A stretch of 64,000 nt of DNA from Terracidiphilus sp. (GTDB lineage: Bacteria > Acidobacteriota > Terriglobia > Terriglobales > Acidobacteriaceae): assembly GCA_049522255.1 (NCBI GenBank), contig JBEKOA010000001.1:4216-68215 (forward strand). The letters are read 5' to 3'. Positions within the stretch are counted from its first letter, which is position 1, and every line of letters begins with the position of its first letter. The translations under genes were made by a program, and so were the position numbers. A model generated the notes under the pieces. It had not been told where the DNA came from. It did no database searches and saw only the letters and a list, made by a program, of their open reading frames with translations. Positions 1 through 64,000 of the stretch are shown here, in pieces.

Positions 1-151
1 CCTGCTCCATGTGCTGCACGTACTCCGGAAATTCGTGAACACGGCGCAGCACCAATTGGACTCCGGGAACTTCCTGAACACCTTCGCAGACAGCCTTTGC
101 AAGCGTCTGAACGTGTCCATAGATTGAGTGATAGACAACCAGAATCTTCAT
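1..151 (-). CDS. wrbA: WrbA-family NAD(P)H:quinone oxidoreductase (N-terminus only, runs off the window edge)
   Basis: Manual translation MKILVVYHSIYGHVQTLAKAVCEGVQEVPG matches the flavodoxin/WrbA N-terminal YxSxYGH motif; GAAGGAG RBS upstream. Confidence 0.7.
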   Translation of the reverse strand, partial: MKILVVYHSIYGHVQTLAKAVCEGVQEVPGVQLVLRRVHEFPEYVQHMEQ

Positions 152-294
152 CGTTCATTCTCCTTCATGCGGATGGTAGTCGCGATCCACCGGCTGTGCT
201 TCGAGATGGAACGCAGTTTTACGGATGGGAATAGCTGGTCTGTCGATTTGCTCAACTGGCCGGCGAGATACACACGGTCGGATTTTTCTGCTCT

Positions 295-1680
295 TTAAAC
301 CAGCGGAGCAGCCATGTCGTGCGTGCGCACCAACTTTTTGTTCACAAACTCCTGGATACCCATGTCGCCGAGTTCGCGTCCATAGCCGGAGTACTTGATT
401 CCCCCGAATGGCAGTTCGGCATCCAACCAGTCGATGTTGTTGATGAACATCATGCCCGTTTCTACACGGCTGGCCACACGCTGTCCGCGCGCAACGTCCT
501 TGGTAAAGACGGAGCCACCCAATCCGAAGTCGGAGTTATTGGCAAGCGCGATTGCTTCATTCTCGTCTTTCACGCGGAAGAACATCGCGACCGGCCCGAA
601 GAACTCGTCGCGGAAGGCTGGGTTGTCAGGCTCGACATCCGTTAGGATTGTCGTCTGCATGAAGGACCCCGGCCGATCGATGCGTTTGCCGCCGAGCACA
701 ATTTTGGCGCCTTTGGCGACCGCTCCATCGACTTGCTCCAACAGCTGCACCAGCGCAGACTCTGTGGACAAGGGACCATGCGTCGTTTTCTCGTCCATCG
801 GGTCGCCCGGCTTTAAGGCGTTAAGCGCCGTCTTGAACTTCTCCAGGAATTTGTCTGCGATTTCCTCGACTACGATAAAGCGCTTCGCTGCACAACAGGT
901 TTGTCCCGCGTTATACATTCGGCCCCAGACTGCCCACGCAATTGTCTTTTCCAGGTCGGCATCCTCCAGCACAATGAATGCGTCGCTTCCCCCAAGTTCC
1001 ATCGACGAAACCTTGAGATTCTGTCCCGCCCTGGCTGCGATGCTTCTGCCCGCAGCCACACTGCCGGTCAACGCTACGCCTTTAATTCGCGCATCATCGA
1101 TCATCTTGTCCGACTGGTCGTGCGAGATCAACAGATTGGTATAGAGTCCAACCGGCGCGCCTGCATCTATCCAGAGCTGCTCAAAGGCGATCGCACACTG
1201 CGGCACGCAGCCTGCGTGCTTCACCATCACGACATTGCCCGCCATCATGTGCGGACCGGCGACCCGAGCCAGTTGATAGAAAGGAAAGTTCCAGGGCTCG
1301 ACGCAGAAGATCACGCCGATCGGGCTGCTCTCCATATGAGCGGTTCCGACCTTAGGATGAAGTGATTCAGGGGCCAGGAATCGTTCGGCATTTTTGGCAT
1401 AGTAGGCCAGAATGTCGGCACTGAACTTCACCTCGCCGCGGGCTTCATTGATGAGCTTTCCCATCTCGAGCGAAGCCAGATGCGCGAACTTGTCAACCTG
1501 TGCATGCATGAGCTCGGCCGCTTTCGCCACGATCACCGCACGCTTCGCATAGGAGGTCATCTTCCAGGTCTCGTAGGTCTTTGCGGCAGTGTCAACCTTC
1601 TTTTCGAGCTGCTCATCGCTCAGTTCGTCGAATTTGGTGAGGGTCTTCCCGTTGTACGGATTAGTGCTTTCATAAGCCAT
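295..1680 (-). CDS. NAD(P)-dependent succinate-semialdehyde dehydrogenase-like aldehyde dehydrogenase
   Basis: PWNFP, FTGS-like LTGS, MELGGSD, GQTCC catalytic Cys, EFFGP, PFGGIKYSGYGRE. Confidence 0.9.
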   Translation of the reverse strand: MAYESTNPYNGKTLTKFDELSDEQLEKKVDTAAKTYETWKMTSYAKRAVIVAKAAELMHAQVDKFAHLASLEMGKLINEARGEVKFSADILAYYAKNAERFLAPESLHPKVGTAHMESSPIGVIFCVEPWNFPFYQLARVAGPHMMAGNVVMVKHAGCVPQCAIAFEQLWIDAGAPVGLYTNLLISHDQSDKMIDDARIKGVALTGSVAAGRSIAARAGQNLKVSSMELGGSDAFIVLEDADLEKTIAWAVWGRMYNAGQTCCAAKRFIVVEEIADKFLEKFKTALNALKPGDPMDEKTTHGPLSTESALVQLLEQVDGAVAKGAKIVLGGKRIDRPGSFMQTTILTDVEPDNPAFRDEFFGPVAMFFRVKDENEAIALANNSDFGLGGSVFTKDVARGQRVASRVETGMMFINNIDWLDAELPFGGIKYSGYGRELGDMGIQEFVNKKLVRTHDMAAPLV

Positions 1681-1938
1681 GAATGATCTCCTCTTTCTCT
1701 CACTTTTGGAAGCGGTATTGTCTGCGCGGTTGGCAAATCTCGATGATCGCGTAAGATCGAGGACCTTTGCGGTTGTCGAATTACCGTCCCAGGAAGACTA
1801 TGAAGCAAACTTCACAGTCCCAATCTGACAGCATGACAGCGCACGAATGGAAAGACTGATTTGTTTTGCTCTAAGACGACTTTCAAGGTTGAGTGAGGAT
1901 CCCGTGGTCATCGATAACCGTCATTGCATCCCAAATTC

Positions 1939-3489
1939 TCACCACGAAGGGGGCTTTTCCTGCGCCGTCTCCCGCGTGAGCCGAAAGGCTTCCGGTATAC
2001 CTTGAAGTAAATCCGTCGCTACCAGTGAATACTCTCCCACAGTCTCGCGCATCACATCTCCAGCAAGCCCGTGTAGATGCACTGCTGCAAGTACAGCCCC
2101 CTGAGTGTTATCCGGGTGCTGTGCCATCAAGCCGGCAATCATTCCTGTCAATAGATCTCCCGTACCGCCGGTCGCCATGCCGGCATTTCCCGTCGTATTT
2201 ACCCAGGCTTCGCCGTCCGGTCGAATCACCAACGTACGATGCCCCTTGAGCACAACGATCAGGTCGTGCTCCTGCGCGAACTTTCGGGCCACTCCCAGTC
2301 GGTCTTTCTGAACCTGGGAAACGCTAGACCCCACCAGCCGCGCCATTTCTCCGGGATGGGGAGTGATCACCAGAGTTTGGCCTCTACCATTCAATTCCTC
2401 CGTGCGGTCCTCAAACGCATTAAGGCCGTCAGCATCCACAACCATGGGAAGTTTCAGTCTTGCCACCAGTATCCTCACCAACTCCGCGGTCTGCTGATCG
2501 CGCGAAATGCCGGGACCAATCGCAAGCACCTTCCTTCCTTTCGCCAATTCTGCGATCTGATCCAACGCTTCGGTCGAGATAGTGCCCGCATTTGTCTCTG
2601 GCAAAGGTTCAGTCATCAACTCGGGATAAAACCCCGCCACGGTCATCAATGCGGATCTCGGTGTGGCCACGGTAGAGAGTCCAGCGCCAACTCGGAGAAG
2701 GGCCATCCCAGCCATCGCCGCCGATCCCGCTTTTCCCAGCGAACCTCCAACTACCAGCACGCTGCCGTAACTGCCTTTGTTCGATACCGGTAGTCGCGGC
2801 TCAATTAAGGGAACGATCTCGCGCGCGGTAATCACATTGAGTTGAAGAGCTGAAACAACCGCGTCCTCAGGCGACCCGATGTCAGCAACTAACGTAGTTC
2901 CCGTTGTCAGCAAACCGAACACATGCGCTAGACGTGGCGCGGTAAAGGTAACGATAGCGTCGGCTCGGGCAATGACCCCGGTCTGTGCGTTCATACCGTC
3001 GGCATCGGCACCAGATGGAATATCGACAGCAATCACGGGAACCCGGCTCGCGTTCAAAATCGCAATCGCGTCCGCATAGAGCCCCTGCACGGGAGGCTTG
3101 AACCCCGTGCCCAGAATGGCATCCAGATACAAGTCCGCAGTCAAGGGGAGATTCTTTAATTCGTCGCTGGACTGCACGACGATCGCCGGGTCCGGCAGTT
3201 TTTCAAACATGTATGCCGCATCGCCCCTCAGCTCGCTGGGACTTGCCAGCAGGATCACCTGAACCTTACGGCCTTCCCGGTGCAACTGCCGCGCGGCGAC
3301 AAAACCGTCGCCGCCATTATTCCCTTTGCCGCAGAAAACGACGATACTATGAGCAGCTGGGTGACACCTCAAAACATAATCCGCAACGGCGGAACCGGCA
3401 TTCTCCATCAGCGTAAAGGAAGGAATGCCGAAGCGTTCGGCGCTGACGCGGTCAATTGAGCGCATTTCCTCTGTCGAAACGATCTTCAT
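1939..3489 (-). CDS. nnr: Bifunctional NAD(P)HX epimerase/dehydratase (YjeF)
   Basis: LMENAG, GKGNNGGDG, DAILGTG, DIPSG, TPHPGEM, GNAGMATGGTGDLLTG. Confidence 0.93.
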   Translation of the reverse strand: MKIVSTEEMRSIDRVSAERFGIPSFTLMENAGSAVADYVLRCHPAAHSIVVFCGKGNNGGDGFVAARQLHREGRKVQVILLASPSELRGDAAYMFEKLPDPAIVVQSSDELKNLPLTADLYLDAILGTGFKPPVQGLYADAIAILNASRVPVIAVDIPSGADADGMNAQTGVIARADAIVTFTAPRLAHVFGLLTTGTTLVADIGSPEDAVVSALQLNVITAREIVPLIEPRLPVSNKGSYGSVLVVGGSLGKAGSAAMAGMALLRVGAGLSTVATPRSALMTVAGFYPELMTEPLPETNAGTISTEALDQIAELAKGRKVLAIGPGISRDQQTAELVRILVARLKLPMVVDADGLNAFEDRTEELNGRGQTLVITPHPGEMARLVGSSVSQVQKDRLGVARKFAQEHDLIVVLKGHRTLVIRPDGEAWVNTTGNAGMATGGTGDLLTGMIAGLMAQHPDNTQGAVLAAVHLHGLAGDVMRETVGEYSLVATDLLQGIPEAFRLTRETAQEKPPSW

Positions 3490-3712
3490 GACTGTGAGCG
3501 CGTGTTCACTATGCCTTCACGCCTTTCTTGGGATTGAGGAGGGTATCGTAAACACACTCTCCGGAAACTAAGTCAGCATCGCACTCGTGGCGGCAACAGG
3601 ATGGTCCGTTCTGCTCATCGCTGGCATCAACCTGCAAGTAGATTCAAAATTGCGGCGAAGTCCTCATTCGGTTTGACCGATCCGCGCCAAGAATCTTCGG
3701 AGAACAAAGATA

Positions 3713-4705
3713 ATGAAAGCGGCTGTTTTCTCTTCAACTCACACTACGCCCCAAGCGTTTCTCCGTGTCGAAGATGTTCCGCGGCCGCAACTCGAAGCAG
3801 GACATGTGTTATTGCGGGTCGTCGCTTGCGGAGTCTGTCGGACAGATCTTCACATTGTCGAAGGAGATCTTTACCCAATTCGACCGAGCCTTATTCCCGG
3901 CCATCAAATCGTGGGCGAAGTAATCGAAGGCGCGACCCAGGAGCTGCCGCTGGGAACGCGTGTCGGTGTTTCCTGGATGGGCGGCGTCGATGGCGACTGC
4001 TGGTACTGCCATCACGGCATGGAAAACCTCTGCGATAAGCCGGTCTTTACCGGATACACCGTGGATGGCGGCTATGCCGAATATGTTCTAGCCCGCGCTG
4101 ACTTCACTTTTCCGCTTCCCCCTGGCCTGGATGACGCGCATGTGGCTCCGTTACTGTGCGCCGGCATCATCGGCTTTCGCAGCTTGCGAGTGGCGGGGGT
4201 TGAGAAGGGAGAGCGAGTCGGACTCTTTGGTTTTGGCAGCTCTGCAAGTTTGGCGATCGCCATTCTGCAATCGTGGAAATGCGAGGTTTATGTCGTAACC
4301 CGAGGTGAATCTCATCGGAAACTTGCGACTTCGCTTGGCGCAACATGGGTTGGCAAAGAAGATGAAAAGCCGGCCGTGATGCTCGACCGTGCGATCACAT
4401 TCGCGCCCAGCGGAAAAGTGGTAGTCAGCGCCCTTGCGTGTCTGCGGAAGGGTGGCGTGGTTGCCATCAACGCCATTCATCTCGATCATGTGCCGGCCTT
4501 CGACTACGACACTTTGCTCTGGGGTGAGCGGCAGATCCGCAGCGTTGCCAATATGACCCGGCAGGATGCAAGCGACTTTCTCAAGATTGCTCATGACCTC
4601 CGCATCCGTCCGAATGTTACGGAATTCGCACTCGACGACGCGAATAAGGCGCTCATAGCAGTCAAAGAAGAGACTGAACATGGATCAGCAGTGATTGTTC
4701 CCTAA
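3713..4705 (+). CDS. Zinc-binding alcohol dehydrogenase (MDR family)
   Basis: CGVCRTD, PGHQIVG, CWYC..ENLC, LCAGIIG, GLFGFG. Confidence 0.9.
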   Translation: MKAAVFSSTHTTPQAFLRVEDVPRPQLEAGHVLLRVVACGVCRTDLHIVEGDLYPIRPSLIPGHQIVGEVIEGATQELPLGTRVGVSWMGGVDGDCWYCHHGMENLCDKPVFTGYTVDGGYAEYVLARADFTFPLPPGLDDAHVAPLLCAGIIGFRSLRVAGVEKGERVGLFGFGSSASLAIAILQSWKCEVYVVTRGESHRKLATSLGATWVGKEDEKPAVMLDRAITFAPSGKVVVSALACLRKGGVVAINAIHLDHVPAFDYDTLLWGERQIRSVANMTRQDASDFLKIAHDLRIRPNVTEFALDDANKALIAVKEETEHGSAVIVP

Positions 4706-4767
4706 TGCAACTTTTACTGGATCGCTCTTTGGCGCGGGGATAATTCAAAGTCCACGAGGACGCTGGT

Positions 4768-6306
4768 CTAGGACCAGAACGCGGACGCATCGCGGAAACC
4801 CTTCAGCGCAGGCTTGAGACTCAGCAGGGCTTTGTGGCCCCGCTGCTTGCTCCATCGCGAAAGTGCGCTCGCCGGTATCGCCAAATCCGGTCGACTGGCA
4901 CTGACAAGCGAGAGAGCAAGACGCTTCGTCACTACAGCGTCGTTGGCCAGTCCGAGGATTTCTTGCAGCGCCTTGCATCGGCTGCGGTAGATCTTCACCG
5001 CTCGATGGCCATAGAGCCCGGCAAGGGATTCGACATCGAAGCACAGTTTCTTGAGCGATTTGCGCAATGCGTGGCGCTTAGTCACCGAAAGGCTATCGGC
5101 GTGACGACCGCGTTGCTTCGCCTTGTAGGCGGCGCGGCGCAGCAACGACGGCGCAAGGGTGCCGAGGCGCTTGCTCATACCGTTGTCGCACAGGGTCGAG
5201 AGATGGGTCGCTCCCCCTTCTGACCAGATCGCCAAGCCCAGCACCAATGCGGTGAACTCGTGCCCGCGCAGGGTGTCCGCCAAAACCGCGTGGGCAAACT
5301 GGCGCGCGACCTCGGCGACGACGTTAAGATCCTCCAGTCGCTCCGTCGGCAAATCCGCCTTCGCTGCCGACAAGGCTTCAAGGCAGAATACGTCCCAGTC
5401 ACGTGCCGCTCCAAGGATCTCTCCAAGGCGACGCAACCTTGTGTTGAAGCGCTCCGCACCAGCTGCGTCGAGGTGATGCTCGAACAACTGCAATACGGCG
5501 CGGGACTCGCGAACGGCGCTGCGGATCTGGTGAAGCGCCTCGGGGTCACCATGCAGGGTCGCCGCAATATTGGCCACCAAATGGCCCAGTGCGCCACCGA
5601 GAATCTCGCGAAACCCCAACGCGGCTTGGGTGGATCTCTCCAGTTTCGGCATCTGCCCGAGCTGTCCGCCTTCCGTCTGACCTGTGCGTAGATGCCAGCC
5701 GCGCGCCGCCTTACTCTCCGCCGAAATCCACATGGGCGCCAGGGCTTGTAGTTCGGCGGCAAGCTGGTACACCGGTAGAATGCTGCCTCTCTTGAGTTCC
5801 AATTCCAGTTCACTGACCGGCTCGCGTGCGGAACCTGCTTCGATGCTCCCTTCATCGATGGCCAATTCCACGACCGTGTTGTCGTCGAGGTGCAGAAGCC
5901 GAACGGTCCGCCGAATATCCGTGACAAATACCGGCTGGAGTCTATCCTTGATGGCCTCGGCGGCCTTCGCGAGCGCTCGGGTTGTCGCAAGCCGGCCTAC
6001 ATCCGGCTTGTTCTGGCCGATCCGCCATTCCCATTCGTTGCGGTCGGTCGAAATCCCACGGCCGGTCGGTCGGGACTTTACTGTCTGAGTATGCACGTTG
6101 CCATTTCGCCGCACCCGAAGCGTCAGCCCGGTCCGGTCCAGCAAATACTCGGCCGTATCGAAATATGTCGTCACTAGATGATGTCGTTTTGATTCAACGG
6201 CGGCAAGCGCGGGACTGGCTTCGAGCGCGACTCGGCTTCCGGGTGGGAGGTAAAACTTCAGCTCGATCTCGCGCGAATTTTCGAATTTGCCCAATCGAGG
6301 TCTCAT
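4768..6306 (-). CDS. CYTH plus CHAD domain protein (YgiF-like inorganic triphosphatase)
   Basis: EIELKF, YFDT, LRVR, ELELELK (CYTH); LHQIR..R and LG.ARDWDV, H.LR..LKKL (CHAD). Confidence 0.88.
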   Translation of the reverse strand: MRPRLGKFENSREIELKFYLPPGSRVALEASPALAAVESKRHHLVTTYFDTAEYLLDRTGLTLRVRRNGNVHTQTVKSRPTGRGISTDRNEWEWRIGQNKPDVGRLATTRALAKAAEAIKDRLQPVFVTDIRRTVRLLHLDDNTVVELAIDEGSIEAGSAREPVSELELELKRGSILPVYQLAAELQALAPMWISAESKAARGWHLRTGQTEGGQLGQMPKLERSTQAALGFREILGGALGHLVANIAATLHGDPEALHQIRSAVRESRAVLQLFEHHLDAAGAERFNTRLRRLGEILGAARDWDVFCLEALSAAKADLPTERLEDLNVVAEVARQFAHAVLADTLRGHEFTALVLGLAIWSEGGATHLSTLCDNGMSKRLGTLAPSLLRRAAYKAKQRGRHADSLSVTKRHALRKSLKKLCFDVESLAGLYGHRAVKIYRSRCKALQEILGLANDAVVTKRLALSLVSASRPDLAIPASALSRWSKQRGHKALLSLKPALKGFRDASAFWS

Positions 6307-6542
6307 ATTGCATGTGCATGCCGATTGCGAGTAATTCTTGCGCTCGCTCTCTTGTTAACTCGTTCAATACGGTTCCGAGTCAAAGCATCCTCTCGGCCAG
6401 ACATTGCAAAGAACTATCAACTGGTCAGTATCGGCGGGCCATCGACACTGTTGGTGATCTTCATATAAGGAGCAGCTGATCAGCTGTTCAATTGGATACC
6501 CTGGTAGCCAGTTGCCCCCGGCGATGCAGATCTTGCGAGTTA

Positions 6543-7388
6543 TCATCTTTGGGACACTTGCGGACGTCGCAGCGAGTAGATCGGTAAAAACGGAATGAGG
6601 ATCGGCACTCTTCGTGAGTAAGCCTCGAAAGCGGCGCTGGAGCCGTAATTCTTGCTTTGCTTCAACTCCAGGCGGCGGCTGGCGCCGATCATCACGAGTA
6701 CGATGAACAGAAATCCAAGGCTCCCGAGCGCCCAGGCGGGCAGACTCCGATAGGTCGACATGGCCGAAACCCAGAAACCGAGCCAAAACACAATCTCGCC
6801 AAAGTAGTTCGGAAAGCGCACGACGCTGTAGAGACCTACATCGCAGAAGCGGGACGGATTTTGCTTCTTAAACCGGGACTTCTGCCAATCTGCGCAAGCC
6901 TCGATGCCAAGGCCTGCCAACATCAGCAAAATGCCCAGGGGAGCCGACGCCAATTCCATTCCGCCTGCCTGCGCTGACATCGTGAGCAGTGCTGGCAAGA
7001 AAAGAAGAACGTAAAAAAACGATACACCGACCCAGATTGCAACCTTCATCGGGCCGCCAACTTTGATGCCTCGAGCTGTGCTTTCCGCTTGCCGCTTCTG
7101 AAAGGAGAGAACGCGCTCTCGAAGGGCGAGAAATATCCCCAGCCTCAAACCGTACGCAAGGAGTAGTGCAGATTGGAGCAACGCAAGATCATTGAGTGTG
7201 TTCCGGTAAAGGAACGAAAAAGCAATCGACTGTGCGGCGACCGATGCCGCGTAACCAAGGCTGACGAAATACTCAACTCGTTTAAACCCCAGTGCCGAGA
7301 AAGTCAGGCAAAGGGCCAGTCCAAGGACCAGAAACTGCCATGGCAACCCAAGCAACTCATGGGACAAATGAGACGCTGAGAACGGCAT
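6543..7388 (-). CDS. DUF1295 / steroid 5-alpha-reductase-like membrane protein
   Basis: Multiple TM segments; ADWQK..FK, GLYSVVRFPNYFGE motif. Confidence 0.8.
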   Translation of the reverse strand: MPFSASHLSHELLGLPWQFLVLGLALCLTFSALGFKRVEYFVSLGYAASVAAQSIAFSFLYRNTLNDLALLQSALLLAYGLRLGIFLALRERVLSFQKRQAESTARGIKVGGPMKVAIWVGVSFFYVLLFLPALLTMSAQAGGMELASAPLGILLMLAGLGIEACADWQKSRFKKQNPSRFCDVGLYSVVRFPNYFGEIVFWLGFWVSAMSTYRSLPAWALGSLGFLFIVLVMIGASRRLELKQSKNYGSSAAFEAYSRRVPILIPFLPIYSLRRPQVSQR

Positions 7389-7399
7389 CGTGTTTTCCT

Positions 7400-8449
7400 T
7401 TATTTGATTACTGCGCTAACTTGTACCACCAGTTTTCCAAAGTTCTTTCCCTGAAGCAATCCGATGAAGGCATCGGGAGCATGTTCGAGCCCATCCACAA
7501 TATCCTCTCTGCATTTGATCTTTCCGGCAACGAACCATTCCGACATCTGTTTTTGAAAATCGCCGAAGTGCGTCCCGTAGTCGTCAAAGATGATGAATCC
7601 CTGCACACGTATGCGGCGCTTCAGGAAGGTCCCCATCACTTGAGCGGTGCGATCTATCCCTTGAGGAGCCTCACGGTCGTTGTAATGCGCGATCAGACCG
7701 CAGAGGGGAATACGCGCCCGTGTATTGAGAAGGGGAAGAACAGCCTCAAACACCGCTCCCCCTACGTTTTCGAAGTAGATGTCAATTCCCTTAGGGCAGG
7801 CCTTTGCGAGCAGGTCCTTCAACGCGGGATCTTGATGGTCAACGCAAGCATCAAGGCCTAGTTCTTCAACAGCAGATCGGCATTTCCTCTCGCCTCCGGC
7901 GATGCCCACCACATGGCATCCTTTGAGTTTTGCAATCTGGCCGACGACGGATCCAACTGCGCCTGTGGCGGCCGCAACGACAACGGTTTCCCCTGCTACT
8001 GGCTGACCAATCTCCAGCAAGCCCATATAAGCTGTGAACCCAGGCATCCCGAGCACTCCGAGAGCATACGAAGGATGCTTCATCTGTGCGTCGAGACGGA
8101 AGACTCCCTTTCCATAGGAAACGGCATAGTCCTGCCAACCGTTTTGGCTCAGCACCAGGTCGCCGACTGCAAAGTCGGGATGATGAGAGATCTCGACTTG
8201 ACTGACAGTTGATCCGACCATGACATCGCCAATTGCTACAGGAGGTGCGTACGAAGGAGCGTCGCTCATTCTGCCGCGCATGTAGGGGTCAAGCGAGAGG
8301 TAGATAGTTCGGAGAAGAATCTGACCTTGGACCGGGACAGGAATGAGCTGTGCCTCGAACCTGAAATCGTTGGGAGTGGGCGCTCCGATTGGTCTGGAAG
8401 CCAGGACGATGCGCCGATTTTCGGAATTGCTCATTCTGAGAATCTCCAT
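7400..8449 (-). CDS. NADP-dependent oxidoreductase (CurA/YncB, prostaglandin-reductase-like MDR); start may be 8434
   Basis: YLSLDPYMRGRM, LGMPGFTAY, AAATGAVGS, YFENVGG, GKNFGK. Confidence 0.9.
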   Translation of the reverse strand: MEILRMSNSENRRIVLASRPIGAPTPNDFRFEAQLIPVPVQGQILLRTIYLSLDPYMRGRMSDAPSYAPPVAIGDVMVGSTVSQVEISHHPDFAVGDLVLSQNGWQDYAVSYGKGVFRLDAQMKHPSYALGVLGMPGFTAYMGLLEIGQPVAGETVVVAAATGAVGSVVGQIAKLKGCHVVGIAGGERKCRSAVEELGLDACVDHQDPALKDLLAKACPKGIDIYFENVGGAVFEAVLPLLNTRARIPLCGLIAHYNDREAPQGIDRTAQVMGTFLKRRIRVQGFIIFDDYGTHFGDFQKQMSEWFVAGKIKCREDIVDGLEHAPDAFIGLLQGKNFGKLVVQVSAVIK

Positions 8450-8550
8450 TCGACTTTCTTCTTGAATTCCCCGGAAGGGCAGGGGTGTTTCGCGAGTTAC
8501 ATGAACCGCAAGTACTTACTCCTCAGATATCGCCAAAGCTACCACACGAG

Positions 8551-9327
8551 CTAAGTCCTCGACCTGATCAGACTCAGGCAAAACAGAAGAGCTGCAACCA
8601 TGACAATTGTGGGTGCAAGGCTGAGGCTCGGAAATACATAGGTATTGACCAGGAAGCCCATGCCTACAGCCAACACGCTGGCAAGCGAGGAAGCAAGCAG
8701 GAAAGCCCCGATACTATTGGCCATGCGTCGGCCGGTTGCGGCCGGGATGATGATCAAGGCTCCAGCGAGCAACGCCCCCATGAATCGAAGTCCTATTAGC
8801 ACGGTCAGGCTAAAGGCAAGCAGAAAGAGGAGGTTCAGTCGATTGAGTTTGATGCCAGTTGCTGCCGCCAGTTCGGGCGAGAACAAATTCAAGATCAGAG
8901 CGCTCTTGCATCTGAAGATAAAGTAGACAATCAGGACAACGGCCAGAACGCCGATGACAAAGGTGAAGCCAGAAATCCGCTCGAACTTGCCGAAGAATGC
9001 ATCTACAAGATCCTCTTTGGGTGTCAGTGCCGCTCCAATCGCAACTGAGCCTGCGAACACCACACCAATCGCTACCTCAGTGGAGAAGCTCTCATTCTTC
9101 TGCAATTGCCAAATCAGCAGCGTCCCAAGGAAGAGTGTTGCTCCGCCTCCGAGTAAGGGATTGAAGTGCCACAAAAAGGCTAAGCCAAGGCCTGGCAGTG
9201 CAACATGAGAGATGACATCGGCAGCAAGGATCATTCGCTTCATCAGGGCGAAACTCCCCACCAAGCCGGCAGCCACGGCAAACAAGAACGCCAGGATAAT
9301 GCTATAGACGGTTCCGGCCTCAGTCAT
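8551..9327 (-). CDS. Zn/Mn-type metal ABC transporter permease (ZnuB-like)
   Basis: DVISHVALPG motif, ~8 TM helices, GALLAGALIIIPAA. Confidence 0.85.
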   Translation of the reverse strand: MTEAGTVYSIILAFLFAVAAGLVGSFALMKRMILAADVISHVALPGLGLAFLWHFNPLLGGGATLFLGTLLIWQLQKNESFSTEVAIGVVFAGSVAIGAALTPKEDLVDAFFGKFERISGFTFVIGVLAVVLIVYFIFRCKSALILNLFSPELAAATGIKLNRLNLLFLLAFSLTVLIGLRFMGALLAGALIIIPAATGRRMANSIGAFLLASSLASVLAVGMGFLVNTYVFPSLSLAPTIVMVAALLFCLSLIRSRT

Positions 9328-10171
9328 GCTCAGCCGCCTTGCGTGGCGGCTTCAGTTCTTCACCGTGCCGGTGTAGGAAGAACTGCGGCGGTGCTGAGTA
9401 CATGGCTTCGAGTGTCGCAGGGGTCAATACTTTCTGCGGAGGACCGAAGCAGACCGTGTCTTTGCTGACGCATAGTACCTTGTTCGCGGCGCGATAAACA
9501 ATGCTGAGTTCGTGCGAGACCATAAGCACCGTGAGATGCTGTTCACTTTGTAAACGCTCCACTAGCTCGTAGACTCTCTCTTCCGCCAGTTCATCGAGAC
9601 TCGCTGTCGGTTCGTCAAATAGCAGCACATTGGGTTCGCCGAGTAATGCAAATGCGATTAGGACTTTCTGGAACTGCCCGCCAGAAATAACGCCGATGCT
9701 CGCGTTCAAGACTTCCGGTGTCAAACCGACCAAAGTGGCCACAGCATCTATGCTCCTGGGATGCAACTTCAGAACATGCGCCTTTGCAGCGAGTAGATCA
9801 TGAACGCGAATAGGCATTTGACGGTCTGCAGCCACCTTCTGGGGAACGTAGCCTAGTCTCACGCCAGGCGACCAGCGGATCTCGCCTTGGTAGGGCAGCA
9901 AACCAAGTAGCGCCTTTAGCAGAACGGTTTTACCCGCGCCGTTAGGCCCGATGATCGCCACGTTATCACCCGCATCCACGTCGAAACTGAGGTTGTGGAT
10001 GACACTGCGATCATCGAACTGAATCCTCAGCGCCTGCACCGAAAGAATGATGCCGGTCGTCAATATGTTTCCATCCTCTTCTCCGCATCGGTCGGCAACT
10101 GTGCTTCCAACTTCTCCGCGCCAGTCATTGTGCCCAGGGCAAAATGGCGGCTGATCCATTCTCCGCTTCAT
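9320..10171 (-). CDS. Metal ABC transporter ATP-binding protein (ZnuC-like); true start probably near TTG 10063
   Basis: Walker A GPNGAGKT, YVPQ, ISGGQFQK, LLFDEPT, SHEL. Confidence 0.88.
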   Translation of the reverse strand: MKRRMDQPPFCPGHNDWRGEVGSTVADRCGEEDGNILTTGIILSVQALRIQFDDRSVIHNLSFDVDAGDNVAIIGPNGAGKTVLLKALLGLLPYQGEIRWSPGVRLGYVPQKVAADRQMPIRVHDLLAAKAHVLKLHPRSIDAVATLVGLTPEVLNASIGVISGGQFQKVLIAFALLGEPNVLLFDEPTASLDELAEERVYELVERLQSEQHLTVLMVSHELSIVYRAANKVLCVSKDTVCFGPPQKVLTPATLEAMYSAPPQFFLHRHGEELKPPRKAAEHD

Positions 10172-10292
10172 CCTTCACAGCCATCAGTGCTTGGTTGGCC
10201 TGATCCATTAAAAAGATAGTGACGCGCGGTTTAATGTTGGGATCGAGCGCGATGAACTCGCGCGTGTCTAGTCGCGTCGGGTTCGCAACGCT
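10125..10292 (-). pseudogene. C-terminal remnant of a Zn-ADH paralogous to 3713..4705
   Basis: SVANPTRLDTREFIALDPNIKPRVTIFLMDQANQALMAVKDEAENGSAAILP aligns with SVANMTRQDASDFLKIAHDLRIRPNVTEFALDDANKALIAVKEETEHGSAVIVP; no N-terminal ADH sequence upstream. Confidence 0.75.
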
Positions 10293-10693
10293 GGCTGTCG
10301 ACACGCTGTCTATGCGTACCGTCCTCTCCCTGAAGTCTGACACCCGCTCCCTGCTACCGCTGAGCAATCGGACACTACGTTGTGTCTTGCATCGCCCGGG
10401 ACGGGACAATCACCTCTCTTCAGCTTCAACTGAGTGAGGGTGTTCATTGGGATCAATCAGTGGGGCGTTGTGACTTCGCCGGCTCGCCGGTCACAGATGA
10501 CAACTATCCACGAGGCGAACGGCATGCCAGCCAGGCCGATCTCAATTAGTTGTGCAATTAGGAACAACAATCTGAGTCGACAATGCCCAGACTGGATTCT
10601 GTGTTCCTTCGCGGCATGAAGTTGTCCAATTCTCGCCGTTTTTGTCAAAAACGCTCCAAAGCAAGAAGCAATTGATATCCAGGAGGCAACCTC

Positions 10694-10939
10694 ATGAAGG
10701 CTAGTACACGGCAACTCGAAGCGGTACCGGAGACATCTGAAGAGCAAAAGAATAGAGCTGACGTCGCTCACATCCTGGAAGAAGACGAGATCAAGCAAAT
10801 CTACCGGGACAGGAGTGCGGAAGACGCTCTCGACGAAGCAGAGGATAATGAAGCCGCAGTAGAAGAGGAAGTCGATGAGTTGGAAGAAGAAGATGACGTA
10901 GTCCGGGCCGCGCAAGGAAGCCGGAATTTGACTCCCTGA
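10694..10939 (+). CDS. Small, very acidic hypothetical protein
   Basis: AGGAGG RBS; E/D-rich 81 aa. Confidence 0.6.
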   Translation: MKASTRQLEAVPETSEEQKNRADVAHILEEDEIKQIYRDRSAEDALDEAEDNEAAVEEEVDELEEEDDVVRAAQGSRNLTP

Positions 10940-10987
10940 TCCTATCGGTGAGCAAGGCCTGAAACAGGAGGGGCAAGAGAAGTCACG

Positions 10988-11182
10988 ATGACAAAGCTTA
11001 CGTATGAGGAGCGGAAGGAACTGCCCGAAGGGGAGTTTGTCTTTCCGAAGACGCGGCGCTACCCGATTGAGGACGCCGGGCACGCGCGAGATGCGCTGGC
11101 CCGGTCCAGCGGAAAGCCGGAACACACGACGGTGGTGGCGGCGGTCAAACGAAAGTATCCAGAGATCGATGTAGAGAAATGA
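10988..11182 (+). CDS. Small protein resembling the DUF6582 family (assignment from memory)
   Basis: ERKELP..EFVFP..RRYPI.D..HAR.AL pattern; CAGGAGG upstream. Confidence 0.65.
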   Translation: MTKLTYEERKELPEGEFVFPKTRRYPIEDAGHARDALARSSGKPEHTTVVAAVKRKYPEIDVEK

Positions 11183-11374
11183 GGAGCGGACTGCTACGGA
11201 GACGCTGGCCGGGCATCGTGGCTCGGGTCCCGTTCCAGATGACCGGCAAAGCCGTCCGTGTCTTTACAGGCTTGGCCCGATCCACGCGCAAGATCTCAGA
11301 CTTGCTTGGATAGCTGCAGCAAATTGAGTTGGGGCTGATTCCACACGATCAGCCCGTTGGCCACTTGGTTTGTG

Positions 11375-11399
11375 TTTTGCCCGCATTTTGCCCGCAAAT
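11375..11399 (+). repeat. Tandem direct repeat, integrase arm-type-like (TTTTGCCCGC x2 + AAAT)
   Basis: 10-mer at 11375 and 11386, 11-nt period, upstream of the tRNA-Ala fragment. Confidence 0.6.
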
Positions 11400-11475
11400 A
11401 GCGCCCAGTGGGCCGTTTTTGCCGGTTATGCCGGTTAGTAAGTACTGTGCCGTCTGTACTTTGCGGTTTGAACTG

Positions 11476-11519
11476 CTCCATGGCATGGAAGGCATCCGTT
11501 CGAATCCTACCAAGTCACC
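11476..11519 (+). pseudogene. Degenerate tRNA-Ala(GGC) 3' fragment (old att core)
   Basis: CTCC-ATGGCAT-GGAAG anticodon arm, GTTCGAATCC T-loop, then ..CCAAGTCACC; no 5' half. Confidence 0.5.
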
Positions 11520-11623
11520 CGCATGCTTGCTCAGATGCGGTTGGAAGGCCGTACTTAGGAAGAAGTCTCGGGCTGAACCTGCACATTCAGCCCACTAGCC
11601 CCACTGCGTTGATTGGTTGGAAA

Positions 11624-11648
11624 ATTTGGTAGCAATTTGGTAGCAAAT
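11624..11648 (+). repeat. Tandem direct repeat, integrase arm-type-like (ATTTGGTAGC x2 + AAAT)
   Basis: 10-mer at 11624 and 11635; related copy ATTTGGTGGCAAAT at 11808-11821. Confidence 0.7.
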
Positions 11649-11723
11649 GGCGCCGATTATGCCAGTTTTGCCGACTCATCCGGTTTATAACTCCTTTGCC
11701 GTCAACAAATCGTCCTACGGTTG

Positions 11724-11773
11724 CCACCTTCACACGGTGGAAGTCGCAGGTTCGAATCCTGCAGCGCCCACCA
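11724..11773 (+). mobile_element. tRNA-Val(CAC) 3' half = att core of an integrative element (not a complete tRNA)
   Basis: CCACC-TTCACAC-GGTGG anticodon arm, AAGTC, GCAGG-TTCGAAT-CCTGC T-arm, AGCGCCC-A-CCA; the upstream 25 nt lack GGGCGCT and a D-arm. Confidence 0.85.
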
Positions 11774-11776
11774 TAA

Positions 11777-11789
11777 AATCAATAACTTA
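11777..11789 (+). promoter_or_regulatory. IHF-binding consensus site next to the att core
   Basis: AATCAATAACTTA matches WATCAANNNNTTR exactly. Confidence 0.6.
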
Positions 11790-12111
11790 CGTCATTTCCG
11801 CAGAGCGATTTGGTGGCAAATGTTGAGAGCCCTTGCACAGCTCAGCCTGCGTCGGCCCCATTGCATTGACGGAACCGACCACCAGCTTCACACTTTCCGG
11901 CAGATTCGTTGGCCGCGGTCTCGGTCTACCTGCACGCCTGCGCCTCGGTCAGCGAGGCCAGAACTTCCATAGGACGCTCCTGGGACTTCTGCAACTTCAT
12001 TCCTCCGGACTCAAGCCTGAAAGCGCTCACGCCCGATCAGCGATCGCTCAGCCGACCGCCAGAGTCCATGGCGGCCTGAAAGCAAAAGCTGTCCGAAGTA
12101 CCGGGACCTCC

Positions 12112-13395
12112 TCAATCTCCCGCTGATTCTGTGTCATATGCAAGAACAGCCTCAGGGGTCTTCCCTTGACGAGTATTGCGATAGCTGAAAACCTGAGCAC
12201 GGCTCAGGGCAGCGGCTGTCCAGGTGAACTTCCAGTGCACGCCAAACTCCAGCAGTAACGCTACGCTGCCGAGCATCAGTCCGGCAAAACACATCAGGCC
12301 GGTCCCATAGCTTCCGAAGATGTCCTTGAGAGCGCCAAGAGCCGACGGAAGAAAGAATCCTCCCAGGCCGCCCGCTGCGCCAACAATGCCGGTGATCAGT
12401 TCAATGTCTGCCGGGAATCGTTGCGGCGCCATCTGAAAGACAGCTCCATTGCCCATACCCAGCATCCCCATGGAGACAAAGAGCATGGGCACCACGACCA
12501 CAATGGGCGGAAGACCACTGACAACCATGAGACAAACTGATATGCAGGCAAAGAGCGCGAGAAGCAATCTGTAACCTCCAATTCTATCGGCAAGCCATCC
12601 TCCGACAGGGCGCAGAAAACTTCCAGAGAGAACAACGATCGTGGTGAAGTCACCTGCCTGCACCTTAGTCAGGTGGTACTGATCGTGAAAGAAGACTGAG
12701 AGAAAGCTTGCCAAGCCCACAAAACCGCCGAATGTGAGGCTATAGAGGAAGCAGAGCCGCCATGTATCGCCCTGCCCAAGCAGTTGTGCGTATTGTCCCA
12801 AGGTTTTTGGTTTTGATTTCGTCGGACTGTTTTTGGCCAGGATCGAAAAGGCTGCTAGCACGAGCAAAACTGGAAGCAGTGCCAGCCCGAAGACAAAATG
12901 CCAACCAAAATGCTGCGCCAGTCGCGGTCCAAAGAAAGTTGCCAGAAGCGTCCCCGAGTTGCCTGCGCCTGCGATGCCCATGGCCAGTCCCTGATGCTCG
13001 GCGGGATACCATCGGCCCGCAAGGGGAAGTGCGACGGCGAAGCTTGCGCCAGCAATGCCCAGCAAGAATCCAATTGCATAGAACTGCCATAGCGCAGTGG
13101 CATAGTGCCAGCCAAGTACGAGGGGAACCAGCGTAAGTGTGAGACCAGTGAGACCAGCACGGCGGCCGCCGATGCGGTCGGCGAGTAACCCAAGAATGGG
13201 CCGGAAAAAAGAACCGCCCAGCAGTGGAATGGCGGTAAGCAATCCCTTTTGAGTTGCGGTCAAATGCATTTGATCAGCAATGAAAGGGGTCATGGGTCCA
13301 AAGAGAACCCACACCATAAAGCTGACGTCGAAGTAGAGAAATGCGGAAACAAGCGTGGGCAAGTGGCCGCTGGAAGCGAAAGATTTCTTGTCCAT
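12112..13395 (-). CDS. narK: NarK/NRT2-family nitrate/nitrite MFS transporter
   Basis: GSFFRPILG, GIAGASFAV, GAGNSG, TFGGFVG, GSFLRPVGGWLADR, GMGNGAVFQ nitrate signatures. Confidence 0.9.
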   Translation of the reverse strand: MDKKSFASSGHLPTLVSAFLYFDVSFMVWVLFGPMTPFIADQMHLTATQKGLLTAIPLLGGSFFRPILGLLADRIGGRRAGLTGLTLTLVPLVLGWHYATALWQFYAIGFLLGIAGASFAVALPLAGRWYPAEHQGLAMGIAGAGNSGTLLATFFGPRLAQHFGWHFVFGLALLPVLLVLAAFSILAKNSPTKSKPKTLGQYAQLLGQGDTWRLCFLYSLTFGGFVGLASFLSVFFHDQYHLTKVQAGDFTTIVVLSGSFLRPVGGWLADRIGGYRLLLALFACISVCLMVVSGLPPIVVVVPMLFVSMGMLGMGNGAVFQMAPQRFPADIELITGIVGAAGGLGGFFLPSALGALKDIFGSYGTGLMCFAGLMLGSVALLLEFGVHWKFTWTAAALSRAQVFSYRNTRQGKTPEAVLAYDTESAGD

Positions 13396-13436
13396 GTGCG
13401 ATCCTCCTGGGGCATTGATTTTGCGAATGAACTAGG

Positions 13437-15650
13437 TTATGAAGTCGGCGCTGCTTTGATGGGAGTGCGTTCGACGCGCACTGCGCATTGCTTGAAGTTG
13501 GGTTCGCGCGAAATGGGATCGAACGCGCTTTGCGTAATCTGATTGGCGTTGCTCTCGACAAAGTGAAAAGGAAGAAAGACCTGTCCTGGAGCAACGATCT
13601 CGGTAATGCGCAACTCAACCTTGCTGACCCGGCCACGCGCAGAGAGCACATCCACGCGATCGTGGGGACGCAAGCCCAGACGCTTCGCGTCCACCGGATT
13701 CATCTCCAGCCATGCGCGCGGAGAAAGGCGCTGCAAAATGTCGATGCCTCCGGTCTTGGTGCGGGTATGCCAGTGTTCTACGGTGCGCCCGGTATTGAGC
13801 ACAAAGGGATATTCTTTGTTGGGTTGCTCTGGAAAAGGAGCCCAGACGGTGGGAATCAGCCTGGCGCGTCCGTCTTCGGTCTGATACTGGCCATCGGTGT
13901 ATAGTCGCCGCGGCACAGTCGGGTCCAAAAAGGCTCCTTGCGGGTAGGGCCACTGGATTCCACCGTTGGACTCGATGGCATCGTAAGTCATGCCGGAGTA
14001 GTCGCAGAGCCTTCCTGCCGAGACGCGGCGCCACTCTTCAAATGCGTCGGTAGGCGTATTCCAGCCGGGGAATAGCTCTTCGCGGCAACCCAATCGTTCG
14101 GCGACAGCAAGAAAGATTTCGAAGTCGCTGCGTGCCTCGGCGGGTGGAGCGACAGCGGCATTGGCTTTGCTGGCGCGGCGTTCTGAGTTGGTGTAGGTCC
14201 CTTCTTTTTCTCCCCAAATGGCAGCAGGCAATACAAGATTGGCTAACTCGGTGGTGGGGGTTGGATGAAATCCATCCTGCACCACAAGAAAGTCCAGATT
14301 ACTCAGCGCATGTTTAAGTACATCGATATTTGGAAAGGAGACCAGGGGATTGGTGCCAATGATCCATAGCGCGCGAATCCTTCCCGCGACAGCAGCTTCG
14401 ATAATGTCAGGATAAGCAAGGCCACGTTGGGTGGGAATGCGCTCGATGGGAATGTTCCATAGGCGAGCCAGTTCTTTGCGGTCCACTTCAGATTCAAATT
14501 TCCGATACCCTGGGAGACCCGAAGCAAAGCCAGCCTCACGAGTGCCCATGGCGTTGCATTGTCCAGTGATGGAGAAAGGCGAAGCCCCGGCGCGCCCGAT
14601 GTTACCAGTAATCAGGGCAAGGTTGTTGATGGCATTAACGGTCTCGGTGCCCTTGGTGCTGTGATTCACCCCCATCGTCCATCCGATGAATGCAGCCTTG
14701 GCATTGCCGTAAAGTAGTGCCGTCCTATGAATCAGTTCCGGCGTGAGACCTGTGATCTTGGCTGCATGCTCCAGCGTGCAGGATTCGAGTGACGCGCGCA
14801 ATTCTTCAAATCCCGTAGTGTAATGCTCGACATATTGCTTGTCATAGAGATCCTCGTTGATGATGATGCGTAGCATGGCATTGATAAGTGCGAGGTCCGA
14901 TCGCGGCTTCAGGGGGAGATATACATCGGCCATCATCGCCGTTTTGGTAACGCGCGGATCGGCCACTATCATCGTTTTGCCGCGATTGCCTTCCAGGCGC
15001 GTACAGAGAATCGGATGATTCTCCGCAACATTGGCTCCGATGAGCAGAATGACATCCGCGGTCTCCAGATCGGCATAGGCGCCGGGCGGTCCATCGCTTC
15101 CAAAAGAACGCTTGTAGCCGGAGACTGCGGTGGACATACAAAGCGTGGTGTTACCGTCATAGTTGCGCGTGCCCAATCCCAGTTGCACCAGCTTGCCCAG
15201 CGCATAGAACTCTTCCGTAAGCAACTGGCCGGTACTGATGACGCCAACCGAATCAGGGCCATATTTGATTTGCGCGGCGCGAAAGCGCTCCACCATAGTT
15301 TCCACCGCTTCGTCCCAACCAACGCGTACTAGCTCATTGTTTTTTCGCAGCAACGGATACCTGGCGCGATCCTTAGCCTCGATTGTGTAGTGCTCTGACA
15401 AGCCTTTTGGACAAAGCTTGCCAAGGTTGACCGGGTGATCGCGATCCCCGCGAACGCTGACAACTTTTCCCTTGCTTACACCTAACTCCATTCCGCAACC
15501 TACAGAGCAGTATCCGCAGGTGCTTTTCACCCACGTTTCCGCATGTTTGCGGGTCGAGGTGAAGCCGAGCACCGGGTCAATCCCGTAACTGTATTTAGCG
15601 GAGAGGTTGTCCAGCCCGCTTTTGCGTAATACCCAGTCCAGCACACTCAT
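13437..15650 (-). CDS. nasA: Cytoplasmic Mo-bisPGD nitrate reductase catalytic subunit (NasA/NarB-type)
   Basis: CGYCSVGC..LCPKG [4Fe-4S]; NTTLCM Mo-Cys; GQCNAMGTRE; EKEGTYTNSERR; ATGA overlap with the upstream gene fixes the start at 15650; no Tat motif. Confidence 0.88.
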   Translation of the reverse strand: MSVLDWVLRKSGLDNLSAKYSYGIDPVLGFTSTRKHAETWVKSTCGYCSVGCGMELGVSKGKVVSVRGDRDHPVNLGKLCPKGLSEHYTIEAKDRARYPLLRKNNELVRVGWDEAVETMVERFRAAQIKYGPDSVGVISTGQLLTEEFYALGKLVQLGLGTRNYDGNTTLCMSTAVSGYKRSFGSDGPPGAYADLETADVILLIGANVAENHPILCTRLEGNRGKTMIVADPRVTKTAMMADVYLPLKPRSDLALINAMLRIIINEDLYDKQYVEHYTTGFEELRASLESCTLEHAAKITGLTPELIHRTALLYGNAKAAFIGWTMGVNHSTKGTETVNAINNLALITGNIGRAGASPFSITGQCNAMGTREAGFASGLPGYRKFESEVDRKELARLWNIPIERIPTQRGLAYPDIIEAAVAGRIRALWIIGTNPLVSFPNIDVLKHALSNLDFLVVQDGFHPTPTTELANLVLPAAIWGEKEGTYTNSERRASKANAAVAPPAEARSDFEIFLAVAERLGCREELFPGWNTPTDAFEEWRRVSAGRLCDYSGMTYDAIESNGGIQWPYPQGAFLDPTVPRRLYTDGQYQTEDGRARLIPTVWAPFPEQPNKEYPFVLNTGRTVEHWHTRTKTGGIDILQRLSPRAWLEMNPVDAKRLGLRPHDRVDVLSARGRVSKVELRITEIVAPGQVFLPFHFVESNANQITQSAFDPISREPNFKQCAVRVERTPIKAAPTS

Positions 15651-17284
15651 GCAGACTCCATGGAGAGATATTCGGTTGCAATGTTGCTGGGAACGACACT
15701 GACAAAGAAGAGATAGCGGCTCACGAATTCGCCGGCAATCAGAAGAAGTGCAACGGGAACAGCCATCCACCGAGTCTGCGCAAAAGGTACAAGCAACAGG
15801 CCCGCGCTGAGCAAAAGGAGGCGCAGCATCAAGAGATTCGAGAGTACGGTGAAAAGCAGGATGAAGACTCCGCGACGCTCATGCGCAGAGGAGCGGGCCA
15901 GCCAAACCATTTTCATGCCGGCGGCAAGAATCGTCGCGATACCGGTAACGATTACCGCCCGTTGCGTAAACGTGGCTGTTCCACTGAGAATGTTGGCGCC
16001 CGCAGAGCCGAGCAGCATGGCGGTCAGAAAGAACTCCACAATAGTGAATGGGGAGTTCCACCCTGGGCGTCCCGGCGCCAAATACAATCGTGCGCTGCAG
16101 CCGACGCCGGCTATGCCAAAGATGACAGTCAATCCACCTAAGACTGTAACTGTATGAGCAGGCAGCATCGCATTGATCTCGCGAAGAAGCAGAACGAGAG
16201 AGGTAGTGAGTTTTTGGAAGACGGCCATGTGTCTAAGATCGAAGCCACCGGGCAAGGTGATCCACAGCGCCGCGGAATACGCAGCCGCGGCGTTGGCAAA
16301 GAGAGTAAACATCAAGACTTCCCGGCTGAGCCATGATCGACGCCACATCTTCAAAGCGCGCACGGCATGAATCGGTCGCCCCAGATGCAGCGTTGAGGCT
16401 CCGAGCGCTACGGTTGCGATCATCAGCGCAACGAGTGCAGCCACGCAGTGCAGGTGAGCACCAAAGATCTGCATCAGCCATATGGAAGAAAATGCGCCTA
16501 CCGAAAGCTGTGTCAGAACGGTCATTACCACCAGCGGCCAATGAGCATGCTCGGGACGAAGACGGTTGAGATCCACTTTGGCGGAATCGCGTGGCATGCG
16601 ATTGGGCAGGGTGATACGCGTTGTGGATAGACTGTCGTCTGCCGAGGGCATCCCTGGCGCGTTTGCGTCGGTGCGATATTGTTCACGCCATTCCGCAGTG
16701 CGCACAATTTCAATGCGAATGGCGCCTTCCGGACAGGCAGAGACGCAGGCTGGATTTTGCCCCTCGGTCAGACGCCCGTAGCACATATCGCATTTACCGA
16801 CGACGCCGCGCTCCGGGTTGTACTGGGGCACGCCGTAAGAACAGTTCCAGGTGCAATATTGGCAACCAATGCAGATATCCGCGTTGTGGCGCACGATTCC
16901 AGTGGGGCCGTCTTTTGAGTAAGCGTCGACCGGGCAGCCCGTCATGCAAGTCGGCTCCAGACAGTGATTGCAGCCGATAGAGAGATAGTTGCGCTGGGTA
17001 TCCGGATAAGTGCCGCCTTCGATTTCGCCGACCCGCCGCCACAGAATGTCGGCAGGATTTCCGTTCTGCTCGTTGCAAGCCACCACGCAACACTTGCAGC
17101 CGATGCACTTGGTCATGTCGAAATGAAAACGATATTGTTCGCCCGGTCCCGGTGGAGGCGGAAGAGGAACATCGACTCCGCTGCCGCACAACTGAACCAA
17201 CCCCTGCCCGGAATTTTGGGCAGAGGTCGTCAGGTTGAAGGCATCGTCGCCGGCCTTGACCCGTTCGAGTAAGGGAAGTTCCAT
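15647..17284 (-). CDS. Fused 4x[4Fe-4S] DmsB/NrfC-type subunit and DmsC/YnfH membrane anchor
   Basis: CIGCKCCVVAC, CNHC..TC..GCP, CIGCQYCTWNC, CDMC..PACVSACP, then ~8 TM with HWPLV.MTVLTQ and S.LHLGRP..A.RA...WRRSWLSRE; GGAG RBS before ATG 17284. Confidence 0.85.
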   Translation of the reverse strand: MELPLLERVKAGDDAFNLTTSAQNSGQGLVQLCGSGVDVPLPPPPGPGEQYRFHFDMTKCIGCKCCVVACNEQNGNPADILWRRVGEIEGGTYPDTQRNYLSIGCNHCLEPTCMTGCPVDAYSKDGPTGIVRHNADICIGCQYCTWNCSYGVPQYNPERGVVGKCDMCYGRLTEGQNPACVSACPEGAIRIEIVRTAEWREQYRTDANAPGMPSADDSLSTTRITLPNRMPRDSAKVDLNRLRPEHAHWPLVVMTVLTQLSVGAFSSIWLMQIFGAHLHCVAALVALMIATVALGASTLHLGRPIHAVRALKMWRRSWLSREVLMFTLFANAAAAYSAALWITLPGGFDLRHMAVFQKLTTSLVLLLREINAMLPAHTVTVLGGLTVIFGIAGVGCSARLYLAPGRPGWNSPFTIVEFFLTAMLLGSAGANILSGTATFTQRAVIVTGIATILAAGMKMVWLARSSAHERRGVFILLFTVLSNLLMLRLLLLSAGLLLVPFAQTRWMAVPVALLLIAGEFVSRYLFFVSVVPSNIATEYLSMESA

Positions 17285-17931
17285 CGATAGCTCCATCGTG
17301 TGCGGCACGCGCAATGTGCGAAGAGGACTGGTGTCAGGGACACGCCGCCCTCGACCGATGACGGTTGCTCTCAGACGTTCGAGCCCCTGTAATTTGTTGG
17401 TGGTTTGGCGATCAGGCCAGGCTCTTCGCGGAGCCAACTGGAAATCACTTCAGCTTGGGGAAGCATCCGGCACACTGGGCCAGACCTTCGCGGTGTGAGC
17501 TCTCTCAAAAGAGTCTCATTCCGCGTGGAGTGATTGCGTTGAGCATAGCGTCAAATAAGAATCAATGCAAGTAGATTCTGGTTTTGAACAATCTGTGCAG
17601 AAATCTCATTCAATATGCGTGGAAAAGCACCTTCCACTCTTGTATTCCCGATTGGATGCGTGTTAAAGCGAAGTCGGAGAGTTTCCCCATTCACCTTGCC
17701 CCGGGCATTCTTCGGGAGGTGATGATTGGGTCATTGCTTCTCTTCAGGCTTCTATCGAGTGTGACCAACGGACTATGTTTTTGCCGATCTTTAATCATGC
17801 GATACTGGAGTTGAAGATTGCTTCGAGTCCGCTGGATTCATGCGGAAATGGAGCGACGCAACTTTGCGCTGCCCGCTCTTCGTATCTTCCATCTGTGTCC
17901 ATTTCTTCTAACCCAGCACACGGAGAGACCC

Positions 17932-19611
17932 ATGCCAGGGGCGAATTTTGAAGGTCTACGGGTTCTGAGTCTGGAAGCACGCCGCGCGAATGAAGTTGCC
18001 AAGCTGATTCACACCTATGGTGGCGAGCCGCTTACGGCGCCGGCGATGCGGGAGATTCCTCTCGAAGAAAATCATCCGGTGATTGAATTCGCTCAGGCCC
18101 TGATGCGGGGAGCCTATGATCTGGTGATCTTCACAACCGGGGTGGGCGTCCGTTCTCTGGTCAAGATCGTCTCCGAGCGTCTGGATCGCGAGCAGTTTCT
18201 TGCTGCCCTGCGCGGCGTGAAGATTGCCGCCCGCGGTCCCAAGTCCTCCAGCGCGTTGCGGGAGTTGCAGATCCCCATCACGGTAGTTTCTCCAGAGCCA
18301 TTCACGTGGCGTGCTCTGATGCCGGCGCTTGAAGAGAAGCTGGGCCCAGAGATGGATGGCATGAACATCGCCGTGCAGGAGTACGGAACATCAAATCCAG
18401 AGTTGCTGACAGCGCTGGCAGAGAAGAGCATTTCAATTACCCGTCTTCTTGTCTATCAATGGGCATTGCCGGAAGACATTCAGCCCTTACGTGAAGCCGT
18501 GCTTGCTCTTGCGCATGGACACGTCGATATCGTGCTCTTCATGAATGCCGGGCAGGTCATGCATCTGTTTCTCATGGCCGAACGCATGGGCTACACAGAG
18601 GCGCTGCATGAAGGACTCCGCTCTACGCTGATCGCTTCGATTGGTCCCAGCACGACCGAAGGAATGTCTGCCTACGGACTGCACCCAGATTTTGAGCCAA
18701 CGCAATCGAAGATGGGCTTCCTGATCAACGAGCTGGCGCAACATGGGCGGTCTCTTTTGAATAAAAAACGCTCCGATGCAGCGTTACATGTTACCAGCAC
18801 TCCACCACCTCCCGTCAGTCCGCTGCTGCAGAGCGGCGCCCAGCCTATTGCAACGGTAGAGCCTGCCATCCCCTCGCCAGTCGATTTTCTGCACGAGATA
18901 GGCAGCCGCATGGCAGCCTCAGACCCGCTGCACACGGTGCTTGATCGCATAGTTGACTTTGCCTGTACAGTCATCAACTGCGATTCTTGTTTTGTCTACG
19001 TGCTGGAAGACAATCAGCTGGTTTTGCGCGCATCCAAAACCCCCCATGCGGATCTGGTGGACCATCTGGGAATCTGGCTTGGCCAAGGCATTACCGGGTG
19101 GGTTGGATGGCATCGCGAGCCGGTTGCGATCTCAGCGAATGCACTGCAGGATCCACGCTTCAAGCGCTTTCCAAATGTGCCGGAAGATGCGTTTGAGGCG
19201 TTTCTTTCCGTTCCAATTCTTTGTCGCGGGAAGCTGGTCGGAGTCATTAATTTGCAGCATCGCAGGCCCTATCAGCATGCAGAAAATGAAGTCCGGCTGC
19301 TGACGACGATCGGCCATCTGGTGGGCGCGGAGTTGGAGCGGGCGCGCCTGGAAACCGAAAACGTCCAACTCTCAGATCGCCTGGAATCGCGCAAACACAT
19401 TGAACGCGCCAAGGGAGTATTGCAGCGCGATTTCGCCCTGGATGAAGAGGCTGCCTACAAGGCCATGCAGCGGGAGAGCCGTCAGCGTCGCAAATCGATG
19501 CGCGAGATTGCCGAGGCAATTATTCTCAACGAAGATCTGCGCAAGAGCCGTTTGGGAGAAGCAAATAGACCGGCAGCGCATGAAGATGGTATAAGGAAAG
19601 CCAAGAATTGA
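17932..19611 (+). CDS. HemD(uroporphyrinogen-III synthase)-like, GAF and ANTAR three-domain fusion
   Basis: N-terminal HemD pattern (IFTTGVGV, ARGPK, VQEYG, SIGPST); GAF (DSCFVYV..LVLRAS..GITGWV..AFLSVPI..GVINL); ANTAR (RKHIERAKGVL..EEAAY..MQRESR); GGAG RBS. Confidence 0.88.
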   Translation: MPGANFEGLRVLSLEARRANEVAKLIHTYGGEPLTAPAMREIPLEENHPVIEFAQALMRGAYDLVIFTTGVGVRSLVKIVSERLDREQFLAALRGVKIAARGPKSSSALRELQIPITVVSPEPFTWRALMPALEEKLGPEMDGMNIAVQEYGTSNPELLTALAEKSISITRLLVYQWALPEDIQPLREAVLALAHGHVDIVLFMNAGQVMHLFLMAERMGYTEALHEGLRSTLIASIGPSTTEGMSAYGLHPDFEPTQSKMGFLINELAQHGRSLLNKKRSDAALHVTSTPPPPVSPLLQSGAQPIATVEPAIPSPVDFLHEIGSRMAASDPLHTVLDRIVDFACTVINCDSCFVYVLEDNQLVLRASKTPHADLVDHLGIWLGQGITGWVGWHREPVAISANALQDPRFKRFPNVPEDAFEAFLSVPILCRGKLVGVINLQHRRPYQHAENEVRLLTTIGHLVGAELERARLETENVQLSDRLESRKHIERAKGVLQRDFALDEEAAYKAMQRESRQRRKSMREIAEAIILNEDLRKSRLGEANRPAAHEDGIRKAKN

Positions 19612-19622
19612 TCGCAACTTGC

Positions 19623-19718
19623 TTGTGATCTCTATCGAGTTGCGCTAGTCTAACCCTAAGAGTGAGACAAGGCTGTCTCCTCGGGTTCTCTCTTCCCCGC
19701 ACCACGCCGTGCCTGGGG
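19623..19718 (+). promoter_or_regulatory. Putative sigma70 promoter and candidate ANTAR-type tandem hairpins in the nirA leader
   Basis: TTGTGA-N17-TAGTCT (19623-19651); GAGAC-AAGGCT-GTCTC (19664-19679); GCAC-CACGCC-GTGC (19699-19712). Confidence 0.5.
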
Positions 19719-19886
19719 CCTTCAGACCACAATCCCTTTACTCCATGCTCCGTGATGAGCCTTGAATTCTCCGCATTGTTTGCGGCATTCATCGGGTCTC
19801 AACGCCGCTTTGCGCACGCGCACACAAGCGCTTTCAACGGGCAGTCCGGTCCTCCTCATGGATGGACTACTGGAAGGAGTGATGGC

Positions 19887-21665
19887 ATGGAAACGCTGGA
19901 TACCCTCAATTCCCAGGATTTCACGGCAGTACAGAAGGAGTATCTTCTCGGCATCTTTTCGACTGCCACGCATCATGGCTTGCGTCCTTTCGCGGGCCAC
20001 ACCGCGACCGGGCTGCTGACCAACGATTCAACTCTTGGCTCGATCAATCTGGCGGAACCGCAAGAGGAGACCTACCACGGAACGCCAGTCTCCGATCTCT
20101 GCCGCGAAGAGCGATGGAAGTATGAGCAGAATCCTCTTGATATCTGGGACAAGCTGCTGGCTCATGCAGATGAAAATCGAACACCGGCAGCGGATGATCT
20201 TTTCCGCTTCAAATTTCACGGGCTATTTTACGTAGCTCCCGCGCAGGACTCCTTCATGCTCAGGCTGCGCGTCCCAGGCGGCATTCTTACCGCTCACCAA
20301 ATGCGCGGCCTGGCGGCGATGGCCTCCGATTGGGGATCGGGCCGCGTGGACATTACGACCCGTGCCAACCTGCAGATTCGCGAATTCCAGCCGAAAGAAA
20401 TTGTTCGCGTGCTCAACAAGCTGCAATCGCTTGGGCTTACCTCGCGCGGTTCAGGCGCAGACAATATTCGTAACATCACGGCTTCGCCGATCACCGGACT
20501 CGATCCCACTGAACTCTGCGATGTGGCGCCGCTGGCCGATGCGCTTCACCATTACATTCTGAATAGCCGCGATCTGTATGGGTTGCCGCGCAAATTCAAC
20601 GTAGCCTTCGACAATGGAGGCGCCATCAGCGTCGTTGCCGATACCAACGATATTGGCTTTGTTGCTGTCCGCGTTGGTGAAGGGCGCAGCCTTCCCACGG
20701 GCGTTTATTTTCGAGTATTGTTGTGCGGCATTACTGGGCACAAACAGTTCGCTACCGATTGCGGCTTGCTGTTACGCGCCGATCAGACCGTGGCTGTTGC
20801 CGCTGCCATGATACGTGTCTTCAGCGAGAACGGCGACCGAACGGATCGCAAAAAAGCGCGCCTGAAATACCTGGTGGATCGCTGGGGCGTCGACAAGTTT
20901 CTGGATGAGACTGAAATGCGTTTGTCCTTCCCGCTGATCCGCGTTCCGATCAATGAGTGCGAGCCGCGCCTGCCGATTGATCGCGCCGGCCACATCGGTG
21001 TTCACGCGCAACGTCAAGACGATCTGCACTATATTGGGATCTCCGTGCCGGTTGGCCGTCTTCCTGCCGCGCAGATGCTGGCCCTGGCTGACATAGCCAG
21101 CAGTTACGGCAGCGGGGAGTTGCGACTCACGGTCTGGCAGAACCTGTTGATCCCAAACATTCCAACCGCTCATCTGGATGCGACGTTGGCTGCGCTTCAA
21201 GCTGTCGGTCTTGATTGCACGGCAGGGACTGTTCTGCGAGGCACTGTTGCCTGCACAGGAAATCGCGGCTGCAAGTATGCATCGACCGACACCAAGACAC
21301 ACGCGGTTGAATTGGCCAGTCTGCTTGATGCACGATTCAAGATTGAACAGCCGGTCAATCTTCATGTGACCGGTTGTCCCCACTCCTGCGCACAACATTA
21401 CATCGGCGATATCGGCCTGCTCGGCATGAAGGTTGGCGGCGCCGAAGGCTATCAAGTGGTAATCGGTGGAGGCTCGGATCTGGACAAAGGCCTGGCGCGC
21501 GAGCTAATCCCTGCTATCGCCTATAGTGATTTGCCCCCCATGATGGAACGGCTCTTTGCCGCCTATATCGAACAGCGGAAGAGAGATGAGTCCTTCCTGG
21601 ATTTCAGCCGTAGACACAGCACTGCGGAGTTGCAATCGTTTTGCGCGGCAAAGGAGCGGAGATAG
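19887..21665 (+). CDS. nirA: Siroheme-[4Fe-4S] nitrite reductase, NirA family
   Basis: FKFHGLF, MLRLRVPGG, ITTRANLQIR, GADNIRN, LPRKFN, ACTG..GC, TGCPHSCAQH; GAAGGAG RBS. Confidence 0.88.
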   Translation: METLDTLNSQDFTAVQKEYLLGIFSTATHHGLRPFAGHTATGLLTNDSTLGSINLAEPQEETYHGTPVSDLCREERWKYEQNPLDIWDKLLAHADENRTPAADDLFRFKFHGLFYVAPAQDSFMLRLRVPGGILTAHQMRGLAAMASDWGSGRVDITTRANLQIREFQPKEIVRVLNKLQSLGLTSRGSGADNIRNITASPITGLDPTELCDVAPLADALHHYILNSRDLYGLPRKFNVAFDNGGAISVVADTNDIGFVAVRVGEGRSLPTGVYFRVLLCGITGHKQFATDCGLLLRADQTVAVAAAMIRVFSENGDRTDRKKARLKYLVDRWGVDKFLDETEMRLSFPLIRVPINECEPRLPIDRAGHIGVHAQRQDDLHYIGISVPVGRLPAAQMLALADIASSYGSGELRLTVWQNLLIPNIPTAHLDATLAALQAVGLDCTAGTVLRGTVACTGNRGCKYASTDTKTHAVELASLLDARFKIEQPVNLHVTGCPHSCAQHYIGDIGLLGMKVGGAEGYQVVIGGGSDLDKGLARELIPAIAYSDLPPMMERLFAAYIEQRKRDESFLDFSRRHSTAELQSFCAAKERR

Positions 21666-21667
21666 CT

Positions 21668-23440
21668 ATGTCCACCAACCCTCCCTATATTCCCGATAAT
21701 GCTCCCTTCACACCAGAACAGCGAGCGTGGCTCAACGGCTTTCTTGCCGGACTGTTTGCAGGCGATGGTCAGCAGGCTGCCGCTGCGGAGTCCAAACCAT
21801 CGCATCGCATTGCGATTCTTTATGCCTCGCAATCCGGCACTGCCGAAGGGCTGGCGCGCAGGCTGGCCAAGGAACTTAAGGCTCAGGGCCATCAGCCAGT
21901 GGTCTCAACATTGGTCGGCTATTCGCCGGCCGCGCTGGCGTCGGAGAAATATGCACTGATCTTTGCCAGCACTTATGGCGATGGTGAAGCTCCCGATGGC
22001 GTTCAGCCATTTTTTGAAGAACTCTGTCTTGAGCACTTTCCTCGCTTCGAGGGATTGTCTTACTCCGTCTTCGCGCTCGGAGATCGCCACTACGAAAACT
22101 TCTGCAAGTTTGGCAACGATCTTGACAGCAAACTGGCTGCATTGGGTGCCAATCGCCTGGCCAATCGTGTCGATTGCGATGTGGATGTCGATGAGCCGTT
22201 AGTGCAATGGAAAGCGGAAGTTCTTCCGCGGCTTAATGAATCGGCGCCAGCACTCAAGCTTTCAAGGGCCGCTTCAACCGCCGTGGCAGTGGCGGAAAGG
22301 CCAGCGCCAAATGCCTCGTTTACGCGCGATAATCCGGTCTTTGCTCCGCTGATTCACAAAAAAGATCTTACGCACAAGACCTCCAGCAAGACGACACTTC
22401 ATCTGGCATTCTCCATTGAGGGAACGGGTATTCAGTATGAATCCGGCGACGCCTGCGGTGTTCTGCCCGCAAACGATTGCAACCTGGTCGCCGAGATCCT
22501 GCAAGCTCTACGCTTCAACGGCAACGAGCGGGTTCAATGCGGTAAGGCAGAAACCATTCCTCTTCACAATGCGTTAACTCACCATCTGCAAATCACCCGC
22601 CTGAATCGCAAGATGGTCACTGAATATGCAAACCTGGGCAAGTGCGCGCTGCTCTCTTCGCTGCTGGAACCCAGGCAGCAGCCGGAACTGGACAGATACC
22701 TCTACGGCCGAGGACTGATTGACCTGTTGATCGAGTATCCTGGCGTGGTGCAGAGCCCGGAAGAACTTGTGGCAATGCTGCCCAAACTTACGCCGCGTCT
22801 CTATTCCATATCCTCCAGCCCCATTGCTCATGCCGGGCAAATTCATACCACAGTGGCCGTGGTGCGCTACAGCGCGCACAACCGTGAGCGCGGAGGAGTG
22901 TGCTCGACGCTCTTTGCCGATCGCGCTTCCGTCTCTGACCGTTTGCCTCTTTACATTCAACCGAACAAGCGGTTCAAATTGCCAAATGATTCCGACGCCC
23001 CCATGATCATGATTGGACCCGGCACGGGCATTGCGCCGTTCCGTGGCTTTCTGCACGAGCGCCGCGCACTGGGGGCCAAGGGAAAAAACTGGCTCTTCTT
23101 TGGTGAGCGCAGCGCAACAACCGATTACCTTTATCGGGACGAGTTGGAGGCCATGCAGGCCGATGGGCATCTGACCCGCTTGGATACTGCTTTCTCGCGC
23201 GATCAGGAAGATAAGATCTACGTGCAGGATCGTATGCTGGAGCAGGCTCCGTTGTTTTGGAGTTGGTTGCAGGATGGGGCTAGTGTTTACGTCTGCGGTG
23301 ACGCGTCACGAATGGCGAAGGATGTGCATGGAGCCTTGCAAACCATTGTTCAAACGCAAGGGGGAATGCCGGCGATTGCTGCGGAGGAATATGTGGAAAC
23401 CCTGAAAGAGCAGCATCGCTACCATCGGGATGTGTACTGA
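21668..23440 (+). CDS. CysJ-like diflavin (FMN/FAD/NADPH) reductase
   Basis: YASQSGTAE, STYGDGEAP, ALGD..Y..FC, PRLYSISSS, MIGPGTGIAPFRGF, YVQD, YVCGDA, YHRDVY. Confidence 0.9.
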   Translation: MSTNPPYIPDNAPFTPEQRAWLNGFLAGLFAGDGQQAAAAESKPSHRIAILYASQSGTAEGLARRLAKELKAQGHQPVVSTLVGYSPAALASEKYALIFASTYGDGEAPDGVQPFFEELCLEHFPRFEGLSYSVFALGDRHYENFCKFGNDLDSKLAALGANRLANRVDCDVDVDEPLVQWKAEVLPRLNESAPALKLSRAASTAVAVAERPAPNASFTRDNPVFAPLIHKKDLTHKTSSKTTLHLAFSIEGTGIQYESGDACGVLPANDCNLVAEILQALRFNGNERVQCGKAETIPLHNALTHHLQITRLNRKMVTEYANLGKCALLSSLLEPRQQPELDRYLYGRGLIDLLIEYPGVVQSPEELVAMLPKLTPRLYSISSSPIAHAGQIHTTVAVVRYSAHNRERGGVCSTLFADRASVSDRLPLYIQPNKRFKLPNDSDAPMIMIGPGTGIAPFRGFLHERRALGAKGKNWLFFGERSATTDYLYRDELEAMQADGHLTRLDTAFSRDQEDKIYVQDRMLEQAPLFWSWLQDGASVYVCGDASRMAKDVHGALQTIVQTQGGMPAIAAEEYVETLKEQHRYHRDVY

Positions 23441-23500
23441 GCCGCAATGGCATCTTTCTTGTATCTGTCATTCCTATTAAAATCAAAACCGGGATGCAGG

Positions 23501-24004
23501 ATGAGAGTCTGCAAGCTATACATTTCGCCAGGGCATAATTTCTTTGGCCACCACGAACAGCCGCCCGGAGAGTATCCGCTGATCGAGTGTGCGGAGCTCC
23601 GTTGTATGGCCGGTCGCGGAGTTGAAGGAGACCGCTTCTTCGACTACAAGGACAACTACAAGGGACAGATCACTTTCTTCTCTTCCGAGGTCTTCGAGGA
23701 ACTCTGTAATCTTCTCGGCGTGCACGACAAGTCTCCGGGGGCAACCCGTCGCAACGTCATCACCGCTGGAGTGGATCTGAATTCCCTGATCGAAAGAGAG
23801 TTTGACGTACAAGGCGTGCGTTTTTCAGGTGTAGCTGAGTGCAGCCCCTGTTATTGGATGGACAAAGCCATCGCACCCGGCGCCGAGGAATTCCTGAAAG
23901 GCCGGGGTGGGTTGCGCGCGCGGATTCTAACGGATGGGGTCCTCGTAGTCGAAGATGAAATTCTCTATCGCCATTCTGCAGATTCTCAGTGTCCCCTACT
24001 TTAA
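23501..24004 (+). CDS. MOSC-domain molybdoprotein (YiiM/mARC-like)
   Basis: GRGVEGDRF, QITFF, TRRNVI..GVDLN, CSPC, GRGGLRARIL..G. Confidence 0.85.
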   Translation: MRVCKLYISPGHNFFGHHEQPPGEYPLIECAELRCMAGRGVEGDRFFDYKDNYKGQITFFSSEVFEELCNLLGVHDKSPGATRRNVITAGVDLNSLIEREFDVQGVRFSGVAECSPCYWMDKAIAPGAEEFLKGRGGLRARILTDGVLVVEDEILYRHSADSQCPLL

Positions 24005-24196
24005 GTTGTTGCATGCGGCTCGAAGCTGCGGAGATTCCTTAACCTCGAAAGCTAATAAGGGACAAGTAACGCCCATCTGCTATCTACAGATCACTTGCGT
24101 TGGCCACTGGTAATGGAACTGCCGGTGAACAGAATGAAGGCACAAGACCCCATGTCGCGGCTTAGCCCCACCCTGGAGTCTGGCGGAGATCAATGC

Positions 24197-24212
24197 AGGG
24201 ACTTTTGTCACT
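24197..24212. promoter_or_regulatory. Copy 1 of a 16-bp CRP/FNR-like operator (AGGGAC-TTTT-GTCACT)
   Basis: Near-identical to 27193 and 31566; centred ~-42 from a TAGACT -10 candidate at 24235. Confidence 0.6.
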
Positions 24213-24380
24213 GAAAGGAGATTGACTGCCGATTTAGACTTGGTGAGTGCGTCCTTCCAGTCGTGTCCTGTTGAGGCACACCGGCCGTTAGGCCTGATAC
24301 AGTTGCCCTTGTGTTGCTTTGTCGGGAGATCTGAACCGCAAGAAGGCTTACACATCAAGTTCTCCCCAGGGGGCGTGTCC

Positions 24381-25616
24381 ATGTCGTTTCGTTCTGTGTT
24401 TGTGGCCGTCGTCATTGCGTTTGCTCTCATACTTTCCGCCTTCCTTGTCAATCGAGCCCGCCCCAAGGTAGAGACCGACCAGCCTACCGCCGACTTTGTT
24501 CGCGCGTCCGGCAAGTGTGCCGAGTGCCATGCCCGGCTTCAATACTCCGTCGTTCACGAATACGAGATGTCCGTACATGCGAAGAAAGGCGTGAATTGCC
24601 TGGACTGTCACGAACCCGGCCCCGGCCAGCAGAAGGTGGATCACCACGGCTTCGTGATCAGTACTCACTTGACGGCAGGCAACTGCCGCTCCTGTCACGA
24701 AGGCATCTATCAGGAGTTTCTGCGCAGCCGTCACGCCGCGCCCAGTTGGGCGGCCGTGCATGGCGAAGCGGGATTGAGTGCGGAGCAGGTTGCCTTCAGC
24801 GAGCAGTTCCAGCCCGGGGGAACGAAGCGTCCGCCCAACCCACTTACGGTTCCTGAGGGGCATCCAGCAATCACTTCGGGTTGCGAACAGTGCCACGCCA
24901 TTGGCAAGCCGAACGACGACGGCACGATTGGCAGTTGCACCGAATGCCACTCGCGCCACAGCAACTCTGTTGCTCTCGCCCGCCTGCCCACCACCTGCGG
25001 CCAGTGCCATATGGGGCCCGACCACTCCCAGGTTGAGATCTATAACGAGTCAAAGCACGGCGTGATGTTCGCCGCCCAAAGCAACCTTCTTCGGCTCGAC
25101 GCCGATCCTCGCACGTTGACGACTCGCGACATGTTCGTGCCAACCTGCGCGACCTGCCATATGAGCGGCATCAACGGCCTGAAGGTTACTCACAATCCGT
25201 CCGATCGACTCGGCTGGTATCTCGCCGACGCTGTCACGACCCATCGTCCAAACTACCTTCAGGCCCAGATCAATATGAAGCAGGTCTGCACCCAATGCCA
25301 CACCCCGGCGCGTATCGACCGAGTCTACGACCAGGGTGAAGAGGTCATCAAGGGCACAAACGCCAAGGTTCTTGCCGCCAAGGACATCATGGATGGATTG
25401 CACAAAGACGGAACCCTGACGGGCCCTCCGTTTAGCCACCCGATTGACTTTACCTACTTCAATCTGTGGCACTACGACGGCCGCACCAGCAAGCACGGAG
25501 CCTTCATGGGAGGCGCCGACTTCGTCCAATGGCACGGCAATTACGAAATGCTGTCGAAGACCGTCGAACTTCAGCACGACGCCGACGAACTACGGAGAGA
25601 GCATGCTCACAAGTAA
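24381..25616 (+). CDS. Membrane-anchored octaheme c-type cytochrome, hydroxylamine-oxidoreductase (HAO) family, reductive type
   Basis: 8 CxxCH (CAECH, CLDCH, CRSCH, CEQCH, CTECH, CGQCH, CATCH, CTQCH); HMGPDHSQ.EIY.ESKHG and DGR..HGAFMGGADFVQWHG HAO signatures; N-terminal TM. Confidence 0.85.
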   Translation: MSFRSVFVAVVIAFALILSAFLVNRARPKVETDQPTADFVRASGKCAECHARLQYSVVHEYEMSVHAKKGVNCLDCHEPGPGQQKVDHHGFVISTHLTAGNCRSCHEGIYQEFLRSRHAAPSWAAVHGEAGLSAEQVAFSEQFQPGGTKRPPNPLTVPEGHPAITSGCEQCHAIGKPNDDGTIGSCTECHSRHSNSVALARLPTTCGQCHMGPDHSQVEIYNESKHGVMFAAQSNLLRLDADPRTLTTRDMFVPTCATCHMSGINGLKVTHNPSDRLGWYLADAVTTHRPNYLQAQINMKQVCTQCHTPARIDRVYDQGEEVIKGTNAKVLAAKDIMDGLHKDGTLTGPPFSHPIDFTYFNLWHYDGRTSKHGAFMGGADFVQWHGNYEMLSKTVELQHDADELRREHAHK

Positions 25617-26547
25617 ACTGCTCCTTCGCATTCAGAAGATCATTCTCGACCCGCGCCTGCTGTGGGTGCACGATCTCACGCTTTGGGTCGAGCTGTTTGT
25701 CACCGTGAATCTGGCGATTCTTGCCGCGGACATTTACCTCGCACATTCGGTGAATCATTTTCAAAAGGCGGCGGAGTATATCCCGCTCTACTTTTCAATG
25801 GGCTCGCCGGTAGTGCTCGCGGCCGTGATCGCCCTGCGCTGGATAGGTCGATTTGAAGCTCCTTGGCGCGACGTAGGCTACCTGGTCGGTGGTCTTTCAG
25901 TGCTGGTCGGGTTAGGCGGAGTGCTTTACCACTTGGAGAGCCGGTTCTTTCTGGATCGCACGTTGAAGAGCCTCACCTACGCAGCGCCTTTTGCCGCGCC
26001 GCTCGCGTATACCGGCCTCGGCTTTCTCCTCTTGATGAATCGCATGGTGGCTGCGCGAAGTGCCGAGTGGGCACGTTGGGTGATCCTCCTGGCGCTGGGC
26101 GGCTTCTTCGGGAACTTCGTTCTGTCGTTGACCGACCACGCATCCAATGGCTTCTTTGCAAGAACCGAATGGATTCCCGTTGTTTCTTCGGCATTTGCTA
26201 CCGGATTCCTGATCGTCCTCCTCATGGCGGTGGTGACGCGCCGATTTCTCGACGCTTGCCTTGTGGTAATGTTCGCGCAGGCCTTCGTCGGTGTTTTGGG
26301 ATTCTGGTTTCATCTGCGCGCGAATCTGTTCGAGCCCGGCAGCAGCGTCTTCGACAAACTCGTCAATGGCGCTCCCCCAATGGCTCCGCTGCTATTTCCG
26401 AATCTCGTTGGACTGGCTCTGATCGGACTGTGGGCTTTGATTCCTCATTTACCGGAAGCGCCATCAAGCCGTTCCTGGCTGGGTGCAACTTACGCGTGGG
26501 TGCATCCCGGAGTGGAAACGGGTGCGTCAGATGGGCACGTTCGCTGA
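25603..26547 (+). CDS. Integral membrane protein with internal duplication and 4 conserved His; probable HAO partner
   Basis: Overlaps the hao stop; two halves each with H..N.F...E.IP, VG..G..(Y/F)HL and AP..AP. Confidence 0.75.
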   Translation: MLTSKLLLRIQKIILDPRLLWVHDLTLWVELFVTVNLAILAADIYLAHSVNHFQKAAEYIPLYFSMGSPVVLAAVIALRWIGRFEAPWRDVGYLVGGLSVLVGLGGVLYHLESRFFLDRTLKSLTYAAPFAAPLAYTGLGFLLLMNRMVAARSAEWARWVILLALGGFFGNFVLSLTDHASNGFFARTEWIPVVSSAFATGFLIVLLMAVVTRRFLDACLVVMFAQAFVGVLGFWFHLRANLFEPGSSVFDKLVNGAPPMAPLLFPNLVGLALIGLWALIPHLPEAPSSRSWLGATYAWVHPGVETGASDGHVR

Positions 26548-26631
26548 TCAGGCATTTCCATTGGCGCTTACTCGCATTCAACTTGCAGCCTGGAGATGTT
26601 CGACGCTGGAGCGTCGTGACCAGGCAGAAAC

Positions 26632-27174
26632 GTGAGAACTAACTTGGCGGTACAAATAGGCGCAAAACCGGACAGCGGATTCGACGATCCAATTGGGATG
26701 CTAGTGGACTGCCACCGCAGGGTCGAAGGCTTTCTTGGGATTTTATGCGCTGTAGTTGAGCGCGCCAAAAACAGAGAATTGACCGATGAAGAGAAGAGCG
26801 CGGTTCAATCGGCTCTTCAGTATTTCCAACTGGGTGGGCAGCGGCATACTGCCGATGAGGAGGAGTCTCTGTTTCCTCGGTTGCGGGGAAAACCAAATCC
26901 AGCAATCGACGCGATTGCCGGGCTGCAATCGGACCATCGCCGCGCCAATCGGTTGCATGATTCGATCGAGAGGATATATCTGACCTGGATCTCCAGCGGA
27001 AGACTGACACCCGAAGAGACAGAACGACTACTGTCTCAGACAGGTGAACTCAAAGAACTCTACTCAGCCCATATATTGATGGAGGAAACCGTCGTGTTCC
27101 CCTACGCAGCGAAGGTATTGGACGGCGAGGTTATTGCCAAAATTGCCGCCGAATTCAAGATGCGGAGAAAATGA
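26632..27174 (+). CDS. Hemerythrin-like (HHE) di-iron protein
   Basis: H..VE, HTADEEESLFP, DHRR, HILMEETVVFP. Confidence 0.85.
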   Translation: MRTNLAVQIGAKPDSGFDDPIGMLVDCHRRVEGFLGILCAVVERAKNRELTDEEKSAVQSALQYFQLGGQRHTADEEESLFPRLRGKPNPAIDAIAGLQSDHRRANRLHDSIERIYLTWISSGRLTPEETERLLSQTGELKELYSAHILMEETVVFPYAAKVLDGEVIAKIAAEFKMRRK

Positions 27175-27192
27175 CGGCGATTCTTCAATTGA

Positions 27193-27208
27193 AGTGACCA
27201 AAGTCGCT
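27193..27208. promoter_or_regulatory. Copy 2 of the 16-bp operator (AGTGAC-CAAA-GTCGCT)
   Basis: Centred -41.5 from a TACGCT -10 candidate at 27230, upstream of ric. Confidence 0.65.
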
Positions 27209-27254
27209 GTGGTTCATAATCCGAAGTCCTACGCTGTGGTTAAAGGAGATCGAA

Positions 27255-27974
27255 ATGACCCCAAACCCACAGACCGTTCGCGAAATCGCCCTGGAACAGC
27301 CATCTTCAATAAGAGTTTTTGAGAGATTTGGAATCGACTATTGCTGCGGGGGCCGCAAGCCTCTCAGCGAAGCGTGTATGGCCGGAAATCTTGAGGTAGA
27401 CATTGTGATCGCCGCGTTGGAAGCGGCTGCAAAGGCGCCGGATTCAGAAGTTGAAAACTGGTCCGGTAAGTCGTTGGAGAGCCTGAGCGCGCATATCGTC
27501 ACCACGCACCATGCCTACGTAAAGCGAGAACTGCCTAGACTCGCCGTGCTCGCCGAGAAGGTTGTGAATCGTCATGGCGCAACAAAGACGGAATTGCCGG
27601 GAATCGCTGGAACACTAGCGCGGCTCGACGGGGAACTCACGCAGCATCTGGCGAAAGAAGAAGCCGTCCTGTTTCCCTACATTGCGGATCTTGAACGGGC
27701 CGTTTCGAATCATGCCGCGAAGCCACGCAGTTGCTTCGGGACGGTTGCCAACCCGATCGCGATGATGACGCAGGAACACGATGCTGCCGGAACGCTCCTC
27801 GCTGAAATTCGTCGTCTCAGCCACAATTTCACCACGCCTGAGGATGCCTGCCCTACCTTTCATGCCTTCTACGGCGGGCTAAAGGAATTTGAACAGGACC
27901 TGCACCAGCACATTCATTTGGAGAACAACATACTGTTTCCGCGTGCAATAGAGATGGAGAAAGCCGCATCCTAA
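27255..27974 (+). CDS. ric: Iron-sulfur cluster repair di-iron protein (RIC/YtfE/ScdA)
   Basis: GIDYCCGG, HH.YVKRELP, HLAKEEAVLFP, EHD..G, HIHLENNILFP. Confidence 0.93.
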   Translation: MTPNPQTVREIALEQPSSIRVFERFGIDYCCGGRKPLSEACMAGNLEVDIVIAALEAAAKAPDSEVENWSGKSLESLSAHIVTTHHAYVKRELPRLAVLAEKVVNRHGATKTELPGIAGTLARLDGELTQHLAKEEAVLFPYIADLERAVSNHAAKPRSCFGTVANPIAMMTQEHDAAGTLLAEIRRLSHNFTTPEDACPTFHAFYGGLKEFEQDLHQHIHLENNILFPRAIEMEKAAS

Positions 27975-28007
27975 TCGATACTGGCCCAACTCAATAGCCA
28001 GGAAGAG

Positions 28008-29807
28008 TTACTCGTCGACTGGGGCTGTCTTCCTCGCCCCGCGGAACGGTGGACGAACGTGCAGGACGCGTTCCCGGCTGCGCTCCTCAGAGAGGTTGCG
28101 GGCGCGCGCACTCAGCATGTCATCGAGCGAAATCATGCCTAAGATTCTGCGTTCTTCGCCGCTATCCACCACCGGCATCCTCGTGAAACCCGTTTCTGCC
28201 ATGCGATAAACTAGAGTTCGCAGCGACTCATCTGCAACCGCCACGACGGGGTCGCGGCGTGCAATGTCGGACAGCAAGGCGCGATCGCTACTGCACTTGG
28301 CCAAATCCTTGCGGGTGATTACACCCCTCAGGCGGTGATTTGCATCGATCACGGGATAAAGGTGCTGCCCGCGAGAAGGATGGCCATTCTTCAACATTCT
28401 CAGTGCATCGTCGAGCGTGCCGCTCCCCTCGAACGCGAGTATTTGTGTACGCATCACTTCGCTAGCGAATAGCACCTCCAGCGGATCCACGCTGTACTCG
28501 CGGCTGAGATGAAAGCCGCGTCGAGCCACCTTCTCAGTCAGGATCGAACGCTTCAACACCAACACCGTGAACGTGTGCGCAATGACGGCGGCTACGATGA
28601 GTGGCAGGATCATGTTCACGTCGTGCGTCAGCTCGATTGCGAATACGATTCCGGTGAATGGCGAACGCATGGTGCCGGCAAGGATCGCTCCCATGCTGAC
28701 AAGTGGCCAGAAGCCGGGTCCGGCCGCGGGAAGAAACAAAGCTTCAAGGCCGCCCAATGCGCCACCCATCATCAGCAACGGGGCAAGAACCCCGCCCGAT
28801 GTTCCCGATCCCAACGATACCGCCCAGATAGTGGACTTCACCAGCAGGATTCCCAGCAGCAGGCCAATGGCGCCGTTGCCCTCAAGGAGAGTGGCAATTG
28901 TGTCGTAACCAACGCCGAGGGCCTGCGGAAAGATCATGCCTCCCAGCCCGATCACCAGGCCTCCGATAGCCGGCCACCACATCCAGTGGATCGGCAGCTT
29001 TGCGAAGGCATCCTCGGCGGCGTAGACGGCGCCGGTAAGCAATGCAGATAACGCACCCGCGAGCAGTCCGCAGACGACGCAGCCCATGAGCCCGCCAGGA
29101 CCAATGAATACAGAATGCGCCGGTGTAGGAAAGAGCGGGCCGAGACCGATCAGGTATCGCCGTGCTGCGCATGCAGTTGCACTGGCCAGCGCCACCGGAA
29201 TCAGACTGCGCGGCTTCCACTCGAAGAGCAGCAACTCGACCGCAAGAAGAATCGCCGAGAGTGGCGCGGCAAATGTGGCCGACATGCCGGCCGCCGCTCC
29301 GGCCACAAGCAAGGTCTTTCGTTCAGCGCTGGTGAGATGAAAAAACTGTGCGATCATCGACCCGAACGCGCCGCCCGTCATGATGATGGGGCCCTCCGCG
29401 CCGAATGGCCCGCCGGTTCCTATTGAAAGCGCTGCCGAGAGCGGCTTCAGAATTGCCAGCTTCGGATGCACCCTGCTGCCGCCGATCAAGATCGATTCGA
29501 TGGCCTCCGGTATGCCATGCCCGCGAATCCGTTCTGATCCGTAGCGTGCCATCAGGCCAATGATCAACCCGCCGGCTACTGGCACCAGAACAGCCCACCA
29601 GCCAAGGTGATTTTCCGCGGGTGAGACCAAGCTGCTTCCGATTCGCTGATAGTAGAAGAGATTGGTGAAGAACCCGATCAGCCGTAGCAGTGCAAGCGCA
29701 ACGTAGGCGCCGATGAGACCGATCACCATCGCCAGGCCGGCGATTGGCAGCACGCGACTCGTAGTTGTGAAATCGCCCAGCTTCTTAAGTTCCGCACAGA
29801 GTTTCAT
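28008..29807 (-). CDS. ClC-family anion channel/antiporter with a CBS pair
   Basis: GHGIP, GAEGP, GSGTSGGVLAP, FAIELT; C-terminal CBS (HLYPVID, RMPVVD). Confidence 0.9.
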   Translation of the reverse strand: MKLCAELKKLGDFTTTSRVLPIAGLAMVIGLIGAYVALALLRLIGFFTNLFYYQRIGSSLVSPAENHLGWWAVLVPVAGGLIIGLMARYGSERIRGHGIPEAIESILIGGSRVHPKLAILKPLSAALSIGTGGPFGAEGPIIMTGGAFGSMIAQFFHLTSAERKTLLVAGAAAGMSATFAAPLSAILLAVELLLFEWKPRSLIPVALASATACAARRYLIGLGPLFPTPAHSVFIGPGGLMGCVVCGLLAGALSALLTGAVYAAEDAFAKLPIHWMWWPAIGGLVIGLGGMIFPQALGVGYDTIATLLEGNGAIGLLLGILLVKSTIWAVSLGSGTSGGVLAPLLMMGGALGGLEALFLPAAGPGFWPLVSMGAILAGTMRSPFTGIVFAIELTHDVNMILPLIVAAVIAHTFTVLVLKRSILTEKVARRGFHLSREYSVDPLEVLFASEVMRTQILAFEGSGTLDDALRMLKNGHPSRGQHLYPVIDANHRLRGVITRKDLAKCSSDRALLSDIARRDPVVAVADESLRTLVYRMAETGFTRMPVVDSGEERRILGMISLDDMLSARARNLSEERSRERVLHVRPPFRGARKTAPVDE

Positions 29808-30229
29808 CCGCCATCCAGTACGCCGCTTAGCGTTTTCATCAGTTCAGGCCCTTTGGCCCGCAATTCTTCATGGTGCGCGAGAGACAACCTTTGCAACAAT
29901 GACTCTCCCTCACTCGTGAGCCGAACAAGCACTTCACGATGATCTGTTTCTGCCGCCACCCGCTCTACCATCCCGTGTTCCGTCATCCTGTTCACCAGTT
30001 CAACAGTGCTGTGATGGCGAATCAGCATCCGCGTCGCCAGCTCGCCGATCGTAGGCTTCACGCCATCCGGCAAGCCCTTGATGGCCAGCAAAAGCTGATG
30101 CTGTTGCGGCTCGATCCCATGAGTGCGTGCCTGATCTTCGCTGAACCGCAAAAACCGGCGGATCTGGTAACGAAATTCGGCCAGGTCTTGAAATTCGCGA
30201 GTCGTGAGCCGAGCTCTTCTTGCTGTCAT
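29804..30229 (-). CDS. MarR-family regulator
   Basis: IEPQQHQLLLAI, IGELA, HHSTVELVNRM..G.V.R...DHREVLVRLT.EG; overlaps the clc start. Confidence 0.88.
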   Translation of the reverse strand: MTARRARLTTREFQDLAEFRYQIRRFLRFSEDQARTHGIEPQQHQLLLAIKGLPDGVKPTIGELATRMLIRHHSTVELVNRMTEHGMVERVAAETDHREVLVRLTSEGESLLQRLSLAHHEELRAKGPELMKTLSGVLDGG

Positions 30230-30264
30230 CTATATATCGTATCACGATATATCGCCACACTCAA
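30230..30264 (-). promoter_or_regulatory. sigma70 promoter (TTGAGT-N17-TACGAT) overlapping a 9-3-9 inverted repeat; probably leaderless
   Basis: ATATATCGT-ATC-ACGATATAT at 30232-30252; -10 ends 6 nt before the ATG. Confidence 0.7.
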
Positions 30265-30419
30265 TTGGCCGCATCAGTTCGAGACCCGGCCAGGTCTGGA
30301 CGGTGCTGAAAACCCCGCTTTTTGAGCATCGGAGTTGACTGGCGAAGTCGCGCTATCGGTGGATGGGAGCCAACGCTAGCTGATCCGAAGCCCCGAATTC
30401 CCTGAAGGGACAGGGCGGA

Positions 30420-31529
30420 TCACATGCCGGGATGGGACAATTCGTTCGCGTGTGGCACGAGACGCAAATAGACTGAGCGCGGGATATTTGTCTGCCAGTG
30501 ATTTGTGGCTCGGGCAAATAGCATCAGTCCGAAAAAGATATACGCGAGAACGGCGGTGACGGCCAGAGGTCCAAGTGTGCGGCGAAACCATCGATGCGAG
30601 GCTGCCGCGCCGCGTCTCGGTGCAAGTGCGAATTGAAGCGCATCCTGCCGTGGGCAAACTGCCACGCATGCCAGGCACGCGTTGCACTCTGCCGACCGGA
30701 TCTGTGTCAGGCGGTCGACCGGCAGGCTTGCCGGACAAGCTCGCGCGCACTTTCCGCAATCGAGGCAGTGCTCTGCGTCTCGGCGAATCTTGACAGGACT
30801 AAGAAGCGAAACGAGCCCCATCAGCGCGCCGTAAGGACAGAGGTAGCGGCACCAGAAGTTCTTGAGCAGCAGGGAGCCGAAAACCAGAATGGCAAGGACG
30901 ATGGCGGCGGTCTGCCCCATATCGCGAAAGAAGTTCAACATCTTCACGTCTGCCACCAGGCCATAAGGAGTGTTCATGAAGCTCTCCAATGCCTCGCCGG
31001 ACATAGCGCCAATGACGAGAACGAAGAATCCGAGCAACAGGTATTTCAGCCCGCGTAAAGGGCTGTCGGCCCAACGGGGAAGTCGCAGATTGCGCCCGAA
31101 GATCCTTCGCCCTATCTTCCACAGATACTCTGAGAGTGTTCCCACTGGGCAAAGCCAGGAGCAGAAGGCCTTCTTCAGCAAAAGACTCATCAGCAGAAAG
31201 GCAATCAACAAAAACATGGCCGCAGGGTGAATGGACGGCACGCGCCCGGTAAATAGAAGGTACTTGAGATTCATCAGACCGGCGATGGGCAGCCAGCCCT
31301 CGGCCCCGGGAGGGCGAGGCACGTAAAATCCCTCACCTCCGTGTTCGAAATAGCGGACCCACAGAATGAACTGAACCCCAAGCCAGCCGTTCAAAGCCAC
31401 AAACAGCAACTGCACAAGGTGCCTGATCCGTTGGGAGTTGTCCGCCACGGGCCGGCGAATTAGCGGCTTCTTCTCGTTGAGGCGAGAAACTCCTTTTGCT
31501 GACTGGGTCTCCATGGCCGATTCTTCCAT
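30420..31529 (-). CDS. YccM/NapH-like membrane polyferredoxin
   Basis: CSWLCP, CRYLCP, CLDCGKCARACP, CNACLACVAVCP; TM helices. Confidence 0.85.
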   Translation of the reverse strand: MEESAMETQSAKGVSRLNEKKPLIRRPVADNSQRIRHLVQLLFVALNGWLGVQFILWVRYFEHGGEGFYVPRPPGAEGWLPIAGLMNLKYLLFTGRVPSIHPAAMFLLIAFLLMSLLLKKAFCSWLCPVGTLSEYLWKIGRRIFGRNLRLPRWADSPLRGLKYLLLGFFVLVIGAMSGEALESFMNTPYGLVADVKMLNFFRDMGQTAAIVLAILVFGSLLLKNFWCRYLCPYGALMGLVSLLSPVKIRRDAEHCLDCGKCARACPASLPVDRLTQIRSAECNACLACVAVCPRQDALQFALAPRRGAAASHRWFRRTLGPLAVTAVLAYIFFGLMLFARATNHWQTNIPRSVYLRLVPHANELSHPGM

Positions 31530-31565
31530 CTCGACCCAAGACTATAGCAAGAGAACAAGACGAAC

Positions 31566-31581
31566 AGCGACTTTTGTCACA
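31566..31581. promoter_or_regulatory. Copy 3 of the 16-bp operator (minus strand TGTGAC-AAAA-GTCGCT)
   Basis: Centred ~-40 from an extended -10 TGcTATAGT (31541-31549, minus). Confidence 0.65.
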
Positions 31582-31775
31582 GCAGTACCCAGAACAAAGC
31601 GGAGACTTCTTTGTACGCGATTTGCTTTCAGGATTCGGCAATCGTCGCATTGCTTGAATTGCCGGCATTCTTATGATCAGCAAGTGGACCGGTTTCAGCA
31701 CTTATCGCGGGTCTGACACCCGCCGCCTCTCTAAAGACCGAGTCCAAGGGCCTACCGCCCTCGAACAGGCCTGCA

Positions 31776-31803
31776 AGAAAGATCCGGCCCCGCGGGGGGC
31801 CGG
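31776..31803 (-). terminator. Rho-independent terminator candidate
   Basis: CCGGCCCC-N4-GGGGCCGG followed by ATCTTTCTT on the minus strand. Confidence 0.55.
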
Positions 31804-31845
31804 CTCGGATGGCTGATCGATCGGATAGTTATCCGACAGGTCTGC

Positions 31846-32402
31846 TTACTTCACGGTGATCGTAAAAGTTTGCGTGCTCTTGCATCCGCTGGTGTTAGTG
31901 TAGGTGGCCACATACAAGTCTGCGCCTACGGTCAACGGAATGCTGTTGATTTGACGCAAGGTCGACGTGTACTTGTTAGGGCCGGTCCAGCTCCATGATC
32001 CGCCGCTGGATGGCTGCGGGCCGAGGTCCACAACCGTTGAGGTGGAACTTGCCGTTGCTCTGGATTCCTCCGTCCAGGTTGCGCCCCCATTGATTGAGAT
32101 GTACGGAGTGATAGTGGTCGGCGTGCAGTTGACCGTCAAGGCAATCGTCGTGCTGGCGGTCAGGCTGGCGGAGGTTCCTTTGACGGTGATCGTAGCCGAG
32201 CCTACCGGGGCCGAACTGCTTGGAGTGAGGGTGAGCATGCTGCTTCCGTTGGTTGGGTTAGAGGCAAAGGTTGCAGCCACGCCGCTGGGCAGGCCGGAGG
32301 CGGCAAGCGTCACGCTGCCGGTGAATCCGTTCTGCCCTGTCACAGTGACGGTAGATTTTCCTGAAGTACCCTGGGCTATGCTCAGCGATGCAGGCGAAGC
32401 GC
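31846..32402 (-). pseudogene. 3' fragment of a secreted Ser/Thr-rich Ig-like repeat protein
   Basis: SPASLSIAQG..TVTVTGQNGFTGSVTL.ASGLPSGV.ATF plus C-terminal LGPQP..GGSWSWTGP domain; no signal peptide or credible start. Confidence 0.65.
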
Positions 32403-32423
32403 CGCCCCTGTTATTCTTGAAGC

Positions 32424-32996
32424 GTGATTCATCACTCAAGACTCCATGGATTTGCCGCGATGAGCCTGCTGTTGGCAGTGACTCTCTTCGCATGCCACAA
32501 GGAAGAGCAGGCTGTGGTGGGCGTGGCCAAGACCGCGGTCAACGCCGAAAAACAGGCTCGAGCCACGGCTCAAGAGAACGCAACCGAAAGCGACCAGAAC
32601 CGCGCGGCCCTGGCACTGATCCCGCTGCCTACCAAGAGCATGTATGTGGACGTGCACGAGCCCGGCGCGTGGGTCAATCCCTTTCTCTCCGTCGATACCG
32701 ATACCCTCAACCTGCGCATCACGATGGCCGACGCCAACACTAGCTCCGTGGGCCAGGGAACCATGTTGCGGCCCGAGGCCGCCCGCCGCCAGGAGATCCA
32801 GATTCGTCCCGCCGATCTCGCAAAGGCACTGATCGCACTGCCCCCCGGCGCATGGCGATATGGCCGCGTGATCGCCGTGGCCGAGTCGCCCGTAGCCAGC
32901 AAAAAGGACCGCCCCACTGTCCGCCGCAACGTTGAAGCCGCCATCAAGCAGCTCAACGATCTCGGCATTGTTGTCGAGGAGTGGCCCACGCGCTAG
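32424..32996 (+). CDS. Hypothetical lipoprotein
   Basis: Hydrophobic stretch ending LFAC (lipobox-like); high-GC codon pattern. Confidence 0.65.
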   Translation: MIHHSRLHGFAAMSLLLAVTLFACHKEEQAVVGVAKTAVNAEKQARATAQENATESDQNRAALALIPLPTKSMYVDVHEPGAWVNPFLSVDTDTLNLRITMADANTSSVGQGTMLRPEAARRQEIQIRPADLAKALIALPPGAWRYGRVIAVAESPVASKKDRPTVRRNVEAAIKQLNDLGIVVEEWPTR

Positions 32997-33057
32997 CGTT
33001 TTTGCGGTTGACATTGAATTTCGCTGCGGAGCCTCTGGCAGTTCTGCCCAAGACTTA

Positions 33058-33909
33058 TCAATGCAGTAGAGAACCTACCCGTTGCCGCATTTTACCGAGT
33101 GCCAGCAGGATGCCGTGGAGCAGCGCCTCCGGGCGAGGCGGGCATCCGGGGATGTAGACGTCAACCGGAATCACCGCATCCACTCCGCCCAGCGAGGCGT
33201 AGTTGGCGCCGAAGATGCCTCCACTGATGCCGCATGCGCCCACGGCGACCACGATCTTTGGATCAGGCGTCGCGGCCCAGACCTTGCGCAATGCCAGTTC
33301 CATGTTGCGCGTGACCGGGCCGGTGACCAGCAGCATGTCGGCATGACGCGGCGATGCCACGAAGTGAATGCCAAATCGTTCAATGTCATGTACCGGATTA
33401 TTCAACGCAACGATCTCCTGCTCGCAGCCGTTGCACGAGCCTGCATCGACTTGGCGAATCGCAAGCGACCGTCCGAGCAGGTTTTGAATTGCCGCCGCGA
33501 TTCGCTTGCCGGGCTCATCAAGGACCGGGCCACATGTGGACGATTGCAGCGTGGCATGGGTGGCATCGGGATTGAGCGTGTATTTGGCGGTCAGCACGAG
33601 ATCGCGGCGATCGCCGGCCGCAAGCTCGAACTTTCGCGTCATGCGCACTGCACTGTCTGCATTGGCCGCCTCGCATTCGCCGCAAAAAATGCACCGGCCG
33701 TAGTCAACGGTGACCTGTCGCAGGCCGTCGGAGTCGCGGAGGGCGATGGCTCCAGTGGGGCAAGCCTCGGCCGCGGGACGCGCATCGTGCCAAATTTCAA
33801 ACTCAAACTCAGGGCATCCGCGAAACTGCTCGGCCAGGCGCGGTGAAACGTTTGGATAGTCGGCCGTCGCCGTGCCGATGCTGAACGATTTTTGGAGGAT
33901 CTTGAACAT
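33058..33909 (-). CDS. ehrS: Ehr/group-4 small subunit (NuoB/HycG-like) fused to an N-terminal ferredoxin (NuoI/HycF-like)
   Basis: DAGSCNGCE, SPRHAD, GACG.SGG, PGCPP; N-terminal ACPTGAI and CIFCGEC. Confidence 0.85.
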   Translation of the reverse strand: MFKILQKSFSIGTATADYPNVSPRLAEQFRGCPEFEFEIWHDARPAAEACPTGAIALRDSDGLRQVTVDYGRCIFCGECEAANADSAVRMTRKFELAAGDRRDLVLTAKYTLNPDATHATLQSSTCGPVLDEPGKRIAAAIQNLLGRSLAIRQVDAGSCNGCEQEIVALNNPVHDIERFGIHFVASPRHADMLLVTGPVTRNMELALRKVWAATPDPKIVVAVGACGISGGIFGANYASLGGVDAVIPVDVYIPGCPPRPEALLHGILLALGKMRQRVGSLLH

Positions 33910-33913
33910 CGTG

Positions 33914-35491
33914 TTACCGATCCGTTCCCGAGTAGGACAAGTTGAAACTCTTGTTGATCACCGGAAAATCCGCAATGATGTTGCCCTCGACGGCTTCCAC
34001 GATCCCCGGCCAGTTATTGATGGATGGATCTTTGACCTTGCAACGTTCAATGCGATTGCCTTCGCCGGTGCGGACCCAGTGAATGATTTCGCCGCGCCAG
34101 CCTTCGACGGCACTCATCGCGCAGCGGCCCGGCGGAATGGGCGCGGTTGGTGCGCGATGCGGACCCTCAGGAAGAAGTGAAACCGCCGCGCGGATCATCT
34201 GGATCGACTCGCCCACCTCATCGATGCGAACCAGCATTCGATGGCGCACGTCGCCCACATGATATACAGGGACTTTGAATGGGAGCTGGTTGTAGGCCTC
34301 GTAAGGATGGTCGCGCCGGATATCGCGATCGACGCCGGAGGCGCGCCCTGCCACGCCGACGACTCCAAGTATGGCTGCCTTATCCGGGCGCAGGATTCCA
34401 GTGTGCTCCAGGCGGTCGCGGGTCGAGTCGGAGGATTGAATGATCGCCACCAGATCGCGGAATTCGCGTTCCACTGTTTTAAGCGTTCTTGTGATGGCTT
34501 CGACCTGATCCGGCTGCCAGTCTCGGCGCACGCCGCCAATGGCGACCATTCCGCGCAACACGCGGCTTCCGGTGAGTGTCTCGTTCAAGCCCAGCACATC
34601 CTCTCGAATTCGTCCCGCATGCGCGTTGGCAATGGCAAAACCGACATCGGTGGCGATGGCTCCGACATCGGCGATGTGATTTGAAATGCGTTCGAGCTCA
34701 AGGAGAATGACACGCATGAATTGCGCCCGTGCCGGGACATCGATCTCCGCCGCCCGTTCGACCGCCTGGCAAAATGCTGCGCCGTGAGAAAAGGCCGAGT
34801 CGCCTGAAATGCTCTCAGCAAGAAACACGGCGCGATGAATCGGGAGACTCTCAAAAAGCTTCTCGGTCCCTTTGTGCGTGTAAAACATGCGGAGTTGCAA
34901 GTAGAGGATCGGCTCTCCGGCGACGGCGAAATTGAAGTGACCGGGCTCAATGATGCCGGCATGAACCGGCCCGACGGGAATCTGAAAGACGCCTTCACCG
35001 TACGTCGGCCGGTAGACGTGCTGCTCTCCTGAAAATGTAGGCAGCACGGTGTCGAGCGCGAAGCTTTTGCGCAGCGGATGCACATCGGGCCAGTTATCGT
35101 GGAGCGCGACACGGCGCGGGTTCGGATGGCCCACAGCTTCGAGGCCGAACCAATCCTGAATCTCGCGCTCCTGCCAGTTGATGGCCGGCAACTCCGCGGC
35201 CAGCGATGAGAATGACGGAAATCGCTCGGGGATGGGAGCCTTCAGAATGACCCAGCTTGCCTCGCCCGGCCGGTCGAAGACATAGTAGTTATAAAAGACG
35301 CCTTCCGCACTTACTCGATCCTCGGCAAAGACAGTCACGATCCTCGCCTGGTGTTCGATGAGGAAGTGCCGGACAATCCCTGTGACATTGGGGCTGTTCA
35401 ATAAAACCACAACCTGATCGGGAACGGCTTCTTCCACCGACCGGACAATACCCGGGAATCGATCGTGAAGTTCATCGAAGAATGTTGTCAT
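33914..35491 (-). CDS. ehrL: Ehr large subunit (NuoC+NuoD/HyfG-like) lacking Ni-binding cysteines
   Basis: W.EREI.D.FG, GPVHAG, YTHKGTEK, ESISGDS in place of RxCGxC, EGWRGE, C-terminal DFPVINKSFNLSYSG in place of DPCxxC; ATGA overlap sets the start. Confidence 0.87.
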   Translation of the reverse strand: MTTFFDELHDRFPGIVRSVEEAVPDQVVVLLNSPNVTGIVRHFLIEHQARIVTVFAEDRVSAEGVFYNYYVFDRPGEASWVILKAPIPERFPSFSSLAAELPAINWQEREIQDWFGLEAVGHPNPRRVALHDNWPDVHPLRKSFALDTVLPTFSGEQHVYRPTYGEGVFQIPVGPVHAGIIEPGHFNFAVAGEPILYLQLRMFYTHKGTEKLFESLPIHRAVFLAESISGDSAFSHGAAFCQAVERAAEIDVPARAQFMRVILLELERISNHIADVGAIATDVGFAIANAHAGRIREDVLGLNETLTGSRVLRGMVAIGGVRRDWQPDQVEAITRTLKTVEREFRDLVAIIQSSDSTRDRLEHTGILRPDKAAILGVVGVAGRASGVDRDIRRDHPYEAYNQLPFKVPVYHVGDVRHRMLVRIDEVGESIQMIRAAVSLLPEGPHRAPTAPIPPGRCAMSAVEGWRGEIIHWVRTGEGNRIERCKVKDPSINNWPGIVEAVEGNIIADFPVINKSFNLSYSGTDR

Positions 35492-36975
35492 TGTCCGCTC
35501 ACCACCTTTGCCGCACCACGAATCAGTTCGAGCAGCGGAGCCGGCACCCAGAATCCGATGACCACAAGCACTGTGACTAATGCAAGCAACGAACCATCGC
35601 GCCACGGGCGGCGCGGCGCCACCGGCATATCGCCCTTGGGGCCGAGAATCATGCCGCCGACATGCAGCAGCGCGCCGGCGAAGACGCCCGTTCCGAAGAG
35701 CACAAAGAGCACGCCGGTAAGAAGGTGTCCGCCATCGAAGGCCGCGCGCACAATCAGGAACTCGCTCTGAAAGAGGCTGAAGGGTGGCGTGCCGATGATG
35801 GCCAGCATGGCCATGAGAAAGATAACACCCGTGAGCGGCATGACTCGTATGACACTGCCCTTGATCTCGGAGAAGAGGTCGGTCTTGAAGTGCTGCCGCA
35901 CGTTGCCCGCGCAGAGGAAGAGCAGCGATTTCGCAATGGTGTGAAAGGTCATGTGCAGCATCAGACCCAGGGTGCCGAGCGGGCCGCCGAGCCCCAGCGC
36001 CGTGACCATGATACCGGAGTGATCGATGGTGTGATAGGCCAGCAAGCGGCGATAGTTCTTCTGTACCAGGATGAATGGAACGGAGATGCCCATCGAGAGC
36101 AATCCGAAGAGCAGCAGCAAATGGCTGGGGTATTCCGTGCCGAGAGAACGGCTGGTGAGGATGTAGAAACGGATGAGGCCATAGAGCGCGCAGTTGAGCA
36201 TTGCCGACGAAAGAATCGCGGCGGATGGCACCGGGGCTTCGCTATATGCGTCCGGCTTCCAGGTGTGCATCGGCGCAAGGCCAGCCTTGGTTCCATAGCC
36301 CATGAGGATCAGCACAAAGGCCAAGCGCATCGACGTCTTGTCGAGCAGCTCGGCGTGCTGCGCCAGCACCGACCAATTCAATCCGGCGAGCGCATCAGAG
36401 CCGGCCAGGCGGTGGCCGGCGTAGTAAGTCACCAAGGTGCCGAAGAGCGCCATCGACAAACCAACGCCGCCGATGATGGCATACTTCCATGCGGCCTCGA
36501 GCGATGTGACCTTGCCGTAAAAGGTGACAAGGAAAACCGAGACCAGCGTGGTAGCTTCAATCGCTGCCCACATCACGCCCAGATTGTTGGCCACCGCTAC
36601 AAACATCATGGAAAAAACAAACAACGGAGTCAGCGTCGAATACATGCGAAGCTGTGCGATCTGTTCCTCGACTTCTTCTCCGAGTTCGCCGCTCTCTTGG
36701 TCATCGCGCAAATAGCCAATGGAATAAGTTGCGCAGACCAGCGCAACCAATGCGGTAAGAAGGATCACCAGCGCGCTCAACGCGTCGGCATAAAAGAATC
36801 CGTTTGCCAGCGAGACCGTGCCGTGGGCGAGCACCTGTGCGGCCAGAGCGATGGCGATAAGAAACGTCAGGCCAAAACCAGTTAGATTGGCCCGTTCCAT
36901 CTCTTCGCGGCGGCGTGCGAAATAGGACGCGGCGGCGGTGGAAATCGGAATCAGCAATAGAGCGATCAGCAGCAT
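35488..36975 (-). CDS. hyfF: HyfF-like proton-translocating membrane subunit
   Basis: WAAIEATT, EAAWKY, GYGTKAGLAPMHTWKPDA, KSLLFL. Confidence 0.87.
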   Translation of the reverse strand: MLLIALLLIPISTAAASYFARRREEMERANLTGFGLTFLIAIALAAQVLAHGTVSLANGFFYADALSALVILLTALVALVCATYSIGYLRDDQESGELGEEVEEQIAQLRMYSTLTPLFVFSMMFVAVANNLGVMWAAIEATTLVSVFLVTFYGKVTSLEAAWKYAIIGGVGLSMALFGTLVTYYAGHRLAGSDALAGLNWSVLAQHAELLDKTSMRLAFVLILMGYGTKAGLAPMHTWKPDAYSEAPVPSAAILSSAMLNCALYGLIRFYILTSRSLGTEYPSHLLLLFGLLSMGISVPFILVQKNYRRLLAYHTIDHSGIMVTALGLGGPLGTLGLMLHMTFHTIAKSLLFLCAGNVRQHFKTDLFSEIKGSVIRVMPLTGVIFLMAMLAIIGTPPFSLFQSEFLIVRAAFDGGHLLTGVLFVLFGTGVFAGALLHVGGMILGPKGDMPVAPRRPWRDGSLLALVTVLVVIGFWVPAPLLELIRGAAKVVSGQ

Positions 36976-36976
36976 C

Positions 36977-37657
36977 CTATCCTCGCAACCTCCGCAACAG
37001 GCTTACATCCATCGACTCGAAGGATTCGCGAATGCGGTAGACGAGAATGCCCAGTACCATCGCGGCTACCAGCACGTCGAAGAGAATTCCCAATTCCACA
37101 ATCAGCGGCATCCCATAGGTGAGCGAAATGGCCGCGAGAAAGAGGCCGTTTTCCAACGACAACAAGGCCAGCACCTGCGTAAGCGCCTTGCGGCGATTGA
37201 TCATGGTGAAGAAACCGATCAGAAAAAGAGAAATGGCCACCGCAAGCTCGTTGTGGCCCAGGCCCGGCTCGTCCGGCTTATAAAACGATTCGGCCACCAC
37301 GTAGCCCAACAAGGTCAGCCCGCCTGAGATCACTACGGAGAGCGGCACGTTGATGATCGGCTTGATCTCTTCGCGGATGTCCATGCGCACTACAAGGCGT
37401 TCAAAGAGAATGGGCACCAGGATTACCTTCACCACCAGGGTAAGCGCGGCAGCAATATAGATATGGGGCGCGTGATTGAACCAGGCGATCGTCGCGGCAA
37501 TCATGGCGAGAAGAAACGATTGAATGGCGAAGATGCGAATGTGGGTGACGATCCAGCGCTGCGCCACCACGGCAATTTGCAGGACGAGCACCAGCGCCGC
37601 CATCAGTGTGATGATTCGTTCGCCGAATTGCATATCGAGAAACGGTTTCATAAGCAT
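36977..37657 (-). CDS. hyfE: HyfE-like (NuoK-related) membrane subunit
   Basis: RRKALTQVL.LL.LENG, MPLIVELG..FD; TGATG overlap with hyfC. Confidence 0.82.
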   Translation of the reverse strand: MLMKPFLDMQFGERIITLMAALVLVLQIAVVAQRWIVTHIRIFAIQSFLLAMIAATIAWFNHAPHIYIAAALTLVVKVILVPILFERLVVRMDIREEIKPIINVPLSVVISGGLTLLGYVVAESFYKPDEPGLGHNELAVAISLFLIGFFTMINRRKALTQVLALLSLENGLFLAAISLTYGMPLIVELGILFDVLVAAMVLGILVYRIRESFESMDVSLLRRLRG

Positions 37658-38598
37658 CAGAAGAGGAAAGTAGAAACCAGCGCGAGCGAGCCCAATGTAA
37701 ATGCGACGGCGAGCAGTTCCGGCACGCGGAAGAGCCGCATCTTGGCGTTGACGGTTTCGAGTAGAACAATAGCGCAACTCAAAAGAAGCAGCTTGGCAAG
37801 CAGCCAAACGATTCCGATGAGAGCGCCGAAGCCAAACCAGGTTGGTTGCAGTCCAACAGGCCAGAAGCAGTTGATCAACAGCGTCATCAGGACCAGTTGC
37901 TTGATGGAGGCAGCCCATTCAACCAGCGCCAGGTAGGGGCCGGAGTATTCAAGGATCATGGCCTCGTGAATCATCGTAAGTTCGAGATGCGTTGCTGGGT
38001 TGTCGACTGGGATGCGGCCCGTCTCCGCGATGAGCACCACTGCAAGCGCGGCGAATGCGAACATTTGCGCCGGAGCGAGAAATCGCCAGGTTTGCCCGAT
38101 CGCTGCTCCGGCGATTTCAGTGAGGCCCGTCGATCCTGCGCCGATAGCGACCGTAAAGATCGCCAGCATCATCGCTGGTTCGGCCAGGGCTGAGATGGTC
38201 ATCTCGCGGCTGCTGCCGAGGCCCCCGAATGAGCCGCCGGTATCGAGTCCGCTGAGCGCCAGAAAGAATCGTCCCAGGCCAAGAAGATAAATCACCGCCA
38301 GCGCGCCGCCGAACAACCCGAGCGGTGCATCGGCTGCGACCATGGGAATCATCAGGCCAGCCAGAATCGTGCTGAAAAAAACGATCCACGGCGCGGCCGA
38401 GAAGATCCACGATGCGGTTTCCGGAATCACCATGCCCTTGCGAAAGAGCTTCAGGAGATCTCGATACGGCTGAAGAATGCCGGGACCGCGCCGTGTTTGC
38501 AGGCGCGCCTTGAGCGTGCGAATGACACCAGTCACCAGCGGCGCCAGCGCCAGCAGCAAGAGGAGTTGCGATACGGATTCGAGGATTCGTTCCGTCAT
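37657..38598 (-). CDS. hyfC: HyfC/NuoH-like membrane subunit
   Basis: RRGPGILQPYRDLLKL, GGLGSSRE, AETGRIPVD, HLELTMIHEAMILEYSG. Confidence 0.88.
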   Translation of the reverse strand: MTERILESVSQLLLLLALAPLVTGVIRTLKARLQTRRGPGILQPYRDLLKLFRKGMVIPETASWIFSAAPWIVFFSTILAGLMIPMVAADAPLGLFGGALAVIYLLGLGRFFLALSGLDTGGSFGGLGSSREMTISALAEPAMMLAIFTVAIGAGSTGLTEIAGAAIGQTWRFLAPAQMFAFAALAVVLIAETGRIPVDNPATHLELTMIHEAMILEYSGPYLALVEWAASIKQLVLMTLLINCFWPVGLQPTWFGFGALIGIVWLLAKLLLLSCAIVLLETVNAKMRLFRVPELLAVAFTLGSLALVSTFLF

Positions 38599-40625
38599 GG
38601 GCGCACCGCAAACAGCAGCAACAGGATCAGCGTGATAAAGATGTAGGCGAGATAGGCATTGATGCTGCCGGCCTGAATCGCTCTCATGCGCTCTGCCGCG
38701 GCCATGATCCTATGGCGCAGCGGCTCGTAGAGATGTTTTTCAAATGTTGGCTCGATCTCGCTCTCGAAGCGGATCGCGCTCGGGTAGTAAGGCGAGACTT
38801 CGTACTCCGCTTGGATCTCACGGCGCGGGCGATAGAGGACAGAGAAGATCATGCGCAGCGGTTTTGAAAATGCCGTGGCAGTGTATTCGTTGTCTGCGGT
38901 CAAACCTGGCAGGCCGCAATCCCACGCCGGCCCTTTGACGATGCGACGGCGCAAGCGCAGAGCGAGCGGCAACGCAAAGGCCGCTCCGGCAAGCAAGAAG
39001 AGCAATGCCATTCCGGCTGTCGAAATCGTGCCGCCATGAGCTGTTCCCGGCGAGAGCGCCATGCCGTGAGCCACAACCATCGCCGAACTAGCGCTTACGC
39101 CCAGCGTCTGTTGCGTGATCGGATCGAAAATCCGCACAAGCCACGTTGCGCCCAGGCCAAGCGCGACGCATCCCACCGCCAGCACCGCCATCCCGGCGCG
39201 CATTGTCGGTGAGGCTTCTCGCGCATCCGCGGCTTGCTCACTGCGCGGCAACGCGAGAAACGGAATGGCGAATGCTTTCACAAAACAGGTCGCCGCCAGA
39301 GCCGCTGTCAGCGCCAGCAGCGCGCCGGCGATGGGGAACATCAAACGTGTGAGACTCTGTGTGGTGCCGAAGCCGGCCAGCAGCGCCTGGTAGGTGAGCC
39401 ACTCGCTGACAAATCCATTGAGAGGCGGCAGCCCGGAGATGGCTACAGCGCCGACGAGAAAGCAGACTGCCGTCACAGGCATCAGCCGGATCAGCCCACC
39501 CATCTTCTCCATATTGCGCGTATGCGTTGACTGCACCACAGACCCGGCGCAGAGAAAGAGCAATCCTTTGAACGTGGCGTGGTTGAAGGTGTGATACAGC
39601 CCTGCAATCAGGGCGAGAGCCGCCAAATTCGGCTGGCCTAACGAGCGAAACATCAGCGCCGCGCCAAAGCCCATGAGGATGATGCCGATGTTCTCGATGC
39701 TGTGCCATGCCAGCAGACGCTTCAGGTCGTGCTCCATCAGCGCATAGAGTACTCCGAGCAATGCGGATATGACGCCCAGCGCCAGCACAACGGTTCCCAT
39801 CCAAAGAGGCGGCGGCCCATAGAAATCGAAGAAAACCCTGGCCATGCCGTAGATGCCGGTCTTGATCACGATGCCGGACATCAAAGCCGAGACATTGCTG
39901 GGAGCGACGGGATGAGCCTCCGGAAGCCAGATGTGGACCGGGACCAGACCGGCCTTCACGCCGAAGCCGAAGAGAAAAAGCAGAAAGACCGCGCCCTGCC
40001 GAAACGGCGAAAGACTCGAAGCCAACTCATGAAAACTGGCAAAATCCAGACTGCCAAATGCGGATGTGAGGATCATAAACGCAATCAGCAGCAGGCCCGT
40101 GCCCGCGTGCGACATGACCAGGAAGAGCACCCCGGCATTGCGCGCTTCTTTCTTTTCGTGTTCGAAGCTCACCAAACAAAATGCTGAAAGCGCCATCACC
40201 TCCCACGCCACCAGGAAGAAGAAGACATTGGATGCGGTAAAGACCAGCGCCAGGCTCATCAGCAGCAGATTGAAAAAGAATCCAAAGGCACCCAGGTTCC
40301 GGCTTCCTTCCATCTCCTTCAAATATCCGAAAGAGTAGAGCGAAACGGCCGTCGCCAGTACCCCGAGCGTTATGTTGAAGTAGGCCGATAGCGGGTCCAG
40401 CCTGATAGACCAGTAAAAGATTGGGTTACCGAAAGGCAGGTCGATCAGTGCCGAGCTGCTGCTGAAAATCGCCGCAGTCGAGCCAGCCAGATCGAGCAGC
40501 GAACCTGCCAGCGCCGCCCCGCACGCCACTCGGCGAGAGGCAGCCGGTCTGTGCCAAAGAACAAGACTGGCCAGTGCGCCCGCGAGCCAGACGACGATTC
40601 CGCTCAGAAAAATCCCAGAGGTCAT
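38595..40625 (-). CDS. hyfB: HyfB-like antiporter-type membrane subunit
   Basis: AWEVM, KAGLVPVHIWLPEAHPVAPS, HSIENIG, HATFKGLLF, PPLNGFVSEW. Confidence 0.9.
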   Translation of the reverse strand: MTSGIFLSGIVVWLAGALASLVLWHRPAASRRVACGAALAGSLLDLAGSTAAIFSSSSALIDLPFGNPIFYWSIRLDPLSAYFNITLGVLATAVSLYSFGYLKEMEGSRNLGAFGFFFNLLLMSLALVFTASNVFFFLVAWEVMALSAFCLVSFEHEKKEARNAGVLFLVMSHAGTGLLLIAFMILTSAFGSLDFASFHELASSLSPFRQGAVFLLFLFGFGVKAGLVPVHIWLPEAHPVAPSNVSALMSGIVIKTGIYGMARVFFDFYGPPPLWMGTVVLALGVISALLGVLYALMEHDLKRLLAWHSIENIGIILMGFGAALMFRSLGQPNLAALALIAGLYHTFNHATFKGLLFLCAGSVVQSTHTRNMEKMGGLIRLMPVTAVCFLVGAVAISGLPPLNGFVSEWLTYQALLAGFGTTQSLTRLMFPIAGALLALTAALAATCFVKAFAIPFLALPRSEQAADAREASPTMRAGMAVLAVGCVALGLGATWLVRIFDPITQQTLGVSASSAMVVAHGMALSPGTAHGGTISTAGMALLFLLAGAAFALPLALRLRRRIVKGPAWDCGLPGLTADNEYTATAFSKPLRMIFSVLYRPRREIQAEYEVSPYYPSAIRFESEIEPTFEKHLYEPLRHRIMAAAERMRAIQAGSINAYLAYIFITLILLLLFAVRP

Positions 40626-40960
40626 CGGGGAGAGTCCTCAAATTCCACTTCTCCAAGCATCTGAACAGCGTCCGCGAGGCTGGCCTGGAAATACCGGCGC
40701 ATGATGTCGAGAACCTCCACCAGCATCTTATTCCGAATCGAATAAAACACCTGGTTGCCCTCTTTGCGATTTACAACGATCTGGTGGCTCCTCAGGATTG
40801 CCAGATGCTGCGAGAGATTCGCCTGTTCGAGGCCGAGCTTTTCCTGGATGGCCCGTGCGGAGAGTTCCCGGTCGCGCAACAGCTCAAGGATAGCAATGCG
40901 TGTGGGATGGGAGAGCGCGCGAAAGATGCTGGCTTTATATCTGCGCAATGTCTCCTGCAT
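40622..40960 (-). CDS. ArsR/SmtB-family repressor heading the ehr operon
   Basis: FRALSHPTRIAILELL, SQHLAILR, RKEGNQVFYSI. Confidence 0.9.
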   Translation of the reverse strand: MQETLRRYKASIFRALSHPTRIAILELLRDRELSARAIQEKLGLEQANLSQHLAILRSHQIVVNRKEGNQVFYSIRNKMLVEVLDIMRRYFQASLADAVQMLGEVEFEDSPR

Positions 40961-40996
40961 ATGCGTCAGTATATTCGATCATGCGAATATACGCAA
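40961..40996 (-). promoter_or_regulatory. sigma70 promoter (TTGCGT-N17-TATACT) overlapping a 9-6-9 inverted repeat; probably leaderless
   Basis: GTATATTCG-ATCATG-CGAATATAC at 40969-40992; -10 ends 7 nt before the ATG; no SD. Confidence 0.72.
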
Positions 40997-41308
40997 TAAA
41001 CGCGGACATTGGGTGGGTCGGCTTACGAGTTGCGATCCTGCAATCATATCGAGCTGCTCTTACATGGGGTTCTCACCGTCTACGCACGCAGTTATTTCCA
41101 GGATTCAGGTCAAGGCGGAACCATCCCCGCAACAGCCCTTGTTGCCTAATTCTCATTTTTGTAATGAATTGACCAGAAATCGAACGGAATCGTCTCTAGA
41201 ATGCGGGCATTGATCTACTGGAGCCGTTCCTTGCGCGAGGCCGAGATTCATCTCGCTCTCGGCTCCGCGGCAAGTCCACCTTCGTAAACAAGACAACCGG
41301 TCGGAGGA

Positions 41309-42313
41309 GTGAAGGGGGCCATGTCTTTGAAGCCTGCCATGCGAAAGGTCGTGCTCTTCCTAGCGTTCGTGATTTCTGCCTGTCCGCCCGGCCATGCGCA
41401 GGCAGCCCTGCTCATGGAAGAGCCTTACGGCTTCTTTGGCGCCTTGAACCCCACCGGTCACGAAGCTATCTACTTTGCGCGCATCTGCGCCGAAACCCCC
41501 ATCAGATTGCGCCGGTGCGCGGCGGGCGAGCCGGGCTCGGTCTTCACCCGCTACCAGGGAATCGCCGGCTACGACTGGGTAGCCATGCCGCTGATTGCCT
41601 ATCTTTACTCCGTCGAAGATCCATCCGCGGTTCCCGTTCGCGCTGACCGGAAAACTGTGACTCGCCTGCGCGAACAATACCACGAGGCTCATCTGCTCAG
41701 CCTGGGCAAAGACCTGCCCGAGGGTGGCGCCTTCCAGCGAGGGTGGAATCAGTTGGTGGGCGTGGCCTACGAGCGCCGGATGACCGCCTTTCGGTTTACA
41801 ACCACCGAAGAGCAGGACGACGCGCTCATCGTGAAAATGAACAGCGGAGCGAACCACTCTCGCTACAGCCTTGTCTTCTGGAACTGCGCCGATTTTTCCA
41901 GCGCCATTTTGAATTTCTATTTTCCCCGCGCATTCCGGCGCAGCCTGTTTCCCGACGCGGGCATCACCACCCCCATGCAGGTTACCTATGAACTGGTTCG
42001 CTACGCACGCAAACACCCTGGGACCCAGTTGTCGGTGCTTGCGATTCCCCAGGTTCCCGGCTGCCGTGGCCGCAGCAGACCCAACAAGAGCATCGCTCAA
42101 TCGCTCATCGTCCGCGGCTATATCATTCCCCTTGCGGCCGTCTGTCCTGCTTGCGCCGGTGGCCTGCTCGTCGATTGGCTGGCGTGGGGACGCTATTCCC
42201 TCCATATCGAGCATCCGCAGACTCTAACCCCCGCGGATATGACTCCCCTGACATCCCCCGCCCGGACGGTCTTCTCTCAAAGCTCGCAAAAAAGCATCAG
42301 GCTGGCGGACTAG
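41309..42313 (+). CDS. Exported hypothetical protein, possibly a permuted papain-like (His..Cys) enzyme
   Basis: Signal peptide; PTGHEAIYF and YSLVFWNCADF. Confidence 0.65.
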   Translation: MKGAMSLKPAMRKVVLFLAFVISACPPGHAQAALLMEEPYGFFGALNPTGHEAIYFARICAETPIRLRRCAAGEPGSVFTRYQGIAGYDWVAMPLIAYLYSVEDPSAVPVRADRKTVTRLREQYHEAHLLSLGKDLPEGGAFQRGWNQLVGVAYERRMTAFRFTTTEEQDDALIVKMNSGANHSRYSLVFWNCADFSSAILNFYFPRAFRRSLFPDAGITTPMQVTYELVRYARKHPGTQLSVLAIPQVPGCRGRSRPNKSIAQSLIVRGYIIPLAAVCPACAGGLLVDWLAWGRYSLHIEHPQTLTPADMTPLTSPARTVFSQSSQKSIRLAD

Positions 42314-42470
42314 CGTCAGGGGACAACCTAGCAGAATGCAGGAAAGCTCGGTCGGGAGGTAGGCCGGAATCGTCAAGCCTCTACTGTCGGACGCCGTCAG
42401 ATCGCAGCCAATCACGAGAGATTCTCCTAAGCAATGTCACGCGGCCTTCCAAACGCGCTACCATTGCCCC

Positions 42471-45400
42471 GTGGCCACTCCGCCTCTTTCCGTCCTGATG
42501 AACCAGCCGCCGCTGGAGCATGAGCGCTTTGCTGCGCACCGTGAGTTGGAAGCTCTCCTCAAGGCCACACTTCGCGGAGATGTTCGGTTCGACCTGGGCT
42601 CGCGGGCGCTCTACGCGGCCGACTCGTCGAACTACCGCCAGCTTCCGGTGGGCGTCGTTGTGCCCCGCGATGCCGCAGACGTAGAGGCCGCTCTCGCCGC
42701 CTGCCGCGCAACAGGAGCCGCAGTCTTGCCGCGGGGCGCGGGCACCAGCCTGGCCGGCCAATGTGCCAACGTGGCCGTGGTCTTCGACTACTCGAAGTAC
42801 ATGCGCGGCCTGACGTCGATCGATCCCGATGCAAAGTTGGCGCGCGTCGAGCCGGGTCTGGTTCTCGACCGGTTGCGCGAGGCCGCCGAACGGCATCACC
42901 TGACCTACGCTCCCGACCCTGCGACGCATTCGCGCTGCACGCTGGGCGGCATGATCGGTAACAACAGTTGCGGTGTCCACGGATTGCTGGGGGGTAAGGT
43001 CGTGGACAACGTCGAATCACTCGATCTGATCTTGTATGACGGAACGCGAATGACAGTGGGCCGCACCAGCCCCGCAGAGCTTGAGAGATTGATTCGCTCT
43101 GGTGGTCGCGCAGGCCAGATCTATGCAGGTCTCGCACGTCTTCGCGATCGCTACGGAAACCTTGTCCGCGAGAAGTTTCCACGCATTCCACGGCGCGTCT
43201 CCGGCTACAACCTCGATGAATTGCTCGACGAGAATGGCTTCAATGTGGCCCGTGCGCTGGTGGGATCGGAGGGCACCTGCGCTACCGTCGTCTCAGCCAC
43301 GCTGAACCTCATCGCCAGTCCGCCCTTTCGCATACTCACGGCATTGGCCTTTGCCGACGCATTCCAGGCCGCCGACGCCGTGCCGCGCGTGCTTGAACTC
43401 GGGCCCATCGGCCTGGAAGGCTTTGACGCTATGCTCGTCGATTTCATGCGCCGCAAGGGTCTGGCCGTGGACGATGTTGCGCTGCTGCCCCAGGGAGGCG
43501 GGTTCCTGCTGGTCGAAATGGGCGCATGGAACGAGGCTGAGGCGCAGGCAAAAACCGACGCACTCGTCAGTGCGTCCCAAAGCTGGTCGGTCTCACCAGT
43601 AGCCCGCATCTACAACGCTGCCGACGCCGCCCGCATCTGGCATGTGCGCGAATCGGCACTGGGTGCAACCGTCTTCGTCCCCGGCGAGCCCGACGGCTGG
43701 GAAGGCTGGGAAGACGCAGGCATTCCTCCTGCTAGGCTGGGCGCCTACCTGCGCAAGTTGGTCGCGCTGTTGGGTGAGTATGGCTATCGCAGCCCGCTCT
43801 ACGGTCATTACGGACAGGGCTGCGTGCACCTGCGCATCAACTTTGACTTCCGTAGCGAAGAGGGGCTGCGCAAATACCGCGAGTTCATCGAGAGAGCCGC
43901 CGACCTGGTGCTCAGCTTTGGCGGGTCGCTCAGCGGCGAACACGGTGACGGACAGTCTCGCGCCGCTCTCTTGCCCAAGATGTTTGGTCCGGAGCTGATG
44001 CAGGCCTTCCGCGAGTTCAAGGCGCTGTGGGACCCGGAGAACCGCATGAATCCCGGCAAGCTGGTGGATGCGGTGCGCGTCTACGACCCCGTCGAGAATC
44101 TTCTCCACGGCTTGCCCGCAGCGCCGGGTCACGCGCACTCCAAACCGGAGACGCATTTCGTCTTTGCCGCCGATGGTGGATCGCTGCGGCGCGCCACCGA
44201 GCGCTGCGTGGGTGTGGGCGCATGCCGCAAGAGTGAGGGCGGCGTGATGTGTCCCAGTTACCGCGCTACGGGCGAGGAACAGCACTCCACGCGCGGCCGC
44301 GCACGACTGCTCTGGGAGATGCTGGCCGGCGCGCTGCGCGAAGAGGGCTTCAAGAGCCGCGCCGTGCATGAAGCGCTCGATCTCTGCCTCAGTTGCAAAG
44401 CCTGCAAGAGCGAGTGCCCGGTGCAAGTAGACATGGCAGCTTATAAGTCGGAGTTTCTGGCGCAGCACTATGAGGGACGGATGCATCCACTGCATCACTA
44501 CATCTTTGGCTTTGCCGACCGGCTTGCGCGGCTGGGCTCGTTCGCTCCGGCGCTGACCAATGCCATCCTGACCGGTCCGATCACAAGCCCTCTGATCAAG
44601 CACATCGTAGGCATTGCGCAAGAGCGGCAACTGCCTCGATTGGCAGCCAAGAGCTACCAGCAGAGCCGCACCTCAATTCGCGCTCAGCAAAGACTGGGAT
44701 ACGATGAACCCCATCCGGTTACCTCAAGTCTCGATTCTGAGACCTGGGAAACTACGAAACTCAAGCAGGTCTTACTTTGGCCTGACACGTGGAATAACTA
44801 TTATCATCCGCAAACGCTGGCTGCGGCGGAATCCGTTCTCACTTTGGCTGGCTTCCGCGTTGAAGTTCCGCGCGGACATATCTGCTGCGGAAGGCCGCTT
44901 TATGACTTCGGCCTGCTCGACGCAGCCCGCGTGTATCTTGCCAGGGTCCTCAACCGCATGGATTCGCAGATCGAAGCTGGGCTGCCTTTCATTTTTCTCG
45001 AACCCAGTTGCGCCAGTGTCTTCAAGGATGAGTTACTGGAACTATTCCCAAAAGACACGCGCGCGCGGCGCATGAGCGGGCAAGTCTGGCTGCTAGCCGA
45101 CTTTCTCGCCGCCAAGGCTCCGAAGTTCTGGGCCGGTCGACTTACCGGAGCGCAGATTCTGCTTCATGGCCACTGCCACCACAAAGCGGTCTTCGGCGGA
45201 CCAGCCAGTGAAATAGCCCTGCTGCGCAAGGCCGGCGCCACGGTCGAACCCATCCAGGCCGGCTGCTGCGGCATGGCCGGCCCGTTTGGATTTGAGGCGG
45301 ACAAGTTCGAGGTTTCCAAAAAGATTGCCGAAGACAGTCTGCTGCCTGCTGTCCGGTCCGCAGGACCCATGACCATCATCGTCGCCGATGGCTTCAGTTG

Positions 45401-45485
45401 CCGCGAGCAGATCAGTCAGCTCGGAGCTCGCGAGACCATGCACTTCGCAGAAGTCCTGGCCCGCAGTTGTGGCTGCGGAAAATGA
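42471..45485 (+). CDS. FAD-binding and Fe-S oxidoreductase (YdiJ/D-lactate dehydrogenase-like)
   Basis: PRGAGTSLAGQ, GGMIGNNSCG, GSEGT, SGEHGDG, CVGVGAC, CLSCKACKSECP, CCG repeats. Confidence 0.9.
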   Translation: MATPPLSVLMNQPPLEHERFAAHRELEALLKATLRGDVRFDLGSRALYAADSSNYRQLPVGVVVPRDAADVEAALAACRATGAAVLPRGAGTSLAGQCANVAVVFDYSKYMRGLTSIDPDAKLARVEPGLVLDRLREAAERHHLTYAPDPATHSRCTLGGMIGNNSCGVHGLLGGKVVDNVESLDLILYDGTRMTVGRTSPAELERLIRSGGRAGQIYAGLARLRDRYGNLVREKFPRIPRRVSGYNLDELLDENGFNVARALVGSEGTCATVVSATLNLIASPPFRILTALAFADAFQAADAVPRVLELGPIGLEGFDAMLVDFMRRKGLAVDDVALLPQGGGFLLVEMGAWNEAEAQAKTDALVSASQSWSVSPVARIYNAADAARIWHVRESALGATVFVPGEPDGWEGWEDAGIPPARLGAYLRKLVALLGEYGYRSPLYGHYGQGCVHLRINFDFRSEEGLRKYREFIERAADLVLSFGGSLSGEHGDGQSRAALLPKMFGPELMQAFREFKALWDPENRMNPGKLVDAVRVYDPVENLLHGLPAAPGHAHSKPETHFVFAADGGSLRRATERCVGVGACRKSEGGVMCPSYRATGEEQHSTRGRARLLWEMLAGALREEGFKSRAVHEALDLCLSCKACKSECPVQVDMAAYKSEFLAQHYEGRMHPLHHYIFGFADRLARLGSFAPALTNAILTGPITSPLIKHIVGIAQERQLPRLAAKSYQQSRTSIRAQQRLGYDEPHPVTSSLDSETWETTKLKQVLLWPDTWNNYYHPQTLAAAESVLTLAGFRVEVPRGHICCGRPLYDFGLLDAARVYLARVLNRMDSQIEAGLPFIFLEPSCASVFKDELLELFPKDTRARRMSGQVWLLADFLAAKAPKFWAGRLTGAQILLHGHCHHKAVFGGPASEIALLRKAGATVEPIQAGCCGMAGPFGFEADKFEVSKKIAEDSLLPAVRSAGPMTIIVADGFSCREQISQLGARETMHFAEVLARSCGCGK

Positions 45486-45518
45486 GTGACAAGTCCCGCG
45501 GCCCCGAAGAGTGTTGTC

Positions 45519-48353
45519 CTAAAAATTCAACGTAATCTTAGCCGTCAGCGCTCGCGGAGTTACGTAATGCGTGCCGCTGAAGGTGGAGAGGAAGTTATAC
45601 AGCGCGTACTTGTTGGTAACATTGATCGCCGTCAGATCGAGATTCATCTTATAGCGATCTTTGTGGAAGAGATTGTCTTTGCCGATGGAGGCGTCGAAGA
45701 GGTCGCGGGGCGCGATGCGCTGGGGGTTGTGGTCGTTGTCGCCCTTGCCCGGCGCGGGAATGCTGATCAGGTTTGAGGTAAACTGCGAGGCCGGGCAGAC
45801 AGGTTGCAGCCCTTGCGAGGTCATGGTCTCAATCGGATTGCCGGGCGTCGCCTTCACGCCTCCACAGGCGAACCCAGCCTGAAATTCCTGGTCGGCAGTT
45901 AACGGGAGAGCGACACTCGCGCCAGTCACAGGGTTGATGGTTGGGGCTATGTTGGTGTCCACCATTGCTATCGTAGGCTGGCCGCCCGGCGTGATTGAAC
46001 TGTTTGCGCAGGGAGTGTTCGGATCGGTCAGGCCATAGCACGGTGTCGACCCGGCGACCAAGCCCGAGTCATAACGCCAGTTAAAGCCGCCCCAGAGGCC
46101 GTTCAGCGCTTTGCCGCGCGAGAACGTGTATTGCAGGTGGGTGGTCTGATTGAACTTCTCGTCGTGGTCGATGCGGAAAGGCAAGCCTGTCTGGCCGACG
46201 GTAGCACCGGCCCCTGCCACCTGCGGCGGAAAGAAGCGCGCAGCCACCGAAGAGGCGACGAGATAGGCGCTCATGCCATGGAACTGAGGAATATCCGCGC
46301 GCAGGGCATATCCGGGAATCTTCGAGTTATGCCAGTCAATGGGGAAAGTTATCGGCGTGTTACCCAGAACGCTGAAGTCGAAGGCGTTATGGGTGTACTT
46401 CCAAATATATTCGCCGCTCACTACCACTCTCTTGCCGAAGGCCTGTTGAAGGCCTGCATGGAATTCATTCTTGAATCCGGGCTGAAGCGTTCCCGCAACG
46501 CCAGAGGTGCAGTTCAGCAGCGGTGCCAGCACAGCGTTCGAGCAGCCATTGTTCGAGAGCACGAGGTTCTCGTTGAAGGGCGTCTCCAGCGTGCGCGCAT
46601 AAGAGACGCGAAGCACCGTCGTTGTCGGCTTGATGTTATACGCAATGCCAACGCGCGGCTGTGTCTGATTCGCATCGGTCAGGCCGTTGTAAACGTCCTC
46701 GCGCAGTCCCAGATTAAAGAGCCAGTTGCCGACCTTGATCTGGTCTTCCGCAAAGAGGCCCAGTTCCTTTACATCCGTATGGCCCAGGAAGTTATACTCA
46801 CTGCCGCCGCGAGTCAAATCGTAACGCGCGAGAACGGGATTGTAGTTAGGATTCTGGAGCGCTATAACGCCATCGCAAGGCGTCGGACCCGTGGGACCAG
46901 TGTATCCAGCCAGAGGGTTGCCATTTACATCCATGCAGGGAGCGCTGAGCGGATAAGTCGGCTCGACGATGCCCAATTTGTCGTCTTCGTCCAGGAAAGT
47001 TTGCCCGTACTGTGCGCCAGCCTTGAAGTTATGGATTCCCTTTGCATAAGAAATGTCGGAGTGGACGGCGGAGTTGGTCAGAGAGCGATCCTGCGCGATC
47101 GAGGAGGTTTGCAGGTCGGCAGGTCCAAGATCGGCCAGAGGATTGCCGCTGGGATAATAGTTATACTCGTCCCGTCGAACAAAGCCACCGAGATTGAAGA
47201 CGGTGTTATTGCCTATAACTCGCGTGTAAGTGGGCGAAACGTTGATAGTTCCGATCTTGGAGTGCTGGTCGGCATTGCCCACGTTGCCAAAGACCGGGCC
47301 GGCGCTCGCGCCGCCGCTGACTACATTTTGAACATTCAGATTATCGAATGAGTTAGGTGTCTGGAACCACGAGCGGGAGTAATTCACGTCCAGATGGATC
47401 GAATCGACCGGGGTAAAGCTATAGTCCACGCGATCAAAGACATTTTGCTCGTTGCCCTTGTCGTGGAACACCGAGAACTCCGGCGGATCGAGAAAGCGGC
47501 CGGAGTTGAGGCCGTCGGCCTCGATGAAATCTCCCCACTTGCTGCCGCCATAGGCCAGATCGAAACCGGCAGATGCCGATCCGAAGGCGCCATAGGAGGT
47601 ATTGATGCTGCCTGTCGGTTTCGTGACACCCTGACCTGAGCGCGTGGTGGCCACGATCACCAGGCTGGTTTTGCCGCCGTATTCGGCCGGGGGCGCGCCG
47701 CTGATCACCTCGATGGATTGGATCGAGTTAGAGGGAATCTGGTTGGAGAAGACTTTGCTTTGCTGATCGGTGATCGACTGGCCGTCTACGGAAAATGAAT
47801 TGGATGCGTGATCCCCCAGTCCGTGGAAGAGACCGTTGGAGTCGGCCGAAACGCCGGGCGTGGAAAGAGTGACCAGGGAACTGAGGCCGGACGATTCGCT
47901 TTCCAGCGGCACCTTGACGAACATCTCGCGATCCACATCGGTGTGGAAGGTGGGATCGGTCTCGACCAGGTCGCCGGACGACTCCACCGTAACCGTTTGA
48001 GAGCCGCCGGCAATCTCGAGAACCAGGTTCAGCGTGTTTCCCACCACCGAACGAATTTCAAAACCGCGGCTCAAGGAGTTGAATCCGCTGGCTGAGACAG
48101 TGATCCGGTAAGGGTTGAAAGGGATGTTGGCAAAGAGAAACTGGCCGGTCGCGTCTGTGGAGACAATGCGGTCGAGCCCACTGACCTCGTTGGTCAGATG
48201 CACCGTTGCACCGGGAATCACGGCCCCGGATGGGTCTGTGACGGTGCCGCGCACCGAGCCCGAGTTGCTGCCCTCGGCAAGCACATAGAGCGAGGCAAAG
48301 ATCAAGATAAGGATAGAAATTATGCGAAGTGTAGGGCCGTGATGGAACGGCAT
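45519..48353 (-). CDS. TonB-dependent receptor with an N-terminal carboxypeptidase-regulatory-like domain
   Basis: Signal peptide; G.VTDPSGAVIPGATV; plug PAEYGGK; C-terminal aromatic ..KITLNF. Confidence 0.9.
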   Translation of the reverse strand: MPFHHGPTLRIISILILIFASLYVLAEGSNSGSVRGTVTDPSGAVIPGATVHLTNEVSGLDRIVSTDATGQFLFANIPFNPYRITVSASGFNSLSRGFEIRSVVGNTLNLVLEIAGGSQTVTVESSGDLVETDPTFHTDVDREMFVKVPLESESSGLSSLVTLSTPGVSADSNGLFHGLGDHASNSFSVDGQSITDQQSKVFSNQIPSNSIQSIEVISGAPPAEYGGKTSLVIVATTRSGQGVTKPTGSINTSYGAFGSASAGFDLAYGGSKWGDFIEADGLNSGRFLDPPEFSVFHDKGNEQNVFDRVDYSFTPVDSIHLDVNYSRSWFQTPNSFDNLNVQNVVSGGASAGPVFGNVGNADQHSKIGTINVSPTYTRVIGNNTVFNLGGFVRRDEYNYYPSGNPLADLGPADLQTSSIAQDRSLTNSAVHSDISYAKGIHNFKAGAQYGQTFLDEDDKLGIVEPTYPLSAPCMDVNGNPLAGYTGPTGPTPCDGVIALQNPNYNPVLARYDLTRGGSEYNFLGHTDVKELGLFAEDQIKVGNWLFNLGLREDVYNGLTDANQTQPRVGIAYNIKPTTTVLRVSYARTLETPFNENLVLSNNGCSNAVLAPLLNCTSGVAGTLQPGFKNEFHAGLQQAFGKRVVVSGEYIWKYTHNAFDFSVLGNTPITFPIDWHNSKIPGYALRADIPQFHGMSAYLVASSVAARFFPPQVAGAGATVGQTGLPFRIDHDEKFNQTTHLQYTFSRGKALNGLWGGFNWRYDSGLVAGSTPCYGLTDPNTPCANSSITPGGQPTIAMVDTNIAPTINPVTGASVALPLTADQEFQAGFACGGVKATPGNPIETMTSQGLQPVCPASQFTSNLISIPAPGKGDNDHNPQRIAPRDLFDASIGKDNLFHKDRYKMNLDLTAINVTNKYALYNFLSTFSGTHYVTPRALTAKITLNF

Positions 48354-48541
48354 TTCGAACCTCCTGGCGAGATCTGCATATGTGCAAAGCAGGCCGTGGC
48401 AGCAACCGCCGCGGCATCCTCTGTGCGAAGAGTCATCGATCCGATTCCAGAGTCAGTTTGAGGGGAAACGCCGGAGAAGCGCCCGCAATAGGATCATTGA
48501 GCGACCGGTCGAAGACTGAGACGGGAGATCGGGAAGAGGCT

Positions 48542-48856
48542 CTAGCAGAAGTCAGGCGGGGGACGCGTAAAGAGTTTGGGGTGCCAATGCCGGATAACGG
48601 CGCGCGCCTCGTAGACCTGAGCAGCGGCCTGTATCCGGATCAGGACAACCACGGCTGCAACGGCTGCAACCGGCGCAGCCGAGTGCATCGCGATGCAGAG
48701 CTGACAATGGTCCGCATCGCTTTCGATCGCGTGGAAGTGGGCCACTTGCACCACGACCAGCAGAGCCAGCAGGGCCAGACACAATAGAGCTCCTGCCCCG
48801 AAAGCGCTTGGCTTCGGGCGGCGATCTTCGCTCATATGGGCCTGAAATTTTGTCAA
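48542..48856 (-). CDS. DUF2946 (CruR/CutF-like) small protein with CxxC and C-terminal RPPP
   Basis: TM segment, HFH..DHCQLC..MH, ends FTRPPPDFC; directly upstream of the TonB receptor. Confidence 0.75.
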   Translation of the reverse strand: MTKFQAHMSEDRRPKPSAFGAGALLCLALLALLVVVQVAHFHAIESDADHCQLCIAMHSAAPVAAVAAVVVLIRIQAAAQVYEARAVIRHWHPKLFTRPPPDFC

Positions 48857-49004
48857 TCGACCATCCTAAACTAAAGGATACACAGTATTGGACGTCGCTG
48901 CTGCGGTCTGGGATGCTCCTTTCTAACCTGAATTTCTCCAAATTGTGCCCGCCAATGGACAGCTAAGCCGTCTAAACTGTTCAGTTATGAACTGTTTTTG
49001 TTCA

Positions 49005-50051
49005 ATGCGTTGTGCGGCAAAGGCTGCCTTGGCGCTCCTGCTGGCGGTGGCCGCAGCCGGCGCCGCCCAGAATCAGGTCCAACCCCAACCCCAGCCTCAA
49101 TCGCAGAAGCCATTGGCGCTCAAGCCCGACCTGCCCGGAATGGCTACCAATCATCGCCTCATTCTGAAGGACGGAAGTTATCAGATCGTTCGCAGGTATG
49201 AGATTGTGGGCGACCGCGTGCGCTACATCTCCATGGAGCGCGGCGGCGATTGGGAAGAGCTGCCCGTGGATCTCGTTGACTGGGATGCCACGCGGAAGTG
49301 GGAACGGGATCATGCCAGCCAGCCCGAGGAAGAGGCCTCTCCGGCAATGAAAGAAGCTGCCAATATCGACAAGGAAGAGGCCGCCGAGCGCGCCGAGCAA
49401 CTGGCGCGGCGGCCCGAAGTCGCCAAGGGGCTCGAGCTGCCCGATGAGGACGGCGTCTTTGCCCTGGATACATTTCAAGGCTCGCCGGAGTTGGTGGAAC
49501 TGCTGCCGGTCGACCTGGCGCTGAATGCGAAGAACAGACACGGGCTGAGTACGTTGAATCCGCTGGCCGGCGCAAAAGCCAGCCTGGAGTTGGACGGCCA
49601 GCACGCCAAGATTCATCTTCACGTGAACGATCCGGCGATCTATCTGGCGCTGGCCGCGAGCGACAACTCTGAGAAGGTGCTCTCACACGCCCTGACGGTG
49701 GAGACCAAAGGCGCGAAAGAGGTAGCCAACCGCAAGCACGGCGCTCATTCGACTGCTTCAGGGTTTGCCATTGTCCGCGCGGATGAGCGCAAGGCGGTGC
49801 GGATCGTCGGCGCCATTCACATGAGCCCCAGCGGCTCTGTCACCCAGGACGAGAATGTGATTCCCGCCAAGGTCGAGGTGGTGGCCGGCAAGCACTGGCT
49901 CAAGATCACTCCCAACGATCCACTTGCCATTGGAGAATATGCGCTGGTAGAGATCATCTCCGCCTCCGACATCAATCAAACGGTGTGGGATTTCCGCGTT
50001 GACCCGCAGTTGGGAGACAACGAGGGGTCGTTGGGGCCGATCTTCAAATAG
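49005..50051 (+). CDS. Exported hypothetical protein
   Basis: Signal peptide and Q/P linker; long high-GC ORF. Confidence 0.7.
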   Translation: MRCAAKAALALLLAVAAAGAAQNQVQPQPQPQSQKPLALKPDLPGMATNHRLILKDGSYQIVRRYEIVGDRVRYISMERGGDWEELPVDLVDWDATRKWERDHASQPEEEASPAMKEAANIDKEEAAERAEQLARRPEVAKGLELPDEDGVFALDTFQGSPELVELLPVDLALNAKNRHGLSTLNPLAGAKASLELDGQHAKIHLHVNDPAIYLALAASDNSEKVLSHALTVETKGAKEVANRKHGAHSTASGFAIVRADERKAVRIVGAIHMSPSGSVTQDENVIPAKVEVVAGKHWLKITPNDPLAIGEYALVEIISASDINQTVWDFRVDPQLGDNEGSLGPIFK

Positions 50052-50551
50052 AGGGACTGGCGCCGGCTATGCTGAATGGGCTAAAGAGGTTGAACACACC
50101 CCGCGCGACCGCCGTGACTCCTCTCGAAAGCGCGCTTTCAGAGCATCAAAAAAGCTCCTGATCCTCCCTTGTCTGTTCTGGTTCCCAGGAGTATATTCCC
50201 TTGAGTGCGGACGCCCCATCGCGACCGTGTACCGCAGAAAGCTTCCGGCTCCGTGCGCCGGGGTAGAATTTCCGGCACGCGCGGCCTATCCGGAATGAAT
50301 GCTTGCAAGCGGTGTTTTGAAGCACTTCCGCTTGCATGCGACTTCTCCAACTTTGTACCAGCGATCTGATTTGCCTGCGCGCGGCTCCGGCAGCTCCGGG
50401 GCGCAAACGCGGGGCGTGAACCATGCCCTTCCCCCGGCATGGAGCGCAGCGGACACGCGAGAGACCACGGCTCGGAATTTGTTCCTCGCTGCCGGCCGAA
50501 CTTCGTCTGGCGCAACCTCCACGGGATACCCCATCGGAGAAGGAGTCAGCT

Positions 50552-52144
50552 ATGTCAAATTCCAAAAGAGTTGCCCTTAAGGGCAGTGAACGCGTCCCGC
50601 TGCCGGGAGCGCGCGCGATCGGTCCTACCGATCCCCATCAACTCATTGAAATCTCTCTAGTGCTCAAGCACCGCCAGCCTCTTGAGACGGCCCACCACTC
50701 CGGCAAATTCATCACTCACAGTGAGTTTGCCGTGAAGTATGGCGCCGATCCAACCCATGTGGACATCGTCAGGAAGTTTGCTGAATTCAATAAACTGCAA
50801 GTGCTGGAACGGGGCGACGAGGTCATGCGGCGCACCGTCACCCTGGCCGGAACAGCCTCAAAGATGGAGAAGGCCTTTGGCATCGAGCTGATCGATTACG
50901 ACCATCCGGACGGAAACTACCGCGGACGCACGGGCGCGATTCAGCTCCCAGAGGAGATTGCTCCGTTTGTGAAGGGCGTCTTTGGACTGGACGACCGGCC
51001 GGTGGCCAAACCGCACTTCCGCTACCGTAGCAACAATCGCGCCTTTGGCGTCCGCGCAACCAATAAGTCGTTTTCTCCAACGGAAGTGTCGAAGCTCTAT
51101 GACTTTCCGCAGGATGTGAACGGGACAGGTCAGGTGATCGGTCTCGTCGAACTGGGCGGCGGCTATCGCCCGGCCGACATTCAGGACTACTTCAAGTCGA
51201 TAGGACTTCCGGCGCCGCAGGTCAAAACCTCGTCAGTAGACCAGGCGAAGAACCGCCCCTCCACGGCAAACAGCGCCGATGGCGAGGTGATGCTCGACAT
51301 TGAGATAGCAGGGGCGGTCGCCCCTGGGGCGATGATCGTTGCCTACTTTTGCCCCAATACTTCACGCGGATTTCAGGATGCGCTCAGCATGGCGGTTCAC
51401 GACCAGCTCCGCAAGCCGACCGTGATCTCGATCAGTTGGGGAGGGCCGGAGTCGGGTTGGACCGGCCAGTCAATGCAGAACTTTGACGATGTGGCCCAGG
51501 AGGCCGGCTTGCTGGGTATCGCCATTACCGTGGCGGCCGGCGATGACGGTTCGAGCGACGGACTGAACGACGGCCAGAATCACGTGGACTTCCCGGCTTC
51601 GAGCCCGCATGTGCTGGCAGCGGGCGGCACGCGGTTGATTGCGTCGCAGAGCGTCATCGCCAGCGAGACCGTGTGGAACGACGGCGCGCAAGGCGGGGCC
51701 ACCGGTGGAGGATTCAGCACCTTCTTTGCGCGGCCCGACTGGCAGGCCAACGAGGGAGCGCAGCCCAACCGCGGAGTGCCCGATGTGGCCGGCAACGCCG
51801 ATCCAGAGACCGGTTACAACGTGCTTGTGGATGGGCAGCAGATGGTGGTTGGCGGCACCAGCGCGGTTGCGCCGCTTTGGGCGGGACTCATCGCCTTGCT
51901 CGGCCAGAAGCTCCAATCCCGCATTGGGTTCATCAACCCGGCCCTCTACAGCACCGATGAATCGACCTGCTTCCGGGATATTACTTCGGGCAACAATGGC
52001 GCATTTTCCGCCGGCCCCGGCTGGGATCCAACGACTGGGCTGGGATCGCCGGTGGGAATCCAAATCATGCACTCGATGCAGGGAGTCACCGCACAAACCC
52101 ATGCCGAAAAGGGGGCTCGCGTGCACTCGTCGCCTTCGCATTAA
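50552..52144 (+). CDS. S53 (sedolisin/kumamolisin) peptidase with pro-domain
   Basis: EVMLD, AAGDDG, GGTSAVAP, Ca-site DIT.GNNG..GWDPTTGLGSP; AAGGAG RBS. Confidence 0.92.
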   Translation: MSNSKRVALKGSERVPLPGARAIGPTDPHQLIEISLVLKHRQPLETAHHSGKFITHSEFAVKYGADPTHVDIVRKFAEFNKLQVLERGDEVMRRTVTLAGTASKMEKAFGIELIDYDHPDGNYRGRTGAIQLPEEIAPFVKGVFGLDDRPVAKPHFRYRSNNRAFGVRATNKSFSPTEVSKLYDFPQDVNGTGQVIGLVELGGGYRPADIQDYFKSIGLPAPQVKTSSVDQAKNRPSTANSADGEVMLDIEIAGAVAPGAMIVAYFCPNTSRGFQDALSMAVHDQLRKPTVISISWGGPESGWTGQSMQNFDDVAQEAGLLGIAITVAAGDDGSSDGLNDGQNHVDFPASSPHVLAAGGTRLIASQSVIASETVWNDGAQGGATGGGFSTFFARPDWQANEGAQPNRGVPDVAGNADPETGYNVLVDGQQMVVGGTSAVAPLWAGLIALLGQKLQSRIGFINPALYSTDESTCFRDITSGNNGAFSAGPGWDPTTGLGSPVGIQIMHSMQGVTAQTHAEKGARVHSSPSH

Positions 52145-52166
52145 GCGCGGCTTGGAATTGTTCTAA

Positions 52167-52212
52167 GGCGTCCCACCCTCGCGCCAGAAAAAAGGCGCAA
52201 GGGTGGGACGCC
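52167..52212. repeat. REP-like palindrome / bidirectional terminator
   Basis: GGCGTCCCACCCT-CGCGCC-AGAAAAAA-GGCGC-A-AGGGTGGGACGCC between convergent genes. Confidence 0.55.
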
Positions 52213-52265
52213 CAGCCGATTCTGATTCCCTTTCATAAGACCAGAAGAGTCAAATTGCAGCGCGA

Positions 52266-53054
52266 TCAATTCGTCTGCCGTTGCACTCTAGGCTGATCAC
52301 TGCTTGCGTTGTCAGAGTCGTTGATTCCGGCTCGCACGCTTCGAGCGGATCGATTAGCCACATCTCCACCTATCACTTTTAGGCTAGTGAGAACTCTCCG
52401 CTCGGTCTCGGGGGACATACCGCCTCCGTCACCCCCGCCAGCGAGCTCGCATATTCCCTTTTGATCCTTTGGTGGAAACCTCGTCAGCGTCGTGACAAAT
52501 TCCTTTGGATTGCGCTCCAGCGACTCGCCGTAGAAGTCGCCAAGTATCTCGGCAAGTGCTCCATCGCTATAGCGCCAGCCCTCCAGAAGCGGGCGCAGAA
52601 TTCCCTTATGTCCTTGTTTGCGAAGCTTGATCAATAGGTCGGCTGTGTCCTCGTTGCAGCTGTGGCCGAAGTCATTGGTTACGCAGCCGCGCCAGACCGT
52701 CAGCAACTCTTCTAGGTTGAGCTCGTAATCGTGACCAAGCGTTGCCAGAAAATAATTGGCTAGTTGCTTTCTGTCCAAGTCAGTTTCATTGCGCTTGACA
52801 GATTTCAGCAATCGAATCGCCCGCGCCTTCTCGAGAGGTTTCAATTTCAGCGAACTGGCGGGTACGCCGTCCGGGGCCAACTCTTCAAGGATACCTTTGG
52901 GTTCGATTACGCCAATTCCTTCGGTCTGTGCAGGTGCTGTTAGTCCAGAAACTGCGGCGCAGCTAGCCATAAACACCATAGAAACCAGCGTGAATTTGAA
53001 AGAGCAAGAACGGAAAACCACAAATCTACCTCCGGCGTTTGCAGACCCAACCAC
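52266..53054 (-). CDS. Exported hypothetical protein (start uncertain)
   Basis: Signal-like N-terminus; 262-aa ORF. Confidence 0.55.
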   Translation of the reverse strand: MVGSANAGGRFVVFRSCSFKFTLVSMVFMASCAAVSGLTAPAQTEGIGVIEPKGILEELAPDGVPASSLKLKPLEKARAIRLLKSVKRNETDLDRKQLANYFLATLGHDYELNLEELLTVWRGCVTNDFGHSCNEDTADLLIKLRKQGHKGILRPLLEGWRYSDGALAEILGDFYGESLERNPKEFVTTLTRFPPKDQKGICELAGGGDGGGMSPETERRVLTSLKVIGGDVANRSARSVRAGINDSDNASSDQPRVQRQTN

Positions 53055-53151
53055 CCGAAACGTCCCGCTCGCGGGCCGAACGAGTCGCGAATCGGAACCG
53101 AGAACCGGAATCTCGTTTCGTCAACTTCCACTTGCGGTAGATGTGGCTCCG

Positions 53152-53688
53152 CTACGGCACCACATCGGGTGCCGGCAACACTTTCAAATGAGCGTCAGCG
53201 AGAGGCAAGTTCTCGTCAACATTCGTAAATTCAAGATCCAGAACATATGCCTCTCCTTTCTTTGCCTGAAAACCGCCAAGAAAGAAATCCATTTGCGTCC
53301 CATCCCAGCGGCGGCAAGCGCTTTGTTCACGGTAGGATTTCTCGTTCGGTCCTTGAGCGACAACCTGCGCGCCATCCCACAGCGTCCAACTCGCCTGGAT
53401 GCGATGACTTGGATTGCTGGTGCACGCGGGATAAGAAGATCCATTATCCCCGTCAGCCTTGATCAGGCAGCACCATTCGAAATGGGGAAGGTCAGTCCTG
53501 ACAATTACATCGATTAAATACGGACGTTTCTTGATGCTGAAGGCCGGGGTCCTAATATGCCCATTCGTGAGCTGGAACGGCATGTCAATTCCTGTCTTCT
53601 CGTGCTGCGCCAGCGCCGGGTGCGAAGACCATGCCATTGTGAGAAAGACACCCAGTAGGATCTCTCTTCTGATCGGAGTCCTATTCAT
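53152..53688 (-). CDS. Exported hypothetical protein
   Basis: MNRTPIRREILLGVFL..ALAQ signal peptide. Confidence 0.6.
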   Translation of the reverse strand: MNRTPIRREILLGVFLTMAWSSHPALAQHEKTGIDMPFQLTNGHIRTPAFSIKKRPYLIDVIVRTDLPHFEWCCLIKADGDNGSSYPACTSNPSHRIQASWTLWDGAQVVAQGPNEKSYREQSACRRWDGTQMDFFLGGFQAKKGEAYVLDLEFTNVDENLPLADAHLKVLPAPDVVP

Positions 53689-53780
53689 CGTTCATGGCTC
53701 CCTTCGGTTGATCGTTCAGTTCCATCACCAGGGGGACTTGGATCTCGATTCTGAAATGCGAAGTTTACCTCGTTGGATCG

Positions 53781-55136
53781 TTATTCGCGCACGCTGATGC
53801 CTAGCGTCTTCATCTTGCGGTAGAGGTGGCTGCGCTCTAAGCCTAACAGCTCGGCGGCGCGGCTGACGTTGTTGCGGGCTTCTTCGACTTTCTTGAGGAT
53901 GAATTCGCGCTCGTAAGCGTCGCGGGCCTGTTGCAGCGTCGAAAACTCCTCTGTCGAGCGCGTGCCGGCCTTGTGGGTCAGCGGCGGCAGATGCTTGCGC
54001 TCGATGCGCAGGGTGCGGGGATTGAGGATGAGAACCCGCTCGACGACATTCTTCAATTCGCGCACATTGCCGGGCCAGTGGTACTGCGCCAGCGCGTCCA
54101 GGGCCTCGTCGCCGATCTCCATGCGCGGTCGGCCATACTGGCGGCCGAATTCTGCGAGAAACTCGCGCGCCAGCGGCGGAATATCCTGCTTGCGCTCGCG
54201 CAGCGGCGGCACAAAGAACGGGACCACATTCAGACGGTAAAAAAGGTCCTCGCGGAAGTTGCCCTTGGCGATCTCCTCTTCGAGATCCTTGTTGGTAGAG
54301 GCGATCAGCCGCGCGTCGATTCGAATCGGCTGTGTGCCCCCTACCGGCGTGAACTGCTGATCGTCGAGCGCCGAGAGCACCTTGGATTGCGTCTTGAGGC
54401 TCATGTCGCCGACTTCGTCGAGGAAGAGCGTACCACCGTCGGCTCTCTCCAGCGTGCCGCGCTGCTCGGGAAGGCCTCCGGGTTGCGCTCCGTGCCGGTA
54501 GCCGAAGAGCTCGGCCTCGATGTGCGCCTCGGGGATGGCGGCGCAGTTCAGCTCGACAAAAATCTGATCTTTGCGCAGGCTCTCGGCGTGAATGGCGCGG
54601 GCGATCAGTTCCTTGCCTGTGCCCGATTCGCCATAGATGAGCACGCGGCCGTTGGTCGGCGCCATGAGACGAATCTGCTGTCGCAAGGCTTTGACGGGCA
54701 CGCTCTCCCCGGTTATCACCGAGCCCACGCTGAACTGGCGCTTGAATTCCTGATTCTCGGTGCGCAGCCGGCGCGCTTCAACTGCATTTTTCAAGACGAT
54801 CAGCGTGCGGTCCAGCGAGAGTGGCTTCTCAAGAAAGTCATAGGCGCCCAGCTTGGTGGCCTTCACGGCGGTCTCGATCGAGCCGTGGCCGCTGATGATG
54901 ACAACCTCGGGGCGCGTCGCGGCACCCTGGCGGTGAATGTCGCTGAGCACATCGAGGCCGTCGCGATCGGGCAGCCAGATATCGAGCAGGACCACGTCGT
55001 AGGCGGCATCCTCCAGCAGCACCTGCGCCTCGGCCGCGGTGGCCGCGCTGGCCACGCCGTAACCCTCCTCGCGCAAGATGTCTTCGAGAGAGGTGCGAAT
55101 CTCCGCCTCGTCGTCCACCACCAGAATGTGATTCAT
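53781..55136 (-). CDS. ntrX: NtrX-like REC-AAA+-Fis response regulator
   Basis: LVVDDE, LLDIWLP, GESGTGKE, FLDEVG, WPGNVREL, C-terminal HTH. Confidence 0.88.
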   Translation of the reverse strand: MNHILVVDDEAEIRTSLEDILREEGYGVASAATAAEAQVLLEDAAYDVVLLDIWLPDRDGLDVLSDIHRQGAATRPEVVIISGHGSIETAVKATKLGAYDFLEKPLSLDRTLIVLKNAVEARRLRTENQEFKRQFSVGSVITGESVPVKALRQQIRLMAPTNGRVLIYGESGTGKELIARAIHAESLRKDQIFVELNCAAIPEAHIEAELFGYRHGAQPGGLPEQRGTLERADGGTLFLDEVGDMSLKTQSKVLSALDDQQFTPVGGTQPIRIDARLIASTNKDLEEEIAKGNFREDLFYRLNVVPFFVPPLRERKQDIPPLAREFLAEFGRQYGRPRMEIGDEALDALAQYHWPGNVRELKNVVERVLILNPRTLRIERKHLPPLTHKAGTRSTEEFSTLQQARDAYEREFILKKVEEARNNVSRAAELLGLERSHLYRKMKTLGISVRE

Positions 55137-57436
55137 TCGTGCAGCCCTCCGGGCGGCGCGTCAGAGTTGGAAAGCGCGGCCGCGCTTGCCTGCGGCAACG
55201 GCTCCGGCAATGGGTCCAGCAGGGGCAGCCGCAGCAGAAAGCGCGCCCCCTTGGGGCTGTTGGACTCGGCGCTCAGCGATCCGCCATGCTCCTGAACGAT
55301 CTTGGCTGCGATCGAGAGCCCCAGCCCCGTGCCGCGTTGTTTGGTCGAGTAGAAGGGCAGAAAGAGCCGTTCGCGAATCTCATCGGTAAGGCCGTGCCCG
55401 GTGTCTGAGACCTGGAGCTCGACCGACGCGTTGTCTTCGCTGAGCGAGCTCGAAATGCCGAGCACACGCAGTAAACTGCCCTGCATGGCCTCGGCCGCGT
55501 TGTCGATGAGATTGGCCAGGGCGCGGCGGATGGCTTCGGGGTCGGCCAGCACCGGAGGTAATCCAGGCTCGAGATCACGCTGAATTGTGATGCCGTCGAG
55601 CCGGCCGGCAAAGAGCGTCAGCGCCTCTTCGGCTACCTTATTCATGTCGCAGGCGCGGGGTTGCGGCGCGGGAAACTCAGCCAGCGCCGAGAACTGATCC
55701 ACCAGCGTGCGCAGTGTCGCCACGCAGCCCAGAATTACCTCGCTGCACTTGCGGATAACAGCAGGCGAGTCGGGCTGGCCGCGGTCCAGATGACGGGCAA
55801 TCCGCTCGGCGGAGAGCGCGATAGGCGTCAGCGGATTCTTGATTTCGTGGGCCACGCGCTGGGCCACCTCTTTCCACGCCAACTGCCGCTGCGCGCGCAG
55901 CAGCTCGGTCGTGTCCTCGACCACCAGCACAGTTCCCGGCCGGCCGTGAGTCAGCTCAAAGCGCGCGCTGGTAATCGCCAGGTGCATGGTGCGGCCCGCG
56001 GTGTGGAGCTCGATCTCAGTGAAGGCGGCGCCCATGCGGCGGCTGCGGCGAATGACGCCGGACAGATCTTCGGCGCACTCGGCAGGAAAGAGCGTCTCAA
56101 TCTTCTCCCCCCCCAGGCCAATATCCACGCGCCGGCCCATCAGCGCGGCAAAGGCGCGATTCGATTGCAGGATCGTGCCCGCGCCATCCAGCGTGACGAC
56201 GCCGGAGGGGATGGTCTCGACGATCGTTTCCAGCTCGCGGCGGCGCTCTTCAATGGCCAGGTTGGCTGCGGTCAATTGTGCTGAAGAACTCTCGGCCAAC
56301 TGCCGGCTGGTGTCAAGATCGGCCGCCATGTGGTTGAAGGCCCGCACCAGCTCGCCCATCTCTCCCGTGGCGGCAAGCGCCACGCGATGGTCGTACTTGC
56401 CGGCCGCGATCTCGGCCATCGCCACGCCCAACCCCTCCACCGGGCGGGTGATCTGGTTCGACAGAAACCGCGCCATCCACACGCTCAGAAAGAAGACAAA
56501 GACGGTAATCAGCAGCAAGAGAAGGAAAAACATGGTGCGAATGCGATTGCGCGCGCGGAAGAGCTCAGAGTAAGTGGCCGAGCCGGAGCGAATGCGCTTG
56601 GCAGTCTGGCTCAGTCCCTGGGGCATGGGAAGCGCCGTCACAACCACTTTGCCCGAAACGGTAGCCGATATGCCGAGCGCGTACTCCGCGCCCGCCACGC
56701 TGATCACCGGCTCGTCGCTGCGCCGCGCCGCGGAAAGCAGACTCGCCGAGAGCGGCCCATGCAGCAATACAGATTTTTCCTGCTCTCCTTCGTCCAGCCA
56801 AGGCAGCAGGCTGGCGGGGCTCGTCTCCGGCGGCGCCTGAAAGCTGGTGATGACGCGCCCGTCCTTGCCGTAGACGATGGCAAACCCGCCATCCAGCGTG
56901 GTGCGACGCGAACTCAACACATCCTGAAGCTCCGGCAGACTCTTCTCCGCCGCGCCAGAAGCCGCTACGGATTCTGCCTCTCCGCGCGCATTGCTGGTGA
57001 CGTACTGCGCCAGTTCCTGGACGACGCGGGTCGAGTCCTCGCGCAACTGAGAGGTATTCGGAGAAAACCATCGGTCCAGCGATCGGTTCATCAACTGATA
57101 GCTGAAGAGAAACATGAAGACCGCGGGCGTGAGCGCAATCAACACCGCGCCCAGCACCATTCGTGAGCGCAGCCGCGCGCCCAGGCCGCTGCTGCCCTGG
57201 CCGGCATAGATCTTGAGAATGTTTCTCAACAGCAGCATCAGCAACAACAGCAGCAGCAGGAAGACGAGCCCGGTCAGGCCGGTGAAGATCAGAGTCTCGC
57301 CCGCCGTCTCAGGGTTAAGAAAGTGAACATTCGAGGTATTGAACGCCTGAAGCGCCCCGAGCAAGGCGAAAAACAACAGCACTCCGCCGGCATAAAAGGC
57401 AACCAGCCGCCGCCGAGGATCGCCGCTGAAGAGCAT
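55133..57436 (-). CDS. ntrY: NtrY-like HAMP-PAS histidine kinase
   Basis: TM/periplasmic region, HAMP, PAS, AHEIKNPLTPI, NLIDNA, DTG.G, F.STK..GTGLGL. Confidence 0.88.
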   Translation of the reverse strand: MLFSGDPRRRLVAFYAGGVLLFFALLGALQAFNTSNVHFLNPETAGETLIFTGLTGLVFLLLLLLLMLLLRNILKIYAGQGSSGLGARLRSRMVLGAVLIALTPAVFMFLFSYQLMNRSLDRWFSPNTSQLREDSTRVVQELAQYVTSNARGEAESVAASGAAEKSLPELQDVLSSRRTTLDGGFAIVYGKDGRVITSFQAPPETSPASLLPWLDEGEQEKSVLLHGPLSASLLSAARRSDEPVISVAGAEYALGISATVSGKVVVTALPMPQGLSQTAKRIRSGSATYSELFRARNRIRTMFFLLLLLITVFVFFLSVWMARFLSNQITRPVEGLGVAMAEIAAGKYDHRVALAATGEMGELVRAFNHMAADLDTSRQLAESSSAQLTAANLAIEERRRELETIVETIPSGVVTLDGAGTILQSNRAFAALMGRRVDIGLGGEKIETLFPAECAEDLSGVIRRSRRMGAAFTEIELHTAGRTMHLAITSARFELTHGRPGTVLVVEDTTELLRAQRQLAWKEVAQRVAHEIKNPLTPIALSAERIARHLDRGQPDSPAVIRKCSEVILGCVATLRTLVDQFSALAEFPAPQPRACDMNKVAEEALTLFAGRLDGITIQRDLEPGLPPVLADPEAIRRALANLIDNAAEAMQGSLLRVLGISSSLSEDNASVELQVSDTGHGLTDEIRERLFLPFYSTKQRGTGLGLSIAAKIVQEHGGSLSAESNSPKGARFLLRLPLLDPLPEPLPQASAAALSNSDAPPGGLHE

Positions 57437-57509
57437 GGGGCGATTATAGAACTGCCGGTCGGCATGGGACAGGAATCAGATGGAAGCGTAGCGGGCTACG
57501 CGGCATGGC

Positions 57510-58280
57510 TTACCTCCAGACCAGGAACTTCAGCCATCCCTCCCACACGTCGGTCCACGCATGGACGACGATGTTTGCGCGAACATTCCCGCGCCATGCA
57601 GCCAGTGCGCCATACAGGATGCCGAGGACGCTGATGACGGCAACGTTCCTCCAGCCCTGGTAGCTGTGAAAGAGGCCAAAGATCACGCCCTGCGCCAGCA
57701 CTGCCACCACGATGCTCCCACTCAGCGCATGGAACTGGCGCTGCACGAAGCCGCGAAACACCATCTCCTCGCAAACGCCCGCGGTAACGCACATCGCGAT
57801 CCAAACGAGTACCTCATGCAGACTCTGCGGCAACAGGCTGTCGACCGTCTTCGCGCTGCCCGACCCCAGCAGTCGAGGGTCCAGCAGCCAATGAACGCCG
57901 TAGGCCGCGCCCTCCCACAACAGCCAGAACGGCAAAGCGATTCCAAGGTCAACCACGACGCTTTTCCACGAGGTCCATCGTCCGCCCGACAATGTTCTCA
58001 GGTTGCCATCGTGATGGTGCACGGCGGCCCAGCAGTAATAAAGCAGAGCCCAGTCCATGAAGATTGCCATCAGGTAAATTGGAATGGCCTTGTTGTGGCT
58101 GGCAAACTCGCCGGGCGCCGCTCCGCCGCCTCCGGCAGGTGCATGTTGAGCCAGGAAGCCGAATGCAACTACACCAACCCCAATCAGCAGAAAGCCAACC
58201 AGCCTGCCCCATGAAGCGATCTGCTCCGGCCTTTGACGTTGATTTGAATTCCCTGACGCAGCCATTTCATCTCCCTGCAT
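57510..58280 (-). CDS. CPBP (Abi/CAAX type II) intramembrane metalloprotease
   Basis: CEEMVFRG, FGLFHSYQG, H..TD. Confidence 0.85.
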   Translation of the reverse strand: MQGDEMAASGNSNQRQRPEQIASWGRLVGFLLIGVGVVAFGFLAQHAPAGGGGAAPGEFASHNKAIPIYLMAIFMDWALLYYCWAAVHHHDGNLRTLSGGRWTSWKSVVVDLGIALPFWLLWEGAAYGVHWLLDPRLLGSGSAKTVDSLLPQSLHEVLVWIAMCVTAGVCEEMVFRGFVQRQFHALSGSIVVAVLAQGVIFGLFHSYQGWRNVAVISVLGILYGALAAWRGNVRANIVVHAWTDVWEGWLKFLVWR

Positions 58281-58869
58281 GCTTTTTCTCTTTCTTTGTC
58301 TCTGAAAGACTTCGCTGCTTTTTCGCGATCTTGCGCAACTCGTCCAGCGTTTCTTCGCCCCAGCGCAGGTGCGACTTCACTTCCAACAGTCCGAAACGCA
58401 GCGCCATCATCCAGTAGGGGGAATCGGGGTACTCTTTGTTTTTGGCGAGTTGTTCCTCTATCTGCTTGAACCCGCGAAGAGCCCCGCTCTCGTTCTCCAC
58501 CATGCGCTCCACGTGTTGAATCGCAATCTCCGCAGAGGCCTGCGCAGAGAAGAAGAGCTTCAACAGCAGTTCGTTGCGGGGAATCTCCGGCTGCGGCTTG
58601 ACCGCCAGCCACGCCACCAGTCGCTCCCGGCCCTTCTTCGTGATGGAGTAGATGTGCCGGTCCGGCTTGCCCTTCTGACGCTCCTTCTCCGACTTCACAA
58701 ACCCTCCGGCCTCCAGCGCTTTCAGGTTGGGATAAATCTGCCCATAGCTCTCATTCCAGAAATGACCGACTGAGCCGCGGATGGTCTGCCCCAGGTCGTA
58801 GCCCGACATGGGCGCGACCGTCAACAGGCCGAGAAGAACTTCCATGCTGGAGCTTGATCGCTTTGCCAT
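58267..58869 (-). CDS. PadR-family regulator with Vir_act_alpha_C tail
   Basis: SGYDL, W..SYGQIYP.L..LE..G, Y.IT.KGRE, NELLLKLFF. Confidence 0.88.
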   Translation of the reverse strand: MAKRSSSSMEVLLGLLTVAPMSGYDLGQTIRGSVGHFWNESYGQIYPNLKALEAGGFVKSEKERQKGKPDRHIYSITKKGRERLVAWLAVKPQPEIPRNELLLKLFFSAQASAEIAIQHVERMVENESGALRGFKQIEEQLAKNKEYPDSPYWMMALRFGLLEVKSHLRWGEETLDELRKIAKKQRSLSETKKEKKHAGR

Positions 58870-58987
58870 ATGACTAATAGATATATTTCTGTCAGATATT
58901 AGTGTCAATGGAATTCTTTCCATAGTCTTTTTGCACCTGGTTGCGGGCGAGCGCCCCATTCTGCGATCATGGCCCCCGGAGGAAGCG

Positions 58988-59353
58988 ATGAAGAGATCCA
59001 TCTTGGTAATACTGCTCCTGGTGTCCGCGACGGCCTGGGCGGAGAAGGTCAAGCCGAATCCGGCGGACTACACCGTTGCCGTCCATGTCCGCTCCTCGCA
59101 CCTGTTGGATGATTGCAACAACGATAGAGTATTTTTCCAATGCCCTGGAATTCAGCACCTGATCGTAGTGATCGACGCAAAAACTTACGAGCTCGCAGGA
59201 GCGCCGGAGCATGCTGAAGTATTGCGGATCGGCGACTACAAAGCGAAGATTGTCCAGGATGGAAAGCCGCAAGACTACGAGTATCGCCGCATTTACGAGT
59301 TTCTGTTTCCAGATGGAACGACGAGGCGGTTCTGGGTTGTAGGCGAAGAGTAG
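58988..59353 (+). CDS. Small exported hypothetical protein
   Basis: MKRSILVILLLVSATAWA signal peptide; GGAGG RBS. Confidence 0.7.
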   Translation: MKRSILVILLLVSATAWAEKVKPNPADYTVAVHVRSSHLLDDCNNDRVFFQCPGIQHLIVVIDAKTYELAGAPEHAEVLRIGDYKAKIVQDGKPQDYEYRRIYEFLFPDGTTRRFWVVGEE

Positions 59354-59393
59354 TGGCCAACGGCTGGAAGCATTGAGGTCTCACAGCCAGGCT

Positions 59394-60509
59394 TCACGCA
59401 ATCAAGCCAGTCGCAGGCGTCCACGGCCGCAGTTGGCTCTCGGCCACGCCACGGCAGGTGAGCTTGCCCAGCCAGGTGTTCAACCCCTCTGACAGGCCAG
59501 CATCCTGTCGCAGGGCCTCGCGCACCCCAAGATTCGCCATGCGCAGAAGATACTGAAATGTCGCATTGGTCAGGGCGAGCGTGGACGTATTCGGCACCGC
59601 GCCGGGCATGTTGGTGACGCAGTAGTGCACCACGCCATCGACAACGTAACTCGGGTTGGAGTGCGAGGTGGGCCGCGCCGTCTCCACGCAGCCGCCCTGG
59701 TCGATGGCTACGTCCACAATGACCGCGCCCTTCTTCATCTGGGCTACCATGGCGCGGGTCACGAGCCGGGGCGCGGTCGCGCCGGGAATCAGCACCGCGC
59801 CAATGACCAGATCTGCCTCGCGGGTGGCATGGGCGAGGTTGTAGCTGTTCGAGGCAAGCGTCGAGAGCCGCCCGCCGAAGTGGTCGTCCAGCTCACGGAG
59901 GCGATTGAGGTTGACGTCGACGATGGTTGTCTTGGCGCCAAGCCCAACGGCGATCCTTGCCGCATTCGTGCCCACCACCCCGCCGCCGATGATGGTGACA
60001 TGCGCCGGAGGGACACCCGGCACGCCGCCCAGCAGAATGCCGCGTCCGCCGCGTTCTCTTTCAAGATATGCGGCTCCCACCTGCACGCTCATGCGGCCCG
60101 CGACTTCGCTCATGGGAGTCAGCAGCGGCAAGGTGCCCTGGCGGTCGCGGACAGTCTCGTAGGCAATGCCGATGACCTTCGATTCGAGCAGTGTGCCGGT
60201 CAGCATGGGCTGCGGCGCAAGGTGCAGGTAAGTGAACAGGACCAGGCCTTCGCGAAAGAACGCATACTCTTTCTCGATGGGCTCTTTGACTTTGACTATG
60301 ATTGCGGCCTTTCCCCAGACATAGCCTGCCTCGCCGACGATCTCCGCCCCGGCATTCTGGTACTCCTCGTCGGGAAAGCCGGATTGCGCGCCGGCCTGCG
60401 TCTCGACGAGCACCGAGTGGCCCGCCTCGGCCAGCGCCTTGACGCCCGCCGGGGTCACGCCGACCCGGGCTTCGCTGTCCTTGACCTCTCTTGGAACGCC
60501 TATAATCAT
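59394..60509 (-). CDS. ald: Alanine dehydrogenase
   Basis: [58 protein letters not shown]. Confidence 0.95.
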
Positions 60510-60739
60510 TTGGCTTGCTCCTAACCTCCCTTAGCCCCGTTCAATTGGATGCGAGGGCCGGGAAAGGGCTTCGGGCATTGGCAGAAAGCCGGTATGTTCC
60601 GAGGATGTCGCCGGCCGCATCCACTCTTCGGCTCCGGCAGGTGACCTTGGATGAGCCTGGCGCAAGTTTAGGGTTTTCACGGACGGCAATTTGTGCTGCA
60701 ATTTGATTAACTCCAACGATCAGGAAGAGGGGGTGGCTG

Positions 60740-62056
60740 ATGGACGAGGATGCACGGTTTCCCAATCGAAAAAAGAGACAAGATTGGGACATATCGGCTC
60801 TCGACAAGCCTGTCGGGGCTGACCCGCTCGCTTCTGGCGGCGAGCAAGCCGAAGATGCCCCGCTGCCTGTCAATGTCTACCGTGTCGTTGAATCAGCCGG
60901 GAAGAGCCCAGAAGAGGAACGCAAGGAGCGTGAGGAGCTTTATTCCTTTCGAGAGTCCATTCCAGAAGCTCATCGAGCGAGCGTGGAGGCTCCGGTCTTT
61001 CTGCCCATCGCTGAAGCTCCCGCTTTCTATCAACCGCTTCATCAAGCCAAGGAGCCACCTCGTCACGGATTGAGGGAACGGATTCGGAAGTTCGCCGAGA
61101 GCCAGACGAGAGTCTATGCCGCGATCGGCCTGGGCCTGGGAATCCTGCTTGGCGTGATCGTCGCCAGCGTTACCTGGCTTACGGGCGCCCCGAATGGGCG
61201 GTACGACCTGGGGCCGGTCAGTTCCAGCGCGGCCGGCTTGAAGGGCCATCTATTCGTCGAATGGGACAAGAGTCTCAATTACCGGTTGACGGTCGAACCC
61301 GACGATCAAGAACGGCTTGCGGCCTTTGCGCTGGCAGTCGCCAATTCGCCGCACCCTCTATCGGTTGAGATCCATCTTCAGGATTCTCAGGGCTTTGTGT
61401 TGTGCTCCAAGGAAATCCTGCTGAAGTTTGATGCTGCAAACGCCGGAAATCTTGCCGTGCCAAGTCCGGATGCCCAGAGCGGGAAGACGGATGGGTCAAC
61501 GGCCACCAGCGACCAGCCGGCGCCAGGAGGCGATGCTGCGCAAGCGGAAGATCAGGAAGCTGCGCGTGAGAAGGGAAAAGACATCTTCAAGAATCAAGTC
61601 GGGCCAGACGGGCAGATCACTGGCCTCAGCGCGCAAGGCGGAATCCCGTGCCCGGCGAAATCCTATGAAAAAGCCGTTGCCTGGAGTTTCTCGTCTACGC
61701 TTCCAACCATTGCCGAACAGGATGAGATGCTGGATCACCACAAGGAGCAGGCCAACGGAGGGCGCTCAGCCGCTCAGACATCCGCCGCCCGCAATAAAGT
61801 GGTCGCAAAGCCCGTGCAGAAGCTCTTGACCTTTTCCAGCGAAGGTGACGATACCATTGTCGACTTCGATGGCTCTCGCGGAATCATCGAAACCGGCGCG
61901 GGAAAGGTCTTCTTCATCGACCAGGCAGGAGGGGCCGTCTCTGACCCCAGATGGCAGGACTACCCTGTCGAGGTTCACTACCGGTGCGACCGGAGCTCGG
62001 AATGCATCCTCATGCACTCCGGCGCGGGCGCCCTGCATGTGAGACTGCGTCGATAG
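60740..62056 (+). CDS. Single-TM hypothetical protein
   Basis: GAGGGGG RBS; charged N-terminus, one TM (AAIGLGLGILLGVIVASV), large C-terminal domain. Confidence 0.7.
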   Translation: MDEDARFPNRKKRQDWDISALDKPVGADPLASGGEQAEDAPLPVNVYRVVESAGKSPEEERKEREELYSFRESIPEAHRASVEAPVFLPIAEAPAFYQPLHQAKEPPRHGLRERIRKFAESQTRVYAAIGLGLGILLGVIVASVTWLTGAPNGRYDLGPVSSSAAGLKGHLFVEWDKSLNYRLTVEPDDQERLAAFALAVANSPHPLSVEIHLQDSQGFVLCSKEILLKFDAANAGNLAVPSPDAQSGKTDGSTATSDQPAPGGDAAQAEDQEAAREKGKDIFKNQVGPDGQITGLSAQGGIPCPAKSYEKAVAWSFSSTLPTIAEQDEMLDHHKEQANGGRSAAQTSAARNKVVAKPVQKLLTFSSEGDDTIVDFDGSRGIIETGAGKVFFIDQAGGAVSDPRWQDYPVEVHYRCDRSSECILMHSGAGALHVRLRR

Positions 62057-62263
62057 ATCAGGGCCTTCCATATCGAAAACAAGCAACCAGGTCGGCGCCG
62101 CGCTTTGGATGGGGACGATTGTCTTCTTGATTTTGGTTGAATGACAGCTATTTATAGCATTTTCGGAAATGTAGACCGAATCCATGACCTCAAGTTGGCG
62201 CGACCAGCAGGGAGCGACAACCCATGATGAAGTAATTAAGTTCACACAATTTCCGCAAATGCT

Positions 62264-62758
62264 CTAAACCCGATTCTCGTGAATGCCGGTGATGAGCAGC
62301 CACGCTGCTGAAATAAAGAAAGCGAAGGAAAGCACCATAGCTGCCGAGGCCACGTAGAGTCCGGCAACATATCCCGAAATAAGCAAGACAGAACCTATGA
62401 TCTGAGCTACGTAACAGGCTGTGCCCACGATGAAGCGGCCGATGCTGAGACCTACGGAGCTTCTGCCTATTTTTGTGGCCTGGACGTAGACTCGAATGTA
62501 AGTAATCGTCGGGACGAGTGTAACAACCAGCCATTCAACGCCGATCCATTGATAGTTTTGATTTCCAATAAGGGCGAATGCACAGATCATGAAGACGGCA
62601 GTGAAGCCCGTCAACGTTGCTACGGCGCGATTCTTATGGGTTGCATCCCGAGTGATGATCGAAAGATTCATCGACATGGCTATAAACACCAGGCCCGCGA
62701 GAGCCGCCGCTCCGCCTCCAACCATAAGGAAGAAATTGTTCCATTGGTCTATGTTCAT
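62264..62758 (-). CDS. Hypothetical 5-TM membrane protein
   Basis: W.NFF..VGG.AAAL.GL.F.A.S.N pattern. Confidence 0.65.
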   Translation of the reverse strand: MNIDQWNNFFLMVGGGAAALAGLVFIAMSMNLSIITRDATHKNRAVATLTGFTAVFMICAFALIGNQNYQWIGVEWLVVTLVPTITYIRVYVQATKIGRSSVGLSIGRFIVGTACYVAQIIGSVLLISGYVAGLYVASAAMVLSFAFFISAAWLLITGIHENRV

Positions 62759-62965
62759 TACAGCTTATGATACTCGAGAGAAAATAAATCGGCCAGGTTT
62801 TTCGTTCTGTGAGCCTTTTATTTCTATTGAATTTGGCATAACTACCGGCAACTGAGCAAGGCCGCACGGCGCACTCTGAGCCGCATGCGCCGCTGTTCCC
62901 ATTTGATCGCCTACTTCTGGAAGCAGGCTTCTGGATGGACAGAATAACTCTGAATTATGCGGGAT

Positions 62966-63895
62966 TCAATAAGTTGCGGGTTGCAGACTCTGAACGCATT
63001 CGATCCGGTTTCGGCCATTCTGTTTGGCTTTATAGAGCGCCTCATCGGCTTGGTGAAGCAGTTCGTCGCGCTGTTCCACCGAGACAGGAGAGGCGGTATT
63101 GACCCCGATGCTCAGCGTGACCACGATTTCATTGTCCCGTGCGATGATCGGATGGTCGGCCACCCCCAGACGTATGCGATCGGCTACTTCGCAGACCGTT
63201 TCCGGATCGCATCCTGGAACGAGGACGAGAAACTCTTCTCCGCCGTATCGTCCGAGGAAATCGTAGGGGCGCAATGAGGCCTGCATCCGCCGGGCGATGT
63301 CGCGCAGCGCAATGTCGCCGCAGACGTGGCCGAATTGATCGTTGATGATCTTGAAGTGATCGACGTCGGCGATGAGAATCCCGATCACCGATTTTTCCCG
63401 CGCCGCCTTGGCGCACTCGCGAGAGAACAGATCCAGGATGGCGGGCCGGTTCCAGATTTCGGTCAGAGAGTCATGCGTAGCCTGGTATTTTTGCGTCTCA
63501 TAGGCGATATGGAGTTTGTTTTGCAGGTCGATGATACGCTGTCCGGAACGCAAACGGGCCTGCAACTCCGGCGTGTTGACCGGCTTGGTCATGTAGTCGT
63601 CGGCGCCGGCGTCGAGGCCGCTCAGCAGATCCTGCTGATTTGTCCTTGCGGTCAGTAGAACGACGTAGGTATAGGGCCGGTCCTTGAGAGTGCGGATGTG
63701 CTTGCAGAGAACCGTCCCATCCATGCCCGGCATCATCCAGTCCAGCAGCACCAGCGGCGGGGCGTCGTCGGCCTGCAGGATTCTCCACGCCTCCTCGCCG
63801 TCCTCGGCGACCAGCGTTTCGTATCCCCAAGAGGAGATGCAGCGCGTCAGGTACAAGCGTTGCATAGGATCGTCATCGGCGATCAGCACGCGCAT
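62966..63895 (-). CDS. REC plus GGDEF diguanylate cyclase
   Basis: LIADDD, LDWMMP, GADDY; DVDHFK.INDQFGH..GD, RYGGEEF, ADEALYKAK..GRN. Confidence 0.92.
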   Translation of the reverse strand: MRVLIADDDPMQRLYLTRCISSWGYETLVAEDGEEAWRILQADDAPPLVLLDWMMPGMDGTVLCKHIRTLKDRPYTYVVLLTARTNQQDLLSGLDAGADDYMTKPVNTPELQARLRSGQRIIDLQNKLHIAYETQKYQATHDSLTEIWNRPAILDLFSRECAKAAREKSVIGILIADVDHFKIINDQFGHVCGDIALRDIARRMQASLRPYDFLGRYGGEEFLVLVPGCDPETVCEVADRIRLGVADHPIIARDNEIVVTLSIGVNTASPVSVEQRDELLHQADEALYKAKQNGRNRIECVQSLQPATY

Positions 63896-63998
63896 GGGTC
63901 TCCTTTCCCAATTCGGCGACAGCGGCGCTGAACTCGCATAGATGCTTCTCCATGAGAGCTAGAACTTCTTGAGCTTGCGCCAGGCCGTAATTGAGCGC
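63873..63998 (-). CDS. C-terminal end of an upstream CDS (helical, possibly HPt/kinase tail), partial
   Basis: Open frame ALNYGLAQAQEVLALMEKHLCEFSAAVAEL.. overlapping the DGC start. Confidence 0.3.
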   Translation of the reverse strand, partial: ALNYGLAQAQEVLALMEKHLCEFSAAVAELGKETHARADRR

Positions 63999-64000
63999 CA

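What the first reader, a model, noticed from the sequence alone, without database searches (positions are those of the whole stretch)
17932..19611. HemD-GAF-ANTAR fusion: an NnaR-like nitrate regulator with an RNA-binding output
Seen in sequence: a HemD-like domain, a GAF domain and an ANTAR domain in one polypeptide, placed between the nitrate reductase operon (divergent) and the nirA operon (downstream). Established: the actinobacterial nitrate regulator NnaR pairs a HemD-like domain with an OmpR-type DNA-binding HTH, while NasR/NasT use ANTAR to antiterminate nitrate operons. Inference: this protein joins the two, with an NnaR-type sensor wired to an antiterminator, perhaps coupling tetrapyrrole (siroheme precursor) status or nitrate/nitrite to expression. 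I know of no characterised protein with this architecture.
Basis: partly seen in the sequence, partly recalled or inferred. Interest (0 to 1): 0.85.

Follow-up and report, generated by a model that had tools for sequence, protein, structure and literature searches.

The report
HemD-GAF-ANTAR regulator of nitrate assimilation
Soil and peat Acidobacteria carry a real, widespread but unstudied protein that joins a haem-precursor enzyme domain to a small-molecule sensor and an RNA-binding domain. It sits beside the nitrate and nitrite assimilation genes, whose mRNA leaders carry matching conserved hairpins, so it most likely controls those genes at the RNA level.

Summary
Window 17932-19611 (+) encodes a 559-aa HEM4(HemD)-GAF-ANTAR protein (REG), between a divergent nitrate-reductase/NarK operon and a downstream nirA operon. 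It is not an artefact: thousands of full-length homologues exist in Acidobacteriaceae, including cultured Edaphobacter and Granulicella, and independent peat metagenomes hold the locus.

The RNA-output idea gains support. Both flanking leaders carry the same strand-specific module about 140-150 nt before the start codon. P1 is a GC-rich hairpin with a covarying stem and an invariant loop G4. P2 lies about 32 nt downstream and is a near-invariant GCUC-CNNGAN-GAGC hexaloop hairpin. P2's 3' half can instead pair downstream. The ANTAR residues that read G4 in EutV are invariant in REG.

The "NnaR-type sensor" reading is not supported by descent. REG's HemD domain clusters with stand-alone HemD and HemD-HemE enzyme fusions (43-57% identity) and keeps their motifs. 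NnaR forms a separate clade (25-30%). This is a second, independent recruitment of HemD into nitrite-assimilation control. The GAF domain resembles the glutamine-binding GAF of PtsP. No canonical terminator was found, so the expression step is unresolved. No paper describes the architecture.

Verdict: new variant of a known kind, interest about 0.65.

The parts
17932..19611 (+). REG coding sequence, 559 aa: HemD-GAF-ANTAR
   Evidence: Homologues. AF2 model with mean pLDDT 80.
17992..18726 (+). HemD (HEM4) domain, residues 21-265. It keeps TTGVGVR (68-74), ARGPK (100-104), VYQW with Tyr175, and SIGPSTT (236-242).
   Evidence: Pfam. Alignment to Thermus thermophilus U3S 3D8N. Foldseek TM 0.86 to 1wcx. 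Invariant columns.
18787..18876 (+). Low-confidence, length-variable linker, residues about 286-315
   Evidence: pLDDT below 50. Variable region in alignment A2.
18928..19335 (+). GAF domain, residues 333-468, PtsP/EI-Ntr-like
   Evidence: Pfam. PDB profile hits 3e0y, 3ci6, 3trc. Foldseek TM 0.82-0.86.
19282..19524 (+). Long helix (residues 451-501) plus the ANTAR three-helix bundle (479-531). R487, K488, K494, E505 and Y509 are invariant. R517 replaces the Met 'plug' of EutV.
19623..19651 (+). Putative nirA promoter just after the REG stop codon: TTGTGA, 17 nt, TAGTCT
   Evidence: Conserved blocks in the 18-locus alignment. Not called by the consensus scan. A metatranscriptome contig begins at 19648.
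19664..19679 (+). H1 hairpin GAGAC-AAGGCU-GUCUC at the 5' end of the nirA leader (clade A only)
19695..19718 (+). nirA-leader P1: CCCCGCAC-CACGCC-GUGCcuGGGG. The hexaloop is 19703-19708, with G4 at 19706.
   Evidence: Covariation. Covariance-model hit 19697-19762 at 66.9 bits.
19747..19760 (+). nirA-leader P2: GCUC-CGUGAU-GAGC
19755..19834 (+). Alternative structure that uses the 3' half of P2. The core is GAGCC 19757-19761 paired with GGUCUC 19795-19800, enclosing the variable hairpin H4 (19771-19785).
19887..21665 (+). nirA (NirA-family sirohaem nitrite reductase). The true start is ATG 19887.
21641..24004 (+). CysJ-like flavoprotein (21641-23440) and MOSC protein (23447-24004), co-directional with nirA
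17542..17570 (-). Putative nas-operon promoter: TTGCAT (17570-17565), 17 nt, TATGCT (17547-17542)
   Evidence: Conserved in the 18-locus alignment. Sequence.
17467..17483 (-). nas-leader P1: CUGGC-CCAGUGU-GCCGG, with loop position 4 = G
17421..17434 (-). nas-leader P2: GCUC-CGCGAA-GAGC
   Evidence: Covariance-model hit 17419-17498 at 20.3 bits, E 0.0026.
17321..17426 (-). Alternative long-range helix in the nas leader: GCGAAGAG of P2 pairs with the conserved CUCUUCGC about 25 nt before the start codon.
12112..17296 (-). nas operon: DmsB/DmsC-like fusion (15647-17296), NasA/NasC-like molybdoenzyme without a Tat signal (13437-15650), and NarK (12112-13395)

Best explanation
REG is an ANTAR-type RNA-binding regulator of the two nitrate/nitrite-assimilation transcription units that flank it. 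Proposed mechanism: both units are transcribed from their own promoters into leaders of about 230 nt. Each leader carries P1, a GC-rich hairpin whose loop has an invariant G at position 4. About 32 nt downstream lies P2, GCUC-CNNGAN-GAGC. Left alone, the 3' half of P2 pairs with downstream sequence in a larger alternative hairpin (the OFF state). Active REG dimerises through its long GAF-ANTAR helix and binds the P1 and P2 hexaloops. It flips out G4 onto Tyr509 with Arg487, Lys494 and Glu505, as EutV does. This holds P2 closed and blocks the alternative helix, so nirA-cysJ and the nas operon are expressed. Two sensor modules set REG's activity. The first is a PtsP-like GAF domain that most likely reports nitrogen status (glutamine or a related metabolite). 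The second is an enzyme-like HemD domain that binds hydroxymethylbilane or uroporphyrinogen III, the precursor of NirA's sirohaem cofactor. The HemD domain may also convert that precursor. Shown here: the architecture, the conserved linkage with nirA/nas, the shared leader module with covariation and strand specificity, the mutually exclusive fold, and the conserved G4-reading residues. Inferred: that REG is the factor that binds the module, the sign of regulation, which step is controlled (termination, translation or stability), and both ligands.
For: Architecture: Pfam hits, an AF2 model with confident domains, and Foldseek matches to T. thermophilus U3S and the PtsP GAF. Linkage: REG lies next to nirA in 25 of 27 clade-A loci and 19 of 23 clade-B loci that have at least 2.5 kb on both flanks. 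The genes are co-directional in clade A and divergent in clade B, so the linkage survived a rearrangement. RNA module, P2: the pattern has exactly two exact hits in the 64-kb window, one in each leader and both in the sense orientation. It lies a median of about 140-147 nt upstream of the start codon in 51 nirA leaders and 30 nas leaders. RNA module, P1: the stem covaries, with 80.7% of cells paired, a covariation score of 0.301 against 0.154 for shuffles (0 of 500 shuffles reach it), and pair 5-18 as GC17/AU8/GU7/UA1. The nas-leader P1 also covaries (GGC/GCC to AGC/GCU), keeps G4, and has the same spacing of about 32 nt. Independent test: a covariance model built only from nirA leaders of other loci finds just the two leaders in the window (E 4e-14 and 0.0026). 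Switch: P2's 3' half pairs downstream in the minimum-free-energy fold of 32/49 nirA and 17/20 nas leaders, while P2 itself forms in only 9/49 and 3/20. Protein: the EutV residues that read G4 (R142, K149, E160, Y164) correspond to the invariant R487, K494, E505 and Y509. A single hexaloop is a sufficient ANTAR site (PMC8934654), so the 32-nt linker is tolerable. Expression: REG, the leader, nirA and cysJ all appear in a wetland metatranscriptome. Sensors: the PtsP GAF binds glutamine (PMC4848567). HemD paralogues sit in nirBD or sulfite-reductase/sirohaem operons of Deinococcus and Thermus.
Against: No binding or expression data exist. No U-tract follows the alternative hairpin in most loci (0-3 U in 8 nt), and the terminator scan finds nothing there. 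Classical antitermination is therefore not demonstrated. Loop position 1 is C or Y rather than the canonical A. The conserved Met 'plug', which is essential in EutV, is Arg517 here. The P2 stem never varies, so its pairing is inferred from complementarity alone. A sub-branch of clade A (L048, L049, L051, L102, L025) keeps P1 but has no recognisable P2 in the nirA leader. REG is intact in Granulicella aggregans without adjacent nas/nir genes, and in L036 where the cluster is decayed. This hints at a role beyond this locus. The ligands of both sensor domains are guesses.
Confidence: 0.6

Rival explanations
1. Trigger-enzyme reading. The HemD domain is a fully active uroporphyrinogen-III synthase, possibly the cell's main one. 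REG is primarily a tetrapyrrole enzyme that also binds RNA. The enzyme's substrate or product occupancy directly gates the ANTAR output, and the enzyme itself feeds sirohaem synthesis for NirA.
For: REG's HemD is 43-57% identical to stand-alone HemD and to HemD-HemE fusions, which must be enzymes, and groups with them at 100% bootstrap. All motifs shared with T. thermophilus U3S are invariant, including Tyr175. The HemD domain is as conserved as the ANTAR domain. Enzymatic HemD paralogues sit in nirBD and sirohaem operons of Deinococcus and Thermus. REG is retained intact where the nas/nir genes are absent or decayed.
Against: REG scores below the NCBIfam HemD equivalog cut-offs (141 against 233). 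The analogous NnaR HemD is reported to be inactive (PMC6277429, PMC11162112). Whether REG-bearing genomes have another hemD could not be tested, because the nearest HemD-HemE fusions come from Binataceae and not from Acidobacteria.
Confidence: 0.3
2. REG is a repressor. Binding to P1 and P2 blocks translation or destabilises the mRNA, as described for actinobacterial ANTAR RNAs, rather than activating expression.
For: No canonical terminator is present. In the nas leader, P2's alternative partner lies about 25 nt before the start codon. ANTAR-mediated translational repression is documented in mycobacteria (PMC8164766).
Against: P1 and P2 lie about 140 nt upstream of the start codon and do not overlap the ribosome-binding site, unlike the mycobacterial cases. 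All known nitrate-assimilation ANTAR regulators (NasR, NasT) are activators.
Confidence: 0.15
3. The leader hairpins are read by something else, such as another protein or a direct metabolite-sensing RNA. REG's real targets lie elsewhere in the genome.
For: REG occurs without adjacent nas/nir genes in some genomes. Split HemD + GAF-ANTAR gene pairs and paralogous GAF-ANTAR genes sit in unrelated contexts.
Against: The motif and REG co-occur across two gene orders. The loops keep exactly the base (G4) that the conserved ANTAR residues read. A paralogous GAF-ANTAR in L024 sits behind a gene whose leader carries the same GCUC-NNNGAN-GAGC hairpin plus a second hexaloop hairpin. No Rfam family matches the leaders.
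Confidence: 0.1
4. REG descends from an NnaR-type protein whose DNA-binding domain was swapped for GAF-ANTAR.
For: Both proteins have an N-terminal HEM4 domain and lie in nitrite-assimilation clusters. Both HemD domains score about 140-150 bits against NF004584.
Against: The tree gives an NnaR clade at 100% bootstrap, 25-30% identical to REG. REG instead nests with enzymatic and stand-alone HemD at 100% bootstrap. REG scores 117.7 against the NF005568 cut-off of 273. No HEM4+Trans_reg_C protein is among the best 150 representatives.
Confidence: 0.03
5. The fusion is an assembly, frameshift or read-through artefact.
For: None was found. Split hemD-like + GAF-ANTAR gene pairs do exist in other lineages (L106).
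Against: More than 2,700 clusters at 90% identity carry the same architecture in each of two searches. The architecture occurs in isolate genomes. Twenty-plus independent metagenomes hold the window sequence. A contig spans the whole gene.
Confidence: 0.01

Closest known systems
NasR (Klebsiella oxytoca, NIT-ANTAR) and NasS-NasT (Paracoccus, Pseudomonas, Azotobacter; REC-ANTAR)
   Same: They have an ANTAR output domain. They control nitrate/nitrite assimilation operons through hairpins with a hexaloop G4 in the mRNA leader. The bound hairpin is mutually exclusive with a downstream structure.
   Different: REG has no NIT domain and no NasS partner, so there is no evident nitrate sensor. Its sensors are HemD and GAF. 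Loop position 1 is C or Y, not A. The P1-P2 linker is about 32 nt. No U-tract terminator is present. The Met plug is replaced by Arg517.
EutV (Enterococcus faecalis), the structurally defined ANTAR-RNA complex (PMC8934654, PMC3369931)
   Same: The G4-contacting residues align with invariant REG residues: R142 with R487, K149 with K494, E160 with E505, and Y164 with Y509. A coiled-coil helix precedes the ANTAR domain. The RNA target has two hexaloops.
   Different: EutV is a phosphorylated response regulator. EutV M172, whose mutation abolishes binding, aligns with Arg517. R168 aligns with Gln513.
NnaR (Streptomyces, Mycobacterium; HemD + OmpR-type winged helix)
   Same: A HemD-fold domain is fused to a nucleic-acid-binding output. 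The gene lies inside a nitrite-reductase cluster. The role of the HemD domain is unknown.
   Different: NnaR's output binds DNA, not RNA, and it has no GAF domain. Its HemD is only 25-30% identical to REG's and forms a separate clade. NnaR is restricted to Actinomycetes. The S. coelicolor HemD is reported inactive, whereas REG's HemD is much closer to real enzymes.
Stand-alone HemD paralogues in nirBD operons (Deinococcus megaplasmids) and in a sulfite-reductase/sirohaem operon (Thermus oshimai)
   Same: They belong to the same broad HemD subfamily (30-37% identity) and are physically linked to a sirohaem-dependent reductase.
   Different: They have no regulatory domains and are presumably plain enzymes that supply sirohaem precursor.
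PtsP / EI-Ntr N-terminal GAF domain
   Same: It is the closest solved GAF (3ci6, 3trc; TM 0.82-0.86, 26-28% identity). It is a nitrogen-status sensor that binds glutamine (PMC4848567).
   Different: It is fused to a PEP-dependent phosphotransferase, not to ANTAR. Ligand-contact residues were not compared.
Uncharacterised acidobacterial GAF-ANTAR, REC-GAF-ANTAR and DUF4118-GAF-ANTAR proteins (P0131, P0130, P0127; L023, L024)
   Same: Their GAF-ANTAR module is 50-61% identical to REG's and has the same QRESRQRRKSM ANTAR signature. L024's neighbouring leader has a GCUC-CAAGAC-GAGC hairpin.
   Different: They have no HemD domain and lie in other gene contexts, such as next to a TonB-type outer-membrane protein or MFS transporters.

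Membership tests
ANTAR RNA-binding regulators (PF03861) | ANTAR domain above the Pfam gathering score, preceded by a coiled-coil helix | tested here: met
   59.9 bits against 27.3. Helix 451-501 in the AF2 model.
ANTAR RNA-binding regulators (PF03861) | Residues that contact the flipped-out G4 (EutV R142, K149, E160, Y164) | tested here: met
   They align with R487, K494, E505 and Y509, which are invariant in 65 sequences.
ANTAR RNA-binding regulators (PF03861) | Hydrophobic Met 'plug' (EutV M172; Met also in Rv1626, NasR and AmiR) | tested here: not met
   Invariant Arg517 at the aligned position. Paralogous acidobacterial GAF-ANTARs have R or Q there.
ANTAR target RNA (dual hexaloop motif) | Two stem-loops with hexanucleotide loops, G at position 4 | tested here: met
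   P1 and P2 are present in both leaders and G4 is invariant. In the nas leader the P1 loop is usually 7 nt.
ANTAR target RNA (dual hexaloop motif) | A at loop position 1; linker of 2-25 nt | tested here: not met
   Position 1 is C in nirA P1 and in both P2 hairpins, and Y in nas P1. The linker is 24-36 nt, mostly 32-33 nt (criteria from PMC8164766).
ANTAR target RNA (dual hexaloop motif) | P2 overlaps the 5' arm of an intrinsic terminator (stem followed by a U-tract) | tested here: inconclusive
   The overlap with an alternative hairpin is clear. A U-tract is absent in most loci, although L074 has UUUUU and some clade-A loci have UUU(U)G.
ANTAR regulators | Specific binding of the protein to the leader RNA and an effect on read-through | not testable with these tools
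   This needs EMSA or SPR, in vitro transcription and genetics.
NnaR (NCBIfam NF005568 / PRK07239) | HEM4 domain plus a C-terminal OmpR-type Trans_reg_C domain; score of at least 273 bits | tested here: not met
   REG scores 117.7 bits over the HemD part only and has no Trans_reg_C. A true NnaR (L118) scores 503 bits and has both domains.
NnaR | HemD domain within the NnaR clade | tested here: not met
   NJ tree with 200 bootstraps: NnaR forms a 100% clade at 25-30% identity to REG. REG groups with enzymatic and stand-alone HemD at 100%.
Uroporphyrinogen-III synthase (HemD, PF02602) | HEM4 fold and family signature | tested here: met
   Pfam 122 bits against 27.5. TM 0.86 to T. thermophilus U3S.
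Uroporphyrinogen-III synthase (HemD, PF02602) | NCBIfam equivalog cut-offs | tested here: not met
   The best is NF004584 at 141 bits against 233. The HemD-HemE enzyme P0133 also scores only 145, so this test does not discriminate.
Uroporphyrinogen-III synthase (HemD, PF02602) | Conserved active-site or cleft motifs, including the Tyr implicated in catalysis (residue role recalled from my own knowledge of Schubert et al. 2008) | tested here: met
   TTGVGVR, ARGxK, the Tyr in (V/P)Y(Q/R), FxxAxQV and xGxxT all align with T. thermophilus U3S and are invariant in the family.
Uroporphyrinogen-III synthase (HemD, PF02602) | Catalytic activity (hydroxymethylbilane to uroporphyrinogen III) | not testable with these tools
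   This needs hemD complementation or an enzyme assay.
GAF (PF01590), PtsP-like | GAF fold; nearest solved relatives are PtsP GAF domains | tested here: met
   Pfam 64 bits. 3ci6 and 3trc at E 1e-20 and 1e-17. TM 0.82-0.86. Ligand not tested.

The most novel reading that the evidence does not exclude
REG is a 'trigger enzyme': a catalytically active uroporphyrinogen-III synthase whose substrate or product occupancy, together with a glutamine-type signal at the GAF domain, directly switches an RNA-binding ANTAR domain. Synthesis of the sirohaem enzyme NirA, and of the nitrate reductase that feeds it, would then be licensed by flux through the sirohaem-precursor branch point. Actinomycetes would have reached the same logic independently with NnaR, which would explain NnaR's enigmatic HemD domain.
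Probability: 0.3. Interest if true: 0.85.

Novelty: new variant of a known kind. Interest (0 to 1): 0.65.

Why it matters
Acidobacteriaceae are among the most abundant bacteria in acidic soils and peat, yet nothing is known about how they regulate nitrate assimilation. This family has thousands of members, including members in cultured Edaphobacter and Granulicella, and all are mis-named 'uroporphyrinogen-III synthase'. It offers four things.

1. A candidate master regulator for nitrate and nitrite assimilation in this group.
2. A variant ANTAR recognition code: C/Y at loop position 1, G at position 4, an Arg in place of the Met plug, and a linker of about 32 nt. Current ANTAR-RNA searches would miss this code.
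3. Independent evolutionary evidence that a HemD fold is useful as a control module for sirohaem-dependent nitrite reduction. [quoted passage not shown] This makes the long-open question of what NnaR's HemD domain does directly testable in a second system.
4. A correction to routine annotation.

Tried and rejected
- **Rfam.** Rfam has no match, either at gathering scores over the whole window or at E<=1 over 17250-19900.
- **RNAalifold long-range pairing.** RNAalifold proposed that the P1 loop CAUGCC pairs with the nirA start region GGCAUG. I rejected this. Loop variants are not compensated: the window itself has a C.A mismatch and L017 has two mismatches. Clade-B leaders also lack the complementarity.
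- **H1 and H4 as ANTAR sites.** H1 is absent in clade B. H4 has a variable loop length and carries large insertions.
- **Canonical terminator.** The scan finds none in either leader. U counts after the alternative hairpin are low.
- **Sigma-70 consensus scan.** It does not call the conserved -35/-10-like blocks. They are inferred from conservation only.
- **P2 as a DNA operator.** I rejected this because the asymmetric loop is always in the sense orientation of the downstream gene on both strands.
- **The covariance model's P1 in the nas leader.** The model aligned P1 to CACAC...GUGUG with a 17-nt loop. That helix is not conserved in other loci. The conserved nas P1 is CYGGC-loop-GCCGG.
- **A second hemD in REG-bearing genomes.** I hoped to show one through the HemD-HemE fusions, but these come from Candidatus Binataceae, so the question stays open.
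- **Metatranscriptome contigs.** They show that the locus is expressed, but coverage is too low (depth about 2) to map 5' ends or attenuation.
- **Literature.** Searches for ANTAR + uroporphyrinogen/HemD/GAF and for ANTAR + Acidobacteria found nothing relevant.
Full report
**1. The observation**

The window has about 57% G+C. The ORF at 17932-19611 (+) begins at an ATG behind GGAGAG and encodes 559 aa. Pfam finds HEM4 at residues 21-265 (E 2e-35), GAF at 333-468 (E 2e-17) and ANTAR at 479-531 (E 2e-16), all far above the curated cut-offs.

Divergent from it on the minus strand lie three genes:
- a DmsB-like 4Fe-4S + DmsC-like fusion;
- a NasA/NasC-like molybdoenzyme without a Tat signal;
- a NarK transporter.

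Downstream on the plus strand lie a NirA-family nitrite reductase (NF007126, 807 bits against a cut-off of 523), a CysJ-like flavoprotein and a MOSC protein. The nirA gene starts at ATG 19887 rather than the mechanically listed GTG 19662. This leaves a 275-nt spacer after the REG stop codon.

**2. The fusion is real**

A search of 5.8 billion proteins returned 2,714 clusters at E<=1e-5. All of the best 120 have the three domains, at 78-93% identity. They are named only 'uroporphyrinogen-III synthase' and come from Terracidiphilus and other Acidobacteriota MAGs. A second search, seeded with a 59%-identical member, found 2,847 more clusters. These include proteins of the isolates Granulicella aggregans and Edaphobacter acidisoli. 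More than twenty peat, wetland and soil metagenomes hold the window's sequence. One independent contig spans the whole gene. A wetland metatranscriptome has contigs on REG, the nirA leader, nirA and cysJ.

**3. Family structure and context**

At 50% clustering there is only one other full-length representative among the best 150 hits of 1.84 billion proteins. The family is therefore large but phylogenetically narrow. I fetched 116 loci from genome and metagenome collections. Three groups emerge.

- **Clade A** (at least 68% identity; includes the window). REG is followed co-directionally by nirA-cysJ and faces the nas operon. 25 of 27 loci with at least 2.5 kb on both flanks have nirA.
- **Clade B** (51-62% identity; Edaphobacter, Granulicella). 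A single nirA-cysJ-FeS/DmsC-Mo-NarK operon lies divergent from REG. 19 of 23 loci with at least 2.5 kb on both flanks have nirA.
- **A third group** at 48-49% identity. In at least L106 (and apparently L105) the hemD-like and GAF-ANTAR parts are separate adjacent genes away from nas/nir (L106); in L109 the ORF listing shows a single 523-aa ORF next to NarK, not scanned against Pfam.

The linkage thus survived a change of gene order. The exceptions are informative. G. aggregans keeps REG without neighbouring nas/nir genes. In L036 the cluster is broken by an IS element and frameshifts while REG stays intact.

**4. The RNA evidence**

I aligned 300 nt upstream of nirA and of the nas operon. Each shows a conserved -35/-10-like pair: TTGTGA-17-TAGTCT at 19623-19651, and TTGCAT-17-TATGCT at 17570-17542 on the minus strand. 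Conserved hairpins follow each promoter.

*P2.* One element is shared by both leaders: the 14-nt hairpin GCUC-CNNGAN-GAGC, which I call P2.
- The pattern has exactly two exact matches in the 64-kb window, at 19747-19760 (+) and 17421-17434 (-). Each lies in the sense orientation of the gene downstream.
- Across all loci it sits a median of about 140-147 nt before the start codon, in 51 nirA leaders and 30 nas leaders.
- Near-variants cover most of the remaining loci.

*P1.* Upstream of P2 lies a second hairpin, P1.
- In nirA leaders, P1 is xCAC-C(A)NGNN-GUGx, 24-36 nt (mostly 33 nt) upstream of P2. In the window it is 19695-19718, with loop CACGCC.
- In nas leaders, P1 is CYGGC-YNNGNN(N)-GCCGG, mostly 32 nt upstream of P2. 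In the window it is 17467-17483.
- Loop position 4 is G in every case.
- The nirA P1 stem covaries. 80.7% of cells are paired. The covariation score is 0.301 against 0.154 for shuffles, and 0 of 500 shuffles reach it. Slid controls score no more than 0.159. One pair shows GC17/AU8/GU7/UA1 with no unpaired cell.

*Independent test.* A covariance model built only from nirA leaders of other loci finds just two significant hits in the window. They are the nirA leader (66.9 bits, E 4e-14) and the nas leader on the opposite strand (20.3 bits, E 0.0026).

*Other families.* No Rfam family matches.

**5. A switch, but not a textbook terminator**

In minimum-free-energy folds, the 3' half of P2 (the 3' part of the loop plus GAGCC) pairs with downstream sequence in 32/49 nirA leaders and 17/20 nas leaders. 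P2 itself forms in only 9/49 and 3/20.
- In nirA leaders the partner is GGYCUC. It closes a large hairpin around a variable inner stem-loop, H4, whose stem covaries and whose loop varies in length.
- In nas leaders the partner is the conserved CUCUUCGC, about 25 nt before the start codon.

This is the arrangement expected for ANTAR control, in which P2 is mutually exclusive with a downstream structure (PMC3369931). However, only a minority of loci have a U-tract after the alternative hairpin. Whether the regulated step is intrinsic or Rho-dependent termination, translation or stability remains open.

**6. The ANTAR domain fits the RNA**

In the EutV-RNA structure, G4 flips out onto Tyr164 and is read by Arg142, Lys149 and Glu160. 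A single hexaloop is a sufficient binding site (PMC8934654).
- By alignment, these residues are Arg487, Lys494, Glu505 and Tyr509 of REG. All are invariant in 65 family members. This matches the invariant G4 of P1 and P2.
- The deviations also match. EutV Met172 is essential for binding and is also Met in Rv1626, NasR and AmiR. In REG it is an invariant Arg517. Loop position 1 is C or Y instead of the canonical A.
- Paralogous acidobacterial GAF-ANTAR proteins share this signature. One of them (L024) follows a gene whose leader carries GCUC-CAAGAC-GAGC plus a second hexaloop hairpin.

**7. The HemD domain is enzyme-like and not NnaR-derived**

The best non-family relatives are stand-alone HemD proteins (44-57% identity) and HemD-HemE (uroporphyrinogen decarboxylase) fusions (43-49%). 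The fusions come from Candidatus Binataceae.

REG shares with these proteins and with T. thermophilus U3S the motifs TTGVGVR, ARGPK, (V)YQW with Tyr175, FMxAxQV and SIGPxTT. All are invariant in the family. The AF2 model (pLDDT about 90 in this domain) superposes on T. thermophilus U3S with TM 0.86.

I obtained true NnaR sequences from actinobacterial replicons. The mycobacterial one has HEM4 + Trans_reg_C, scores 503 bits on NF005568, and sits in a nirB-nirD-narK-nnaR-sirB cluster. In an NJ tree with 200 bootstraps:
- NnaR forms a 100%-supported clade that is 25-30% identical to REG;
- REG nests with 100% support among stand-alone or split HemD and HemD-HemE fusions;
- the Deinococcus nirBD-linked HemD is the next branch (83%).

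REG is therefore a second, independent fusion of a HemD fold to a nucleic-acid-binding output in a nitrite-assimilation cluster. HemD paralogues of this subfamily also sit, unfused, in Deinococcus nirB-nirD-hemD operons and in a Thermus sulfite-reductase/sirohaem operon. The recurring theme is the sirohaem cofactor. Published work calls the NnaR HemD domain inactive and of unknown role (PMC6277429, PMC11162112). REG's HemD is far closer to working enzymes, so catalytic activity cannot be excluded.

**8. The GAF domain**

The nearest solved structures are a Geobacter GAF (3e0y) and the N-terminal GAF domains of PtsP/EI-Ntr (3ci6, 3trc; E 1e-17 to 1e-22, TM 0.82-0.86). The PtsP GAF binds glutamine and reports nitrogen status (PMC4848567). 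No NIT domain or NasS-like protein is present in the window. Nitrogen status is therefore a more plausible input than nitrate itself. This is inference only.

**9. Conclusion**

REG is best read as an ANTAR-family RNA-binding regulator of the flanking nirA and nas units. It has a variant recognition code and an unprecedented HemD + GAF sensor pair (confidence about 0.6). The main open alternative is that the HemD domain is catalytically active, which would make REG a trigger enzyme (about 0.3). This alternative is compatible with the RNA role. Descent from NnaR and an assembly artefact are both rejected. No paper in the searchable library describes the architecture. I rate it a new variant of a known kind.

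Noticed in passing
window 13437-17296 (-): The assimilatory-type NasA/NasC-like molybdoenzyme has no twin-arginine signal, and its true start is about 15650. It is preceded by, and overlaps by 4 nt, a fusion of a DmsB-like 4Fe-4S protein with a DmsC-like membrane anchor. This is an unusual electron-donor partner for an assimilatory nitrate reductase.
   Followed up: partly
window 19887-24004 (+): NirA is followed by a CysJ-like flavodoxin-FAD-NAD(P) protein and a MOSC protein. This suggests a CysJI-style NAD(P)H-dependent nitrite reductase rather than a ferredoxin-dependent one.
   Followed up: no
window 24222-27974 (+): A multihaem cytochrome c (24222-25616), an unknown 367-aa ORF, a hemerythrin (26632-27174) and an ScdA_N+hemerythrin RIC/YtfE-like protein (27255-27974) follow the nirA operon. 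This may be a nitrosative-stress module.
   Followed up: no
L106 3977-4870 and 5057-5785: A split form: a hemD-like gene (297 aa) and a GAF-ANTAR gene (242 aa) are adjacent but separate, with no nas/nir genes nearby. The partnership is therefore older than the fusion, or the fusion can break apart.
   Followed up: partly
L029-L031 (for example L030 4251-5195): A stand-alone HemD-like protein (296-314 aa) has the clade-B N-terminus MAHASFNGLRVLSLESRRAKEV. It nests inside the REG clade in the tree (95.5% bootstrap, sister to clade B) and lies among glycosyltransferase and acyltransferase genes. It looks like a REG that lost GAF-ANTAR.
   Followed up: partly
L024 3134-3200 and 6818-7678: A paralogous GAF-ANTAR gene follows a TonB-dependent-type outer-membrane protein. 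That protein's leader has GCUC-CAAGAC-GAGC and, 19 nt later, GGAAC-AGAGAC-GUUCC. This looks like a second regulon that uses the same hairpin type.
   Followed up: partly
L036 3900-9600; L032 10001-11701: In L036, REG is intact while the adjacent nir/nas cluster is fragmented by an IS element. In Granulicella aggregans, REG has no adjacent nas/nir genes at all. This hints at a function beyond the local cluster.
   Followed up: partly
L006 8748-11214; L009 5252-6739; L034 8256-9731; L109 2357-3991: An Alginate_exp-family outer-membrane porin is repeatedly inserted next to REG. In L006 it comes with an FNT formate/nitrite channel. It may be an anion porin for nitrate or nitrite.
   Followed up: no
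window 19703-19708, 19741-19749 and 19884-19892: In clade A only, both the P1 loop (CAUGCC consensus) and the sequence just 5' of P2 (UCCAUGC) are complementary to the nirA start region GGCAUGGA. This is not conserved in clade B and is not compensated where it varies.
   Followed up: yes
window 17619-17647 (+): A terminator-like hairpin GTGGAAAAGCACCTTCCAC followed by TCTTGTATTC lies upstream of REG on its own strand, inside the divergent intergenic region. Its meaning is unknown.
   Followed up: no
L117 6992-7828; L125 2992-3825; L123 2977-3741: Deinococcus megaplasmids carry nirB-nirD-hemD operons in which hemD overlaps nirD. Thermus oshimai has a nitrite/sulfite reductase-hemD-sirohaem operon. 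So HemD paralogues dedicated to sirohaem enzymes are a recurrent theme.
   Followed up: partly
window 4768-6306 (-): A CYTH-CHAD protein (512 aa) lies among dehydrogenase genes. It is unrelated to the finding.
   Followed up: no

Follow-up and report, generated by a model that had tools for sequence, protein, structure and literature searches.

What reads the leader RNA upstream of nirA in Terracidiphilus, and how does that reading control the gene? In acid soils and peat, Acidobacteriaceae rank with the most abundant bacteria, and to our knowledge the regulation of nitrate assimilation in this family is essentially unstudied. In the 64,000-nt stretch of Terracidiphilus DNA analysed here (the window), a nirA leader of about 230 nt (about 19658–19886) follows a gene whose product carries an ANTAR domain. 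A preliminary description, made from the sequence alone, proposed that two hexaloop hairpins in this leader, H1 and H2, are the target of that neighbouring protein. Precedents exist: nitrate assimilation is governed by ANTAR proteins and dual-hexaloop leaders in the Klebsiella NasR and Pseudomonas NasT/NalA systems (PMC3369931, PMC10783516). The comparison reported here favours, with a probability of roughly 0.6, the view that the nirA leader is an ANTAR-type cis-acting RNA switch belonging to a nitrate-assimilation regulon of Terracidiphilus-like Acidobacteriaceae.

Table 1. Features of the nirA leader, the neighbouring regulator gene, and the divergent second leader (window coordinates).
Feature	Position	Strand	Sequence (5' strand / loop / 3' strand)	Details
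Regulator gene	17932–19611	+		559 aa; HEM4 (HemD-like), GAF, and ANTAR domains
nirA promoter	−35, 19623–19628; −10, 19646–19651	+	TTGTGA; TAGTCT	17-nt spacer; read from the sequence
H1	19660–19682	+	GAG-U-GAGAC / AAGGCU / GUCUC-CUC	Core: GAGAC 19664–19668, loop 19669–19674 (A1; G4 at 19672), GUCUC 19675–19679. Extension: GAG 19660–62 / CUC 19680–82, U19663 bulged. 5+3 bp
H1–H2 linker	19683–19694	+		12 nt
H2	19695–19718	+	CCCC-GCAC / CACGCC / GUGC-(CU)-GGGG	Core, 19 nt after H1 core: GCAC 19699–19702, loop 19703–19708 (C1; G4 at 19706), GUGC 19709–19712. Extension: CCCC 19695–98 / GGGG 19715–18, CU 19713–14 bulged. 4+4 bp
H2–H3 linker	19719–19746	+		28 nt (12 C, 1 G); unstructured
H3	19747–19760	+	GCUC / CGUGAU / GAGC	Hexaloop with C1, G4 (19753), and A5; 4 bp
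H4	19763–19791	+	UGAAU-UCU-CCGCA / UUGUU / UGCGG-C-AUUCA	Directly 3' of H3
Anti-H3	19795–19805	+	GG-U-CUCA-A-CGC	Pairs with 19752–19761 (H3 loop and 3' strand)
Local hairpin	19844–19867	+	GUCC-GG-UCC / UCCUCAU / GGA-U-GGAC	Contains CUCCU
Shine-Dalgarno; nirA AUG	19872–79; 19887–89	+	GGAAGGAG; AUG	
Second regulon leader	17282–17570	−		For Fe-S/DmsC-like gene, nasA, and MFS transporter
Second-leader promoter	−35, 17570–17565	−	TTGCAT-N17-TATGCT	
Second-leader H2-like hairpin		−	UCUGGC / CCAGUGU / GCCGGA	Heptaloop; G at position 4
Second-leader H3	17434–17421	−		Exact pattern match
Second-leader anti-H3	17325–17318	−	CUCUUCGC	
Second-leader Shine-Dalgarno; AUG	17294–91; 17284	−	GGAG; AUG	

Direct reading bears out the promoter, both hairpins, and the CUCCU (19852–56) and AGGAG (19875–79) stretches of the preliminary description. 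TTG and TAnnnT blocks, a constant distance apart, recur in every nirA leader aligned, and transcription is predicted to start at ~19657–19660. H1 lies at the 5' end of this predicted transcript. The nirA product matches the NirA family at 808 bits, and orthologue tblastn alignments begin at its AUG (19887). The frame is open from 19662, and an N-terminal NirA extension was considered; an in-frame stop no more than 130 nt upstream in 30 of 42 orthologues led to its rejection. Sequence comparison thus far indicates that the leader is non-coding and structured, downstream of a conserved promoter. It is present in three peat or wetland RNA runs as low-depth contigs, possibly partly DNA; one metatranscriptome contig spans 19648–19865, starting within the −10 box, so its ends are evidence neither of a start site nor of termination.

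Both H1 and H2 belong to the minimum-free-energy fold, with pairing probabilities in transcript prefixes of 1.0 and 0.98, respectively. The folding z-score of the whole leader is just −1.9. Moreover, a scan of both strands of the window for tandem hairpins (stems of 4 bp or more including 3 or more G-C pairs, G4 hexaloops, 1–30 nt apart) returned 9 pairs, against 15.1 ± 4.5 expected from first-order Markov simulations. Because the H1/H2 pair alone is not above chance in the window, the weight of the argument rests on comparison with relatives.

The preliminary description had made its proposal depend on conservation of the hairpins in orthologues, and there it stands: promoter, H1, and H2 are kept in 26–34 orthologous nirA leaders from Terracidiphilus-like Acidobacteriaceae. 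Over 27 of these leaders, 88% of cells in H1 and H2 are paired, versus 39–53% with slid partners, and the stems covary. Pairs of the H1 outer stem alternate (GC 13 / AU 11 and GC 14 / AU 7), and those of the H2 stem are maintained, with GC changing to AU and UA at 57:70. A covariance model built from the nirA leaders has one match in the 64-kb window (73 bits) and 34 strong matches in 80 related loci, upstream of nirA whenever the locus has that gene.

The loops of H1, H2, and H3 are hexaloops in the window and in orthologues, and they tell two stories about the A1/G4 consensus on which the proposal drew. The G4 half of it is borne out: G4 is present in 24 of 26 H1 loops, whose remaining positions vary, and the H2 loop reads CNNGCC, with C1, G4, and C6 in 26/26. 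The canonical A at position 1 is not kept; H1 has A in just 7/26 and U in 17/26, and C occupies this position in all H2 (26/26) and H3 loops. To judge from these alignments, G4 is the only loop feature common to the three hairpins. Two further contacts were considered and rejected: pairing of the H1 5' strand UGAGAC with GUCUCA (19796–19801), seen by eye, is kept in close relatives alone; and kissing between the H1 and H2 loops (GGC:GCC) is not kept across H1 loops.

The most conserved element of the leader, overlooked in the preliminary description, is H3, the signature hairpin of the regulon. In about 0.77 Mb (the window plus related loci) the exact pattern GCUC-CNNGAN-GAGC has 82 matches: 42 precede nirA, 37 the Fe-S/nasA operon, and 3 nirB, in every case by 60–280 nt. 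G4 in these 82 matches is fixed by the search pattern itself; variant H3 loops that the pattern does not cover, such as CGCGUU and CUCGCC, have G4 too. The H3 stem is invariant and so has no covariation of its own. Just two exact matches lie in the window, one in each of two divergent leaders, and one clade (L021-type) has a nirA leader without H3. One-mismatch matches at 33513, 38022, 41410, and 50944, all within long ORFs, were set aside as chance. Since H3 matches are confined to leaders of nitrate and nitrite assimilation, their specificity was counted in favour of the ANTAR switch.

The tandem target proposed earlier is therefore retained only in part, by the comparison itself: H1 and H2 are conserved together, but H1 is limited to nirA leaders, and the element common to all three kinds of leader in the regulon (nirA, nirB, and Fe-S/nasA) is H2 plus H3. 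An upstream hairpin was found for 73 of the 82 H3 matches; in 65 it is of the H2 type with G4. H2 ends 21–36 nt before H3 in other leaders, compared with the 28-nt linker of the window; in orthologues this linker is likewise C-rich and G-poor.

Motif and regulator gene are linked in both directions. A reverse search found 99 metagenome loci with H3 plus CUUGAAU, nirA lying downstream in 79. Among these nirA-linked loci, 52 extend 2.5 kb or more upstream, and 51 of the 52 carry the regulator. The motif tracks nirA even where it is 3 kb from the regulator gene or divergent from it. About 14 metagenome matches with neither nirA nor the regulator, mostly inside long ORFs and on unrelated contigs, were rejected as chance.

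Could the product of this gene bind such hairpins? Its Pfam matches are HEM4 (2e-35), GAF (2e-17), and ANTAR (2e-16), and the ANTAR part (PF03861) scores 59.9 bits against a curated cut-off of 27.3. This part aligns with Rv1626, EutV, AmiR, and NasR, and the aligned stretch takes in the preceding coiled-coil helix. The domain is intact. In the crystal structure of EutV bound to RNA, the flipped G4 makes the sole base-specific contact, and A1 has none (PMC8934654). In a pairwise alignment EutV residues R142, K149, E160, and Y164 are all identical in the regulator; R168, M172, and R177 correspond to Q, R, and S. (The PDB chain and the published numbering are taken to differ by 2 residues, as deduced from the ERKIIEKAK sequence.) The HemD-GAF-ANTAR product is presumed to be the RNA-binding protein for the nirA leader. 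The earlier suggestion of the adjacent ANTAR protein as reader thus gains an intact domain and kept G4-contact residues, and loses the A1 code.

The amino-terminal part is, by score, a HemD-like fold only: it falls below every NCBIfam equivalog cut-off (best 141 bits versus 233), and it also matches PRK07239. Homologues of the regulator number more than 2,600, the named ones from Acidobacteriota. They are annotated only as "uroporphyrinogen-III synthase". A literature search found no paper that connects ANTAR either to a HemD domain or to Acidobacteria.

Downstream of H3 the leader offers a competing structure. H4 is paired in 100% and 99% of cells (19 leaders), with a pairing probability of 0.95–0.99; its 3' tail is CAUUCAUC in the window, and is U-rich only in some relatives, for example UGUUUGAUUUUGG in L007. 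Pairing of anti-H3 with its target extends H4 to a long hairpin, 19752–19805, which excludes H3 and is part of the minimum-free-energy fold. In orthologues 94–97% of cells in this alternative helix are paired (19 leaders), versus about 36% when slid; there is almost no covariation among these leaders, because the orthologue sequences are too similar. In the divergent leader, the corresponding long-range H3:anti-H3 helix is 90% paired versus about 50% slid, and has three compensatory cells, in L017, L031, and L033. The H2-like stem of that leader covaries as well (36 aligned leaders).

Folding of successive transcript prefixes shows the exchange. The predicted probability of H3 is 0.94 in the prefix to 19765, then 0.64, and 0 at 19806; the alternative helix has a probability of 0.91. 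Forcing H3 in the leader costs +6.6 kcal/mol, and its probability is ~0 in most of 30 orthologous full leaders. H3 is thus predicted to be thermodynamically disfavoured in the full leader, and mutually exclusive with the extended hairpin.

These features suggest a working model: the regulator encoded next door most likely binds the leader at its hairpins. During transcription, H3 would persist for about 35–45 nt of further synthesis and would then be displaced by anti-H3, the logic of the ANTAR P2 hairpin. The activated regulator, as a dimer or oligomer, would bind the flipped G4 residues of H2 and H3, H1 possibly serving as an additional recruitment site. Bound regulator would keep H3 closed and block the extended hairpin, allowing nirA expression. 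The signal presumably is nitrate, nitrite, or a tetrapyrrole-related cue, perceived through the GAF and HemD-like domains. The least certain step is the output: the extended hairpin may act as a transcription attenuator, in the form of a non-canonical or factor-dependent terminator, or it may influence mRNA processing and stability, or translation.

The preliminary description saw no strong poly-U terminator, and a terminator scan of 19612–19886 agrees, with no site that combines a terminator-like hairpin and a U-tract; the tail after 19805 is CGCUUUG only. Across the whole window, canonical terminators are barely enriched over the shuffle expectation (68 found versus 58 expected), so absence from the leader is weak evidence. 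Several features speak against an ANTAR switch: C or U at loop position 1, the 28-nt H2–H3 linker, the missing U-tract, the near absence of covariation in the alternative helix of nirA leaders, the invariant H3 stem, and the clade whose nirA leader has no H3.

A more specific proposal is a distinct acidobacterial ANTAR branch with three hairpins, loops defined by G4 only (with C at position 1), and no intrinsic terminator, its HemD-like and GAF domains coupling nirA to tetrapyrrole (sirohaem precursor) and nitrogen status. We regard this as doubtful, if worth stating. The protein would here gate access of Rho to the C-rich, G-poor tracts flanking H3; alternatively, it would prevent a long processing or attenuation hairpin. 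A Rho-loading role for the C-rich linker is speculative.

Might something else read the same RNA? The reader could be a different RNA-binding protein, or else a metabolite, the leader then being a riboswitch that senses nitrate, nitrite, or a signal of nitrogen status; the regulator gene would be no more than a neighbour. Such a reader would account for loops that deviate from the A1/G4 consensus, and several hairpins plus a long-range alternative helix do resemble a riboswitch expression platform. The structures themselves, however, are three separate hairpins of 4–9 bp with one conserved loop G each, and form no ligand pocket. The search for known ANTAR RNAs by covariance model, advised in the preliminary description, came back empty, and so did that for any other family: the window has no Rfam match at gathering thresholds, and nothing relevant appears even at E <= 10 in 17300–20000. 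With the tight two-way linkage between motif and ANTAR gene, and with G4-binding residues kept, we consider a different reader unlikely.

Also unlikely, and slightly the more so, is an output at translation, with access to the nirA ribosome-binding site governed by the switch, either through CUCCU (19852–56) or through the pyrimidines at 19738–44, immediately 5' of H3. The first route is that of the preliminary description, which had CUCCU masking AGGAG. This pairing is not conserved, and CUCCU instead sits in the local hairpin 19844–19867, which shows compensatory changes among the window, L001, and L022 (GUCC:GGAC versus UUCU:AGAA). The second has some basis, in that the minimum-free-energy fold of the window pairs UUACUCC (19738–44) with GGAGUGA (19876–82). 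The complement of the H3 3' half adjoins the Shine-Dalgarno sequence or start codon in some distant leaders (the L051, L049, L058 group), and in Actinobacteria ANTAR targets exert their effect on translation (PMC8164766). Nevertheless, the hairpins lie 125–225 nt upstream of the ribosome site, and in thermodynamic models locking H3, with its loop blocked, leaves predicted Shine-Dalgarno accessibility unchanged, with no consistent shift in 30 nirA leaders and a mean of 0.37 going to 0.39 in 34 nitrate-reductase leaders.

The leader could instead be a constitutive, unregulated element, for example a 5' stabilising hairpin plus processing sites. H1, at the extreme 5' end, occupies the classic place for such a hairpin, and H4 is very stable. 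This explanation is improbable, for it does not explain why H3, the most conserved of the hairpins, should be one that is predicted to be transient, why each hairpin keeps a single loop G, and why the motif is shared by three leaders of a single pathway that are not homologous to one another. Finally, an invariant H3 stem cannot by itself tell RNA from DNA, but it is very improbable that GCTC-N6-GAGC and GCAC-N6-GTGC are DNA palindromes for a dimeric transcription factor (operator or roadblock), given that the central six bases are asymmetric (C1, G4, A5) and in sense orientation in 82/82, that the H1, H2, and H2-like stems covary with pairing maintained, that changes in the H3 loop are matched by changes in a distant complementary segment, and that the sites lie 40–100 nt downstream of the promoter.

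Together, these results make the ANTAR-type switch a concrete, testable regulon, with one regulator family and one 14-nt RNA signature in the nirA, nirB, and Fe-S/nasA leaders. That G4 is kept while position 1 is never A in H2 or H3 agrees with the crystallographic finding of G4 as the only base read, and suggests that covariance searches requiring A1 may miss whole phyla. Moreover, the output of an ANTAR-type switch with no recognisable intrinsic terminator could reveal a new mode of ANTAR action.

The closest relatives of the proposed switch are NasT/NalA (Pseudomonas putida nirBD) and NasR/nasF (Klebsiella oxytoca), which serve the same pathway and likewise have the ANTAR protein in the cluster. 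In both systems the loop G4 is essential and the promoter-distal hairpin is exclusive with a downstream helix, as is predicted here (PMC10783516, PMC3369931). Their leaders, in contrast, have A at loop position 1, two hairpins, and a U-tract terminator, in place of the C or U, three hairpins, C-rich 28-nt linker, and lack of a U-tract seen in Terracidiphilus. The sensors differ too: NasT has a REC domain and a partner, NasS; NasR has a NIT domain; and the window regulator has HemD-like and GAF domains.

EutV of Enterococcus faecalis (eut leaders) shares its G4-contact residues with the window regulator, and in both proteins recognition of the stem backbone plus a flipped G4 would suffice. EutV, however, needs a short P1–P2 linker, and the eut pathway is unrelated to nitrate assimilation. 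Linkers of curated ANTAR targets span 2–25 nt, and antitermination by EutV was abolished when the linker was lengthened by 20 nt (PMC8164766, PMC8934654). In the nirA leader, the 12-nt H1–H2 linker falls inside that range and the 28-nt H2–H3 linker beyond it.

Relaxed loops and few predictable terminators, as found here, also characterise the ANTAR-target RNAs that Mehta and co-workers described from Actinobacteria, a high-GC phylum, where A1 and G4 are each present only above 50% (PMC8164766). Many of those targets extend over the ribosome site or the start codon, and translation is repressed through them, whereas the acidobacterial motif lies far upstream, with no predicted effect on the ribosome site. 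A parallel for the sensor is NnaR (Streptomyces, Mycobacterium), which regulates nirBD and nitrate assimilation and whose N-terminal HemD-like domain is reported to be without HemD activity (PMC6277429). The likeness is that of a shared Pfam family: the output of NnaR is a DNA-binding domain, whereas the window regulator joins its HemD-like part to GAF and ANTAR domains.

The nirA leader belongs almost certainly (probability about 0.95) to a conserved, regulon-specific leader RNA. Its setting is a divergent nitrate-assimilation cluster on a contig from a peat metagenome. The gene upstream of nirA encodes a HemD-GAF-ANTAR protein (the regulator), which has more than 2,600 homologues at E ≤ 1e-20; those named are from Acidobacteriota or Terracidiphilus. 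Publicly, it and they are called "uroporphyrinogen-III synthase". This annotation probably misleads, because the HemD part (17932-18740) scores well under every NCBIfam equivalog cut-off and because GAF and ANTAR domains occupy the protein end. Our partial coverage of the literature turned up no account of a HemD-GAF-ANTAR protein and none of ANTAR control in Acidobacteria.

Features of the nitrate-assimilation cluster and its two leader RNAs
Feature	Position	Strand	Detail
MFS transporter	13395-12112	minus	
NasA-type molybdopterin nitrate reductase	15650-13437	minus	
Fused Fe-S/DmsC-like protein	15647-17284	minus	DmsB-type 4Fe-4S protein and DmsC-like membrane anchor; first gene of operon
nasA-type leader	17282-17570	minus	includes H2-like heptaloop hairpin
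H3, nasA-type leader	17434-17421	minus	
anti-H3, nasA-type leader	17325-17318	minus	CUCUUCGC, conserved
Regulator	17932-19611	plus	559 aa; HemD-like (HEM4), GAF, ANTAR domains
Promoter, TTGTGA and TAGTCT	19623-28, 19646-51	plus	17-nt spacer
H1	19660-19682	plus	GAGAC / AAGGCU / GUCUC at 19664-79
H2	19695-19718	plus	GCAC / CACGCC / GUGC at 19699-19712; flanks CCCC 19695-98, GGGG 19715-18
H3	19747-19760	plus	GCUC / CNNGAN / GAGC
H4	19763-19791	plus	
anti-H3	19795-19805	plus	
Extended hairpin (predicted)	19752-19805	plus	
Local hairpin	19844-19867	plus	contains CUCCU, 19852-56
AGGAG	19875-79	plus	
nirA	19887-21665	plus	NirA family, 808 bits; 275-nt gap after regulator gene
Flavodoxin/FAD/NAD reductase, then MOSC protein		plus	downstream of nirA
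Further nirA-side neighbours	24381-29807		multi-haem cytochrome c, polytopic membrane protein without annotation, hemerythrin-domain protein, ScdA/RIC-type di-iron repair protein, CLC channel with CBS domains

For a NasA-type enzyme, the DmsB/DmsC-like fusion is an uncommon partner, and it hints that electron supply to the assimilatory nitrate reductase is quinol-linked. The fusion gene most likely begins at 17284, the second AUG, rather than at 17296; GGAGC, 6-7 nt, AUG/GUG/UUG, and then GAACUUCC are kept in 34 orthologues. The further neighbours look like a nitrosative-stress or nitrite-handling group; their cytochrome c shows eight CXXCH motifs by eye and matches Pfam Multi-haem_cyto.

The preliminary description had proposed the hexaloop hairpins H1 and H2, behind a promoter, as an ANTAR target. 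Promoter, hairpins (19 nt apart), CUCCU, and AGGAG are all read in the sequence as it listed them, and the minimum-free-energy fold includes both hairpins. By itself this observation is unremarkable: the window holds 9 pairs of G4-hexaloop hairpins at most 30 nt apart, versus 15 ± 4.5 in Markov simulations, and the leader folding z-score is −1.9.

Conservation carries the case. For comparison we collected 80 loci from Terracidiphilus, Edaphobacter, Granulicella, and other Acidobacteriaceae, each with a gene for a relative of the regulator (54-94% identity). In 27 of these, nirA directly follows the regulator gene, as in the window, and the 27 nirA leaders can be aligned from the promoter on. 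The constant spacing of the TTG and TAnnnT blocks points to a predicted transcription start near 19657-19660, which would place H1 at the extreme 5' end of the RNA. Conservation of the hairpins, named beforehand as a refutation test, is evident: 88% of H1 and H2 positions pair across orthologous leaders, versus 39-53% with slid partners, and the outer stem of H1 alternates between G-C and A-U (13/11 and 14/7). With a two-hairpin covariance model, the window yields one match (73 bits, E = 4e-19) and the loci yield 34 strong ones. Eight loci carry an extra 3 kb between regulator and nirA; there the match stays with nirA, about 230 nt in front of it, rather than with the end of the regulator gene, and the element therefore belongs to nirA. 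The leader matches no Rfam family.

The H1 loop has G at position 4 in 24 of 26 leaders, and its other five positions vary freely; the H2 loop is CNNGCC, with C1, G4, and C6 invariant. The G4 residues of the proposed ANTAR target are thus kept, and the A1 of its H1 is not conserved (A in 7 of 26 leaders and U in 17); the preliminary description had also overlooked the best-conserved block, H3. (Ahead of its start codon, the nirA frame stays open over 75 codons, beginning with the GTG at 19662 and running through 19886. It is a peculiarity of the window: of 42 orthologues, 30 meet an in-frame stop within 130 nt.)

H3 was revealed by alignment with more distant leaders, in which nirA diverges from the regulator gene. 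Within the 64 kb, just two sites fit its pattern perfectly; the second belongs to the leader of the divergently transcribed nitrate-reductase operon. When both strands of the window and of the 80 loci are counted together (about 0.77 Mb), 82 sites fit perfectly, and a start codon follows each of them at a distance of 60-280 nt: that of nirA in 42 cases, that of the Fe-S/DmsC-like gene opening the nasA operon in 37, and that of an NirB-type nitrite reductase gene in 3. A script found an upstream hairpin for 73, of which 65 end 21-36 nt before H3 and have G at loop position 4. In front of nirA and nirB this hairpin carries a hexaloop; in nasA-operon leaders it carries a heptaloop, and there its stem covaries (96% paired, with 14 double-change cells, reached by 0 of 500 shuffles). 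H2 plus H3 is thus the unit common to the regulon; H1, on sequence comparison, is an extra hairpin of nirA leaders. In three genomes (L041:903-916, L042:328-341, L044:942-955), H2 and H3 precede a gene for NirB-type NAD(P)H nitrite reductase, not nirA, so the RNA signature tracks the pathway rather than the gene family.

Some nirA leaders keep H1 and H2 and lack H3 (loci L021, L023-L027, L029, L030, L032, L036, L040). This clade retains H3 in its nasA-operon leader, and H1 plus H2 alone may therefore act in some genomes. L021 and L040 carry a near-copy of the H2 5' strand (GCCCUGCAC) about 45 nt downstream within a GC-rich hairpin; the others have a GC-rich hairpin at the corresponding place. 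This suggests a different alternative pairing, in which the H2 3' strand would pair with its copy.

Motif and regulator are linked in the reverse direction also. Metagenome contigs scanned for H3 plus a following CUUGAAU yielded 99 loci, 79 with nirA directly downstream; a HemD-GAF-ANTAR gene is present in 51 of the 52 nirA-linked loci in which 2.5 kb or more precede the motif. About 14 loci with neither nirA nor regulator are chance matches, mostly inside long open reading frames on unrelated contigs. The leader might instead be a riboswitch or be read by a different protein, an alternative that keeps some plausibility; it would leave the two-way linkage to the ANTAR gene unexplained. Binding by the neighbouring ANTAR protein is the probable reading.

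No hairpin is better conserved than H3, yet H3 is predicted to be transient. When growing prefixes of the window transcript were folded from 19658, the probability of H3 was 0.94 with the transcript end at 19765, 0.64 at 19795, and 0 at 19806 and beyond. In the predicted fold, anti-H3, once transcribed, captures the loop and 3' strand of H3 (19752-19761), thereby lengthening the stable H4 into the extended hairpin (P = 0.91). Forcing H3 costs 6.6 kcal/mol, and its probability is near zero in most of 30 full-length orthologous leaders. The extended hairpin is 97% paired in 19 close orthologues, versus about 36% slid, with one double change; these orthologues are too similar to show covariation. 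The nasA-type leaders have a longer-range version: H3 GCGAAGAG pairs with the conserved anti-H3 about 95-105 nt downstream. This helix is 90% paired, versus about 50% slid, with compensatory changes in L017 (AUGAG / CUCAU), L031 (A-U), and L033 (U-A). A small alternative hairpin, CGCA-CAU-UGCG, directly follows the nasA-type anti-H3.

A purely structural leader would leave the conservation of an unstable H3 unexplained. A DNA operator is unlikely, given that conservation of the central six H3 bases is asymmetric, with the orientation always sense, and that stems other than H3 covary. A switch between H3 and anti-H3 is somewhat favoured: a conserved hairpin that needs help to form, and that excludes a downstream helix, looks like a protein-stabilised antiterminator hairpin.

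As the output of the switch, translational control, suggested earlier through CUCCU pairing with AGGAG, finds no support: CUCCU lies in a covarying local hairpin, and locking H3 leaves predicted Shine-Dalgarno accessibility unchanged in both leader types. Transcription attenuation is a tentative reading. A scan of the leader for a stem plus U-tract found none; the extended hairpin is followed by CGCUUUG, and the tail after the H4 core, U-rich in some relatives (UGUUUGAUUUUGG in locus L007), is CAUUCAUC in the window. Canonical terminators are hardly enriched window-wide (68 found, 58 expected), so their absence from the leader says little; in actinobacteria, terminator absence was likewise noted as uninformative (PMC8164766). 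Unstructured C-rich, G-poor tracts flank H3 (12 C and a single G in 19719-19746), and CCAAACCACCAACAAAUUACA follows H3 in the nasA-type leader. These would suit Rho loading, which is only a lead. (A wetland metatranscriptome contig spans exactly the leader, 19648-19865, at a depth too low to place RNA ends; its 5' end is inside the predicted −10 box. In two further RNA runs, the matches of relatives' contigs are confined to the H3-H4 block.)

A canonical ANTAR target is a pair of hexaloop hairpins carrying A1 and G4, of which the second overlaps a terminator's 5' base (PMC3369931; PMC10783516). The present leaders depart from the A1 that is used in defining such targets. A crystal structure of EutV with RNA shows a flipped G4 as the sole base-specific contact; R142, K149, E160, and Y164 hold it, and the protein reads the stem via the backbone (PMC8934654). 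The regulator's ANTAR domain can be aligned to those of EutV, Rv1626, AmiR, and NasR; R, K, E, and Y occupy these four positions, and Q, R, and S stand at EutV R168, M172, and R177. Leaders with an invariant G4 and a free or different position 1 are therefore consistent with recognition by an ANTAR domain.

NnaR, an actinobacterial regulator of nitrate/nitrite assimilation, has a HemD-like domain reportedly without HemD activity (PMC6277429). The regulator's HemD-like sensor is reminiscent of NnaR, but the output is DNA-binding in NnaR and predicted to be RNA-binding here. NasR and NasT share the logic and the pathway; the present system differs in its sensor, its G4-only loop code, its three hairpins, and its lack of a canonical terminator. 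By this comparison, leader and regulator would constitute a novel form of ANTAR-type system.

Follow-up and report, generated by a model that had tools for sequence, protein, structure and literature searches.

Regulons of the HcpR type are controlled by CRP/FNR-family regulators whose genes are co-localised with hcp (Rodionov et al. 2005, PMC1274295). That study also gives a rule for how such proteins read DNA, in which R180 contacts G3 and E181 contacts A6 (PMC1274295). In the literature that we searched, there was no description of HcpR from the Acidobacteriota. Here we analyze a 64-kb stretch of DNA ("the window") from a Terracidiphilus-like member of the Acidobacteriaceae from peat. A sequence-only reading had noted three near-identical palindromes, at 24197, 27193, and 31566, and had proposed that they place NO-stress genes under CRP/FNR class II control. 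The coordinates and sequences were exact, and site conservation, spacing, linkage to a regulator gene, and the residues R180/E181/R185 all bear the proposal out. Our main reading, to which we give a probability of roughly 85%, is that the sites bind a dimeric CRP/FNR-family factor, a functional analogue of HcpR or DNR, that would activate transcription by the class II mechanism under NO or nitrite stress.

Three specific palindromes

Each of the three sites is intergenic:

24197..24212, unstranded: site 1, AGGGACTTTTGTCACT, 23.5 bits; its minus-strand reading, GTGACAAAAGTCCC, is the norB-type variant
27193..27208, unstranded: site 2, AGTGACCAAAGTCGCT, 24.5 bits; the perfect half is promoter-distal with respect to ric
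31566..31581, unstranded: site 3, AGCGACTTTTGTCACA, 23.4 bits; minus-strand reading GTGACAAAAGTCGC; the perfect half is promoter-distal with respect to the yccM-like gene

The consensus is cAG[T/C/G]GAC-wwwr-GTC[A/G/C]CTg. The bare palindrome GTGAC-N4-GTCAC is not rare if up to one mismatch is allowed: the window has 4 matches where 1.38 are expected, and four or more turned up in 8 of 100 shuffles. The fourth match (38522) overlaps an ORF, and its spacer is rich in G+C, like those of chance matches in related loci. A 22-nt weight matrix that was trained solely on sites from other genomes found the three sites alone. They score 23.4–24.5 bits, the rest of the window scores under 8 bits, and the best score over 30 shuffles was 15.3 bits. 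Across 1.40 Mb of related loci there were 264 matches, 210 of which sit less than 330 nt upstream of regulon genes. The three sites are real and specific.

In relatives, the regulon includes ric, ric2, hcp, a NapH/YccM-like ferredoxin, the qNor gene norB, a radical-SAM gene, the regulator itself, and an octahaem HAO-family gene. This content (hcp, two ric genes, qNor, and hemerythrins) is a canonical NO-stress set. The regulon had first been described as hao, ric, and a yccM-like gene. The last two stand, with conserved sites and spacing; hao is a likely but less secure member, and the regulon is much larger. The weight matrix found no site near the ANTAR and nirA genes of the window, so the palindromes form a layer of control separate from ANTAR, as had been suggested.

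The ric promoter and class II spacing

27255..27974, plus strand: ric (ytfE), di-iron iron-sulfur cluster repair protein with ScdA_N and hemerythrin domains; NCBIfam TIGR03652
27230..27235, plus strand: -10 element TACGCT of the ric promoter, beginning 29.5 nt from the centre of site 2

The ric product matches TIGR03652 at 239.6 bits (the cutoff is 204.7). Site 2 lies between a hemerythrin gene (end 27174) and ric (ATG 27255), and its centre is predicted to be at about -41.5, with a start site near 27242. All 81 ric upstream regions, among them those of all 80 related loci with a ric ortholog, have kept the palindrome, with its centre 52–60 nt from the ATG and a fixed spacing to the -10 element. 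For phylogenetic footprinting, we used 79 unique ric upstream regions (RIC 67–88% identical). The 18-nt palindrome, a TAnnnT 29.5 or 30.5 nt from its centre (73 of 79 promoters), and the Shine-Dalgarno sequence are conserved in this set, and nothing else is. The same spacing recurs at hcp (22/22), ric2 (37/37), and norB (25/25), and at the proximal site of yccM-like orthologs (14/14).

This spacing corresponds to class II geometry. Furthermore, no sigma70 -35/-10 pair was detectable at the three sites, which fits dependence on an activator. At ric and the NapH/YccM-like gene, the site would stand in for the -35 element. Centres at about -40 to -42 had been estimated from the TAnnnT elements, and we computed about -42.5, -41.5, and -39.5 for sites 1, 2, and 3. 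Our RNA data are assembled peat metatranscriptome contigs, and all start sites are predicted. In these data, ric has the highest contig depth of the region (about 50–115).

Site 1, hao, and a lost norB

24381..25616, plus strand: octahaem cytochrome c of the HAO family (hao), 411 aa, 8 CxxCH motifs, N-terminal membrane anchor; Pfam Multi-haem_cyto
25603..26547, plus strand: 7-TM membrane protein, 314 aa, 7 predicted TM segments, overlapping the end of hao
26632..27174, plus strand: hemerythrin-domain protein (Pfam), start at 26632 or 26644
24100..24196, minus strand: remnant of a decayed norB (qNor) promoter and leader, from alignment to the norB upstream regions of loci L097, L096, L037, and L018
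24235..24240, plus strand: hao P1, candidate class II -10 element TAGACT, beginning 30.5 nt from the centre of site 1
24271..24304, plus strand: hao P2, conserved block TTGAGG-N16-CCTGATACAGTT, an alternative hao promoter that resembles an extended -10

The hao product has a weak match in NCBIfam to hydrazine dehydrogenase. The 7-TM protein matches no known family in Pfam or NCBIfam, and its gene is always paired with hao. The hemerythrin gene is probably co-transcribed with these two: an RNA contig (26471–26654) bridges the junction between it and the 7-TM gene. In relatives, the hemerythrin gene comes after the radical-SAM gene, and both are under the divergent site of the regulator. We found transcripts of hao in situ in the same peat samples as those of ric and the yccM-like gene; the MOSC gene beside hao was not covered by peat metatranscriptome contigs.

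Site 1 lies between the MOSC gene (end 24004) and hao (ATG 24381). Its distance to the hao ATG is conserved, at 162–182 nt in all but one of 17 orthologs (the exception is L053, with 264.5 nt), and in most relatives its equivalent is also 79.5–90.5 nt upstream of norB. The window has no norB. In the remnant, the -10 has changed from TACGGT to CAGGGT and the leader is recognizable, while nothing is left of the Shine-Dalgarno sequence, the ATG, or the gene itself. Going by this alignment, site 1 originally served as the promoter site for a divergent qNor norB, a gene that was deleted here. Site 1 would descend from a bidirectional norB/hao control region, and it probably drives the hao, 7-TM, and hemerythrin unit. 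It may do so through a class II promoter, in which case TAGACT would put its centre at about -42.5, or from a distance on the conserved downstream promoter, in which case site 1 would be near -105.

Control of hao by site 1 is likely, but it is less secure than that of ric and the yccM-like gene, because the perfect half is distal with respect to norB, so that the polarity is toward the lost norB and away from hao, and because only 5 of 17 orthologs, including both lineages without an adjacent norB, have a class II -10 toward hao (at +29.5 or +30.5). These observations, together with the decayed norB -10 and leader next to the site, could mean that site 1 is a mere relic of the deleted norB promoter and that hao is driven solely by the downstream block, with sites 2 and 3 still functional. 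The block is certainly conserved: its extended -10-like element (CTGnTAnAGT) matches all 17 hao orthologs, at a distance of 85.5–96.5 nt from the site centre except in L053 (175.5 nt); here the block is about 93 nt downstream of site 1. Nevertheless, we consider a relic unlikely. Site 1 is intact, with a score (23.5 bits) equal to that of working norB sites, although the adjacent norB -10 has decayed. Also, the closest relative (L007/L090) lost norB in another context, with hisS upstream and unrelated sequence up to the edge of the site, and yet it retains an identical site 1 and a TAnnnT at +30.5 toward hao. That the samples with transcripts of ric and the yccM-like gene also contain those of hao argues in the same direction.

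A linked CRP/FNR regulator

The sequence-only reading had placed an HcpR- or DNR-like activator outside the window. Of the 80 related loci, 59 have a gene for a 234-aa CRP/FNR protein (cNMP_binding and HTH_Crp_2) no more than 10 kb away from ric. This gene is bracketed by palindrome sites and is often divergent from ric; often, too, it adjoins hcp, downstream and in the same orientation. Neither the window nor the 10 kb beyond its end contains a CRP/FNR gene, so the regulator would act in trans, encoded elsewhere in the genome. We think of it as a factor specific to a nitrosative-stress island of the Acidobacteriaceae, most likely activating RNA polymerase by the class II mechanism on sensing NO or nitrite stress.

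The best PDB matches of this regulator are actinobacterial-type CRP proteins, from Corynebacterium and Mycobacterium. DNR of P. aeruginosa matches at E = 3.5e-17, and HcpR of P. gingivalis is not among the 60 best matches. The recognition helix, VRELVSR, aligns with R180-E181...R185 of CRP, and since these residues are kept, the GTGA core is what the published rule predicts (PMC1274295). The phosphate-binding arginine with which CRP holds cAMP (R82) is replaced (GGPFPASA versus GGPRTASA or EGQERSAW), which makes cAMP an unlikely ligand.

Could the factor instead be a general oxygen or redox regulator of the FNR type, or else a repressor that blocks access to the -35 region? FNR too uses sites of this family at -41.5, and occupancy of the -35 region could repress. 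However, the regulator has only two conserved cysteines (C51 and C120) and hence lacks the four-cysteine [4Fe-4S] ligand set of FNR. The promoters have no -35 hexamer and so should be inactive without an activator, and the regulon is NO-specific rather than made up of respiratory genes. We therefore view this alternative as improbable. That the factor physically binds the sites, that it activates instead of repressing, and that it responds to NO are inferences.

The NapH/YccM-like gene and its neighbors

30420..31529, minus strand: NapH/YccM-like membrane polyferredoxin, two Fer4_5 domains and a 2x[4Fe-4S] motif (Pfam, NCBIfam)
31541..31549, minus strand: extended -10 element TGcTATAGT of the yccM-like gene, beginning 27.5 nt from the centre of site 3
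31784..31803, minus strand: intrinsic terminator, 8 G-C pairs and a T-rich tail
29804..30229, minus strand: marR (MarR_2; Pfam)
28008..29807, minus strand: ClC/CBS channel gene (Pfam)

Site 3 is upstream of the yccM-like gene, whose start is probably the ATG at 31514 rather than 31529 (by alignment to the ortholog in L016). It is downstream of a strong minus-strand terminator, and this predicted terminator shields the promoter at site 3 from the gene upstream. The offset to the -10 is unusual (27.5 nt versus 29.5 in relatives) and would put the site centre at about -39.5. RNA contig depth over the yccM-like gene is 16–39, and one contig (30008–31055) runs from it into marR. Read-through could possibly add marR and the channel gene to the site 3 unit, and only in this genome.

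MarR proteins typically bind palindromes of 16–20 bp, so the palindrome might be the operator of this MarR, which would regulate its own unit and repress ric and hao. Besides the shared transcript, the marR-clc pair adjoins ric in several relatives. But the site is present in 80 of 80 related loci, and only about a dozen of them have a marR homologue within 10 kb, versus 59 for the CRP/FNR gene; in relatives, marR-clc has no palindrome site ahead of it; and fixed spacing of 29.5 or 30.5 nt is the signature of a class II activator. A MarR operator is thus very unlikely. That the matches are due to chance or are RNA hairpins (terminators or attenuators) is effectively refuted: chance alone does yield about 1.4 copies of the bare palindrome per 64 kb (10 positions, 1 mismatch) and a simple terminator scan marks site 3 as a 5-bp hairpin, but the outside-trained matrix puts the sites over 8 bits above any shuffle, conservation in 80 loci is position-specific while the flanks diverge, the sites are upstream of the -10 elements and so are not transcribed from these promoters, no Rfam family matches, and the hao leader showed no conserved RNA fold.

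Comparison with known systems

The inferred CRP/FNR factor shares its fold family, R180/E181/R185, and a site centre near -41.5 with E. coli CRP and with class II activation by actinobacterial CRP-GlxR, and the TGTGA-N6-TCACA core is contained in GTGAC-N4-GTCAC. Unlike these proteins, the factor has lost R82 and is tied to NO stress, not carbon metabolism. The NsrR regulon of proteobacteria and firmicutes (hcp, ytfE/dnrN, hmp, nnrS) is similar in its targets hcp and ric/ytfE and in its presumed signal. However, NsrR belongs to the Rrf2 family of [Fe-S] repressors and has an unrelated, AT-rich operator (gATGyAT-N5-ATrCATc), the motif here has a different shape, and we found no Rrf2 gene among the scanned ORFs or precomputed Pfam matches of the related loci.

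DNR and NnrR are NO-linked CRP/FNR activators of denitrification genes that likewise act from about -41.5, and norB would be a direct target in relatives. Their boxes, in contrast, are FNR-like (TTGAT/TTGCG-type, with T at position 3) and the proteins lack R180. The related loci contain no nir or nos genes; these organisms seem to detoxify NO, not to denitrify.

There is also a likeness to HcpR (PMC1274295). There too the CRP/FNR gene adjoins hcp, and palindromes precede hcp and an associated gene for a membrane protein or ferredoxin, as well as dnrN/ric and genes of the hemerythrin and cytochrome c type; as in Desulfovibrio (wTGTGA-N6-TCACAw), a regulator with R180/E181 reads a GTGA core. What differs is the motif, a hybrid with G3/A6 as in the Desulfovibrio type, C7/G8 as in TTGAC-N4-GTCAA, and CAG/CTG flanks. 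The regulon also differs in that it adds qNor and the octahaem HAO-family gene and in that the ferredoxin partner is NapH/YccM-like. Overall, the comparison supports the view that the regulon marked by the palindromes is real and of a conventional kind, the one already known from HcpR and DNR.

Three palindromes in the window

A sequence-only reading had placed three near-identical 16-nt palindromes before hao, ric, and a yccM-like gene. All three are there, and each is intergenic.

Features of the region, in window coordinates
17818–24004: HemD (uroporphyrinogen-III synthase)-GAF-ANTAR fusion, NirA-like sirohaem reductase, CysJ-like flavoprotein, and MOSC-domain protein
24197–24212: site 1, 193 nt past the MOSC-domain gene, its centre 176.5 nt ahead of the octahaem ATG
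Following site 1: hao (octahaem HAO-family cytochrome with eight CxxCH motifs and an N-terminal anchor), 7-TM protein, hemerythrin
27193–27208: site 2, between the hemerythrin gene and ric
Following site 2: ric (RIC/YtfE; TIGR03652, score over the cutoff)
Minus strand, reading away from site 3: genes for ClC-CBS, MarR, and a NapH/YccM-like polyferredoxin (yccM-like)
31566–31581: site 3, ahead of the yccM-like gene and just past a strong minus-strand terminator
33058–40625, minus strand: Ech/Hyf-like complex, after the NapH/YccM-like region

Each site fits the pattern G-N-GAC-N4-GTC-N-C and has the shape of a CRP/FNR-family operator (a two-fold symmetric inverted repeat of 14–22 bp with a TGA-N6-TCA core). 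A matrix of 130 unique orthologous sites gave the consensus CGCAGTGACTTAAGTCACTGCG, with G at position 3 in 245 of 260 half-sites.

If one mismatch is allowed, the bare palindrome GTGAC-N4-GTCAC has four matches in the window versus 1.38 expected, and at least four matches were seen in 8 of 100 shuffled sequences, which by itself is weak evidence against chance. A degenerate pattern fitted to the three sites has zero expected matches, but this is circular. A 22-nt weight matrix trained solely on sites from other genomes scored sites 1–3 at 23.4–24.5 bits and everything else in the 64 kb at under 8 bits; across 30 shuffles, its top score was 15.3. The palindrome match at 38522 is due to chance. 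We exclude a chance origin for sites 1–3 because of this independent matrix and footprinting across related loci (see the next section), not because of the bare palindrome count. The worry that the motif might be frequent at random does not hold, as the matrix picks just these three sites.

Conservation and promoter spacing in relatives

Using RIC as the query, one scan of the GTDB species representatives identified 80 loci with ric orthologs (67–88% identity). The palindrome lies before ric in all 81 sequences (these loci and the window; 79 are unique), so the proposed operator is conserved in orthologous promoters. Its centre is 52–56 nt from the ric ATG in most cases, and 76 of the unique proximal sites fall at 52–60 nt. 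The surrounding intergenic sequence has diverged freely between relatives, and the ric upstream regions retain only three conserved blocks: AGTGACCAAAGTCGCTG, a TAnnnT hexamer, and the Shine-Dalgarno sequence.

In 73 of the 79 ric promoters, TAnnnT begins 29.5 or 30.5 nt from the centre of the palindrome, which would put that centre at -41.5 or -42.5, the class II position (start sites were placed from the -10 hexamers; the public metatranscriptomes are assembled contigs, which yield no 5' ends for start-site mapping). The same spacing is found upstream of hcp (22/22), ric2, which encodes a second RIC paralogue (37/37), the yccM-like gene (14/14), and the qNor gene norB (25/25). Within the window, the -10 offsets are 30.5 (site 1), 29.5 (site 2), and 27.5 nt (site 3). 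Class II geometry had been claimed for all three promoters. The -10 spacing supports this for ric and the yccM-like gene and, less securely, for hao: only 5 of 17 hao orthologs, the window among them, have a TAnnnT at class II distance in that direction.

Across 1.40 Mb of related loci, we found 264 one-mismatch matches; for 210 of them, a regulon gene begins less than 330 nt downstream. Some 25 matches resemble background (G+C-rich spacer or coding sequence), which is consistent with the chance rate in the window.

The comparison also adds a polarity rule. The regulon's class II promoters (loci L007–L086) all carry GTGAC, the perfect half-site, in the promoter-distal position, with the imperfect half nearer the promoter. 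Which imperfect half is present depends on the gene: GTCGC at ric, hcp, and the yccM-like gene; GTTAC at ric2; and GTCCC at norB and crp. In the window, sites 2 and 3 have this orientation with respect to ric and the yccM-like gene, respectively.

Transcription and the ANTAR layer

Identical or near-identical contigs occur in peat and wetland metagenomes, and the closest genomes are Terracidiphilus-like Acidobacteriaceae MAGs. In four peat metatranscriptomes, contig depth, which is only a rough measure of expression, was about 50–115 for ric, 16–39 for the yccM-like gene, and 2–16 for hao. One RNA contig bridges the junction of the 7-TM and hemerythrin genes, and another runs from the yccM-like gene into marR. 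These data are compatible with three units: hao with the 7-TM and hemerythrin genes; ric by itself; and the yccM-like gene, from which transcription may continue into marR-clc. (The RNA contigs are from Logan and break at strain variants; two that reach 131 nt and at least 255 nt upstream of the hao ATG are from other strains and are uninformative for the window.)

The sequence-only reading also viewed the palindromes as a regulatory layer separate from ANTAR. The 22-nt matrix identified no site at the ANTAR gene or the nirA operon, and the MOSC gene that closes this operon had no RNA contigs in the samples that covered ric, the yccM-like gene, and hao (the intergenic regions were also uncovered). 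Together, these observations indicate that the two control layers are separate. Several relatives (L034, L037, and L049) have homologues of the ANTAR, NirA-like, and CysJ-like genes in the neighbourhood of ric.

Several neighbouring features are worth recording. The 7-TM protein (25603–26547) has no Pfam or NCBIfam family, and its gene always overlaps the 3' end of the octahaem gene. A 215-aa Ser/Thr-rich ORF with no family match (31846–32493, minus strand) is followed by a very strong terminator (31784–31803); other metatranscriptome contigs end or diverge at about 32285–32329. The Ech/Hyf-type cluster, which resembles a membrane-bound hydrogenase or complex I (NuoB/CD/L/H homologues), is directly downstream of the NO-stress genes.

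Site 1, hao, and a lost norB

Two further features flank site 1:
24100–24196, minus strand: remnant of a norB (qNor) promoter and leader, with the -10 TACGGT changed to CAGGGT
24271–24304: conserved block TTGAGG-N16-CCTGATACAGTT upstream of hao, whose extended -10-like element has matches in 17/17 orthologs

In most relatives, hao is divergent from norB with a single site between them. This shared site usually precedes the norB ATG by 79.5–90.5 nt, and a perfect class II -10 faces norB. In the window, the polarity of site 1 points away from hao, and the norB leader is still alignable (the motif TCTTG..TTCATTC is kept), but the Shine-Dalgarno sequence, the ATG, and norB itself are deleted. The remnant implies that norB was replaced here by the nirA-cysJ-MOSC module or was lost by another rearrangement. 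The five hao orthologs with class II spacing include the window and its closest relative, and these represent the two lineages without an adjacent norB. In loci L007/L090, a different rearrangement removed everything up to the edge of the site, yet the site is identical to site 1. Because site 1 is intact beside a decayed norB -10, and because it is identical in L007/L090, it is probably maintained for hao.

In 16 of 17 orthologs, the extended -10-like element (CTGnTAnAGT) follows the site centre by 85.5–96.5 nt (175.5 nt in L053), and in most orthologs a TTGATG-like hexamer precedes it. The conserved block may serve as a promoter of hao itself or be bound by a second regulator. The hexamer is not a standard -35, given the 21-nt spacer to the -10, nor is it an FNR box, as there is no second half-site. 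An RNA element is not supported either: RNAalifold found no consensus structure in the 135-nt hao leader, and Rfam had no match in the whole window. A sigma-54 promoter fails on its GG/GC spacing, as read off the sequence.

A CRP/FNR-family regulator near ric in relatives

The sequence-only reading suggested that a CRP/FNR paralogue might lie near other motif matches, and we found one. Locus L016 encodes a 234-aa protein with cNMP_binding and HTH_Crp_2 domains, and a site lies on either side of its ORF. The gene is divergent from a radical-SAM/SPASM gene (TIGR04053, AhbD-like) and is followed by ric2 and a 450–500-aa polytopic membrane protein with no Pfam or NCBIfam family (L016 2222–3721); hcp and a yccM-like gene are close by. 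Of the 80 loci, 59 have an ortholog of this regulator (73–93% identity) no more than 10 kb from ric, and it is often transcribed divergently from ric, directly beside it, or comes right after hcp. We found hcp (Prismane, 537 bits) in 20 loci, each time with a proximal site, and it adjoins the regulator in L007/L090, L059, L067, L068, L078, L080, and L081. In L016 (5090–5165) and its orthologs, the divergent site is close to both genes: its centre and the annotated start of the regulator are 26 nt apart, and the ATG of the radical-SAM gene is 42 nt away. These short distances suggest leaderless mRNAs or mis-called starts, as well as autoregulation of the regulator.

The activator was expected to be encoded outside the window, and our searches agree: tblastn with the L016 regulator had no match in the window, a full-sensitivity HMM search (hmmsearch --max) of all six-frame window ORFs found no CRP/FNR gene, and there is none in the 10 kb past the window end. 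The window also has no hcp, according to tblastn. Seven close homologues of the regulator (P0008, P0010, P0013, P0014, P0017, P0058, and P0117) are all in other genomes. Among cultured relatives, Telmatobacter bradus has two paralogues (P0019 and P0056), and Terracidiphilus gabretensis is a further candidate for carrying the system. Some genomes keep the regulator apart from the other targets, in a small module made up of hemerythrin, crp, and ric2; its absence from the window is therefore unremarkable, and it could plausibly act in trans. This organism probably has the regulator as well.

The regulator's helix GTVRELVSRNL aligns with the E. coli CRP helix, GCSRETVGRIL, and retains R180, E181, and R185; 60 orthologs share it. 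Among solved structures, the best matches are generic CRP proteins, the top entries presumably being Corynebacterium and Mycobacterium CRP/GlxR, with DNR at 3.5e-17, and P. gingivalis HcpR is not among the top 60 PDB matches. NCBIfam gave only sub-threshold generic CRP/FNR matches. Within the CRP/FNR family, R180 correlates with G3 of the motif and E181 with A6 (Rodionov et al., PMC1274295), and the motif caGTGAC has both bases.

The regulator lacks CRP's phosphate-binding arginine (R82), and its conserved candidate ligands are C51 and C120 (the only two cysteines) along with H55, H123, and H184. With R82 lost and just two conserved cysteines, cAMP sensing is unlikely, and so is an FNR-type cluster. 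A reasonable guess is a haem or other metal-based NO sensor.

The other candidate for the palindrome-binding protein is the MarR encoded beside the yccM-like gene. An autoregulated MarR operator should occur with marR and ahead of it, but only about 12 of the 80 loci have marR in the vicinity of ric, and no palindrome is upstream of marR-clc in L090, L096, or L098. We reject MarR on this failure of co-occurrence. The marR gene is translationally coupled to the ClC/CBS channel gene (28008–30229, minus strand) and recurs beside ric without the palindrome in many relatives. Nitrite or nitrate is a possibility for the ion that this channel moves or for the MarR ligand.

Most likely, then, a dimeric, HcpR-like CRP/FNR-family factor encoded elsewhere binds the three palindromes. 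It would be activated by NO or nitrite stress and would recruit RNA polymerase to promoters that lack a -35, in class II mode at ric and the yccM-like gene and in class II or distal mode at hao.

Implications

Acidobacteriaceae are dominant in acidic peat and forest soils, where nitrite decomposes chemically to NO. The regulator's family is abundant in soil and peat metagenomes, with thousands of homologues, and its members are annotated just as "Crp/Fnr family". Tentatively, and at well under even odds (roughly 0.3), the regulator could be an undescribed sensor clade of the CRP/FNR family, with neither cAMP nor an FNR-type cluster but with invariant C51, H55, C120, H123, and H184, that governs an NO-detoxification island of the Acidobacteriaceae. 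On that same tentative reading, the island would comprise qNor, Hcp, two RIC paralogues, hemerythrins, the AhbD-like radical-SAM enzyme, and the octahaem HAO-family cytochrome together with the novel 7-TM protein. Should the HAO-like module prove to be a regulated reductase of NO, hydroxylamine, or nitrite, the island could be a significant, overlooked point of control over NO and N2O turnover in acidic peat.

The operator and the regulator provide a sequence handle on the anti-NO genes of uncultured Acidobacteriaceae (Hcp, RIC, qNor, and the octahaem HAO-like enzyme), and the operator can be used for regulon annotation in hundreds of MAGs. The known co-variation between helix residues and motif bases in the CRP/FNR family is extended to a new phylum. 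Overall, the result is solid and useful for annotation; it reveals no new mechanism, and this kind of system is already known.

Comparison with known systems

In the HcpR regulon (Rodionov 2005), the regulator is co-localised with hcp, and candidate sites precede hcp and its ferredoxin partner; we see both features in the relatives. The targets overlap the core sets of 2005 for HcpR/DNR-type regulons (hcp, ferredoxin partner, dnrN/ric, norB, hemerythrins, and cytochromes). The motif shares G3 and A6 with that of Desulfovibrio HcpR, whereas its C7 is that of a TTGAC-type box. Our literature search found no paper linking HcpR to Acidobacteria.

DNR and NnrR bind an FNR-like box with T at position 3 (TTGAT/TTGCG-type), in contrast to the G seen here. 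They control nir, nor, and nos; norB is a target in the relatives, but no nir or nos genes were found in the related loci examined, so the regulon is not of the DNR/NnrR group proper. The NsrR (Rrf2) operator is AT-rich (gATGyAT-N5-ATrCATc) and unlike this motif, and no Rrf2 domain was found among the scanned genes of the window and its relatives.

In functional class, this is an HcpR/DNR-type regulon. Its motif is a new variant, with G3 and A6 as in Desulfovibrio HcpR and C7 as in the TTGAC-type box. In the literature searched, neither the regulator clade nor the phylum is described for such a regulon. The AhbD-like radical-SAM gene and the pair formed by the octahaem HAO-family gene and the 7-TM gene are unusual members.
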